Shown here: positions 1 to 40,323 of the stretch, piece by piece | Layout: every line of letters starts with the position of its first letter | Position numbering within the stretch: position 1 is the first letter of the stretch | NCBI GenBank assembly: GCA_040757655.1 | Contig: JBFLWV010000017.1 | Span: 1-40,323, forward strand | DNA length: 40,323 nucleotides | Origin: Patescibacteria group bacterium | GTDB taxonomy: Bacteria; Patescibacteriota; Patescibacteriia; 2-02-FULL-49-11 | Reading direction: 5' to 3' | Notes under the pieces: generated by a model | The model's database searches: none | What the model was told of the DNA's origin: nothing | The model's input: only the letters and a program-made list of their open reading frames with translations | Translations under genes and position numbers: made by a program

Positions 1-197
1 ATCCCTCTTGAGGACTTTTTCAACTGACATCATACGATTTTGTGTTGATTTTAATAATTGCTTTGTATTTTCAAGACCTTGCTATCCTTAATTTTATCAA
101 AATAACCTAATTCGCAACAGGTCTATTGTTAGTAGTCCGGCTGGCTATCAAAAATTCGAGATCATGGCAGCCGGTATGCTAAAGATGTGCGTATCTC

Positions 198-1025
198 TCA
201 CAGTAATAAACTCGACATGTGCTCCAAGACTTGCGTCCAACCGATATTTTCCAGTAGTTTCATCTCTCGCTTTGTGTAAGGTACGTGTTTTTTGTACCAT
301 GTCTCATGATATAAATCGGCCCAGATGGAATCAGCCAAGCAAGACAACTGAACTTCATAACACCAATTCCTGTAAGCAATCGTAAAAATCACGACACGGA
401 ACGGATAACGCGCACAAATGTCTGGCATGAAATAATAATTGCGGTAATCCAGAACGCGTTTGCCGAAATGGCGGCCAATAATTTTTATCGCTTCTAAATA
501 TTCGTCAACATTCCTAATCGTAACACGAAAACCAAGAATATCATTTAGGTGTCTGACGGTAAAATTGGCGACACCAGACGGACGATTTAATTTACCGTTA
601 TCGGTGTTATGATTCAAACGATTGAGCTTGTCGATGATTCCTTGCTTGGTTTTTAAACGATGGCTAAGATACAAGACATGAACATTGCCACATTGTAACT
701 CAACCTTGACTTGATTAATGTCTTTTGCAATGGACGGCAGTCCTTGCTTTAGAACTCTCAAAGCATCGACTATGGAACCGTCTTTTTGCATGTATTCTAG
801 CCAACCTGTACCGTCGTATTTTTTTGCCAAAAGAGAGAATGGAGAACGTTCATAATAATACTTGACCAAAGATGGACGTAGCGGGCTAACTTTCCTGTAG
901 TTATAAGTTTTCCATTTCTCCAAACAAGCATGAAACTCACTGGTCTTTTGCCAGTGATCGCGCAAGTCCGTCGGATATGGAGATTTAATTACTTTATTTA
1001 TGAGAGTTTGGATATTGGTACGCAT
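198..1025 (-). CDS. RelA/SpoT-family nucleotidyltransferase (small alarmone synthetase-like), divergent
   Basis: Motifs RLKTKQGIIDKL (Syn1), DILGFRV (Syn2), YEVQL (Syn4) and WADLYH match the RelA_SpoT synthetase domain. The usual YxSxH is absent, and there is an N-terminal extension of about 110 aa. Confidence 0.75.
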   Translation of the reverse strand: MRTNIQTLINKVIKSPYPTDLRDHWQKTSEFHACLEKWKTYNYRKVSPLRPSLVKYYYERSPFSLLAKKYDGTGWLEYMQKDGSIVDALRVLKQGLPSIAKDINQVKVELQCGNVHVLYLSHRLKTKQGIIDKLNRLNHNTDNGKLNRPSGVANFTVRHLNDILGFRVTIRNVDEYLEAIKIIGRHFGKRVLDYRNYYFMPDICARYPFRVVIFTIAYRNWCYEVQLSCLADSIWADLYHETWYKKHVPYTKREMKLLENIGWTQVLEHMSSLLL

Positions 1026-1077
1026 AGTTTCACTATCTTGGGCGTTTTAGTTAAGGAGTTGCGGGCCATCTTTCAGA

Positions 1078-1216
1078 GGGTACAAGCGGATGCATACCCG
1101 CGGTTGTGAACAGCACAGTTGGGTCATGCTCTGGAATCAGCGAGGCTGATGTGATAATGGCATGCCCTTTTGAGGCAAAAAAGTAAATATTTCTCGCGCA
1201 ACTCTCTGGTAGTCAT
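1078..1216 (-). pseudogene. alaS: 5' fragment of alanyl-tRNA synthetase with a frameshift
   Basis: The minus strand reads [11 protein letters not shown]-(frameshift)[35 protein letters not shown], the typical AlaRS N-terminus (DPTxLFTxAGM). Similarity then ends and a stop follows within 9 codons. Confidence 0.85.
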
Positions 1217-1302
1217 GATCCCAGAATATTTAAAAATTGCCATTTCGTTAAAATCGCGGATATAAGTTTTGGCATTTCAACATTCTGAGTCTAAACTTTA
1301 AT

Positions 1303-1372
1303 GAGCTTGGAGCGTGGAGATTAGAGGTCGGAAGTTGGAGGTCATGGCTTATAGCTTATGGCTTATAGCTTG
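1303..1372. repeat. Degenerate heptamer tandem repeat (10 units)
   Basis: gagcttg gagcgtg gagatta gaggtcg gaagttg gaggtca tggctta tagctta tggctta tagcttg. Confidence 0.8.
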
Positions 1373-1597
1373 CTTAGAAATCAAGTGGTACTCTGTGCGG
1401 GAGAGATGAATGTGGTCAGATTGGACATTTTGTTCCAAAACCTCAAAACCATATGCCATGGCCACTTTAGGGAAGAGAGATTCGAGGAACTTTTGCACCT
1501 CCTTTGTAACCACGTGCTTACGGTATTTTGGTGGCCAGACGAAGTGGTAATTTAGCCCATAGACAGCATGTGTGGTTCTACGATATTGAGACTCCAT
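1349..1597 (-). pseudogene. tnpA: Truncated IS200/IS605-family Y1 transposase
   Basis: HAVYGLNYHFVWPPKYRK...DHIHL gives the HUH motif, but the ORF ends before the catalytic Tyr helix and runs into the heptamer repeat. Confidence 0.85.
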
Positions 1598-1614
1598 GCC
1601 TTCATCATATCATC

Positions 1615-1662
1615 GCATTCATCCCGCCCGCAAGCGGGCGGGTATTCTGCGGAGGGGTAATA
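1615..1662 (-). mobile_element. IS200/IS605 subterminal hairpin (left end)
   Basis: Perfect GC-rich palindrome CCCGCCCGC-AA-GCGGGCGGG at 1623-1642, directly upstream of tnpA and bordered by an AT-rich TTAT/TTAC-type site on the minus strand. Confidence 0.7.
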
Positions 1663-1693
1663 AAAAGTCAGAGATAAACTCTGATACTACAGA

Positions 1694-2716
1694 TTACAAC
1701 AACGGCTGTTGTTGCGTTGAGCAATGAATTGCTCCAAGCCCCCAGATGAGATCGGTGCAGTCAATGCCGATGACGGCACGAGTGGGGAAAAGTTTTTGTA
1801 AGGTTCGCAACACCTTTTGATCCTTGTCGCAGCGAAATGTGGGAACGAGCATGACGGTATTTGCGATGTAGAAATTCATGTAGCTCGCCGGCAGACGCTG
1901 GCCTTCGTAAATTACAGGATCAGGCATAGGAAGAGTAATAATTTTGAATTGATTGCCATCCTGATCGCGGCATGACTTTAAGTCATGGTAATTCTGTTGT
2001 AAAACTTTATAATCAGGATCATCGGTATTTTCAGCTACAGCGCATACAATCGTTGTGGGATTAATAAATCGCGCAAGATCATCAATATGTCCATCCGTAT
2101 CGTCACCGATAATTCCTTCCGATAACCATAAAATATTTGTCGCGCCGAGATATTCTGTTAAATTTGTCTCAATATGAGTGCGATTGAGTTGCGGATTACG
2201 GTTGGGATGTAATAGGCATTGCTCCGTCGTTAATAACGTTCCCTTGCCATTCACTTCAATTGACCCCCCCTCTAATACCATGGGTACCGTTTCAATAGGG
2301 AGTCGAAGCTGTTCGCTGATTCGTTGTGGCACGATAGCATCGAGGTCAAATGGCGGATATTTATTCCCCCATGAATTAAATAACCAATCGGTAACAATAA
2401 TTGAACCTTTTTCGTTCTTCACAAAGAGAGGACCATAATCGCGCACCCATGAAGTATTGGTAGCAATTTTAAAAAATTGGATTTGATCTAAATTTATTCT
2501 CCTTTTTTCCAGCAGATCACGCGCATCCTTTTCCATCACGTCATCATTCACCAATAAAAAAACAGTCTCACTTTCGGCGAGTTTGGCAATGATTTCTACA
2601 AATACAGGAGGAACGGGACCAAATTTCCCTGGCCAGTGGTCGCGGTTATGCGGCCAGGCAATCCACGTGCCGGTATGCGGCTCCCATTCCGCTGGCATTC
2701 GATAGGACATACTCAT
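1694..2716 (-). CDS. aguA: Agmatine deiminase
   Basis: PAEWEPH, WVRDYGP, EGGSIEVNG, DDTDGHID and GLGAIHCSTQQQP (catalytic Cys). Confidence 0.95.
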   Translation of the reverse strand: MSMSYRMPAEWEPHTGTWIAWPHNRDHWPGKFGPVPPVFVEIIAKLAESETVFLLVNDDVMEKDARDLLEKRRINLDQIQFFKIATNTSWVRDYGPLFVKNEKGSIIVTDWLFNSWGNKYPPFDLDAIVPQRISEQLRLPIETVPMVLEGGSIEVNGKGTLLTTEQCLLHPNRNPQLNRTHIETNLTEYLGATNILWLSEGIIGDDTDGHIDDLARFINPTTIVCAVAENTDDPDYKVLQQNYHDLKSCRDQDGNQFKIITLPMPDPVIYEGQRLPASYMNFYIANTVMLVPTFRCDKDQKVLRTLQKLFPTRAVIGIDCTDLIWGLGAIHCSTQQQPLL

Positions 2717-2813
2717 GTCATCCCCAACTGTGATTGGGGATCTAGAAAAAATAAAAGAGAAAATCGATTTTTGTTACTTTTGTTTTCTGGTTTTCCGCTT
2801 TCGCGGAAATGAC
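2717..2813. repeat. REP-like inverted pair of palindromes (GTCAT...ATGAC)
   Basis: GTCATCCCCAACTGTGATTGGGGATCT ... TTTCCGCTTTCGCGGAAATGAC fills the aguB-aguA gap. Confidence 0.7.
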
Positions 2814-2821
2814 AGATTGAA

Positions 2822-3688
2822 TTATTTGTCAACAATTTCCTTATATCGTATTCTACGCTCATCCAAAAACGGCCAGTCTTTGCGCATTTTTTCAATTATA
2901 GATAAATCACATTCTATGACCAAGTTTTCTTCCCTTTCACTTGAAGCTTTTACCAACATTCTTCCGTATGGATCGCTCACAAACGAAGTACCCCAAAATT
3001 GTAAATTTTTTTCAATGCCTACTCTATTCACTGCTGCCACAAATACATTATTAGCGATAGCGTGGCCCCGTTGGATAACTTGCCAAGCCTCATGTTCGGC
3101 CTTTTTTTTCCATTTAGGATTATTGTGGGGCCAGCCAATGGCGGTGGGATAAAAAATAATTTGCGCCCCCTTTGCAACAACGATGCGCGCGGCTTCGGGA
3201 AACCATTGGTCATAGCAAATAAGCGGCGCGATTTTGCCGTATGGCGTATCAACGACGATACATCCTTTATCCCCTCTTTGGAAATAATAATCTTCCGAAT
3301 AAAGCCCGGGCGGGATGGAAGGAATATGTATCTTGCGGTAAGGGCCAATTACTTTCCCGCCTGTTCCAATGACGGCAACTGAATTAAAATACTTTTTCTG
3401 ATTAACTTTTTCAAACAAAGAACAGATAATAACAATCTTATGCCAACGCGCGATTCCACCCAAAACTTTCGTCGTCGGTCCCGGTATAGTTTCTGCCAGC
3501 TTAAAATTATTTTTATCTCTTGGTCCCTGGCAGAAATAGCGCGATAAAAATAACTCCGGTAAACAAACAATCCGCGCACCTGAGTTCGCGGTTCGTTCTA
3601 TGCTTCGTATTGCTCGCTTCAGGTTAACTTCTTTATTTCTTGTGCATCGCATCTGCACAAGACCGATGATGGTTTTTTGCTTGTGCAT
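2822..3688 (-). CDS. aguB: N-carbamoylputrescine amidase (nitrilase superfamily)
   Basis: Catalytic triad motifs CLPELF, YRKIHIP and ICYDQWFPEAAR, adjacent to aguA. ATG at 3688 preferred over the ORF-track start at 3709. Confidence 0.85.
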   Translation of the reverse strand: MHKQKTIIGLVQMRCTRNKEVNLKRAIRSIERTANSGARIVCLPELFLSRYFCQGPRDKNNFKLAETIPGPTTKVLGGIARWHKIVIICSLFEKVNQKKYFNSVAVIGTGGKVIGPYRKIHIPSIPPGLYSEDYYFQRGDKGCIVVDTPYGKIAPLICYDQWFPEAARIVVAKGAQIIFYPTAIGWPHNNPKWKKKAEHEAWQVIQRGHAIANNVFVAAVNRVGIEKNLQFWGTSFVSDPYGRMLVKASSEREENLVIECDLSIIEKMRKDWPFLDERRIRYKEIVDK

Positions 3689-3816
3689 ATCAAATTTCAA
3701 TAAGCACAACCCTTAAAATCACTAGACCGATCCCAATCTTGTTTAGCAAAGATAAATCTTCTTTGAAGTATAAAACGCCCGTCAGGGCGATAACAACTAA
3801 ATTCAAATGGGAGTTC

Positions 3817-4275
3817 CTACACCAACTCCAAACCATGTTTCTCCGGATGTTCGCAGAGTTCTTTTACGACGAGCAGAAACTCCTCAATATCGGAAAGATG
3901 ATCACGAATTACGGCATACAGTCTTTGCGCATCAACATCAGCATAATGATGCACTAGAAGATTGCGCATACGTGCCATTGGCACAAGCACGTCTTCTGCA
4001 AATTTCCTCTTAACAATTCCACCTTCCCCCAATTTTATCGCAATTTCGCGGTATTCTGTTGCCCTTTCTCCTGGCAGACGGGAAAGGATATGAGCGCCAA
4101 TATGGAAAACACCCTCCAGAGCAAGTCTGAGATGGTGTTGCGCAAGATCGTACGCGTCGCCAGCACGGAACTCCTCGAATGGTAGCACTCCAAGCTCGCG
4201 CAGCTTGCGGATGTTTTTCTGGATACCGTCAATGCGGGGGAAAATTGCTTCACGTTCCAATGGCAAAGAGATCAT
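3817..4275 (-). CDS. hepT: HEPN/DUF86 RNase toxin (HepT-like)
   Basis: RNLLVHHY is the RX4HXY motif; the gene overlaps the MNT gene by 4 bp. Confidence 0.9.
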   Translation of the reverse strand: MISLPLEREAIFPRIDGIQKNIRKLRELGVLPFEEFRAGDAYDLAQHHLRLALEGVFHIGAHILSRLPGERATEYREIAIKLGEGGIVKRKFAEDVLVPMARMRNLLVHHYADVDAQRLYAVIRDHLSDIEEFLLVVKELCEHPEKHGLELV

Positions 4276-4676
4276 ATACGGGCAAGAATCATTTGGTCAA
4301 ACATAGTAAGCAAGGGACGGTAATCACAATACGCCAATGTTGTGTGTTCTTCAAACCGCAGACGCGCACGTGAGTCGTTATCAAAAATAACTCTACCGTA
4401 GCGAATCACATGATACCTTAACTCAAGCGGTGCATCGCGAAGAAATACAATATCAATAATATCATTTTCTTGCGTTCTTGGGCATAGTGGCGACAATACG
4501 TCGTATAACTGCTGATACGCTTCATCCCCTCGCGCATGTCCCTCGCGCTGCATAAGGACGCCAAAATCGTAATCAGAAAGAGGCCCTTCAACATAAAGGG
4601 CTCGCGAACCAAAGAGATAAAGCGCTGTCACGCCGAGATCTTTTAGGATCTGCGCTGTCGTTGATGGTATGATCAT
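4272..4676 (-). CDS. mntA: Minimal nucleotidyltransferase antitoxin (MntA-like)
   Basis: YLFGSRALYVEGPLSDYD is the GSX10DXD motif; also IDIVFLRDAP. Confidence 0.9.
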   Translation of the reverse strand: MIIPSTTAQILKDLGVTALYLFGSRALYVEGPLSDYDFGVLMQREGHARGDEAYQQLYDVLSPLCPRTQENDIIDIVFLRDAPLELRYHVIRYGRVIFDNDSRARLRFEEHTTLAYCDYRPLLTMFDQMILARI

Positions 4677-4705
4677 AAGTTTTTACCCCCTAATATTACC
4701 ACATC

Positions 4706-5812
4706 CTACAATTCAAGGAGAATCGCGGCAATCCACGGGAACACGACGGTGGCGTCGCTTTGGATGATTTGGTAATAGCTTTTGGGGTCGAGCTTGTCCC
4801 AGGTGATTTTTTCCTTGCCGCCCGCGCCTGAATAGGAACCGTAGGACATAGGTGATGAGCCAATTTCGATAAATCCTGCCCACGGGCGGACATTCTTTAA
4901 TTTCAAATCGTGCTTCATGGAAGGTACCGCGCAAATAACAAAGTCTGCCGCAATGCCGCCGCCAAGTTGAAGGAAAGCAATGGGAGAATATTTTGCAGTA
5001 TCCATATACCAATCGTAGAGGTAGGTAAAGTACTCAAGGCCGGTCTTCATGATATTTTGGTTAAGACGCGGCCCTTTATCGGTGCGGTATTTCCCATCAT
5101 ACGTATAGCTTGCAAAAATATTACCCATAGTTGAATCTTCAAAGCCTGGTATCACGATGGGAATGTTCTTTTTATACGCGGCGTAGACCCAGCAATTATC
5201 AGGATTTGCGCCTTTATCTGGTTTAATTAAACTTTCTTTAAATAAACGCAAGAAATATTCATGGGGAAAATATCGTTCCCCCTTACTTTGCGCTTCTTGC
5301 CACATTTTCACCAAATGCGGCTCCATAATGCGCACACTTTCATCTTCCGGAAGAAATGTGTCGGTGATGCGCCGCAATCCCGCATCGCGCAGCTCCGCTT
5401 CTTGCTTCGGCGTCAATTCGGTGTAGCGCGGAATATATGCGTAATGAGAATGCGCCACATAGCGATAATATGACTCTTCATGGTTTGCTGCAGTGGCAGA
5501 TATGAGATGTATTTTGTCTCTTCTTATAAGTTCCGAAAGCATGACGCCGATTTGGAACGAGCTTAATGCGCCGGCAAGGGTTACGATTAGTTTACCGCCT
5601 TTGTTCAGATGATCTCTAAGCCATAAGGCGGCTCGTAATGTTGCACCGGCATTGCAGTGCTTTAAGGTGGATTCTGCGTACACGCTCACGGGCGATTTTG
5701 ACTTTTTCACAAAGTCGCTTAAGCGTCCTCGCGCCGCCCTTCTTGCGTTAGATTCAGTTACGATCAGCCTTTGCAGTCCTTTAGATAATTTAGAGAATTT
5801 AAATTTATTCAT
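4706..5812 (-). CDS. Deoxyhypusine synthase-like protein (probable aminobutyltransferase for homospermidine synthesis)
   Basis: LIVTLAGALSS, ISATAAN, FEDSTMG, LGGG and GSYSGA..EKITWDKL with the conserved catalytic Lys; lies next to arginine decarboxylase. Confidence 0.88.
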   Translation of the reverse strand: MNKFKFSKLSKGLQRLIVTESNARRAARGRLSDFVKKSKSPVSVYAESTLKHCNAGATLRAALWLRDHLNKGGKLIVTLAGALSSFQIGVMLSELIRRDKIHLISATAANHEESYYRYVAHSHYAYIPRYTELTPKQEAELRDAGLRRITDTFLPEDESVRIMEPHLVKMWQEAQSKGERYFPHEYFLRLFKESLIKPDKGANPDNCWVYAAYKKNIPIVIPGFEDSTMGNIFASYTYDGKYRTDKGPRLNQNIMKTGLEYFTYLYDWYMDTAKYSPIAFLQLGGGIAADFVICAVPSMKHDLKLKNVRPWAGFIEIGSSPMSYGSYSGAGGKEKITWDKLDPKSYYQIIQSDATVVFPWIAAILLEL

Positions 5813-5820
5813 ATTTTTCT

Positions 5821-5846
5821 GGATTCCGCATCAAGTGCGGAATGAC
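5821..5846. repeat. REP-like palindrome
   Basis: GGATTCCGCATCAAGTGCGGAATGAC, the same GAATGAC-ended family as 2717-2813 and 12187-12277. Confidence 0.7.
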
Positions 5847-5854
5847 AATTGGCC

Positions 5855-7249
5855 TTACCATCCAAACTGTTTCCCCACCTCTTCCGGCGTCTCTCTCTTG
5901 CGTGCGACCGTGATCACGCCATTCTGAATAATTAACTTTGCTGGACTGGAAAGCAAGCAATGGTGCGAAGCGAGCGCATCTTGGTACGCGCCGGTGTCGA
6001 GGAAGGCAACATATTGAGTCTCTCCGTTGGTAAGATCTTCCAAACGCGGCAAGAGGATATAGTTACCACCATTGGTGTAGCGGTCATCTGAATCGCAGCT
6101 GGAACCCGCGAGCCAGACGCGTGAAAATTTCCGTGCATCCATATGGTTCACCGGCACCACATGCCATTTCTGGTGAATGGCCCACGTATCAAGTAAATCG
6201 TTCATGAAACTGCCATCAGTAAAATACCACCGCTTTGCCATAGTTGATTGGAGCGGCTTCTCTGCGATTATTTTGAAAATGGTCATTTGCGCAGGCGCGA
6301 CCAAATAACTCCCCCATTCCACGATGATATCCGGATGAGGAATGTGCGCTTTTTCTGACATTGATTTTGTGATCCGTATAGCTCTCTTCACCACGCTATC
6401 TACGGAATAGAGCTTCTTATTTTTCTCAAAGGGCACAGCAAACCCCCCACCCATATTGACCGCATCTAACTGTGCATGGGTCTTTTTGAGATGGATGAAT
6501 AATTGCATTGCTTTCCTCAAGGGGCTCACGAGATCCTCTAAACGCGTTGTTTGTTTGCCAATGTGATAGCTTAACAGCTTAAGGTTTCGTATACGCCCTA
6601 TATTCATCAACTCTTTGAAGGAGAAGCCAAATTGCACTGTTTTCTTATCCCAGTGAGACTGTACTTTTATCCCGGGATCCATGCGGATGCCCACATCGCC
6701 GCGATATGATCGTAAATATTCAAGTTCCCAATGGTTTTCGATAATAGGGACGATGTCGAGATTCTTTAACTTAAGTTCTTCAATAAGGGAGAGGTACCGA
6801 TTCGTTTTGGGGCCATTGCAGAGCACCCTGATTTTTGTGGAAAACTGTTCCTGTTCCCACATGCGCTTCACAAGCCAAAGCTCATTTACCGAACTAGTTT
6901 CAAGGTGAGCCCCTTCCGCCACGATGGGGAGCACAAACTCTTTATTTTGATTTGCTTTCATGGGGTAATGGAAGTAGAATTTTCCTCGGTAATGAGCGCG
7001 GCGTAGGTAGTATTTAAACGAGTCAAAAACGTCCTGTAACCGTTCCTCAATAATATGGGGGAAAAGGAGTTCCAAGGAGGTGCCAAACCGATCACAGATA
7101 TCTTTGACGTTATATTGATAATTTCCTTCACGCACTATTAATTCACCATCCTTATTCACGTCAAAATACCTCGTGGCATACTCAGGATTCCCCAATTTCC
7201 AAAATTTTCTAAAATTTCGTTTCTTCATAATGCTATATAAAGTGTACAC
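5855..7249 (-). CDS. speA: Arginine decarboxylase (alanine-racemase fold, short form)
   Basis: YPMKANQ (PLP Lys), CNGPK, MGGGF, SSCDSDD, DTGAYQD and HCLL. The ATG at 7228 is a likely start. Context with aguA/aguB supports arginine as substrate. Confidence 0.85.
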   Translation of the reverse strand: MYTLYSIMKKRNFRKFWKLGNPEYATRYFDVNKDGELIVREGNYQYNVKDICDRFGTSLELLFPHIIEERLQDVFDSFKYYLRRAHYRGKFYFHYPMKANQNKEFVLPIVAEGAHLETSSVNELWLVKRMWEQEQFSTKIRVLCNGPKTNRYLSLIEELKLKNLDIVPIIENHWELEYLRSYRGDVGIRMDPGIKVQSHWDKKTVQFGFSFKELMNIGRIRNLKLLSYHIGKQTTRLEDLVSPLRKAMQLFIHLKKTHAQLDAVNMGGGFAVPFEKNKKLYSVDSVVKRAIRITKSMSEKAHIPHPDIIVEWGSYLVAPAQMTIFKIIAEKPLQSTMAKRWYFTDGSFMNDLLDTWAIHQKWHVVPVNHMDARKFSRVWLAGSSCDSDDRYTNGGNYILLPRLEDLTNGETQYVAFLDTGAYQDALASHHCLLSSPAKLIIQNGVITVARKRETPEEVGKQFGW

Positions 7250-7279
7250 CTTTTAGAATGATATTCAAGAGAGAGGACC

Positions 7280-8686
7280 CTATTGTTTCTGCTGACGTTT
7301 CAAAAATTGTTCACCCACACTTCTCACTGGTTCTGCACCCATGGTAATGAGAAACGCGTGGGGAGGAATCTGGGCAAGAATTTTGACTACCATGATGTCA
7401 TTTTGTCCATTCGTTACGAAGGGATGATATGCGTTCAGAGCCTTTATCAAGGCGGTGGATGACGACACTCCTCCACCTTCCTCATCGGTCATTTTCACGG
7501 GACGAAGGATCACATGGTCTGCATGAGTAAATGCCTGTGCAAGCTCATCCTGCATCAGGTCAGTGCGCTTCCTGCCATAACTTTGAAATATACACCAAAG
7601 AGGTCTCTCTGGGTACTGTTCTTTTACCCCTTTTAGCACCGTCTTGATGGTGGAGGGGAAATCTGCAGCATCATCCATCACGATAATGTCGTTTACCATT
7701 CCCACTATGCTCACATGTCGTTTTGCACCGTGATAGGAAGAGAGCACGTGACGGGCGATATCAAATGAAATCCCAAAAGAGTGGGCTACGGCGATCACTG
7801 CTAATGCATTCGTGAGTTGATATTCTCCAGGAAGCTCCATCTGGTATTCCTCGTCACGCTCGCCTTTTCTTATATGCACCACGAATGAGGTACGTCCTTG
7901 GAGAGTCTGTACGTTCAGCGCGCGGACGTCAACGCCTTCCCGTCGTCCAAACCACAGAATGCGTTTTTTCACATTCCGTAATGCTGCAGCGATATATTCA
8001 TCGTCGCCATTCGCGATTACAATGCCGCCTGACTTCACATTCTGCGCAAAGGCGTGGTAAGCATTAATAATGTTCTGCATCTCTCCAAAATAATCCAAAT
8101 GATCTGGCTCAATATTAAGAAACAGCGCACAGGAAGGTGTGAGGGAAAGAAAATGCCTTCTATTTTCATCCGCTTCTGTGATAAAGTAATCCCCCAACCC
8201 TTTCCGTACATTACGTTTCCACACATCCACATCAGTCTTCACGACAACGCTTGGATCGTATCCGGCCTTTTCGAGCAACGTGCCGATATACGCCGCGACC
8301 GTTGTTTTTCCGTGACAACCGGCGACGGCAATAGTCCTCCGAACGGTACTCATGTATCCTATGCATTCAAAGGGGCTCACCAGGGGGATTCCCCAATACT
8401 TCGCATAACGGACATCAGGATGAAGCAACGCGCGCGGCGACACCACTGCCATATCCACATTCACCGACAAGAACGGTTGTTGCGTGCTGATGTAACAAGG
8501 TATCCCCTCTTGCACGAGGCGCGTCGTGCGCTCATTGCCTCTCACTTCTGAGCCGCTTACCTTTTTCCCCCAATGGTGCAAACATTCAGCAATCGCCGCA
8601 CATAACTCATCACCGATGCCAATACAATATATATGCGACACTTTGGAGAAATCAACTTGTTTTTTATGCATACGCTTCACGTACAT
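7280..8686 (-). CDS. murC: MurC-like Mur ligase with degenerate motifs
   Basis: GCHGKTT P-loop, EADE and NIEPDHLDYF are present. Canonical GIGGxGMS appears as GIGDELCA and DDYAHHP as DDAADFP. Confidence 0.7.
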   Translation of the reverse strand: MYVKRMHKKQVDFSKVSHIYCIGIGDELCAAIAECLHHWGKKVSGSEVRGNERTTRLVQEGIPCYISTQQPFLSVNVDMAVVSPRALLHPDVRYAKYWGIPLVSPFECIGYMSTVRRTIAVAGCHGKTTVAAYIGTLLEKAGYDPSVVVKTDVDVWKRNVRKGLGDYFITEADENRRHFLSLTPSCALFLNIEPDHLDYFGEMQNIINAYHAFAQNVKSGGIVIANGDDEYIAAALRNVKKRILWFGRREGVDVRALNVQTLQGRTSFVVHIRKGERDEEYQMELPGEYQLTNALAVIAVAHSFGISFDIARHVLSSYHGAKRHVSIVGMVNDIIVMDDAADFPSTIKTVLKGVKEQYPERPLWCIFQSYGRKRTDLMQDELAQAFTHADHVILRPVKMTDEEGGGVSSSTALIKALNAYHPFVTNGQNDIMVVKILAQIPPHAFLITMGAEPVRSVGEQFLKRQQKQ

Positions 8687-9761
8687 TAAGATATGGGGTA
8701 CTGCGGTGTATAAGTGAAATTACTGACGAACCATCATCAACAGGAATAGTGCGAGAAAGAGAAGCTGCGAGAGTGTTGCGAGTACGTTCATCTGCTAATA
8801 ATTCCGTAATAGTGGCAATGAGGAGAGAAGGGGTGAGACTCTGTTGAGGTAAAATAAGCGCCGCGCCTGCCTTCGCAAGGAGGGCAGCATTATGCTCTTG
8901 TGGAGAATGAGGAAGAGGAACAAGGATGAGCGGGACACTCATCGCGGCCGCCTCGGCGATCGTTCCCATGCCTGCGCGACTCACAATGATGTCTGCGGCC
9001 GCGTACGCATACACAAGGTCATCGCCAAAAAAAGGCTGCGCGCAGTATCCTGGTAATCGTGGAGCTTGTTGATCAATTGGTGTTCCTGTGCTGTGGAGAA
9101 CATTCACCATAGGAAGGAGGTGATGGATTGATTCATTGATGAGGGTATTCAATATCCTTGCGCCAATGCCTCCGCCAAGGACTAGCATAGTGGGTTTTGA
9201 AACGAATGAGAATCGGCGTAGAGCATCCTTCTTCATCCTCTCCTTTTGGCGTGCCAATGCAACGATGGCGTTCCGTACGGGACACGCAATGGGAGTAAAA
9301 TGGAGAGGGAACGAAAATAACGACCCAAACTGCGAAAGGAAGGGAAGGATGAGGCGATTCGCTAAGCCCAACTGAACGTCAAGCTGCAGTCCAATGGTGG
9401 GGATGCGAAGCAGCCATGCGGCCCACACGAGCGGCACAGAAATGAAACTACCTGAGGAGACTATCGCAGCCGGCCTTTTCCGCGACAGCAAGGAGAGCGC
9501 CTGGATGAATCCGAATGTTATGAATAGCGGATCAATCATCGTTCTCCAGGAGAGATAACGACGAAACTTCCCTCCCCACAGGGGGGTGTAGGGAATCGCA
9601 CGGGCGCGGAGCACATTTCGTTCAGGTCCACGAAATGTGCCGCACCACCACACCTCATTGGTGTATCTTTTTTTGAATTTTTCTATGACACTCATCAACG
9701 GCATGACCGACCCTAGCGTACCGCCCCCTGAAAAAATAACAGGTTTTAAAGCCATACACAT
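8664..9761 (-). CDS. murG: Undecaprenyl-PP-MurNAc-peptide GlcNAc transferase
   Basis: SGGGTLGS, LGGGIGA, SRAGMGTIAE and QEHNA; follows ftsW. Confidence 0.9.
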   Translation of the reverse strand: MCMALKPVIFSGGGTLGSVMPLMSVIEKFKKRYTNEVWWCGTFRGPERNVLRARAIPYTPLWGGKFRRYLSWRTMIDPLFITFGFIQALSLLSRKRPAAIVSSGSFISVPLVWAAWLLRIPTIGLQLDVQLGLANRLILPFLSQFGSLFSFPLHFTPIACPVRNAIVALARQKERMKKDALRRFSFVSKPTMLVLGGGIGARILNTLINESIHHLLPMVNVLHSTGTPIDQQAPRLPGYCAQPFFGDDLVYAYAAADIIVSRAGMGTIAEAAAMSVPLILVPLPHSPQEHNAALLAKAGAALILPQQSLTPSLLIATITELLADERTRNTLAASLSRTIPVDDGSSVISLIHRSTPYLNVREAYA

Positions 9762-9764
9762 GTA

Positions 9765-10880
9765 CTACGCCTTTATGACGGTGGTGCGGGATATGCTCAA
9801 GCAGACTCCGAGAGCTCCCAAGAGACTCAAAATCGCACTTCCCCCAAAACTCACCAAAGGTAAAGGGAGGCCGGTGAGGGGAATGAGCCCCATCATCGCG
9901 GCCATGTTCACAAATGATTGCACACCAATCCAGAGAATCACCCCTACGACAAATAAGCGGCTAAACTCATCTGGCGCTCTCGCGGCGATGCGAAACAAGC
10001 GATGGAGGAGGACACTGAGAACTACGATGAATCCTCCAGAAAGCATAAACCCCCCTTCTTCTCCCATCACCGCGAAGATCGAATCGCCCGCAGATTCTGG
10101 TAGATAGCTAAATTTTTGGCGTGATTTGCCCAATCCTAACCCCCACCAGCCACCAGAACCAATAGCGATCATGGATTGATGGAGGTGATACCCCACCCCG
10201 CGAGGATCCTTTTCTGGACTCAAGAACACTGCGATCCTTTCTGTGCGGTAGGGAGAGATGATGATGGCTGCAGCAAAAAGAATAGACGCGATACAAAAAA
10301 GAGAAACCAAGTGGCTTATTCTTGCGCCCGCAGCATAGTACACGCCAAGTGACATGAGAATGAGAATCGCCGCCGTTCCCGGATCTGGCTGCAGGAGCAC
10401 CAAGAGGGTCAACGCCCCTAAAAGGGTGAGAAATGGCAAGAGACCAAAGAGGGTGCTGCGGAGATGTGCCTTGCGTTTCTTGAACCACACACTGAGGTAG
10501 AGCAAAAAAGTAAGTTTGGCAATTTCCGATGGTTGCAGGGTGCTTACCCCCACATCGATCCAGCTTCTTGCGTTATGGATGCTCACCCCGATGCCTGGAA
10601 TGAACACGCATACGAGTAAAAGCATCGTGACCGCAAAGGCAGGAAATGCAATTTTTTGCCATACGGAAGGAGGGAACCTCGCACTTACGAACATCGCGAT
10701 TAACCCGATAGCGACATTAAGCAGTTGCTGTTTGGTGAAGTAGTAGGTATCACCAAAACGCTCAAAACCTAGTACATTAGATGCAGAGGTGAGCATCACA
10801 AGGCCGAAGGAGGTCAATAGAAGGACTAAACCGAGAAGCTTATAATCAATCGAATGAGCTGTAGAAATTCCTGAACGCAT
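9765..10880 (-). CDS. ftsW: SEDS peptidoglycan polymerase FtsW
   Basis: ARSWI, LQPSEIAK, LQPDPGT, AIGSGG.WGLGLG.S.QKF.YLPE and GLPLPLVSFGGS. Start placed at ATG 10880 because the longer ORF reads through a repeat. Confidence 0.93.
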   Translation of the reverse strand: MRSGISTAHSIDYKLLGLVLLLTSFGLVMLTSASNVLGFERFGDTYYFTKQQLLNVAIGLIAMFVSARFPPSVWQKIAFPAFAVTMLLLVCVFIPGIGVSIHNARSWIDVGVSTLQPSEIAKLTFLLYLSVWFKKRKAHLRSTLFGLLPFLTLLGALTLLVLLQPDPGTAAILILMSLGVYYAAGARISHLVSLFCIASILFAAAIIISPYRTERIAVFLSPEKDPRGVGYHLHQSMIAIGSGGWWGLGLGKSRQKFSYLPESAGDSIFAVMGEEGGFMLSGGFIVVLSVLLHRLFRIAARAPDEFSRLFVVGVILWIGVQSFVNMAAMMGLIPLTGLPLPLVSFGGSAILSLLGALGVCLSISRTTVIKA

Positions 10881-10893
10881 AATAACCTTTTCT

Positions 10894-10991
10894 AAATCCC
10901 AAATCCCAATGTCCAATATCCAATAAAATCCCAATACTTCAATGACCAATTTTAGGATTTTGGATTTGGAACTTTATTGGAAATTGGGATT
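10894..10991. repeat. Inverted heptamer-period repeat block
   Basis: aaatccc aaatccc aatgtcc aatatcc..., followed by a complementary arm tttggat ttggaac..tggaaat tgggatt. Confidence 0.8.
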
Positions 10992-10993
10992 TC

Positions 10994-12121
10994 TCAATGA
11001 AGTGCTATCCATAATCCCACCATTACCATAATCGCGTTAATAACCCACGCGCGCATAACAATTTTTTCTTCGCTCCAACCGCGCGCTTCAAAATGATGGT
11101 GGAGGGGCGAGAGGGCGAAAATCCTTCGGTTTAAAATCCTTCTGCCGAACGATTGGATGATGACGCTGAATAAATCTAAGAAAAAGACAAAACCGAATAA
11201 AGGAAGCACGAGTATTCTGTTTTGCGCAATAGCCATAACCGCCAGCAACGCCCCTAACCCTAATGAGCCGACATCACCCATCTGAAATCGCGCAGGTTTA
11301 ATATTAAAGTACGTGTACGTAAGTAAACTTCCAATAGCCATGGCGTTCAAGATCGCAAAAAAAATATTTCCCTGAATCCAGGCAAGGATCAGCAGGCCCC
11401 CAAATGCCGTTATCAACGTACCGCCAGCCAGTCCGTCCAAACCATCCGCCACATTGACTGCGTTTGCCGTCGCCATGACGGTAAGAATGATAAAAGGAAC
11501 GAGTAAAATCCCTAATGCCAACTCTCCATTCCACGGAATCCATATTGCCCGCCATTCTGGGCCGAGTTTCACGTAAATCCACCACGCGGTCATCGCACCG
11601 GCGAGAAATTGGAATAAAATTTTCTCGTGTGCCTGGATGCCCTTGCCGGGGTACGATCCTAAATGAAAGAAAAAACGCTTATACGCCACCCAAGGAAGGC
11701 TCACAAGGTAATAAAGACGCATCCACCAATACCGGTGGACACGAGTCAGCTTCACCACGCGCTCAAACGAACGCATCGACCGGCGGCTGCCAAAAATATT
11801 GAGCACGTCGTCAATGCCGCCCAACGCGCTGGAGAGCAACATCACGCCGATTGGCACCCAGGTAAATCGCTGATTCCAATTAAACGCGATGCTCAACACT
11901 GCTACGGTTACAATCACGAGCAGGCCGCCCATGATAGGCGTCCCACGTTTTGTCTCGCGACCGGGCAGGGGTAAGGCAAACACGTGATCACTGGTGCGCA
12001 GAATTTTCCAGCGGTACAATGCCGTCGTGAGCAGCGGCGCCCAGGCGAATGTAAAAACGCAGGCGAGGATAAGAAAACCAAGACTGGTAATGATAATTGA
12101 CAAATTCAACATGACATTCAA
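10994..12121 (-). CDS. mraY: Phospho-MurNAc-pentapeptide transferase
   Basis: KRGTPIMGG, GGIDD, NAVNVADGLDGL, QMGDVGSLGLG and PLHHHFEARGWSE. Confidence 0.95.
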   Translation of the reverse strand: MNVMLNLSIIITSLGFLILACVFTFAWAPLLTTALYRWKILRTSDHVFALPLPGRETKRGTPIMGGLLVIVTVAVLSIAFNWNQRFTWVPIGVMLLSSALGGIDDVLNIFGSRRSMRSFERVVKLTRVHRYWWMRLYYLVSLPWVAYKRFFFHLGSYPGKGIQAHEKILFQFLAGAMTAWWIYVKLGPEWRAIWIPWNGELALGILLVPFIILTVMATANAVNVADGLDGLAGGTLITAFGGLLILAWIQGNIFFAILNAMAIGSLLTYTYFNIKPARFQMGDVGSLGLGALLAVMAIAQNRILVLPLFGFVFFLDLFSVIIQSFGRRILNRRIFALSPLHHHFEARGWSEEKIVMRAWVINAIMVMVGLWIALH

Positions 12122-12327
12122 AAACTCAAAACTTAGAACTTAAATCTCAAAGCCATATCTCAAATCTTAAAACTGACCGCCACAGGGTCATTCCGAGCTC
12201 TGTCGAGGAATCTCCAACGAATGTTGGCTCACATACGTGAGAGATTTTTCCCCTCGCCAAGACGGAGTCAGAATGACGTGTGGATATTGGGTTTTGAGTT
12301 GTGGTTTTGAGTTTTGATATTTGAGTT
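12120..12327. repeat. Composite repeat: heptamer arms flanking a REP-like GTCATTCCG...GAATGAC element (12187-12277)
   Basis: Left arm aaaactc aaaactt agaactt aaatctc; right arm gttttgagtt..gttttga gttttga tatttga; internal palindromic pair. Confidence 0.75.
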
Positions 12328-13078
12328 ACATAAGCACTTTAAGTCTAAAAATCCCATTCCTTTCTCTCTCCTCCCTCCACCCTTCCTGTGTCGGCTGCCT
12401 TCTCTGCCAAATGAATTGCCATTCCTGATCGGCAAGATCGGCAGTAGGATTCGTTATAACTATCTTCTCCCGCCTGAATCCAGAGTCCAGATCGAAAAAT
12501 CGGCCAGTGGAATGAACAAATGTAAACGCTGTCAAAATATTAGCATCATTCCTTTCTGTTTTCTCAACTAATAAAACATGTTTGCCGCCGCGCGTGCGGA
12601 TAAGATCGCCCGGGGCAATATCAGCTAATGAGACGGCGGCACTCTGTGTCGGCGCAGTTAAGATGGATACGTCAATATTACTAAACGGTCGGAAGCGTAA
12701 TAATAATTTTCGCTTCAATGAATTGACGCCGCGCGCCAACACGTTTCCCAACGACTTGCCAGTTTTCTCACGTACACATGGATCTAAAGCATGTGCAACT
12801 AAACCAGAGCAGTCAATGCCGATATTCTCTTTTATCATAAACTTCCTCATCTCCTCTGCGGTCAACCGCCCAAAATCCAATCGCAATTGCAACGCCCGCA
12901 TCCTCACTTCTTCAATTATTTCTTCCGGCGAACCCTTGCCGGAATCTACTGCCGCTGCTGCCCGCTGCCGTTTGCCAGAGTTATAATAAGGACATACCAC
13001 ATATCGCCCTTGGCCGAAATCGAGAGCTTCATAAGCGCGGATTATCTTCTGACAGCATGTGGGCAAAGTGGAAATCAT
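12326..13078 (-). CDS. NlpC/P60 (C40)-like cysteine peptidase
   Basis: GIDCSGLV (catalytic Cys) and PGDLI....KHVLLV (His). Start placed at ATG 13078 because the ORF-track extension is repeat-derived. Confidence 0.7.
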   Translation of the reverse strand: MISTLPTCCQKIIRAYEALDFGQGRYVVCPYYNSGKRQRAAAAVDSGKGSPEEIIEEVRMRALQLRLDFGRLTAEEMRKFMIKENIGIDCSGLVAHALDPCVREKTGKSLGNVLARGVNSLKRKLLLRFRPFSNIDVSILTAPTQSAAVSLADIAPGDLIRTRGGKHVLLVEKTERNDANILTAFTFVHSTGRFFDLDSGFRREKIVITNPTADLADQEWQFIWQRRQPTQEGWREERERNGIFRLKVLM

Positions 13079-13080
13079 AA

Positions 13081-13193
13081 TTTTCAATTTCCAATTCTCA
13101 ATTTTCAATTAATGAATCAATGCTTCAATTTTCAAACGTTTGAAAATAGTCATTGGAAATTATTTGGAAATTGGAAATTGAACATTGAAAATT
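13081..13193. repeat. Inverted heptamer-period repeat block
   Basis: ttttcaa tttccaa ttctcaa ttttcaa ... central dyad TTTTCAAACGTTTGAAAA ... ttggaaa ttggaaa ttgaaca ttgaaaa. Confidence 0.85.
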
Positions 13194-13219
13194 TGGTACC
13201 TAACTTAGAGAGAAGACTA

Positions 13220-14608
13220 CTACCTAAGATTAGACCTAATCTTCGTCACAACATCTGATATATTCCCATGGAACGTGTCCACTATACCCTGTTTTGATTG
13301 AATTCTCAAGAGCTCACCACCGGGCGGCACGAATGTGTCCTTCCCTTCCGAAAACGCCAATACTTCCTCTTGCTCCGTTTCTAGAATACTCGTTGCCGAC
13401 GCGACAAAATGTAAACCAGAACCAGTCAAAATATACCTACCTGGTTGGATTTCTTGTTTCAACCTGACGGGAGACATTTCTGTATTGCGAAAAAAAACTT
13501 GAGAACCATTCAATTGTCCCGAAGGGACTCCATAGTTTTGAGTTTTGCCTGCCCCGTAGGGTCCGACGTCATGTCGGACTCCTACGGGGAGTTTTGACCC
13601 CGTACCAAAAGCTTCGCTTCGGTACGGGGCATGGTTTTGAACTAACGCTACGACATGCCAATCCATTATCGTAACATCATCTCCTCTCGCTCGCTGCAAC
13701 TGTGCTTCCAGACTTGCAGATGCTGGCTGACGAGCATTGATCTCAATGAGGTAGGCGGTATGGCTTGAGTTTCCGTCTGGTATAATAACGTCAATACCAA
13801 ATAAACCCTTCCATCCTTCCTGCATCATATATTCACCAATCTTGATAGCAATATTTTTCACTTTTTCATGCACATCTTCACTGACACTGCTCCAATCATT
13901 CCCCACGGTTGCACATGGATTGTTCGTAAGCGCTGAAATGCCAGTCATTTGTTCACTCGCCCGCCCCCACAGCACGCGCGTGCCTGCGATGCACGCATTC
14001 ATCGTAAAACTCTTCCCTTGGATATACTCCGAGACTTTTACCATTCGTTTTGAAAATTTGTTAACTTCATTCTTCCATTCGTGTGCGCCAAAAATGCGTT
14101 TTGTTCCGGATCCTGTATGACCAATATTATACTGGAGTACAAATCCATTTCCAAACTCACGTTGTAAATGATTATATTCAAATTGACCAACGGTACCAAC
14201 CGCGCTTTTTGGCGTGAGGGGTTCCAGAGAGTTATTTTTTTCTTCCCGTAGCCATGCATATTGAGTGATCTTGTTCTCGATTTTTTCTGCGAGATGTGCA
14301 GATGGATTTAACAATCGCCAACCCAATATTTCGCACTCTTGCTCAATCTGACGAGAATTTTTAAAGACAATGATATCTGATTGAGCATCTTTCGCGATGT
14401 GCTCAATACGTTCTTGCACTCCTTTGTTCCGCATCAAATCAAGAGTGGATAACGTTCCCTCTCCATTGACTACGAGAACGGAGGAAGTATATTTCTTCTG
14501 CAACGCTACTGCCAGCGGACTTGAATTTGTTATGACAAAGAGATCCTCCCTCGCTCCCAAGAGGCCTGCGGCGCGCTCTATATCTCGAGTTATGTAAAAT
14601 AGTGCCAT
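13220..14608 (-). CDS. ATP-grasp ligase of unknown substrate
   Basis: GHTGSGT loop, SEYIQG, GLFGIDVI and YLIEINAR (ExN metal-binding motif). Confidence 0.85.
   Translation of the reverse strand: MALFYITRDIERAAGLLGAREDLFVITNSSPLAVALQKKYTSSVLVVNGEGTLSTLDLMRNKGVQERIEHIAKDAQSDIIVFKNSRQIEQECEILGWRLLNPSAHLAEKIENKITQYAWLREEKNNSLEPLTPKSAVGTVGQFEYNHLQREFGNGFVLQYNIGHTGSGTKRIFGAHEWKNEVNKFSKRMVKVSEYIQGKSFTMNACIAGTRVLWGRASEQMTGISALTNNPCATVGNDWSSVSEDVHEKVKNIAIKIGEYMMQEGWKGLFGIDVIIPDGNSSHTAYLIEINARQPASASLEAQLQRARGDDVTIMDWHVVALVQNHAPYRSEAFGTGSKLPVGVRHDVGPYGAGKTQNYGVPSGQLNGSQVFFRNTEMSPVRLKQEIQPGRYILTGSGLHFVASATSILETEQEEVLAFSEGKDTFVPPGGELLRIQSKQGIVDTFHGNISDVVTKIRSNLR
13516..13629. repeat. Palindromic REP-like elements inserted in frame in the ATP-grasp gene
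   Basis: CCCCGTAGG-GTCCGAC-gtcat-GTCGGAC-t-CCTACGGGG (13552-13589), CCCCGTACC...GGTACGGGG (13598-13629) and GTCCCgaaGGGAC (13516-13528). Confidence 0.8.
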
Positions 14609-14609
14609 A

Positions 14610-15536
14610 CTACTTCCCGGTAAATATGAGTACCACAGGTTCCGCGATATGCCATCCTTTCCTTAACGCCTTCCGTAAGCCCGCCAGCGCCATTGCGTCT
14701 TCAGCCGATACCTCCTTCATTCCCGTCGATCGTTCAATCTGCAATCTGCAATCTGCAATTTCACTATCCCCCACTACCCACCCCCACCCTCCACTCTCCT
14801 TGATTGCCTGTACCACGTGTGCTTTACGATGCGCCACACGATCCACAATGGCAGATGCGAGAGATGTTTTCGTAGGCTCAAAATCGTGGTCAAACTCACC
14901 GGCAAGGGGATGGACTTTTGTAGTTTGTACGATATGCAATTTTGGATTGTGGATCCCGCGACTTGGCTCGAGACAAGCTTTGGATTTTGGATTTTCTTGA
15001 AATCCCTGCCATACACCTATCAGTAATGTCCCAGATGAAACTGCGCAAAAAATATAGCCAGCTGTTCCTTGCAGTTGTTCCTGTAGTTCACGTGACAATG
15101 TCCGATAACCCCCCAAGAAATCATCATCTGTTGAAGCACGCAATAACCGGATATGGCGCGTTTTGCTGTAACGTAGCGCGTCCCCTCTTGCCTTTATTGA
15201 CCACTGCACGGTGGTATTATCAGTCTTAAAACCTTCCAATCGCTTTTTTTTATCAAAAGGTAGATGGGGAGGAAAAAATATAGTAAGCCTTATTTCAGGA
15301 TGGTATCGTGCGTAATATGCAGCAGAAATGCCAAAATTACCAGAAGAACTTAAACAAAATTCTCTTTCACCTGTACCAATGACTGTATCGAGATAGGTGA
15401 ATAATGCCCTGTCCTTATGCGATCCAGAGGGATTGAGATCCTCTCTTTTAATGAATACATCTGAACAAAGCTCCTCGAGGGGAGAAATTTTAATGAGCGG
15501 TGTCGGATAGTATATGTGTTGCATGGTCAGAGGCAT
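14610..15536 (-). CDS. PLP-dependent fold-type II enzyme (threonine synthase/dehydratase-like)
   Basis: FIKREDLNPSGSHKDR (PLP Lys), SSSGNFG, AVSSGT and VLIFTG; only 1 bp from the ATP-grasp start. Confidence 0.85.
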   Translation of the reverse strand: MPLTMQHIYYPTPLIKISPLEELCSDVFIKREDLNPSGSHKDRALFTYLDTVIGTGEREFCLSSSGNFGISAAYYARYHPEIRLTIFFPPHLPFDKKKRLEGFKTDNTTVQWSIKARGDALRYSKTRHIRLLRASTDDDFLGGYRTLSRELQEQLQGTAGYIFCAVSSGTLLIGVWQGFQENPKSKACLEPSRGIHNPKLHIVQTTKVHPLAGEFDHDFEPTKTSLASAIVDRVAHRKAHVVQAIKESGGWGWVVGDSEIADCRLQIERSTGMKEVSAEDAMALAGLRKALRKGWHIAEPVVLIFTGK

Positions 15537-15578
15537 CTGCAGTATACTGGATAGGTATTAAATATTGATAATTTTCCT

Positions 15579-15749
15579 ATGGATTATTCTACTATCTGTC
15601 CAGAATGTAAAAATGAATTACATGTTGAGAGAAATTCTTTGGTGGAAAATGATGTGGTTGAATGCGACTATTGCGGCATGACTCTTGAGGTTACGGCAGT
15701 TGATCCGCAAGGATCATTTGAAACGCTCGTGGTGGAGGAAGAGAAATAA
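15579..15749 (+). CDS. LysW-like small acidic zinc-ribbon protein (56 aa, below the ORF-track cutoff)
   Basis: MDYSTICPECKNELHVERNSLVENDVVECDYCGMTLEVTAVDPQGSFETLVVEEEK has the LysW pattern CPEC..VECxxCGxxLEV..DP but ends in EEEK, not EDWGE. Confidence 0.8.
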   Translation: MDYSTICPECKNELHVERNSLVENDVVECDYCGMTLEVTAVDPQGSFETLVVEEEK

Positions 15750-15781
15750 TAAGAATCGAACTCAAATCTCAAAATGCAGGT

Positions 15782-15810
15782 ATGTCGTCCCGACGGAGTC
15801 GGGACGACAT
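15782..15810. terminator. Perfect 13-bp hairpin between convergent lysW-like and mpl-like genes, embedded in heptamer arms
   Basis: ATGTCGTCCCGAC-gga-GTCGGGACGACAT. It could be a terminator or a REP-type element. Confidence 0.5.
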
Positions 15811-15840
15811 CATTTTGATCTTTGACTTTTGATTTTTGCA

Positions 15841-17277
15841 TTAAGCCCTTGAGGATGATAAGGCTGTCAGTGTTTGCTCAATCATGCCTCTGAAACCATG
15901 GGAGCCCATGAATACTACTACATCGCCCGGTTGGGCGATTTTTGTAATGCGCGCAACGAGCGTGCCATCTTCTGGCTCATACATTACTCCTTTCGAGGAA
16001 GAAGATGTGCTTCCTCTTCCCGCCTGAATCACCGTGGCGAGCTTTACACCATCCATACGCTCCTCCTCATCTTTTCCTGTTTTGGCGATGGAGAGGCGTG
16101 GAATCATGACGACGTCAGCATCCCTAAAGGCATTCTGATACAGAGGCTCTGTTGAAGCAACTCTATTCCCCACATTTGGCTCAAAAACCGCAATGATTTT
16201 AGAGTGAGGGAAGTGCAGCCGCAATCCCTTGAGCGTGGTTGCTGCCTTGGCCGGTGAATGGGCAAAATCGTCAACCACTGTCACTTCCTGTATATTTCCT
16301 CGAACTTCCATTCGCCGCCTCACCCCTTTAAACGTTTCCACTGCTCGTAGAATGGCATCTGTGGGGATGCCGCAATAGCGCGCCAATCCAACTGCACCCG
16401 CGAAGTGATCAAGATTTAAGTCCCCTAACACAGAACAATGGCACGGTCCAATTGTTTCACCGCGCGCGCCGTGAAAGGTAAGCGTTACGCCGTTTTTGTC
16501 GCGTGCGAGTATTTCTAGTGACCAATCGGCATATCCCTCACCCCTCCGATTGTATGAGAGAACAGAAGCGCGCGCCTCCTCAAGAACCGTGCTCGTATGA
16601 GGACGCTCCATCGCAGCTACAATAAGCCCCTCAGGGGGAATACTACGGATGAGCATGTTAAACACCTTCAGATAACTCTCCTCGGTGGTGTATACATCTG
16701 CGTGATCCCACGCAGCGCCGGTGAGCAACACGTACTTCGGTCGATAATAGGAAAATTTCGGCACGAGATTCCACCGACTGCTGGGGTATTCGTCTCCCTC
16801 CACCACTGACCACTGGCTGTCGGCTATGCGGACGCCGTCCTGGAAATTACGCACCAGACCCCCCACCATATACGAGGGGCGCCTGTCAGCCATTTCCCAT
16901 ATCCAGGCAAGGAGCGCCGTGGTCAGTGTTTTCCCATACGTACCCGCCACGATAATTGATTCGTGTCGTATGAGAAATTGGGATAATATTTCAGGATAGG
17001 AATGGAAGGGTATGCCCCTCTCCCTCACCGCAACATATTCAGGGTTCGAGGTGCCAATATAATTTCCCACCACTACCAACTGAGGGTTCCCCATACGTTC
17101 TGGGTGAAACCCTACATAGAAATCGATCGCATTCTGTTTCAAATAATCTGACATGGGCGGGAAAATGCCTTTATCAGAACCAGTCACACGCCATCCCTGA
17201 TCCCGCAGCGCTTTTGCGAGCGGCGCCATGGCAGTGCCACATATTCCTATAAAATGAACATGCTTTCTTTCAATCAT
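15841..17277 (-). CDS. mpl: Mpl-like murein peptide ligase (MurC paralog)
   Basis: HFIGICGTAM, GSDKGIFPPMS, GTYGKT, EGDEY, DHADVY, GVRRRME, DDFAHSP and VFEP. Confidence 0.8.
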   Translation of the reverse strand: MIERKHVHFIGICGTAMAPLAKALRDQGWRVTGSDKGIFPPMSDYLKQNAIDFYVGFHPERMGNPQLVVVGNYIGTSNPEYVAVRERGIPFHSYPEILSQFLIRHESIIVAGTYGKTLTTALLAWIWEMADRRPSYMVGGLVRNFQDGVRIADSQWSVVEGDEYPSSRWNLVPKFSYYRPKYVLLTGAAWDHADVYTTEESYLKVFNMLIRSIPPEGLIVAAMERPHTSTVLEEARASVLSYNRRGEGYADWSLEILARDKNGVTLTFHGARGETIGPCHCSVLGDLNLDHFAGAVGLARYCGIPTDAILRAVETFKGVRRRMEVRGNIQEVTVVDDFAHSPAKAATTLKGLRLHFPHSKIIAVFEPNVGNRVASTEPLYQNAFRDADVVMIPRLSIAKTGKDEEERMDGVKLATVIQAGRGSTSSSSKGVMYEPEDGTLVARITKIAQPGDVVVFMGSHGFRGMIEQTLTALSSSRA

Positions 17278-17310
17278 AGTTAGTTTTTGTAAGAATTCCT
17301 TTCCCTTAGA

Positions 17311-17433
17311 TTTTCAAATCCAAATTTCAAAATCCAAATGTCAAATAAAATCTCAAGCTCAAATGTCCAATGTCAAATTTGACATTGAGATTTTGGATTT
17401 TATTTGAACTTTGAACTTTGGATTTGGGATTTT
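17311..17433. repeat. Inverted heptamer-period repeat block
   Basis: aaatcc aaatttc aaaatcc aaatgtc ... dyad AATGTCAAATTTGACATT ... tttgaac tttgaac tttggat ttgggat. Confidence 0.8.
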
Positions 17434-18089
17434 TTAGGCTTACCTGGTCGCCACTTCTCCCCATCCCACCACTCCACCCCCTTAAACTGAAACTTGTAGA
17501 GCGAGCGCTCATCCTGAATGCTTCCCAGATACACGTAGCTCATTTGTTTTTCCTGCGCCCACAGGATAGCTTTGAGCATCATTGCCATACCCAATGACGG
17601 AAGCGCGAACGCACGTGAACGTGTGGTATCATAAAAAGGATACGCGTAATGGAGCATGGGTGGGAGAGAGAAAGAAAGACAATATCCTATCGGACACTCG
17701 TCGTCTTTCCATTGATATAAAAAGACGCCGTTCATACTTGACGAAGACGAGGTGAATAATGTTTTCACCCTCTGAGCGCTCATGGCGCGAACGCCCGATT
17801 TGTTTCTATAGAAATCAACTGCCATCTTTCCCATGCTCCAATGGTAGCGCGGAAAAGGTAAAGAGACATGCTGAAGAGCGAGGGATGTATATTTCCTCAT
17901 AATGCGTCGATTCTCACTCGATAGTTGAAAAATTTCGCAGGGAACTCTCACTGAACGCACCTGCCTCATGATATGAGGCCCCAATCTCGTGAGGACATAA
18001 CCCTTGTCATAGTTCTGTGCGATACGTTCGTTCGACGGTTGACCAAGGCTCAGTTCTTTAAAATAATGATACAAAGAGTAGTCGGTCAT
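17400..18089 (-). CDS. ATE/Bpt-like aminoacyl-tRNA-dependent transferase (GNAT fold)
   Basis: SVRV...FQLSSENRRIMRK, YPFYD, SLGMAMML and YVYLGS..SLYK.QF resemble the ATE_C domain. Confidence 0.72.
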   Translation of the reverse strand: MTDYSLYHYFKELSLGQPSNERIAQNYDKGYVLTRLGPHIMRQVRSVRVPCEIFQLSSENRRIMRKYTSLALQHVSLPFPRYHWSMGKMAVDFYRNKSGVRAMSAQRVKTLFTSSSSSMNGVFLYQWKDDECPIGYCLSFSLPPMLHYAYPFYDTTRSRAFALPSLGMAMMLKAILWAQEKQMSYVYLGSIQDERSLYKFQFKGVEWWDGEKWRPGKPKKSQIQSSKFK

Positions 18090-18122
18090 ATGGCGGATGC
18101 GATATGCGCGGAGCGCATATGA

Positions 18123-18488
18123 TCATAGTGCAAACGTAGAAAGATAAATTGTAATCGCCAAGAGGAACCCGTTCATCACGCTGGTGAGGGTAAGTAAGGC
18201 CGCCGCAAGTCTTGGCTCATCCCGGTAGAGCATTCTCCCGATCCCACCATTGAAGAGGGTAAGGAAGGTGCCTGCCGCGGCAAACAGATACAAGTACCAA
18301 AAAGGGCCAATGAAATCAATGCCGAAATACACGGTGACATGGAGAGGGATCGGTTCGACTGACGGCTCAAAGGTGAAGTAGGAATACATCCAGGTAACCG
18401 TATTCAAAACTAATGAGAAGATCACATTCCAGAGCACCCATGGGATGCGAAAATATAGATCGTGACGTAATGTCGGAAAAAGTGGCAT
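18123..18488 (-). CDS. Small membrane protein, about 3 TM helices
   Basis: Hydrophobic segments flank IPLHVTVYFGIDFIG. ATG 18488 preferred because the longer start overlaps the pil promoter. Confidence 0.7.
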   Translation of the reverse strand: MPLFPTLRHDLYFRIPWVLWNVIFSLVLNTVTWMYSYFTFEPSVEPIPLHVTVYFGIDFIGPFWYLYLFAAAGTFLTLFNGGIGRMLYRDEPRLAAALLTLTSVMNGFLLAITIYLSTFAL

Positions 18489-18513
18489 AGTAAGTGCGCA
18501 AGAACATATTCTA

Positions 18514-18522
18514 TGGTATAAT
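18514..18522 (+). promoter_or_regulatory. Extended -10 promoter element for the pil operon
   Basis: TGGTATAAT (TGnTATAAT) upstream of pilB. Confidence 0.55.
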
Positions 18523-18552
18523 ATCTTTATAAGAACGTCCATACCAATCCCA

Positions 18553-18705
18553 GTAAGTATTCACCTTTTCCCAAACATTTCCCGTATCAACGGCAGAACG
18601 CTCAGGGTGCGACGATTTTTTCTTCTCCGCGATTCTCACGCGGGACGATGAGAGCCCTCAAAAATCGCGATTCCCTTCGCGTTCCGGGAAATACTGAATA
18701 GTTAC
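18553..18705. mobile_element. MITE, 153 bp, with 11-bp terminal inverted repeats and an 8-bp target-site duplication
   Basis: Ends GTAAGTATTCA / TGAATAGTTAC, flanked by CAATCCCA at 18545-18552 and 18706-18713; long internal dyad symmetry. Confidence 0.85.
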
Positions 18706-18712
18706 CAATCCC

Positions 18713-20446
18713 ATGCCCCCTTCTCAATCGACAGATCTCCTTGAGGCAATCGTAAAGGGGAAAATTGCCTCAAAAAAAGAGCTGGATGTGGCAATAAAGG
18801 AAGCTCAAGCCACTCATAGAGCCGTAGAGCAAGTTTTGCTTGAGAAAAAATTAATAACCGAGGATCAGCTGGCTGAACTCAAGGCTGGACTTTTAGGATA
18901 TCCCTTTATTAAATTGAACACCCTCACCATCCGCAAAGATGTGCTGAATCTCATCCCAGAGCCGATTGCCTCTTCTCATCTCCTCGTCGCCTTTAGTCGC
19001 TCGGACACGAGCCTCAAAATCGCGACCCTGGATCCCGACGATCTTCAGACCTTTGAATTTATAAAGAAGCGCACGGGGCTTACTATAGAGATTTACCTCA
19101 CCACGCCAAGCGATATACGAGAAGTTTTGAAACAATACCACAAATCCTTGAAGGCGGAATTTGAGGAAATCACGAAGACCGAGATAAGTGGCGATGAAGA
19201 GCATGAAAAATTAAAAGAGCTCGCACAAGATCTCCCCATTATTCGTATTGTGGACACCTTACTGGAGTATGCCATTTTTGAAGGCGCGTCTGATATTCAC
19301 ATCGAACCTACTGAAAAAGAAGTGGTGGTGCGTTATCGTGTGGACGGAATCTTGCGCGACGTCATGACATTGCCCAAAAAAACCCAAGCGGGTATTGTCG
19401 CCCGCGTAAAAATTCTTGCCAACCTGAAGCTTGATGAGCACCGCTTACCGCAAGATGGGAGATTTAAAATTTGCACCAATGAGTACCGTATTTCATTCCG
19501 CGTTTCGGTCATTCCTGTGTTTGACGGGGAAAAAATAGTCTTGAGACTCCTCAACGAATCAGCACAGATTTTGACGCTTGAGCAACTTGGATTTTATGGA
19601 AACGCACTTCTCACAATCAAAACAAATATTGCAAAACCTCATGGCATGATTCTCGTTACCGGTCCCACTGGTTCCGGTAAAACCACGACGCTCTACACCA
19701 TACTCAATATCATTAACATGCCTACGGTTAATATCACCACGATTGAAGACCCCATAGAATATCGGATGCCACGGGTGAATCAGAGCCAAGTGAACCCTAA
19801 AATTGGTTATACCTTCGCGGCGGGTTTGAGAGCATTTTTACGCCAAGATCCTAATGTGATTATGGTGGGTGAAATACGTGATTCTGAAACGGCCGATATC
19901 GCAGTCAATGCAGCGATGACAGGTCACTTGGTGCTCTCTACCCTTCACACCAACGATGCAGCCACCGCATTTCCAAGACTCCAGGATATGCAAGTCGCAT
20001 CGTTTCTCATTGCTTCAACGGTGAACGTCGTTATTGCTCAAAGGCTTACTCGCAAAATTTGTCAAAACTGCAAACAGCCGGTGAAACTCGAACGTGATAC
20101 CGTGCAAGAACTCAGCCATCAATTTGACCTTCCTGCCATTATGGACATCTTCGTGAAAGAAAAGCTCGTTGAGACACCAAAGGAACGTTTTGAATCTCTT
20201 GAATTTTGGAAAGGAAAAGGGTGTAAGCAATGTAATCAAGAGGGATATAAGGGACGTGTCGGCATCTATGAAGTGCTTTCGATGTCGCCTGCAGTGGCTG
20301 ATTTGATTTTAAAACGAGCTTCAGCAGAAGAAATAAACACCTGCGCAAAAAAAGAAGGTATGTATACCATGGTCCACGATGGATTCATGAAAGCGAAGCA
20401 AGGAATTACCACTATTGAGGAACTTCTTCGCGTCACGAAAGACTAA
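18713..20446 (+). CDS. pilB: Type IV pilus assembly ATPase (GspE/PilB)
   Basis: ASDIHIEP, RLPQDGR, GPTGSGKTTT, TIEDPIEY, LRQDPNVIMVGEIRD, LSTLHTN and two CxxC pairs. Confidence 0.95.
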   Translation: MPPSQSTDLLEAIVKGKIASKKELDVAIKEAQATHRAVEQVLLEKKLITEDQLAELKAGLLGYPFIKLNTLTIRKDVLNLIPEPIASSHLLVAFSRSDTSLKIATLDPDDLQTFEFIKKRTGLTIEIYLTTPSDIREVLKQYHKSLKAEFEEITKTEISGDEEHEKLKELAQDLPIIRIVDTLLEYAIFEGASDIHIEPTEKEVVVRYRVDGILRDVMTLPKKTQAGIVARVKILANLKLDEHRLPQDGRFKICTNEYRISFRVSVIPVFDGEKIVLRLLNESAQILTLEQLGFYGNALLTIKTNIAKPHGMILVTGPTGSGKTTTLYTILNIINMPTVNITTIEDPIEYRMPRVNQSQVNPKIGYTFAAGLRAFLRQDPNVIMVGEIRDSETADIAVNAAMTGHLVLSTLHTNDAATAFPRLQDMQVASFLIASTVNVVIAQRLTRKICQNCKQPVKLERDTVQELSHQFDLPAIMDIFVKEKLVETPKERFESLEFWKGKGCKQCNQEGYKGRVGIYEVLSMSPAVADLILKRASAEEINTCAKKEGMYTMVHDGFMKAKQGITTIEELLRVTKD

Positions 20447-20491
20447 AACGGTTCCCGCAAAGTTTATTCATACTTCGCACCAAGAGGCCCC

Positions 20492-21589
20492 ATGCCCTCT
20501 CTCGATCAAAAGTTACTCTCGCCACATCCTCTTTCGTGGTTTACGCGCCACCGCCATATCTCGCTCACCGAGAAGATTTTTTTTATGCAAAATTTACAGG
20601 TCATGGTACGCACTGGCCTCTCTCTTGCGATGGCATTACGGACACTCGCTGATCAATCAACCCATAGCCGCTTTAAATATGTGATCCGCAACATTTACGA
20701 ACAGGTCGAAAAGGGTACGCCGTTTGCACGTGCCCTCGCTGCGCATCCGAGCGTATTTCCTGATCTTACCGTGAGCATGATCGAAAGTGGAGAACTTTCA
20801 GGGAAGCTTGACGAGGTGCTCCAACACGTGACTGAACAGATGAAAAAAGACCACGAGCTCATCGCCAAAGTACGCGGTGCCATGCTCTATCCTTCCATCA
20901 TCATCATCGCCATGGTCAGTATTGGCACTGCGATGATGATATTTGTGATTCCACGGCTCATTGATGTCTTTGCAGAATTTAAAGCCACACTCCCCCTCCC
21001 GACCAGAATTCTCATCGCCACGAGTAACTTTACCACTCGCAACGGCCCCTTCGTGGTCCTCGGGTTCGTCGCGCTCATCGTGGCGCTACGCGCATTCTCA
21101 AAAACGACAGCCGGTACCCATATCGTGCATGCGCTCCTGTTACGGATGCCCATTTTCGGCGCCATCATACGGAAAATTAACTTAGCCCGCATAAGCCGCA
21201 CGTTCTCATCGCTTCTCACGACTGATATCCCTATCGTTCAATCTTCCCTCATTACGTCACGTACTATAAAAAATGTGTATTACCGCGAAGCGCTCCTCGA
21301 TCTCGCAGAACGGCTGAAAAAAGGTTCCCAAGTCCATGCGGTCTTTTCCTCTTACCCTCACCTTTTTCCCCCGGTCGTGAGCCAACTCACACGGGTAGGA
21401 GAAGAATCAGGTGCCCTTGACCATGTCCTTTTACAGCTCGCGCTTTTCTACGAAGAAGAGGTAGATCAAATAATGAAGAACCTCCCCTCCATCATAGAAC
21501 CGCTTCTCATCTTGATCCTGGGAGCAGGAGTTGGTGCGATGGCGGTGGCCATTATCATGCCGATGTATTCACTCACGCAGACGATATGA
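20492..21589 (+). CDS. pilC: Type IV pilus platform protein (GspF/PilC)
   Basis: GELSGKLD, AMLYP, VGEESGALD, IEP and IIMPMY. Confidence 0.95.
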   Translation: MPSLDQKLLSPHPLSWFTRHRHISLTEKIFFMQNLQVMVRTGLSLAMALRTLADQSTHSRFKYVIRNIYEQVEKGTPFARALAAHPSVFPDLTVSMIESGELSGKLDEVLQHVTEQMKKDHELIAKVRGAMLYPSIIIIAMVSIGTAMMIFVIPRLIDVFAEFKATLPLPTRILIATSNFTTRNGPFVVLGFVALIVALRAFSKTTAGTHIVHALLLRMPIFGAIIRKINLARISRTFSSLLTTDIPIVQSSLITSRTIKNVYYREALLDLAERLKKGSQVHAVFSSYPHLFPPVVSQLTRVGEESGALDHVLLQLALFYEEEVDQIMKNLPSIIEPLLILILGAGVGAMAVAIIMPMYSLTQTI

Positions 21590-23445
21590 AAAAAAGAATG
21601 CAGAATGCAGAATGCAGAATGCAGAATTATGGAGTCCTCCAATCGCCGGACAAAGCACCTTCATTTTGGATTTCTCAACAAGGGTTCACCCTCATTGAAG
21701 CTATCGTGGGCATTGCGGTATTTACGCTCATCGCCCTTGGCATCTATTCGGTCGTCACCCAGACCATAAAGTTAATCCACGCCGCACGCGCCCGTGTTGC
21801 GGCAACCGCCCTCGCGAATGAACAAATTGAGATTATCCGTAATCTACCCTATGCTCAAGTGGGCACGGCAAGCGGGATTCCCCCTGGCTCTCTCCCTCAA
21901 ACACAAACGCTCGTGCGCGATGGGATATCCTTTACGGTGAATACGACCATTCGCAATATCGATGATCCGTTTGACGGAACGGCAGGAGGAACACCAAACG
22001 ATACTGCTCCTGCAGATTATAAATTAGTTGAAGTTACGGTCAGCTGTTCTTCGTGCGCAGGAAATCCGCCTCTTGTCTTTACGACCACGGTTGCCCCTAA
22101 GAATCTGGAAGTCTCTACCACGAATGGATCATTGTTTATCCGTGCATTTGATGCAAGTGGCCATGCCGTACCCCAGGCGTCGGTATATGTAGAAAATACC
22201 ACAGTATCGCCTCCCATTGCGATCAACGACGTAACAAATAATGAAGGTTTGTTGCAGCTTATCGACGTTCCGCCTGCAAATGAATCCTATGCCATTAACG
22301 TGACAAAAAATGGTTATTCCACAGAAAGAACCTACCTACCCGGTGCACCAGAAAATCCAAATCCAGTAAAACCGCACGCATCCGTACTCACCCAACAAGT
22401 GACGCAAGTAAGCTTCTCGATTGATAAGCTCAGTACGGTGCTCCTCACCACGACGAATCAACTCTGCACCCCTCTTACCTTTATTAATATGCACGGTGCG
22501 GGCACCAAACTGATCGGAACAGATCCTTCTCTCTTAAAATACTCAGAAGATTTCTTCACTGATGGTAATGGTGCGCGCACGCTCACCAATCTTGAATGGG
22601 ATACTTATACGTTTACCCTCACCGATACCGCGTATGATCTTGCCGGTTCCATTCCCCTTTTACCCCTTCTCTTGCCACCTGATACGATCCTCCCCCTCAC
22701 GTTCATCCTTAAGGATCATACTCCCTATTCTTTACTCGTGAGCGTTCTCGATAGCGCTACCCAACAACCTCTCTCAGAAAGCCAGATCCATCTTTCCCGC
22801 AGCGGATACGACAACACCCTCATCACCAATCGTGGTTACGTATGGCAAACCGATTGGTCAGGAGGAGGAGGCCAAGAGCAATTTATCGATGAAACTCGTT
22901 ATGCGCATACTAATGGGGGGATTGACGCCACGACTACGCCGGGAGATTTGCTCCTGTTCCGTGAAGGGAGCAGCTATCAAAGCACTGGCGAGCTTATTTC
23001 ATCTACCATTGATACAGGACCTGGCACAAATTATGTGGCAGTTTTTTGGAAACCCACTGACCAAGATCCTCGCACGGGAAGCGACAGTGTGCACATGCAG
23101 CTTGCTTCAAATAATGATACTACCACATGGAATTTCATCGGCCCAGACGGCACTGCTTCAAGTTTTTACACGCCGGGCAGCTCATCCGTCCATGCAAGTC
23201 ATAACAATAATCGCTACATACGGTATAAGATATTTTTAAGCACGCTCGATCAAGCCCTTTCGCCCAATGTTTCAGATATCGGCATTACATTTGTTAACGG
23301 CTGTGTACCTCCGGGGCAAGCATTTTTCTCAAATCTCACGGCGAATGAGTACACCCTCGAAGTCAGTCATGAGGGATACGCCACCTCTACCGATAACGTC
23401 AGTATTACGGGGAATAACTCTTATTCAGTCATTTTGACTCCTTAA
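21586..23445 (+). CDS. Large prepilin (PilV-like) with carboxypeptidase-regulatory-like/Ig-type domains
   Basis: Class III signal QQG|FTLIE plus a hydrophobic helix, followed by Thr/Ser/Asn-rich beta domains. Confidence 0.8.
   Translation: MKKRMQNAECRMQNYGVLQSPDKAPSFWISQQGFTLIEAIVGIAVFTLIALGIYSVVTQTIKLIHAARARVAATALANEQIEIIRNLPYAQVGTASGIPPGSLPQTQTLVRDGISFTVNTTIRNIDDPFDGTAGGTPNDTAPADYKLVEVTVSCSSCAGNPPLVFTTTVAPKNLEVSTTNGSLFIRAFDASGHAVPQASVYVENTTVSPPIAINDVTNNEGLLQLIDVPPANESYAINVTKNGYSTERTYLPGAPENPNPVKPHASVLTQQVTQVSFSIDKLSTVLLTTTNQLCTPLTFINMHGAGTKLIGTDPSLLKYSEDFFTDGNGARTLTNLEWDTYTFTLTDTAYDLAGSIPLLPLLLPPDTILPLTFILKDHTPYSLLVSVLDSATQQPLSESQIHLSRSGYDNTLITNRGYVWQTDWSGGGGQEQFIDETRYAHTNGGIDATTTPGDLLLFREGSSYQSTGELISSTIDTGPGTNYVAVFWKPTDQDPRTGSDSVHMQLASNNDTTTWNFIGPDGTASSFYTPGSSSVHASHNNNRYIRYKIFLSTLDQALSPNVSDIGITFVNGCVPPGQAFFSNLTANEYTLEVSHEGYATSTDNVSITGNNSYSVILTP
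21595..21627. repeat. Heptamer tandem (AGAATGC)x4 in the prepilin leader
   Basis: agaatgc agaatgc agaatgc agaatgc agaat encodes RMQNAECRMQN. Confidence 0.85.
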
Positions 23446-23456
23446 ATCATACCTTC

Positions 23457-23650
23457 TATAGAGATGCACATTTAATATGATATTTCGCTGGCTCGTCGAT
23501 TTGCTACTGCGGAACTCGGCTGGCCTTCGGCCGCCGCCGCCAGGCCTATCAGACAGTGGCAAAGCCGGCCTGGCGGCTGCCTCAGACAGTCCTCGGGCGC
23601 AAATCGACTGCGCCAGCTCATTATCATACGTTTAAAGGATTTTATCTATA
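23457..23650. mobile_element. MITE-like or structured palindromic element between two pilin genes
   Basis: Ends TATAGA / TCTATA; nested inverted repeats gctggc.cgtcgatttgc / gcaaatcgac..gccagc and GCCGCCAGGCC / GGCCTGGCGGC; GGCC-TTC-GGCC hairpin. Confidence 0.6.
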
Positions 23651-24285
23651 TGTATTACGATGAGAGACCATATCTGAGGAGCCTGCAGTCCCAAGGAGGA
23701 TTCTCCATGGTAGAGACGGTCACCGCCGTGGCAATAGTAGGGCTCATTATCCTCGCCATAGGAGTCTTTCAGGGAAATATATTTACATTCAACACTTCTT
23801 TACATAATCAACTCTCTGGACAATATGAAAGCAGGCAAGCGCTCGAGAAAATTATCGCAGAAGCCAGGGTAGCCACTGCTGCAGACAATGGCGCATACCC
23901 TTTGGAAGCCGCGCAAGAGACCTCGTTCATTTTTTACAGCAATGTAGACGCTGATGCCGCCATTGAGCGAGTTCGCTATTTTGTATCAGGAAACACGCTA
24001 CGGCGCGGAGTTATTGAACCGTCGGGAAGTCCCGCACAATATCCTGCAGGAAATGAGACGGTGACCACTATACTGAATAATCTTACCCTAGGTGCGACGC
24101 CCGTCTTTAGTTACTACGACACGAACTATTCAGGCACTGAAGCGCCACTCTCACATCCGGTAGATCCTCACGTGGTGCGTTATGTGGAAATAACCTTTTT
24201 CATAGACAAAGATCCCACGCGTCCTCCTACAGCACTGCAAAATCATAGTGGCGTGAATATACGAAATCTCAAGGATAATTTATAG
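23650..24285 (+). CDS. Minor pilin (PilW-like)
   Basis: QGG|FSMVE class III signal; C-terminal VNIRNL. Confidence 0.8.
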   Translation: MYYDERPYLRSLQSQGGFSMVETVTAVAIVGLIILAIGVFQGNIFTFNTSLHNQLSGQYESRQALEKIIAEARVATAADNGAYPLEAAQETSFIFYSNVDADAAIERVRYFVSGNTLRRGVIEPSGSPAQYPAGNETVTTILNNLTLGATPVFSYYDTNYSGTEAPLSHPVDPHVVRYVEITFFIDKDPTRPPTALQNHSGVNIRNLKDNL

Positions 24286-24304
24286 ACATCGCTTTATCAT
24301 CTCC

Positions 24305-25729
24305 ATGCTTCTCCATCCCGCCAAAGGTACGCTCCTCATTTCTCTGATCGTGTTTAGCGCGATTGGCATGCTCATTATTGGCGGTCTCGTGCAGTGGACT
24401 ATAGGTCAAAACCGTCTTGCCAGACAGAAGAGCATGCGGGAATTGGCATTTGAAATCGCAGAAGCGGGAGTAGAGTACTATCGCTGGCACCTCGCACATG
24501 CACCAAGCGATTACCAAGACGGGACCGGAGGGCCGGGGCCTTATACCCATCTCTACTATAACCGTGCGGGTGAGCAGGTGGGAAGCTTTACCCTTACCAT
24601 CACTCCTCCTCCCACTGGTTCCACGCTCGTAATCATCGAATCACGAGGGGTGACGCTTGCGGCACCTCACACAGAACGCGTGATTCGCGCAAAATATGCG
24701 ATTCCCTCATTGGCAAAATTTGCCATTGCCGCAAATGCGGACATGCGCTTTGGCCAAGGTACAGAAGTCTTTGGCCCTATTCATTCAAACGGCGGTATTC
24801 GATTTGACGGCCTTGCCCACAACCTTGTGACGAGCGCACGCTCCTCGTACGATGATCCTGACCACAGTGGTGCAAATGAATTTGGCGTACACACCCATGT
24901 GACGCCCATTGATCCCCTCCCCCCTTCCCCGGTACCAAACCGCACTGATGTCTTCATGGTAGGACGGCAATTTCCTGTTCCCGCAGTCGATTTCACCGGC
25001 ATGATAAATGACTTAGCTGACATAAAGGCACAAGCGCAGGCGAGCAATGGATATTACTCAAGCTCTGGCAGGTTAGGTTACCATATCACCCTGCAATCGA
25101 ATGACACCTATATCCTCAAACGAGTGAACGCCTTACGATCTCCTCCTCGATGGTGCACAAACCAACTAGGTCAGTCTGGTTGGGGGACGTGGAGTATTGC
25201 ATCCGGCGGTGAAACAACCCTCGGGACCTACACTTTTCCGTCAGCGAATGTGCTCTTTTTTGAAGACCATGTGTGGGTTGATGGGCAAATTTCCACAGCG
25301 CGCCTTACTCTTGCTTCAGGAAAATTCCCTGAAACCCCTTCCACCAATACCAGCATTACCATAAATAATGACATCGTGTATGGCGCGTATGACGGATCTG
25401 CCGTGTTGGGTCTTATTGCCCAAAATAACATGAATGTCGGCCTCTATAGTGAAGATGACTTGAGAATTGACGCAGCACTGGTTGCCAAGAATGGCAGAAT
25501 TGGGCGATACTATTATTGGATAACCTGCGGTTCATCCTATATTCGTTCACAAATTACCCTGTGGGGAATGCTTGCCACCAATCAACGCTATGGATTTGCC
25601 TATACCGATGGCACAGGATACCAGACAAGGAATATCACCTACGATGCAAGCTTGCTGTATGCGCCGCCGCCTTCATTCCCTCTTACTTCAGACCAATATA
25701 CGCTGCTTTCATGGGAAGAGGTAAGATGA
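24305..25729 (+). CDS. PilX-like minor pilin with a large C-terminal domain
   Basis: KG|TLLISL hydrophobic N-terminus lacking Glu5, AFEIAEAGVEY, GPIHSNG and terminal SWEEV. Confidence 0.75.
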   Translation: MLLHPAKGTLLISLIVFSAIGMLIIGGLVQWTIGQNRLARQKSMRELAFEIAEAGVEYYRWHLAHAPSDYQDGTGGPGPYTHLYYNRAGEQVGSFTLTITPPPTGSTLVIIESRGVTLAAPHTERVIRAKYAIPSLAKFAIAANADMRFGQGTEVFGPIHSNGGIRFDGLAHNLVTSARSSYDDPDHSGANEFGVHTHVTPIDPLPPSPVPNRTDVFMVGRQFPVPAVDFTGMINDLADIKAQAQASNGYYSSSGRLGYHITLQSNDTYILKRVNALRSPPRWCTNQLGQSGWGTWSIASGGETTLGTYTFPSANVLFFEDHVWVDGQISTARLTLASGKFPETPSTNTSITINNDIVYGAYDGSAVLGLIAQNNMNVGLYSEDDLRIDAALVAKNGRIGRYYYWITCGSSYIRSQITLWGMLATNQRYGFAYTDGTGYQTRNITYDASLLYAPPPSFPLTSDQYTLLSWEEVR

Positions 25730-25801
25730 GAGACTCAAGGTTCAAATGTCACATATTGGAGCTTCATTGAGCATTGGTTATTGGGATTTGGGATTTTAGC
25801 T

Positions 25802-26935
25802 ATGTTCACCTCGTTATTACAATCATTTGGCCTCGATATTTCTGATCTCTCCGCGAAACTGGTTTGGATAAAAAAAAATATCCGTGGCGAGAAAGAGATA
25901 CATTCTTTCAATTCTTGCAATTTTCCTCAAGGTGCCATTGTGGATGGTGAGATTGTGCAGCATGAACAAGTGTGTGATATTTTGAATACAATGCTCAAAG
26001 ACACATCTCCTGCGCTCACTACACCCTATGTGGTCGCTTCACTTCCTGAATCTAAAACATTTATCAAGGTGATAAACCTAAATAATGAACAACTAAATAT
26101 CGCGAATGGCGTGTATGATGAATTGCCAAACCATATTCCACTTCCTTTAGATGAACTTATCATTGACTGGCAAATAGTAAGAGAATTTGACGACCATAAA
26201 TTAGTCATTGTGGGAGCCGTCCCAAAGGTGATCGTGCACTCCTATACGAGCCTTCTCAATGAATGTGCACTGAAACCTATTGCTTTTGAAATTGAAGCTG
26301 AGGCAATTTTACGCGCGGTTACGCCCTTCATGTATCAGCAAAGAAACGCTCGCCTCCACCCCGTAGAGAAACTTCTCCACTCTTTTCGCCATGCGAAACA
26401 ATCAGCGCCACCCCCCGTATCTCGCAGCGCACAACTTATGGTGGATCTTGGCGCAACACATACGAGCCTCATGATGGTGGATGGAGGGGTTATTCAATTT
26501 ACTTCCAGCGTTGCGCTCTCAGGGGTTGAAGCAACGAATCGAATCGCAGAACGGTTGAAGCTCACCTATGATGAGGCAGAACGCGCGAAACGCATCTGCG
26601 GCCTTGACGCCAAGAAAGGCAAAGGAGTGGTGGCTGGTGTGCTCGAAAGCATGCTCACTTCCTGTGCAGTAGAAATTGAGCGCGCGCTCCATTTTTATGA
26701 AACGCATTTCCCCCATGGCAGTACAATACAAAAAATAGTGCTCACCGGCGGCGGCGCGAAATTGAGTGGTGCGGAAACGTTCTTGGGCGCACAACTCTCC
26801 ATCCCCGTGATCTTAGGTGATCCCCTCATTAATATCAGTGTTGCTCCCAAGCGAAGAGGGATTCCGAGACATGAATCGCTTTCCTATACGACCGCCATCG
26901 GCTTAGCATTACGCAATAGTACAGAAAGGTTTTAA
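25802..26935 (+). CDS. pilM: Type IV pilus alignment protein PilM
   Basis: FGLDISD, VDLGA, LTGGGA and AIGLALR (actin-like fold). ATG 25802 chosen because the upstream extension is heptamer repeat. Confidence 0.9.
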   Translation: MFTSLLQSFGLDISDLSAKLVWIKKNIRGEKEIHSFNSCNFPQGAIVDGEIVQHEQVCDILNTMLKDTSPALTTPYVVASLPESKTFIKVINLNNEQLNIANGVYDELPNHIPLPLDELIIDWQIVREFDDHKLVIVGAVPKVIVHSYTSLLNECALKPIAFEIEAEAILRAVTPFMYQQRNARLHPVEKLLHSFRHAKQSAPPPVSRSAQLMVDLGATHTSLMMVDGGVIQFTSSVALSGVEATNRIAERLKLTYDEAERAKRICGLDAKKGKGVVAGVLESMLTSCAVEIERALHFYETHFPHGSTIQKIVLTGGGAKLSGAETFLGAQLSIPVILGDPLINISVAPKRRGIPRHESLSYTTAIGLALRNSTERF

Positions 26936-26948
26936 CACTTTTGAAGAC

Positions 26949-27485
26949 ATGATTACCCTTAATCTTCTCGATCAAGAACACCGACAGCAATTATTCAAGG
27001 AATACATTGTATTGCTTTTGAGAGATAGTACCGCCATTACCCTTATCGTAGCGGCGGTGATAGCTATACTTCTTTCTGTCAGCAGATTCATTCTTTCTAA
27101 TGATCTCAATGAAACTGCAAAAAGGACAAATATAGTCGCAGCCAATAACCAGCCGATCATGCAAGCGATCAGGGAATTAAACGATGAGTTAAATGCCAAT
27201 GCATACTTCTCACAAGAGTATGTCGCCTGGTCTCATTGGCTCTCAACCTTTTCCTCACTCGTTCCCCGTGGCAATCAAATCATAACGATGGAGCTCAAGA
27301 GAAACGAACGCACGCTTCATATGGAAGGTAAGAGTAAAACACGGGATGATCTTCTTAAACTTAAAACAAATCTCGAAACATCCTCCCTTATCACGGAACT
27401 ACAATTTCCCCTTTCAAATCTCCTCCTAAAAGAAAACATACATTTTGAGCTCTCTGCTTCCATCAATCCTGAATCCCTCAAATAA
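26949..27485 (+). CDS. pilN: PilN-like protein
   Basis: N-terminal ITLNLL motif, one TM helix, ferredoxin-like domain; follows pilM. Confidence 0.75.
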   Translation: MITLNLLDQEHRQQLFKEYIVLLLRDSTAITLIVAAVIAILLSVSRFILSNDLNETAKRTNIVAANNQPIMQAIRELNDELNANAYFSQEYVAWSHWLSTFSSLVPRGNQIITMELKRNERTLHMEGKSKTRDDLLKLKTNLETSSLITELQFPLSNLLLKENIHFELSASINPESLK

Positions 27486-27490
27486 CCATC

Positions 27491-28087
27491 ATGTTTCATC
27501 TACGGCCGTTCATTATTACCGTCACCAGCCTGCTCATCGCAACAATGATTGGGGTACTGGTTATTATTCCCGCCATACGCGACATACGAACCCTCAACGA
27601 ACGCATCCACACTCAACGAAAAGCACTCGAAATACTCTATCAGCGCGGCCAAAATATCCGCACCAGCTCCACAGAATATGAAAATGTCAAAAAAGACATT
27701 CCCCTCATCACCTCTTCTTTTCTTACGTTGGGGGACGAACTTGAATTTATCACCGCCTTGGAAGCTGCAGCGAGCACCGTGGGGATGCAGCAAGTCATTA
27801 ATCTTGATACTTCCCAACATCTCACCAGCGAGGGATCTCCAGCGGAATCTCAATCTCGAAGAGTGTTATTGAGGCTTGATCTCGAAGGGAGCTTCTCGCA
27901 ATTACTATTGTATGTACGGGAGCTTGAAGCAATGCACCCTTATGTAAACATACTGAGTATCTACGCAACACATGCGTCGCGCAGTACTTTGTCAAATACC
28001 TTTTCTCCCGATGAACGAACGGTGCCGCCCGCACCATTATTGAAAATTTCTCTTACTGCCGCAACCTACTGGCGCCCCTCCCGATGA
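27491..28087 (+). CDS. pilO: PilO-like protein
   Basis: TM helix plus coiled coil and LEGSFSQLLLYVRELE; follows pilN. Confidence 0.75.
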   Translation: MFHLRPFIITVTSLLIATMIGVLVIIPAIRDIRTLNERIHTQRKALEILYQRGQNIRTSSTEYENVKKDIPLITSSFLTLGDELEFITALEAAASTVGMQQVINLDTSQHLTSEGSPAESQSRRVLLRLDLEGSFSQLLLYVRELEAMHPYVNILSIYATHASRSTLSNTFSPDERTVPPAPLLKISLTAATYWRPSR

Positions 28088-28102
28088 AATCCATCGTCTC
28101 CT

Positions 28103-28384
28103 ATGATCTTCCATAAACCTTCCTTCCTCATTTTACGCATTGCACCGCTCACCTATGTAAGTATCGTGGCACTCATCGTTATGGTGACATTACTATTTTT
28201 ATATAAGAATTTCTACCTTACGATCGCTCAGGTTGAAACCCTTGCACAATTGGAAAGGACCGTAGCTAGAGAACGTCTTAATATGAAATTATGGGACACG
28301 GTTATTCACGAACGCCTCCTCAAATTAACAGTTCCCAAAACATCGCAAGAATCTGAACTGCGTGACCCCTTCATCCCTCTCTAA
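28103..28384 (+). CDS. Small single-TM protein at the pilP position
   Basis: One TM helix and a C-terminal RDPF motif like the RDPF of PilP. Confidence 0.55.
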   Translation: MIFHKPSFLILRIAPLTYVSIVALIVMVTLLFLYKNFYLTIAQVETLAQLERTVARERLNMKLWDTVIHERLLKLTVPKTSQESELRDPFIPL

Positions 28385-28405
28385 AACGCCTCGCACACCA
28401 CTATG

Positions 28406-28430
28406 AAAATACCCCTCAAGGGGGTATTTT
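28406..28430. terminator. Bidirectional intrinsic terminator
   Basis: AAAATACCCC-tcaag-GGGGTATTTT between the convergent pil and suf/ferredoxin units. Confidence 0.75.
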
Positions 28431-28449
28431 GTATGTAGGGGGGAATTTT

Positions 28450-28671
28450 CTAGGGATAGATCTGTTTCCCATCACTATCATAAAGGAATATTGCCTTCGT
28501 AGGACAGGATTCAGCGGCCGCTTTAATAGTGGCATCATCTGCGCTTTTTGGGTCTTTCACAATCGCAATATTCTCTTTATCAAGCTCAAACACTGTGGGG
28601 GCAATAGCGACACACGACGCCGCCCCGATGCAAAGTTCTCGTTCGACAACAATTTTTCCAATTGAAACCAT
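28450..28671 (-). CDS. Monocluster ferredoxin, probably [3Fe-4S]
   Basis: CIGAASC...CPTKAI, with the second Cys replaced by Ala. Confidence 0.9.
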   Translation of the reverse strand: MVSIGKIVVERELCIGAASCVAIAPTVFELDKENIAIVKDPKSADDATIKAAAESCPTKAIFLYDSDGKQIYP

Positions 28672-28677
28672 AGTGCA

Positions 28678-29283
28678 TTATCTATAAGGGTTCATAATGG
28701 TATTGAGATCATGAATCAGTCGATGAATGTCTTCATCACTCATCCCATGCACCTTTGCGCCTGCTTCAAGGGTATCGAATGGTGATGCATAGCACGTTAC
28801 GCAGTGGAGATTGTATTCCGAAAGGACCCTGCGCGTTTCCGGCCATCGTGTGACCAGATCGCTGATATTCATTTCCTTGGTTACTACAATCGCTGGTGAT
28901 TCTTGTGCGTGTCTTATGTGGAGCGCCTTTAACCCTTTCTGAAGCGCTTTGAATGCCAGAGATGCACAATGTATCCTTCCTTGCGTAATGCTCCCTCCCA
29001 TCATCTTCAGTATATCAGATTCAGTGATTGATTCAATATCACGCACGTTTCTCCCATTAATCTGCTCGGAAAGCATGGAAGCTCCCGCCATTGAAAGTGC
29101 ACAACCGCTACCTGACCATCGGATCTCAGTGAGTATGCCCTTTTCCACCTTGAGCGCTACCATAATATAATCGCCGCAGTTTTTATTATTTTCTTCTGCG
29201 CTCACGGTAGGATTATCCAGTGTGCCGAAATTGCGTGGATGCTTATAATGGTCCAAAATTTCTTCACGATAGAGTGATGACAT
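28678..29283 (-). CDS. sufU: SufU/NifU-N protein fused to a C-terminal DUF1858-like CxxC domain
   Basis: LYREEILDHYKHPRNFG, CGD, GCALS and RIHCA, then TKEMNISDLV..WPE..LHCVTC..DTLEAGAKVHG. Confidence 0.85.
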   Translation of the reverse strand: MSSLYREEILDHYKHPRNFGTLDNPTVSAEENNKNCGDYIMVALKVEKGILTEIRWSGSGCALSMAGASMLSEQINGRNVRDIESITESDILKMMGGSITQGRIHCASLAFKALQKGLKALHIRHAQESPAIVVTKEMNISDLVTRWPETRRVLSEYNLHCVTCYASPFDTLEAGAKVHGMSDEDIHRLIHDLNTIMNPYR

Positions 29284-29299
29284 AGTATGAGAATACCTA

Positions 29300-30592
29300 T
29301 CATGAGCTAAACATCTGTCGAGCTTTCTGAAGGCCTGTCATAAGAACATCGACATCTTCCTTTGTATTATAAAGATAAAGACTCGCGCGGGCTGCCGCGC
29401 TTATACCCAATCGAGCCATAAGAGGGTGCGCGCAATGCGAGCCTGAACGAATCGCAATACCTTCATCGTCAAGAATGGTCGCAAGATCGTGCGCATGGAT
29501 ACCTCTAAGATTGAATGAGAAGAGCCCGAGACGATTTTCCATCGTGTGCGGACCATACAGGGTAAGCTCGGGTGTCTGGGTCAATCGGTGCAACGCATAT
29601 TCGCCTAATGTTTGTTCATGGCTGGTGATAATCTCCCACCCTACTTTATGTAAGTATCCCACTGCCGCCCCAAACGCGATAACCCCTGCAATATCGGGGG
29701 TCCCTGCCTCAAATTTCCATGGCGCGTCATTCCATTCAGTTTTCCCTAGGGTTACGCGCTTAATCATATCCCCCCCTGTGAGAAACGGAGGACACTTTTC
29801 CAATATTCCCCGACGTCCATATAATATTCCTACGCCCAACGGCCCTAACATCTTATGTGATGAACATGCATAGAAGTCTATCCCCAACTTCTCTACCTCG
29901 ACCGGAATATGCGGTGCAGCTTGCGCCCCATCAACCACCACGATGATACCGCGAGGCCTCGCGATTGCGGCCACTGCCGCAATATCATGTATCGTCCCGA
30001 GGACGTTCGACGCGTGCGAAAGCGCAATAAGACGTGTACGATCGGTTATCAATGAATCCAGTGATCCAACCTCTACGTCTCCTTTGTCTCTTGTGTCTTG
30101 TCTCTTGTGTCTTGTCTCTTGTGTCTTGTCTCTTGTGTCTTCAATGCATAGTCTTCCTTCTCCATCAATATCGATAACTTTCAATACTGCTCCTGTTTCC
30201 CTTGCGAGCTGTTGCCATGGTACAAAATTTGAATGATGTTCCGTAATAGATACGATGATATCGTCACCTGGCCGTAGGAATGTGCGCCCGTACGCAAAAG
30301 CAACGAGATTGAGCGCCTCGGTGGCATTCTTGGTAAAAATGATTTCTTCGCGGCTCCCTGCACCAAAAAATTGTGCCACGTCATCTCGTGTCTTTTCATA
30401 TTGCCGTGTGGCTTCTTCCGCCAATGTATGAATACCTCGATGGATATTCGCGTTGATGTGCTCATAATAAGAGCGTAACGCATCCAGCACGACACGCGGC
30501 TTCTGGCTGGTGGCTGCATTATCGAGATACACCAATCGCTTACCATGGACCGTTCGCTGCAGTATGGGGAAATCGTCTACTAAATTACTCAT
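29300..30592 (-). CDS. sufS: Cysteine desulfurase, class II
   Basis: YLDNAATSQKP, EHHSN, DGAQ, SSHKM and RSGSHCA. Confidence 0.95.
   Translation of the reverse strand: MSNLVDDFPILQRTVHGKRLVYLDNAATSQKPRVVLDALRSYYEHINANIHRGIHTLAEEATRQYEKTRDDVAQFFGAGSREEIIFTKNATEALNLVAFAYGRTFLRPGDDIIVSITEHHSNFVPWQQLARETGAVLKVIDIDGEGRLCIEDTRDKTQETRHKRQDTRDKGDVEVGSLDSLITDRTRLIALSHASNVLGTIHDIAAVAAIARPRGIIVVVDGAQAAPHIPVEVEKLGIDFYACSSHKMLGPLGVGILYGRRGILEKCPPFLTGGDMIKRVTLGKTEWNDAPWKFEAGTPDIAGVIAFGAAVGYLHKVGWEIITSHEQTLGEYALHRLTQTPELTLYGPHTMENRLGLFSFNLRGIHAHDLATILDDEGIAIRSGSHCAHPLMARLGISAAARASLYLYNTKEDVDVLMTGLQKARQMFSS
30084..30139. repeat. Perfect (TTGTCTC TTGTGTC)x4 inside sufS
   Basis: Eight heptamers encoding DTRDKTQETRHKRQDTRDK. 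Confidence 0.95.
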
Positions 30593-31208
30593 ACGGTATC
30601 ATGCATAATTGTCTCTCCAAAATAGTATGTACATAATCCGTCATCAATTCCGCAGGTATCTTTCGAATGACATTCTGAAAAAATCCTCGCACAAGAAGTC
30701 TCCCCGCCTCACTTTTTATCATCCCCCGCGATTGGAGATAAAAATAATCCTCGTCATCGAACGTGCCAATGGTGGCGCCATGGGTACAGCATACGTCGTT
30801 GGCTAAAATTTCCAAAGATGGCCGCGTCGCGATGCGCGTCAAAGGACTTAACGAAATGTTTTCATTTCTTTGATAGGCATTTGAACCGTGCGCGTTCTGT
30901 TCAATACGTATCCTTCCGTCATACTGGAATACGGCGCTGTCTACGAGTACAGTTTTTATGAGAAGATCACTGGTGGTATATGAAGCGCTATGGTGTTGAA
31001 AGGTAGAAATGCTGCACAAACCTCTCTGACCAAAAATCATTCCTACGATGCATGCGTATGCTCCTTCCTGGGCGAGGTTTACTCGAATCATTTTTCTCCC
31101 CTCACAAAAACCATACAGGAGAATATACGACTTCTCATCAGCACAAACCGTACTCGTGAGCGTGTCCTCACTCTGTTCAAGAGGGATAAGGGTCAATGTG
31201 GATGACAT
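30585..31208 (-). CDS. sufD: Short SufD
   Basis: TRPSLEILANDVCCTHGATIG..FYLQSRG; only 207 aa. Confidence 0.85.
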   Translation of the reverse strand: MSSTLTLIPLEQSEDTLTSTVCADEKSYILLYGFCEGRKMIRVNLAQEGAYACIVGMIFGQRGLCSISTFQHHSASYTTSDLLIKTVLVDSAVFQYDGRIRIEQNAHGSNAYQRNENISLSPLTRIATRPSLEILANDVCCTHGATIGTFDDEDYFYLQSRGMIKSEAGRLLVRGFFQNVIRKIPAELMTDYVHTILERQLCMIPYE

Positions 31209-31215
31209 ACCGTAA

Positions 31216-32613
31216 TTATCCTACCGATCCGTCCATCTGCAAACTAATAAGACGGTTCATCTCAACGGCATATTCCATAGGGAGTTCTTTGACTACTGGT
31301 TCAATAAACCCATTCACGATCATTGCTTCTGCAGTTGTCTTATCGAGTCCGCGGGATTGGAGATAAAACAGTTGCTCCTCTCCAATCTTGGATACACTCG
31401 CCTCATGCTCGACCGTCGCCTGGCGTTCATCGATATTCATTTCAGGATAGGTATCAGACCTCGACTGTTCATCCACAATCAATGCATCGCACACAACCTT
31501 TGACCGTGCGCGGAGAGCGCCCTTTTTCATTTTAATAAGCCCCCGATACGATGTCCTACCGCCATACTGACTTACTGATTTTGATACGACCGTGCTCGTC
31601 GTATCAGGTGCGTAGTGGATCATTTTTCCACCCGCATCTTGATGTTGCCCCCTTCCCGCTACTGCAAGGGAAAGCATCTCTCCATGTGCGTGAGGGCCGG
31701 TGAGAAAACAACTGGGATATTTCATTGTTATTTTTGATCCTAAATTACAATCGAGCCATTCTCCAGAAGCCTCTTCCTCGATGCGCATGCGTTTTGTCAC
31801 GAGGTTATATACATTATTACTCCAATTTTGGACCGTGGTATAACGGACACGCGCACCTTTTTTCACGATAATTTCAACGACCGCCGCGTGCAGCGAATCG
31901 GTTGAGTAGATCGGAGCAGTGCAACCTTCTACATAGTGAAGAAAACTCCCCTCCTCTGCAATGATCAGGGTCCGTTCAAATTGTCCCATGCGAGCCGCGT
32001 TGATGCGAAAATACGCCTGGAGCGGCAGTTCGACGTGCACCCCTGCAGGCACGTAGATAAACGAGCCGCCGGACCACACCGCGGAATTGAGCGCCGCAAA
32101 CTTGTTATCATTGACAGGGACTATGGTACCGAAATATTGCTTGACGATTTCTGGATATTCACGCAGCCCCGCATCCATACCACAGAAAATAACTCCCTGC
32201 GCTGCAAGACGCGCCTGCAGACTTCCATACACAACCTCTGATTCGTATTGAGCACTCAACCCCCCAAGCTGCTTCTTCTCATATTCTGGAATGCCAATGA
32301 GGTCATAAGTTTTCTTTATTTCCTCAGGCAATTCCTCCCAACGACGTGCTCGTTCCTCAATAGGTTTGAGGTAGTAATAGAACGCGTCAAAATCAATACT
32401 GGTAAGATCTGCGCCCCAGCGGGGAAGAGGACGGTTTTGGAAATACACAAAGCTTTTGAGGCGATATTCTCTCATCCATTCTGGTTCTTTCTTTTGACGT
32501 GAAATTTGCTCTACCACATCCTCCCCAATCCCAATCCTTGTTTTACATAGGGAACGTTCCGGCACCGAGAAGCCATAACGATAGTTCTGCGCAACAAACG
32601 GATTCTTAGACAT
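31216..32613 (-). CDS. sufB: Fe-S scaffold SufB
   Basis: AQYESE, NSAVWSGGSF, GQFERTL, YVEGCTAP and EHEASVSKI. Confidence 0.97.
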   Translation of the reverse strand: MSKNPFVAQNYRYGFSVPERSLCKTRIGIGEDVVEQISRQKKEPEWMREYRLKSFVYFQNRPLPRWGADLTSIDFDAFYYYLKPIEERARRWEELPEEIKKTYDLIGIPEYEKKQLGGLSAQYESEVVYGSLQARLAAQGVIFCGMDAGLREYPEIVKQYFGTIVPVNDNKFAALNSAVWSGGSFIYVPAGVHVELPLQAYFRINAARMGQFERTLIIAEEGSFLHYVEGCTAPIYSTDSLHAAVVEIIVKKGARVRYTTVQNWSNNVYNLVTKRMRIEEEASGEWLDCNLGSKITMKYPSCFLTGPHAHGEMLSLAVAGRGQHQDAGGKMIHYAPDTTSTVVSKSVSQYGGRTSYRGLIKMKKGALRARSKVVCDALIVDEQSRSDTYPEMNIDERQATVEHEASVSKIGEEQLFYLQSRGLDKTTAEAMIVNGFIEPVVKELPMEYAVEMNRLISLQMDGSVG

Positions 32614-33346
32614 GGAAAAAGTGCTTAAAACCTTTCTGTTCTAATTCTCGCGCGAGCTCTTTGCTTCCCGATTGTACTATCTTTCCTTGAACCATAACGT
32701 GTACAAAATGAGGCTCGATGAATTGGAGTATCCGCTGATAATGGGTAATAATAACGACGGCCATTTCACCGCTCAGTGCATGCATGATTCCCGCGGTTAC
32801 CGTTTTCAACGCGTCAATATCAAGCCCGGAGTCGGTCTCGTCCAGTATGGCATACGTGGGTTTGAGGATCATCATTTGGAGAATTTCTGCCTTCTTCTTT
32901 TCCCCACCCGAAAATCCTTCATTCAAGGGGCGATCAAGAAAGGCGTCGTCCAAGGCAAGATCTTTCAGGATACTTCGCATGAACGCTCTCAATTGTGCGA
33001 TAGAAATCTTTTCGCTGAACCGCGCGATATGTGCCTCGTGTAAAAACTGGGCAAGAGGTACACCTTGAACCTCACGGGGATGTTGAAACGCTAAAAACAC
33101 TCCTGCACGAGCGCGCATTTCAGGCGCTGCTTGAGTAATGTCATCACCATTGAGTACAATTTTTCCCTGCGTGACACAAAAGCAAGGATGCCCCATGAGC
33201 GCATGCGCGAGCGTGGATTTACCACTCCCATTCGGGCCCATCAGCGCATGAATCTCGCCAGGACGAATAGTAAGATTGACACCGTGAAGGATTTCCTTTT
33301 CATCGACGCTCACGTGGAGATTATGTATTTCTAACGCTTTTAACAT
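32606..33346 (-). CDS. sufC: Fe-S assembly ATPase SufC
   Basis: GPNGSGKST, FSGGEKKK, LDETDSGLDID and ITHYQR. Confidence 0.97.
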   Translation of the reverse strand: MLKALEIHNLHVSVDEKEILHGVNLTIRPGEIHALMGPNGSGKSTLAHALMGHPCFCVTQGKIVLNGDDITQAAPEMRARAGVFLAFQHPREVQGVPLAQFLHEAHIARFSEKISIAQLRAFMRSILKDLALDDAFLDRPLNEGFSGGEKKKAEILQMMILKPTYAILDETDSGLDIDALKTVTAGIMHALSGEMAVVIITHYQRILQFIEPHFVHVMVQGKIVQSGSKELARELEQKGFKHFFHV

Positions 33347-33365
33347 ATCAATTTCGTAACTGGTC

Positions 33366-33767
33366 CTAAATCAAATCGGCGATAGTTATTTCTTGCGCCG
33401 TATGTGAGATAGACCTAGCCAATTCATGCCATACCCTTTTGGCGGCACAATGATCTTCACGGATACAGGTAAAGTTGCCAGCACCAGGACATTTGAAGGG
33501 CGCAATATCATATTCCATACACTGTAAGATATCCTGTACGGTAAGTTTAGAAGGGTCATGCGCCAAGCGATATCCGCCTTTGACGCCGCGTTGCGCCGTG
33601 ACTATATGCGCTCTGCGGAGTGGATGAATAAGCTGTTCAAGATACTGATACGGGATTCCTGTGTCTTGTGCGATGGTATGCACTGATACCGCGCAATTAT
33701 CTCTCCATTGCCTCGCGAGCTCAATGACCGCGCGCAGGGCATATTCGGAACGGGTTGAGAACATCAT
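33366..33767 (-). CDS. Rrf2-family (IscR-like) transcriptional regulator
   Basis: STRSEYALRA, YLEQL, RGVKGGYRLA and three C-terminal Cys (C-x7-C-x5-C). Confidence 0.92.
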   Translation of the reverse strand: MMFSTRSEYALRAVIELARQWRDNCAVSVHTIAQDTGIPYQYLEQLIHPLRRAHIVTAQRGVKGGYRLAHDPSKLTVQDILQCMEYDIAPFKCPGAGNFTCIREDHCAAKRVWHELARSISHTAQEITIADLI

Positions 33768-33770
33768 AAT

Positions 33771-33789
33771 TCTGAGTTATTATATCAGA
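33771..33789. promoter_or_regulatory. Putative Rrf2 operator
   Basis: TCTGA-N9-TCAGA, 3 bp upstream of the Rrf2 start codon; resembles IscR-type sites. Confidence 0.6.
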
Positions 33790-33796
33790 TATAACT

Positions 33797-33841
33797 ATTA
33801 TGAGGATTAAATTTGACAATGTCAAATGGAGAGAGTAAAAT
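33797..33841. promoter_or_regulatory. Overlapping divergent sigma70 promoters (rpmA and suf operon)
   Basis: Plus strand TTGACA(33813)-17-TAAAAT(33836); minus strand TTGACA(33825)-17-CATAAT(33802). Confidence 0.7.
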
Positions 33842-33886
33842 GATATCGTCCAATTTAGTCTCTTGAATTAAGAATTTCTCACGCGT

Positions 33887-34165
33887 ATGGCGCATAAAAA
33901 AGCAGGAGGTTCTACCTCCTATGGCCGTGATTCGCAAGGACAACGTCTGGGAATTAAGGTATACGCAGGCGAGGTAGTCAAGCCTGGCATGATTATCGCA
34001 CGCCAGCGCGGTTTAAAATATCATATAGGCACAGGCGTAAAACGCGGATCTGACGATACTATTTATGCAATGAAAGAAGGGGTGGTGCAATTTCGCACAA
34101 AAAAACAACCGGCATTTACCGGAAGTTTGCGTCGTATAAGCGTGATAGATGTTATTGATAGATAA
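33887..34165 (+). CDS. rpmA: 50S ribosomal protein L27
   Basis: [13 protein letters not shown]...RLGIK, IIARQRG and DDTIYA. Confidence 0.97.
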
Positions 34166-34349
34166 ATGCCTTCCGAGTGCTTTACGCAGCGACAATTCCC
34201 ATTAAAGGAAACAGTATGTTAGACGTACCTCTCCCCGTTCCTGCCCCTCATCCTCAGCCACCTCCTCCTCCGTATTGACCCTATGAGGAGAGAATAGTGC
34301 GCGGTAGAGAGTATACCTTTCAATAAAATTGAAAGGAGAGGGATTACAT

Positions 34350-36017
34350 TCATTTTTGTTTCATTACCGCATTGATAAATTCCTTGAACAACGGATGCGG
34401 CCGCAGGGGGCGCGACTGGAATTCGGGATGAAACTGGACACCCACCATGAATGGGTGATTTTTTATTTCTATTATTTCAACTAAATCTTTTTCTGGATTA
34501 ATTCCTGAAAAGAGAGCACCTGCCTGCATAAAACGTTCACGATAGTCATTATTAAACTCATAACGATGGCGATGGCGCTCGTTAATAATATAGGCATGAT
34601 CCAATGATTTTCTCTTCACTGCAGATGGTTCTTTAGAAACATACGCATCATATGCTTTTGTGCCTTTCATTAATTTACATTCATATGAACCAAGCCGCAT
34701 ACTTGCGCCCATATGTTTCTCCGCAAGGTTTTTTTCTTGTTCAGGTATGATATGGATAACCGGGTGTTCTGTCTTTTGGTCAAATTCTGTTGAATTAACG
34801 GATTTTAATTTCATTACCGCGCGCCCAAATTCAATAGACATCACTTGCATGCCTAAACAGAGACCAAAATACGGTACACCATGTTCGCGCGCATATTGCG
34901 CAGCGAGGATTTTCCCCTCTATTCCGCGATTCCCAAACCCCCCCGGCACTACGATACCGTCCATGGATTTTAACTTTTTCCATTCCTGTTTATTATTCTC
35001 TTCAAGTTTCTCCGAATCAATATCCTGCAGAACTAGTTTTACTTCGTGATAGGCGGCCGCAGCTTTTAAGGCTTCATGCACACTGATATATGCATCGCCA
35101 TGTGCGGTATATTTGCCAACCAAGGCGATTTTCACCTTGCGGCCGCGGCCATTTTTAATCCTGCGATTCAGCTGCTTCCAGGGAGAAAGATTTGGTTTCT
35201 TGCCCTTAAGCTGGAAATGGTGGTAGATCAATTTGGAAATACCGAAACTTTCAAAATTGATAGGAACTTCATAGAGAGATTTCACCGTGGGCGCAGGGAT
35301 GACATTTTCTGTTGGCACATCGCAGAAGAGTGCAATTTTCTCCAATAAATCCCTGGGAATTTTCTGATCTGCACGAGCAAGGATAATGTCTGGCTGGATG
35401 CCTACGCGATGGAGCTCCCGCACTGCCATCTGGGTGGGCTTTGTTTTAAGCTCTCCTGAAGTGCCGAGATAAGGAAGAAGGGTGATGAGCGCAAACAGCA
35501 CATGCTCCTGACCAATTTCTCGATGTAACTGCCGCGCAGCTTCAAGGTAAGGTTCTCCCTCGATATCGCCAACAGTGCCGCCGATTTCTATCAACAAAAA
35601 ATCTGCCTCTGCTTGCCGGGCAGTCGTGATCACTTTTTCTTTTATCGCCCCAGTGATATGAGGAATTATTTGTATGGTGCGTCCAAGGTACGCACCCTGG
35701 CGTTCATTGGCAATTACCTTTTGATAAATCTGGCCAGTAGTAATATTTGATTCCTTTGAGAGCGGCTCGTCAATAAACCGTTCGTAGTGACCAAGATCAA
35801 GATCTGCCTCATAGCCATCATCAGTGACAAACACCTCCCCATGTTGATAAGGATTCATGGTACCGGGATCCACATTTAAATAAGGATCAATCTTTAGCAC
35901 GCTCACCCGGTAACCCGCAGCTTTAAGTATCGCGCCAATAGATGCCGTCGCAATACCTTTACCTAATCCAGAACACACGCCACCAGCGACGAAGATATAT
36001 TTGGTCGATATGTTCAT
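34350..36017 (-). CDS. pyrG: CTP synthase
   Basis: GGVCSGLGKG, DPYLNVDPGTM, KTKPTQ, GLCLGMQ, ERHRHRYE and QFHPE. Confidence 0.98.
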   Translation of the reverse strand: MNISTKYIFVAGGVCSGLGKGIATASIGAILKAAGYRVSVLKIDPYLNVDPGTMNPYQHGEVFVTDDGYEADLDLGHYERFIDEPLSKESNITTGQIYQKVIANERQGAYLGRTIQIIPHITGAIKEKVITTARQAEADFLLIEIGGTVGDIEGEPYLEAARQLHREIGQEHVLFALITLLPYLGTSGELKTKPTQMAVRELHRVGIQPDIILARADQKIPRDLLEKIALFCDVPTENVIPAPTVKSLYEVPINFESFGISKLIYHHFQLKGKKPNLSPWKQLNRRIKNGRGRKVKIALVGKYTAHGDAYISVHEALKAAAAYHEVKLVLQDIDSEKLEENNKQEWKKLKSMDGIVVPGGFGNRGIEGKILAAQYAREHGVPYFGLCLGMQVMSIEFGRAVMKLKSVNSTEFDQKTEHPVIHIIPEQEKNLAEKHMGASMRLGSYECKLMKGTKAYDAYVSKEPSAVKRKSLDHAYIINERHRHRYEFNNDYRERFMQAGALFSGINPEKDLVEIIEIKNHPFMVGVQFHPEFQSRPLRPHPLFKEFINAVMKQK

Positions 36018-36018
36018 A

Positions 36019-36462
36019 TCATTCTCCTTCTATTTCAAGAAAAAACGTTACCTGAATATCGTGAGGAAGGTGGAGCGATACGGTATGTTTTCCTACTGTC
36101 TTTATGGTCTCGTAGTGTCTCAGTGCCTGGTGAGGAATTTGGATTCCTAATCCTTGGAATGCATGGAGAATATCTGACGAGTGTATACCTCCATAGAGCA
36201 ACCCTTGAGGGGTTGCTTTTCTCTTGAAAGGTAAAACGGTTTTCTGAATGGTTTGCGCCAATGCCCGTAGGGCGAGCTGTTCTTGGGACCGACGTTCAAG
36301 AGCTTTGCGAGATTCATGGCGCACCCTCTCAATGGCACGTTGGGTGGGATACGTGGCTAACTGGTTGGGGATGAGGTAATTGCGGGCGTAACCCTCCTTT
36401 ACTTCTTTGATCTCTCCCACTCTCCCTAATTTGGGAATATCACACAGAAGGAGAACCTTCAT
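36019..36462 (-). CDS. rplI: 50S ribosomal protein L9
   Basis: MKVLLL.DIPKLG..GEIKEVKEGYARNYLIP and LYGGI. Confidence 0.96.
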   Translation of the reverse strand: MKVLLLCDIPKLGRVGEIKEVKEGYARNYLIPNQLATYPTQRAIERVRHESRKALERRSQEQLALRALAQTIQKTVLPFKRKATPQGLLYGGIHSSDILHAFQGLGIQIPHQALRHYETIKTVGKHTVSLHLPHDIQVTFFLEIEGE

Positions 36463-36524
36463 ACGTGAAGCATTGAGAAGTTGGAATTTGGGAAATCGTT
36501 GTAAATTCTAGAAGCTACCTCGAT

Positions 36525-37802
36525 TCAAGATTCCAAATTCTTTAATAATTCTAATGCCTTTTCCAATTGCGGATCTTTCTCTGCACCTGCGTCCTCCTGC
36601 GTTACTTCAACCTCTATATCCGGCGCAATACCTTCCTTGTCAATTTGTCTATTGTTCGGCGTAAACCACCGTGCGGTCGTGAGCTTCACCGCAGAGCCAT
36701 CAGAAAAATCATGCACTTCTTGGATGGACCCCTTCCCAAAAGATTTCTGCCCTACCACCGTTGCTAACCCATAATCCTGGAGGGCGCCCGCAACAATCTC
36801 TGATGCAGACGCCGATCCATGATTTATCAGTACCACGGCGGCAAACCCCTTGAGCGTCTGGTTCTTTACCGCCCGATATTCCTTCACCTCCATGTCCTTT
36901 GAGCGTTCGAGGACCACAGGCCGTTCCGCATCCACCCAGAAACTCGCTATCTCTACTGCCAGGGATAGATAACCTCCCGGATTATTACGTAAGTCGAGCA
37001 CCACTCCTTTTATGTTCTTTGCAAGCAGTGATTCTACGGCATTCCTAAACCGTTCTCCCGTATCCGCATTGAAATGGGAGATGTGGAGATAACCAATACC
37101 GCCTTCCTTCACCTCTGAACGAACGCTCACAATCTGAATATCGTCGCGCATGATCTCAAACATTGTTGGTTCCTTGAAATCGTCTCGCATAACCAGAAGC
37201 TTTACGTACGTTCCTTTTTCTCCGCGGATACGGTTGACGGCCTCATCAAGCATCATGCCAGTCGTATCCGTCGTATCTATTTCAACAATCCAATCACCGC
37301 TTTTCAATCCCGCGCGCTCAGCAGGGGTTTCTGGGAGAGGGGCAATGACGGTAAGCTTTTTGTCACGAATGCCAATCTCTGCGCCAATACCTTGAAATTT
37401 TCCGTGCATTTGTTCCGCAAATTCCTGCGCTTGTTTTGGCTCCATAAATGCGGAATAAGGATCGTCCAGTGACGCCACCATGCCCGCCAGCGAACCATAG
37501 AATAACTTCTTTTCGTCTACGGGATTATCGATAAAGCTCTCTTGGATCCACTCCCAGAGGTCCCAATAGAGATTAAAGTCTGCGTTTTGCTGCAATGACG
37601 CGCTTATCGCAGCATCCTTGTTTACCACCCTCCCTCCGTCTCCGCTCACCTTGCTTCCCTGCTTTAACCCCTCTTCATGTCCCAAGGAAAAACCTCCTAC
37701 GTAACCCCCCCCAATCACCAAAATACAAAGCAAGGTGAGCAATAGTATTCTTACCCACCTTCTTTTCTTCACTTTTTCTTCCCTCAGAGGATTTTCAGCC
37801 AT
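36525..37802 (-). CDS. S41 carboxy-terminal processing protease (CtpA/Prc-like)
   Basis: N-terminal TM, PDZ GIGAEI, DLRNNPGG, SASASEI and FGKGS. ATG 37802 chosen. Confidence 0.93.
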   Translation of the reverse strand: MAENPLREEKVKKRRWVRILLLTLLCILVIGGGYVGGFSLGHEEGLKQGSKVSGDGGRVVNKDAAISASLQQNADFNLYWDLWEWIQESFIDNPVDEKKLFYGSLAGMVASLDDPYSAFMEPKQAQEFAEQMHGKFQGIGAEIGIRDKKLTVIAPLPETPAERAGLKSGDWIVEIDTTDTTGMMLDEAVNRIRGEKGTYVKLLVMRDDFKEPTMFEIMRDDIQIVSVRSEVKEGGIGYLHISHFNADTGERFRNAVESLLAKNIKGVVLDLRNNPGGYLSLAVEIASFWVDAERPVVLERSKDMEVKEYRAVKNQTLKGFAAVVLINHGSASASEIVAGALQDYGLATVVGQKSFGKGSIQEVHDFSDGSAVKLTTARWFTPNNRQIDKEGIAPDIEVEVTQEDAGAEKDPQLEKALELLKNLES

Positions 37803-37836
37803 ATACAAGATTATACCATGTCAAGGAATGAAATGG

Positions 37837-38742
37837 CTATAATTTCCTCAACGTCTCTGCAAAAAGTGGTTCAAGCTTAAGAATAGCAAATTTTTTGAGC
37901 ATTTGTTGAGAAGGAATAGGGATAGTATTCGCAAAAACTACTTCTTTAATCCTATGATCCCGTAAGCGGGATATGGCAGGGCCGCTCAATACCGGATGGG
38001 TTGCGGCAATCCGTATATCGCGAACGCCGCATTGCCAGAGCGCGTCAACACTGGTACTGATCGTTCCCGCCGTATTTATTTCGTCATCAACGATAATCGC
38101 CGTAGCATACGAATTCACACAGACAAACCTGCGCGTCTTTACCACATCATGGTGGGGGCGTTCCTTTGGTATATAAAACGTGGGCAAACGAAGTGCGTTC
38201 GCGAGACGCTGTGCTCTTTCTTGTCCTCCTTCATCTGGTGACACAACGACGGCGTGAGAGCGTATTTTTCTAAAATATCGCGAAAAAAGTGGAAGCGCAC
38301 TGATCTCTCGAAGGCCGGTATACATGCGCGCGAACGACGTATGATGCAAATCGCTGGTGAGGAGCCGTCGCAGTCCTACTTGCCTCAATATTCTCGCAAA
38401 GAGCTCACCTCCTACCCCTTCACCCTCCACATTCACATGCTCTTGACGACGATACGGAAGGAAAGGAATGATGGCGGTGATACTATGCGGATGGAGACGC
38501 GTGAGGGCGTCAATAAGCAGAAGCAATTCAACCATGTGATCATGCGCGGGACGGCATCCTGATTGTACGAGCACCACCTTTTTATTCTCTACATATCTCC
38601 TTCCCGCGCAAATCCGCACGTAGGTTTCACCATCGCTATAGGGATGAATGTCAGTGGCAAGGAGAGGCGCACGCAGGAGGCGGGACAGACGTGCCGCAAA
38701 CTCCTTATGCGATGACCCTGATACGACACAATATGGATTCAT
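37837..38742 (-). CDS. prs: Ribose-phosphate pyrophosphokinase
   Basis: YSDGETYV, PYRRQE, DLH, VSPDEGG, IIVDDEINTAGT and ATHPVLSG. Confidence 0.9.
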   Translation of the reverse strand: MNPYCVVSGSSHKEFAARLSRLLRAPLLATDIHPYSDGETYVRICAGRRYVENKKVVLVQSGCRPAHDHMVELLLLIDALTRLHPHSITAIIPFLPYRRQEHVNVEGEGVGGELFARILRQVGLRRLLTSDLHHTSFARMYTGLREISALPLFSRYFRKIRSHAVVVSPDEGGQERAQRLANALRLPTFYIPKERPHHDVVKTRRFVCVNSYATAIIVDDEINTAGTISTSVDALWQCGVRDIRIAATHPVLSGPAISRLRDHRIKEVVFANTIPIPSQQMLKKFAILKLEPLFAETLRKL

Positions 38743-38860
38743 GGAAAACGTAGTCCGTTATACACTGTTCACGAGTGTATTGTAGCAATTATTACTTCCG
38801 TTGCCAATTACCATTATAATGATACAATGAAGATCAAGTGGAGATAAATCATTTAAACGT

Positions 38861-40195
38861 ATGACAAGAATGACACGCCGTATTATTACTGCATCATTTA
38901 TCCTTGTATTCCTCATCACTGCCCCTCTCATTATCCTGTATGCCTCCGGATACCGCTATAATCGTAAACGAGGCACTATGCAAGGAACAAGCGCCATTAC
39001 GATCTCTACCAAACCAAAGGGCGCGCGCGTGAGTATAAATGGAATAGCACAAAACGAACTTACCCCCTTCCGTATTACGCAGCTCTTCCCTACCACCTAC
39101 CACCTCAAGGTCGAGAAACAAGGCTATACATCATGGGAAACCACTGTCGTGGTGGAGCCGTGGAAAAACAAATTATATTCATCGGTCCGCCTCTTTTCCC
39201 TCACCCCCCCCGAAGCATTGCCCCCTTCCTGTGCGCGCCATTCCATCCTCTCTCATAATCCTCCTTCTCCATGGACACTCCTCTCTTCCTCATCGAGTGA
39301 TCCGTTTATTCTTTTTAACGCACATAAAAAAACATGCACACCGTTAAAAATGGATAGTCCCCCCATCGCCACCACCGAAGATAGTTCGGGAAATTCCTAT
39401 GCCCTGCTGAGCCTCTCTCGCCAACCGAAATTGACCGTGGTGAACTCTCCTCTGATTGGTAACGAAAAAGTGAGAAATTTCTCCCTGAAACGGCCTGCCA
39501 CCCATATCACACTTCTCAATGACCGGGAAGTATGGGCATGGGATGCCGCATCGATAAGCCGCATCATCAACTTTGGGGATCAACAGACAATGACAAACCT
39601 CAAGGTGATTGATCTGTTGCCTTTACAAAATGGGCTCTATACGCTCGAAGAGGATCCTTTAGGAACTCTCATACTGCGACTCCGCAACAGCGATGATCCC
39701 TCGCTCTATCGTACAATTGCCACCCTCGTTCTCTCTCCCGAGAGTCAGTTTATCCACCGCTCACCTACCGATACGCTTACCATTCTTGATAATCGCAGTT
39801 CCCGCGTCGTGCTCATTGATCTCACCCGCCCCGAATCGCCTCCTTTCGAATTCTCACTCTTCACCCATGCAGCATGGTCCACTACTGGTGAATATCTTAC
39901 CCTCTCGAACGACCATGAAATATCGCTTCTTCACTACGATAAAAAAAAGAATGGTCAGCGTGTCACGCTCCTCACCCGGATATCTGATCCCCTCCGTTCT
40001 GTGCTCTTGATTCCCGAAATTGGCTACGTTGCCTATACCACCCCTACCCATCTCTCATTTATTTCCCTCAACTCAGAAATAGACTCCTTTCCTCACACTC
40101 CCTTTGCGCTCCCAGAATCCGTCATTCTCGGCTTTTCGTCAGATACGCTTTATCTTGCTTCGCAAAACACAATCTTCAAATATGAATTGCCTTAG
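38861..40195 (+). CDS. Membrane-anchored PEGA-domain protein with a beta-rich C-terminus
   Basis: TM helix, YASGYRY, then ISTKPKGARVSING...TP..YHLKVEKQGY.SW (PEGA). Confidence 0.8.
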   Translation: MTRMTRRIITASFILVFLITAPLIILYASGYRYNRKRGTMQGTSAITISTKPKGARVSINGIAQNELTPFRITQLFPTTYHLKVEKQGYTSWETTVVVEPWKNKLYSSVRLFSLTPPEALPPSCARHSILSHNPPSPWTLLSSSSSDPFILFNAHKKTCTPLKMDSPPIATTEDSSGNSYALLSLSRQPKLTVVNSPLIGNEKVRNFSLKRPATHITLLNDREVWAWDAASISRIINFGDQQTMTNLKVIDLLPLQNGLYTLEEDPLGTLILRLRNSDDPSLYRTIATLVLSPESQFIHRSPTDTLTILDNRSSRVVLIDLTRPESPPFEFSLFTHAAWSTTGEYLTLSNDHEISLLHYDKKKNGQRVTLLTRISDPLRSVLLIPEIGYVAYTTPTHLSFISLNSEIDSFPHTPFALPESVILGFSSDTLYLASQNTIFKYELP

Positions 40196-40323
40196 ATAGT
40201 TCCTGTCTAAAAAGTCTTCGTGTGAGCATCTGTTGATCAGGTTCTCAACGCCTCGGGCTCTTTCCCAATTCCTGTTTTCTACCCTGTGAGGGCTGCGATC
40301 GTGCGGAGGTTGCGTCCGATGAT

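Follow-up and report, generated by a model that had tools for sequence, protein, structure and literature searches.

The window, a stretch of 40,323 nucleotides from contig JBFLWV010000017.1 of a Patescibacteria group bacterium (GCA_040757655.1), carries six neighbouring genes for proteins that include several amide-bond and amino-acid enzymes (Table 1). An earlier sequence-only reading had named these six, and an open frame is present at each position it gave. The LysW-like gene lies on the plus strand and the other five on the minus strand, followed on that same strand by mraY, ftsW, murG and a MurC-family gene, so that the co-directional arrangement described in that reading is borne out by the Pfam annotation. 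The single base that it placed between the PLP-enzyme (PALP) and ATP-grasp genes is position 14609. The profile and structure-prediction searches it had suggested yielded family assignments for the six genes or their orthologues. A hydrophobic protein of 139 aa is encoded upstream of the ATE-like gene on the same strand; it has no Pfam or NCBIfam match, a single locus out of 80 (L053, which is the nearest relative) showed a homologue, and its membership of the module is uncertain.

Table 1. Genes of the module and its surroundings in the window
Feature	Position	Strand	Length	Basis or remark
Second MurC-family ligase of the source genome	7280..8686	-		murC model 287.9 bits (cut-off 335)
murG	8664..9761	-		Pfam match; downstream, same strand as module
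ftsW	9765..10949	-		Pfam match; downstream, same strand as module
mraY	10994..12121	-		PF00953
NlpC/P60-fold cysteine peptidase/amidase (P60), predicted cytoplasmic	12326..13108	-	260 aa	Pfam matches of orthologues; AF2 model
ATP-grasp ligase	13220..14608	-	462 aa	ATP-grasp_3 PF02655, 30.5 bits (cut-off 23.2)
Fold-type II PLP enzyme (PALP)	14610..15536	-	308 aa	PF00291, 141.8 bits
LysW-like Zn-ribbon protein	15579..15749	+	56 aa	PF21344, 39 bits (cut-off 27); ends ...VVEEEK
MurC/Mpl-family ligase (Mpl-like)	15841..17277	-	478 aa	All three Mur-ligase domains (Pfam)
ATE/Bpt-like (aminoacyl-tRNA-protein-transferase-like) protein	17400..18089	-	229 aa	PF04377 ATE_C, 28.2 bits (cut-off 25)
Hydrophobic protein	18123..18542	-	139 aa	Upstream of ATE-like gene

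Conservation of the gene cluster and its two forms

The cluster lies beside mraY across hundreds of Patescibacteria genomes. In the species collection, 357 relatives of the ATP-grasp ligase were confirmed, and 80 loci were kept for reading gene order. These loci come from other genomes and were fetched by their ATP-grasp gene with 7-kb flanks; with many contig ends among them, P60 is present in 76, mraY in 60, the ATE-like gene in 53, the Mpl-like gene in 48, the LysW-like gene in 41 and PALP in 38. The order ATPgrasp>P60>mraY>ATE>Mpl>LysW<PALP> is near-universal, and mraY sits between P60 and the ATE-like gene in 53 of the 80 loci, i.e. inside the module in most relatives. Such an arrangement is far beyond chance. 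Conservation of the neighbourhood across Patescibacteria, which the sequence-only reading had put forward as a check, is thus found both among the module genes and with the mur genes, and the divergent LysW-like gene that it described is always on the opposite strand in the other loci too. That reading did not recognise the combination as a described pathway; likewise, no published description of the module was found in the literature searched.

The core set, composed of the LysW-like protein, the PLP enzyme, the ATP-grasp ligase and NlpC/P60, occurs in two forms. Form I includes a variant MurD, while form II, to which the window belongs, includes the ATE-like and Mpl-like proteins and MurD is absent. 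In the distant lineages carrying form I, six of seven loci have the order P60 > MurD > LysW (opposite strand) > PALP > ATP-grasp > ftsW, the exception (L045) having no P60 beside its MurD.

Distribution relative to core peptidoglycan enzymes

Genomes were counted as having the module when an ATP-grasp homologue was located in this gene context. Two comparisons were made, one of 74 genomes (24 with and 50 without the module) and one of 25 genomes of the same class (10 with and 15 without); group sizes are small, and the counts overstate independence because the genomes are related. Within the class, MurD at E <= 1e-30 was found in 0/10 genomes with the module vs 13/15 without, MurC above its cut-off in 0/10 vs 13/15 (one split) and Asp_Glu_race (PF01177) in 1/10 vs 12/15; two of the ten module genomes are single-contig assemblies (G192 and G308). 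Among all genomes tested, the glutamate-racemase family PF01177 was detected in two of the 24 module genomes (G281 and G122) and in 30 of the 50 others, being absent also from the remaining 20, and the control alanine racemase family PF01168 was unbiased (13/24 vs 26/50). The LysW-like protein was present in 23/24 module genomes vs 0/50 others at E below 1e-4. The ATE-like protein occurred in 12 of the 74 genomes, all with the module and all without MurD, and in none of 11 form-I genomes or of the 50 genomes without the module; one genome (G053) has the Mpl-like ligase, and the query used found no ATE-like gene in it.

Canonical MurC is absent from all nine f2/f7 genomes, where the Mpl-like ligase is the sole MurC-family gene. 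MurE, above its cut-off (284-354 bits), and a MurF-like ligase (210-290 bits) are kept in the five f2/f7 genomes checked. The source genome similarly has MurE above cut-off, MurF and Ddl, as well as a separate FemX-like gene which adjoins murE, away from the module. It gave no match to PF01177 or to PF01168, and its 275-aa class-IV aminotransferase, which scores on both branched-chain and D-amino-acid transaminase models, could be another route to D-Glu. The source genome also retains its second MurC-family gene, which counts against the reading favoured below. Judged by its motifs, this ligase is atypical at the amino-acid-binding positions (QSYGRKR and DDAADFP vs QPHxxSR and DDYAHHP in canonical MurC), and it has no counterpart in the nine f2/f7 genomes.

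The distribution of the module is clearly complementary to that of MurD and of the MurI-type racemase, and in one clade to that of MurC as well, and it is therefore argued that the module replaces the first two steps of stem-peptide synthesis; it seems to substitute for the standard enzymes attaching L-alanine and D-glutamate to the cell-wall precursor. The sequence-only reading had proposed a peptidoglycan-tailoring module. Its link to peptidoglycan holds, the module being real, conserved and tied to the precursor genes, but replacement of core enzymes is favoured over tailoring, and the same complementarity speaks against the addition of an extra or unusual residue to the stem peptide. More specifically, we tentatively favour, with confidence a little short of probable, a replacement of glutamate racemase and canonical MurD, and of MurC in Magasanikbacteria-like families, by way of carrier-tethered Glu.

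Distant ATP-grasp paralogues (L048-L052) occur in clusters of an unrelated kind, alongside ATPgrasp_ST, 7TM_transglut, MATCAP and RimK-type genes, as might be expected if the module modified a small metabolite or a protein and its proximity to mraY were accidental. Such a role outside peptidoglycan is highly improbable given the linkage to mraY, MurD, the Mpl-like gene and ftsW, fixed across many families, the complementarity to MurD, MurI and MurC, and the existence of ATE::Mpl fusions (L035 and L072).

Proposed pathway on a carrier protein

In the replacement favoured here, glutamate is probably handled on the small carrier protein; we infer the tethered residue and its point of attachment, as well as the succession of steps and the identity of the tRNA. 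With ATP, the ATP-grasp ligase would join the gamma-carboxyl of L-Glu to the epsilon-amine of the C-terminal Lys of the Zn-ribbon protein, which would act as a carboxyl-group carrier, a mirror image of LysW. Four Cys, E54 and K56 are invariant in 17/17 LysW-like sequences, and K is likewise the last residue in each of 41 further copies (DEGK 35, EEEK 4, EEGK 1, ETEK 1), the tail consensus being [D/E]-E-[G/E]-K. The almost invariant Glu at -3 could instead be a LysW-style gamma-carboxyl attachment site; attachment there would block the amine of the substrate and so clash with the PLP step.

E289 and N291 of the ATP-grasp ligase are invariant, and the protein is fused to a Nudix-box domain in nine loci. 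The solved folds nearest to its AF2 model (pLDDT 86.4), among the matches listed, are the L-amino-acid ligase BacD/YwfE, biotin carboxylase, PurD and PurK; LysX and RimK are absent from the matches listed. BacD, biotin carboxylase and PurD are free-substrate ligases, which counts against the loading of a carrier. The earlier comparison with a LysW-type carrier and its ATP-grasp enzyme thus remains a loose analogy, also in that the tail ends in Lys, not in the terminal Glu of LysW.

As BacD/YwfE, the closest of the listed matches, is a dipeptide ligase, the ATP-grasp enzyme might make a free dipeptide, e.g. L-Ala-D-Glu, for the Mpl-like ligase, with the PLP enzyme as a plain racemase providing free D-Glu or another D-amino acid and the Zn-ribbon protein as a regulator or accessory subunit. 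The lack of a detected PF01177- or PF01168-family racemase in the source genome agrees with this, as does the low-rate use of L-Ala-D-Glu by Mpl enzymes, the Psychrobacter one in particular, given in an excerpt of PMC3060825. We regard it as quite unlikely, since it leaves unexplained the equal conservation of the ATP-grasp ligase in form-I genomes with MurC and MurD, the Ser415 loss in the linked MurD (below), the fusion of ATP-grasp to P60, the need for an ATE-like enzyme and an invariant C-terminal E-x-K on a regulator.

In the carrier-based pathway, the tethered Glu would then be epimerised to D-Glu by the fold-type II PLP enzyme, which is possible because the alpha-amine stays free. We know of no fold-type II glutamate racemase. 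The PALP protein gives weak matches, all below cut-off, to threonine synthase, serine dehydratase, CysM and SbnA models, and its invariant positions are K41 (GSHKDR), SSGN 64-67, K96, Q204 and R237.

The tethered D-Glu would resemble a gamma-D-Glu-diamino acid and would be extended as such. In form I, UDP-MurNAc-L-Ala would be added to it by a variant MurD lacking the gamma-carboxylate pocket. Seven module-linked MurDs from four families were aligned with 12 canonical Patescibacteria MurDs. The position of Ser415 (E. coli numbering) is F/Y/N/R/G in 7/7 linked sequences vs Ser in 12/12 canonical ones, and that of Asp182 is Asn in 7/7 vs D/E in 12/12; Lys348 is retained in 19/19, and Thr321 is T or S in the seven linked sequences. 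In MurD, according to an excerpt of PMC9780078, the gamma-carboxylate is bound by Ser415 and Phe422 and the alpha-carboxylate by Thr321 and Lys348. The alignment thus firmly indicates an altered Glu pocket which has lost a residue binding the D-Glu gamma-carboxylate.

This rebuilt pocket would also suit a truly non-canonical peptidoglycan, in which the module makes some residue that is not D-Glu, or a Glu with a permanent gamma modification, and installs it at position 2. The PLP enzyme would use beta- or gamma-replacement to produce an unusual amino acid, and the ATP-grasp ligase with the variant MurD or the Mpl-like ligase would incorporate it. The PLP enzyme has its nearest matches among enzymes of replacement and elimination (ThrC, CysM and SbnA models), and the MurI-type racemase is absent. 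However, MurE normally requires the free gamma-carboxyl of residue 2 and is canonical in the source genome and the five relatives tested, the alpha-carboxylate binders of MurD are retained, and neither the invariant Lys tail nor the P60 fusion has a clear role, which makes such a residue unlikely though credible. The idea is close to the unusual residue of the sequence-only reading.

Form II would follow the carrier-based pathway by other means: the ATE-like enzyme would transfer L-Ala from Ala-tRNA onto the N-terminus of the Glu, and the Mpl-like ligase would join UDP-MurNAc to this tripeptide mimic. ATE and Bpt enzymes prefer N-terminal Asp/Glu, which fits a Glu acceptor. Only the ATE_C half was detected by Pfam in the ATE-like protein, which scores at most 47.8 bits, far under the cut-offs, against the NCBIfam arginyltransferase models. 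The Mpl-like ligase is below cut-off on both the murC (273.1 bits) and mpl (266 bits, cut-off 388.7) models and scores 70.5 on murD; its best solved relative is Psychrobacter Mpl (3hn7, 189 bits vs 159 for the best MurC). EPN(T/V)GNR replaces the QPHxxSR of MurC, a GSHGFRGMI tail is conserved, and the MurC residues His376 and Arg377, which bind L-Ala according to the excerpt of PMC3060825, are missing. Its Mpl-type loop (DEY...KF) is non-discriminating because one canonical Patescibacteria MurC has it too. The poor use of L-Ala-D-Glu by Psychrobacter Mpl speaks against this extension.

Finally, the cytoplasmic NlpC/P60 protein would cleave the gamma-D-Glu-Lys bond and release the product from the carrier. 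The protein of the window has no Pfam or NCBIfam match, and inspection by eye revealed no N-terminal hydrophobic signal sequence; ten of 14 aligned orthologues match PF00877 NLPC_P60 and the triad Cys100/His177/His199 is conserved. All 21 matches of its AF2 model (pLDDT 86.6) with Z >= 8 (Z 8-10.5) are NlpC/P60 D,L-endopeptidases, with Z 9.7-10.5 to MepS, CwlO, the gamma-D-Glu-L-diamino-acid endopeptidase 2evr and 3h41. The fusion of P60 to the ATP-grasp ligase in two loci (L076 and L085) would be sensible if a step takes place between loading and unloading.

The sequence-only reading had also offered salvage of host-derived muropeptides, cut by NlpC/P60 and religated by Mpl. In such a scheme, muropeptides from a host or the environment would be imported, NlpC/P60 would trim them to L-Ala-D-Glu and the Mpl-like ligase would rejoin this to UDP-MurNAc, so that MurC, MurD and MurI become dispensable. 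Patescibacteria depend on hosts, the f2/f7 genomes have MurE and MurF without MurC, MurD or MurI-type genes, the ligase is Mpl-like and the fold of P60 resembles that of gamma-D-Glu endopeptidases of the recycling type, 3h41 among them. Salvage is nevertheless improbable: P60 is just as conserved with the trio of ATP-grasp, PALP and LysW-like genes in genomes that have MurC and MurD and no Mpl-like gene, standing directly upstream of the variant MurD in six of seven Mpl-less loci, and its fusion partner is ATP-grasp, not Mpl. Moreover, the PLP enzyme, the carrier-like protein, the ATP-grasp ligase and the tRNA-type transferase would be left without a role, and among the genes of the conserved cluster none was recognised as encoding a peptide transporter.

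Comparison with known systems

A close parallel to the proposed replacement is MurD2/MurL, which serves as an alternative route in Xanthomonas and its relatives (Feng et al. 2017, reviewed in PMC8788868). Like the module, it is a genome-encoded bypass of glutamate racemase for stem-peptide position 2, spotted through missing murI and dat, with a variant MurD beside new partner genes and, as proposed for the module, an ATP-driven one-way L-to-D conversion. The partners (ATP-grasp, PLP enzyme, Zn-ribbon protein and NlpC/P60) are different, the MurD2 determinants Glu197 and Arg358 (PMC8788868) are replaced by Asn and Lys in the linked MurDs, and MurD is lacking altogether in form II.

LysW/LysX is the amino-group carrier protein system of lysine and arginine biosynthesis, in which an ATP-grasp ligase and a releasing hydrolase accompany a small Zn-ribbon protein whose C-terminal tail is acidic, and an amino acid is modified while tethered, as proposed here. 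The module carrier reaches 26.5 bits on TIGR01206 (cut-off 53.2), and Pfam revealed no LysZ/Y/J/K homologues in the window. Release is by an M20 peptidase in the LysW system and by NlpC/P60 in the module, and the tether is the substrate amine in the former and, as proposed, the carboxyl in the latter.

Recycling of the Mpl/YkfC type shares with the module a ligase with the DEY...KF loop and without the L-Ala-binding His and Arg of MurC, together with a cytoplasmic NlpC/P60 resembling gamma-D-Glu-diamino-acid endopeptidases. Unlike Mpl, the module ligase is under the mpl cut-off and is linked to an ATE-like transferase, in some cases as a fusion. Because it is found where MurC and MurD are missing, its function looks biosynthetic, not that of a side-route for recycling.

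Fem/MurM/FemX and ATE1/Bpt are GNAT-like transferases moving an aminoacyl group from tRNA onto an amine. The cross-bridges made by Fem enzymes are built on the side chain at position 3, whereas the ATE-like enzyme is proposed to make the stem L-Ala-D-Glu bond itself, because the presence of its gene goes with the loss of MurD (and MurC). A precedent for the ATP-grasp::P60 fusion is Gsp, the glutathionylspermidine synthetase/amidase, where an ATP-dependent amide ligase is fused to a papain-like amidase (CHAP/NlpC-P60 superfamily) undoing such bonds. Substrates and domain order differ and the likeness is architectural only; in the structural comparison of the P60 model, the Gsp amidase also turns up, with lower scores (3a30, Z 6.1; 2io7, Z 5.0).

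Gene content of the window and of its genome

The window encodes a compact set of genes around mraY, which had been interpreted from the sequence alone as a peptidoglycan-tailoring or salvage module. Every gene observation of that sequence-only reading proved correct on examination of open frames, HMMs and a fold model of the NlpC/P60 protein (P60). The HMM and structure searches it had recommended matched ATP-grasp, PALP, ATE_C and LysW-type domains and revealed the P60 fold through orthologue HMMs and an AF2 model.

Positions of the module, the adjoining cell-wall genes and other neighbouring features in the window
Feature	Position	Strand	Evidence or remark
Type IV pilus-like block	18713-25729	+	divergent from the module
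139-aa hydrophobic protein	18123-18542	-	
ATE_C-domain protein	17400-18089	-	PF04377
MurC/Mpl-family ligase	15841-17277	-	
LysW-type Zn-ribbon protein, 56 aa	15579-15749	+	PF21344
PALP enzyme	14610-15536	-	PF00291
ATP-grasp ligase	13220-14608	-	PF02655; one base past PALP stop
Predicted NlpC/P60 enzyme, 260 aa	12326-13108	-	own protein without HMM match
mraY	10994-12121	-	
ftsW	9765-10949	-	
murG	8664-9761	-	
Second murC-family gene	7280-8686	-	288 bits with the murC model, below its cut-off of 335
Orn/Arg/DAP-decarboxylase family protein	5855-7249	-	speA-like N-part 182 bits, lysA 136 bits, all below cut-off
Deoxyhypusine-synthase-like protein	4706-5812	-	PF01916, 110 bits

The genome carrying the window (1.19 Mb, 70 contigs, estimated completeness 98.9%) holds only four Mur-ligase genes, namely the MurC-family pair of the window and, elsewhere, MurE and MurF. 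No MurD was found in it, the best TIGR01087 match (85.4 bits, cut-off 212) landing on the murC gene, and neither alanine racemase (PF01168) nor Asp/Glu racemase (PF01177) was found in the assembly. Ddl and two class-IV aminotransferases are present. Given the missing alanine racemase, the PLP enzyme of the module (the PALP gene) might serve D-amino-acid supply beyond Glu. In the second murC-family gene, that of the dcw cluster, the motifs QPHxxSR and DDYAHHP of canonical MurC are replaced by QSYGRKR and DDAADFP, and its counterpart is missing in nine module-bearing relatives from two Magasanikbacteria-like families of the window's class.

Conservation of the cluster

Conservation of the neighbourhood, which the sequence-only reading had singled out for checking, was borne out both in a sample of the phylum, where homologues of the ATP-grasp ligase occur in 54 of 401 genomes, and in 80 loci inspected from a species-collection scan. 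Fetching 20 kb around 20 of the 54 homologues revealed two gene contexts. The nine genomes of the two Magasanikbacteria-like families share the order ATPgrasp-P60-mraY-ATE-Mpl-(LysW, opposite strand)-PALP, and the window's own order also recurs in some relatives (e.g. G053). In distant lineages the genes run mraY...P60-MurD-(LysW)-PALP-ATPgrasp-ftsW-murG-murC-murB. The module accompanied by a variant MurD is hereafter called form I, and the module without MurD, carrying instead an ATE-like transferase and an Mpl-like ligase as in the window, form II.

The species-collection scan, queried with a nine-sequence alignment (a single protein as query gave no relative), confirmed 357 ATP-grasp relatives. 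The 80 loci kept contain P60 in 76 cases, mraY in 60, the ATE-like gene in 53, the Mpl-like gene in 48, the LysW-like gene in 41 and PALP in 38, a drop which tracks contig ends and growing distance from the query. The nearest relative (55% identity, record title Candidatus Uhrbacteria) has an identical gene order from pilB to murG, and the other records are mostly titled Magasanikbacteria or Patescibacteria, with some Dojkabacteria. Many module-bearing contigs (among L054-L132) come from TPA MAG records titled 'uncultured Gammaproteobacteria', and one bears the title 'Candidatus Udaeobacter'; such titles are probably taxonomic mislabels.

More distant ATP-grasp matches (E ~1e-15) belong to a different system and were left out of the module counts. 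These paralogues (L048-L052, in genomes G008, G112, G367, G061 and G133) lie in a conserved cluster of their own, in which ATPgrasp_ST, 7TM_transglut with PKD domains and a MATCAP-like peptidase are accompanied by RimK-like ligases and glycosyltransferases.

Loss of the early murein enzymes

The module probably provides an alternative route for the MurD and MurI steps of murein synthesis and, in part of its range, for that of MurC. Presence of these enzymes was compared over 74 genomes, 24 of which count as module genomes by having ATP-grasp beside PALP in the contexts described, with the caveats that in G281 PALP lies beyond the fetched piece and was not seen (the LysW-like gene was located 600 bp past the piece) and that in G047 it is a fragment at the locus edge. 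Among 25 genomes of the window's class, MurD at E <= 1e-30 was found in 0/10 with the module vs 13/15 without (a tally including G154, a genome flagged unpublished on which no result rests), MurC above cut-off in 0/10 vs 13/15 (one split) and an Asp_Glu_race match in 1/10 vs 12/15; the genomes are akin, so these counts are not independent trials. Two of the module genomes in this class are single-contig assemblies.

Over all 74 genomes, Asp_Glu_race (PF01177) is matched in 2/24 with the module vs 30/50 without, the match thus being missing also in 20 of the 50 that lack the module. G281 and G122 are the exceptions, and their matches, strong and over the full length, are suspected to be aspartate-racemase-like proteins. 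Alanine racemase, used as a control, is unbiased (13/24 vs 26/50). In the nine genomes of the two Magasanikbacteria-like families the Mpl-like ligase (246-293 bits with the murC model) is the sole MurC-family gene, and MurE and a MurF-like ligase were found in all five of these genomes that were tested. The enzymes for positions 3-5 are canonical and kept, and those for positions 1-2, together with the D-Glu supply, are gone.

The module-linked MurD of form I

Form I accounts for 11 of the 24 module genomes. Canonical MurC (351-455 bits) occurs in ten of them, with no match in the eleventh, G076, which is 93% complete. The MurD of form I, immediately flanked by P60 and the LysW-like gene, scores above its cut-off (236-257 bits). 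At one locus (L045) no recognisable P60 stands beside MurD, which weighs against the scheme proposed below. Seven module-linked MurDs from four families were compared with 12 canonical Patescibacteria MurDs.

Residues of module-linked and canonical MurD (E. coli numbering)
Position	Module-linked	Canonical
Ser415	F/Y/N/R/G in 7/7	Ser in 12/12
Asp182	Asn in 7/7	D/E in 12/12
Position following Asp317	L/I in 7/7	S/T in 12/12
Lys348	kept	kept
Thr321	kept as T/S (7)	

According to the accessible part of a study of MurD, the alpha-carboxylate of D-Glu is bound in the product complex by Thr321 and Lys348, whereas its gamma-carboxylate contacts Ser415 and Phe422 (PMC9780078). On these residue roles, the changed Ser415 beside the kept Lys348 and Thr321 indicates that the module-linked MurD has retained its grip on the alpha-carboxylate and lost that on the gamma-carboxylate. 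Identity with MurD2, whose determinants are Glu197 and Arg358 (PMC8788868), was ruled out, as Asn and Lys occupy these positions in 7/7 sequences.

The ATE-like transferase and Mpl-like ligase of form II

Form II comprises the window, the nine Magasanikbacteria-like genomes, G385 and G219, all without MurD. The ATE-like gene was found in 12 of the 74 genomes, all with the module, and in none of form I and none without the module. In two loci it forms one polypeptide with the Mpl-like ligase (L035, 688 aa; L072, 732 aa), and in G053 the Mpl-like gene is present and the ATE-like gene was not found with the query used. The protein has the GNAT-like catalytic domain ATE_C (28.2 bits, cut-off 25), and the Pfam scan gave no match to ATE_N. 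It reaches at most 47.8 bits with the NCBIfam arginyltransferase models (cut-offs 170-358), and a sequence search of solved structures returned nothing significant. For ATE and Bpt enzymes, an N-terminal Asp or Glu serves as the acceptor.

The Mpl-like ligase falls below the cut-offs of both the Mpl equivalog TIGR01081 (266 bits vs 388.7) and the murC model (273 bits vs 335). It aligns gap-free with the Mpl-specific loop of PaMpl (3hn7, whose residue numbering agrees with the accessible part of PMC3060825 after a 19-residue tag), where MurC needs a seven-residue gap, and Mpl residues R404-T407 are unmatched in it. Its motifs are DDFAHSP and EPNVGNR, the latter standing where MurC has QPHRYSR, and Asn and Val replace the L-Ala-binding His376 and Arg377 of MurC. 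One canonical Patescibacteria MurC (L046) has the Mpl-type loop too, so only the His/Arg change discriminates the Mpl-like ligase from MurC. The reading that this ligase is the lineage's MurC, with the ATP-grasp enzyme replacing MurD, was rejected, as form I has the ATP-grasp ligase together with MurC and MurD.

The shared core: ATP-grasp ligase, PLP enzyme, P60 and LysW-like protein

The ATP-grasp ligase matches PF02655 (30.5 bits, cut-off 23.2), and the E-x-N that binds Mg/ATP (E289, N291) is invariant in 21 sequences. The folds nearest to its AF2 model (pLDDT 86.4) are BacD/YwfE, biotin carboxylase, PurD and PurK, at TM about 0.55-0.59 and, for BacD, biotin carboxylase and PurD, E ~1e-16; ESM Atlas yielded only unnamed or 'putative biotin carboxylase' clusters. 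A role as Ddl was rejected, a bona fide Ddl being encoded elsewhere in the genome. In two loci (L076, L085) the ligase is fused to P60, and in nine others (L037, L038, L097, L106, L107, L112, L113, L119, L120) it carries a C-terminal Nudix-box domain, which hints at a nucleotide-linked compound handled nearby.

The PLP enzyme (141.8 bits with its Pfam model) has the ThrC/CysK-like motif GS(H/F)KDR, here GSHKDR with the invariant K41, and an SSGN loop; it reaches the cut-off of no NCBIfam equivalog model.

For P60, ten of 14 aligned orthologues match PF00877, and the AF2 model of the window's protein (pLDDT 86.6) aligns in VIA-align at Z 8-10.5 with 21 NlpC/P60 structures, including MepS, CwlO, the gamma-D-Glu-L-diamino-acid endopeptidase 2evr and 3h41. 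Foldseek with the same model gave no match at E <= 0.001, and neither the ATP-grasp nor the P60 protein had a significant match when solved structures were searched by sequence. The triad is formed by Cys100 (14/14), His177 (13/13 readable) and His199 (11/13), and by orthologue profiles and fold model the 260-aa protein is predicted to be an NlpC/P60 enzyme.

The LysW-like protein (39 bits with PF21344, cut-off 27) was found in 23/24 module genomes and, at E below 1e-4, in 0/50 others. Four Cys, a Glu at -3 and a C-terminal Lys are invariant in 17/17 sequences, and 41 further copies all end in Lys (DEGK 35, EEEK 4, EEGK 1, ETEK 1). LysW itself ends in Glu (EDWGE), to whose gamma-carboxyl the substrate amine is joined. 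The score with TIGR01206 is below the cut-off (26.5 vs 53.2 bits), and none of LysX/ArgX (RimK-type), LysZ, LysY, LysJ and LysK was found among the 18 window genes scanned. Fused forms sought among longer proteins gave one 187-aa match and no informative fusion. Complex prediction of the ATP-grasp ligase with the LysW-like protein (runs 0.45, 0.05, 0.01) counts for neither side.

A proposed carrier-based route

The fusion of ligase and amidase suggests loading and unloading with an intermediate step. Considering this pair together with a PLP enzyme that needs a free amine and a carrier ending in Lys, tethering through the gamma-carboxyl is the simplest chemistry, and from it we infer the following mechanism. 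The ATP-grasp ligase would link L-Glu through its gamma-carboxyl to the N-epsilon of the carrier's terminal Lys, the PLP enzyme would epimerise the tethered Glu, and extension of the product would then take place at its alpha-amine. This extension would fall to the MurD variant in form I, its lost gamma-carboxylate pocket suiting a Glu substituted at that group. In form II it would take two enzymes: the ATE-like one would add L-Ala from tRNA and the Mpl-like ligase would next add UDP-MurNAc, the loaded tail mimicking L-Ala-gamma-D-Glu-diamino acid, the presumed ancestral substrate of that ligase. P60, of the gamma-D-Glu-diamino-acid endopeptidase fold, would cleave the gamma-D-Glu-Lys bond, after which canonical MurE, which requires a free gamma-carboxyl, could act. 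Tethering could also shield the free amino-acid pool from a racemising PLP enzyme.

Several observations point against this scheme. The nearest folds of the ATP-grasp ligase act on free substrates, and the PLP enzyme is related to enzymes of replacement and elimination reactions. A LysW-style attachment site could be formed by the near-invariant Glu at -3 of the carrier. The genome of the window retains its second, atypical MurC-family gene, and one of its class-IV aminotransferases (275 aa) is of ambiguous type. The carrier scheme as drawn is tentative, being somewhat more apt to fail than to hold. No less doubtful is its full generalisation, by which several Patescibacteria classes would build the L-Ala-D-Glu start of the stem on a Lys-tailed carboxyl-group carrier, Lys mimicking the position-3 diamino acid, with ATP-grasp loading, PLP epimerisation and NlpC/P60 unloading, and by which, in one large clade, an aminoacyl-tRNA-dependent ATE-family transferase and an Mpl-derived ligase would replace MurC and MurD.

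Relation to known systems and significance

MurC, MurD and a source of D-Glu are regarded as drug targets and as essential to cell-wall synthesis in nearly all bacteria, and to our knowledge MurD2/MurL is the only bypass described. That system is the nearest known in function, being likewise a murI-less bypass with a variant MurD, and it differs in relying on a single epimerase, unrelated to the enzymes of the module, which acts on a UDP-linked dipeptide (PMC8788868). Architectural parallels link the module with the LysW/LysX carrier pathway and Mpl/YkfC recycling, and also with Fem-type tRNA-dependent transferases and the fused Gsp synthetase/amidase. The module lacks the terminal Glu and partner set that define LysW, its ligase stays under the curated cut-offs of Mpl and MurC, and its ATE-like protein is without the N-domain and scores of ATE. 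The remark of the sequence-only reading that the combination matches no described pathway agrees with the literature searched, in which no description was found (coverage without Iyer et al. 2009 on amidoligases). The lipocone paper (PMC12419801), in its accessible part, was irrelevant to the module.

A set of Patescibacteria lineages, single-contig genomes included, is without MurC, MurD or a D-Glu source and has a fixed set of unrelated enzymes instead. The module is a probable alternative early murein pathway, and there is a substantial chance that its mechanism is categorically new. If the generalised carrier reading is true, murein precursor synthesis would gain its first carrier-protein-templated step and its first tRNA-dependent one, and the first fold-type II PLP glutamate epimerase would be known. 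Should the chemistry hold, a new murein logic would emerge (a Lys-tail carrier, a PLP epimerase acting on a tethered substrate and a tRNA-dependent stem-peptide step), an apparent gap in genome-based metabolic reconstructions for these lineages would be explained, and directly testable enzymes would become available from a hard-to-culture group. As a caution, the presence of murC, murD and murI alone is an unsafe score for peptidoglycan capacity.

Other features of the genome

The two polyamine-type genes of the window, the decarboxylase-family and deoxyhypusine-synthase-like ones, lie directly 3' of murC on the same strand; their position beside cell-wall genes might reflect a link to polyamine-modified peptidoglycan or to lysine supply. 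The pilus-like block encodes a PilB-type ATPase and a PilC-type platform protein, along with two proteins that carry N-terminal methylation motifs, one of which (619 aa) has CarboxypepD_reg domains.

On another contig (locus L133 = G000:C14:17000-23000; ORFs 367-1572 and 1662-4097), the Ddl of this genome is an 811-aa protein in which the Ddl part (310 bits) is followed by a second Ddl-like ATP-grasp half; 5' of it lies the frame of a 401-aa protein, which matches cyanophycin synthetase in its ATP-grasp part at 206 bits, under the cut-off. A FemX/FemAB-like protein (9770-10771, -) adjoins murE (8261-9592, -) at locus L001 (G000:C31) and reaches 61.7 bits, below cut-off, with the UDP-MurNAc-pentapeptide-lysine alanyltransferase model; judging from this gene, the organism may also build a tRNA-dependent cross-bridge. 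Finally, a sulfhydrogenase-type NiFe-hydrogenase large subunit (228 bits, below cut-off) is encoded at 10472-11782 (+) of locus L002 (G000:C33), a few kb from an rsmH-PBP-murF block.
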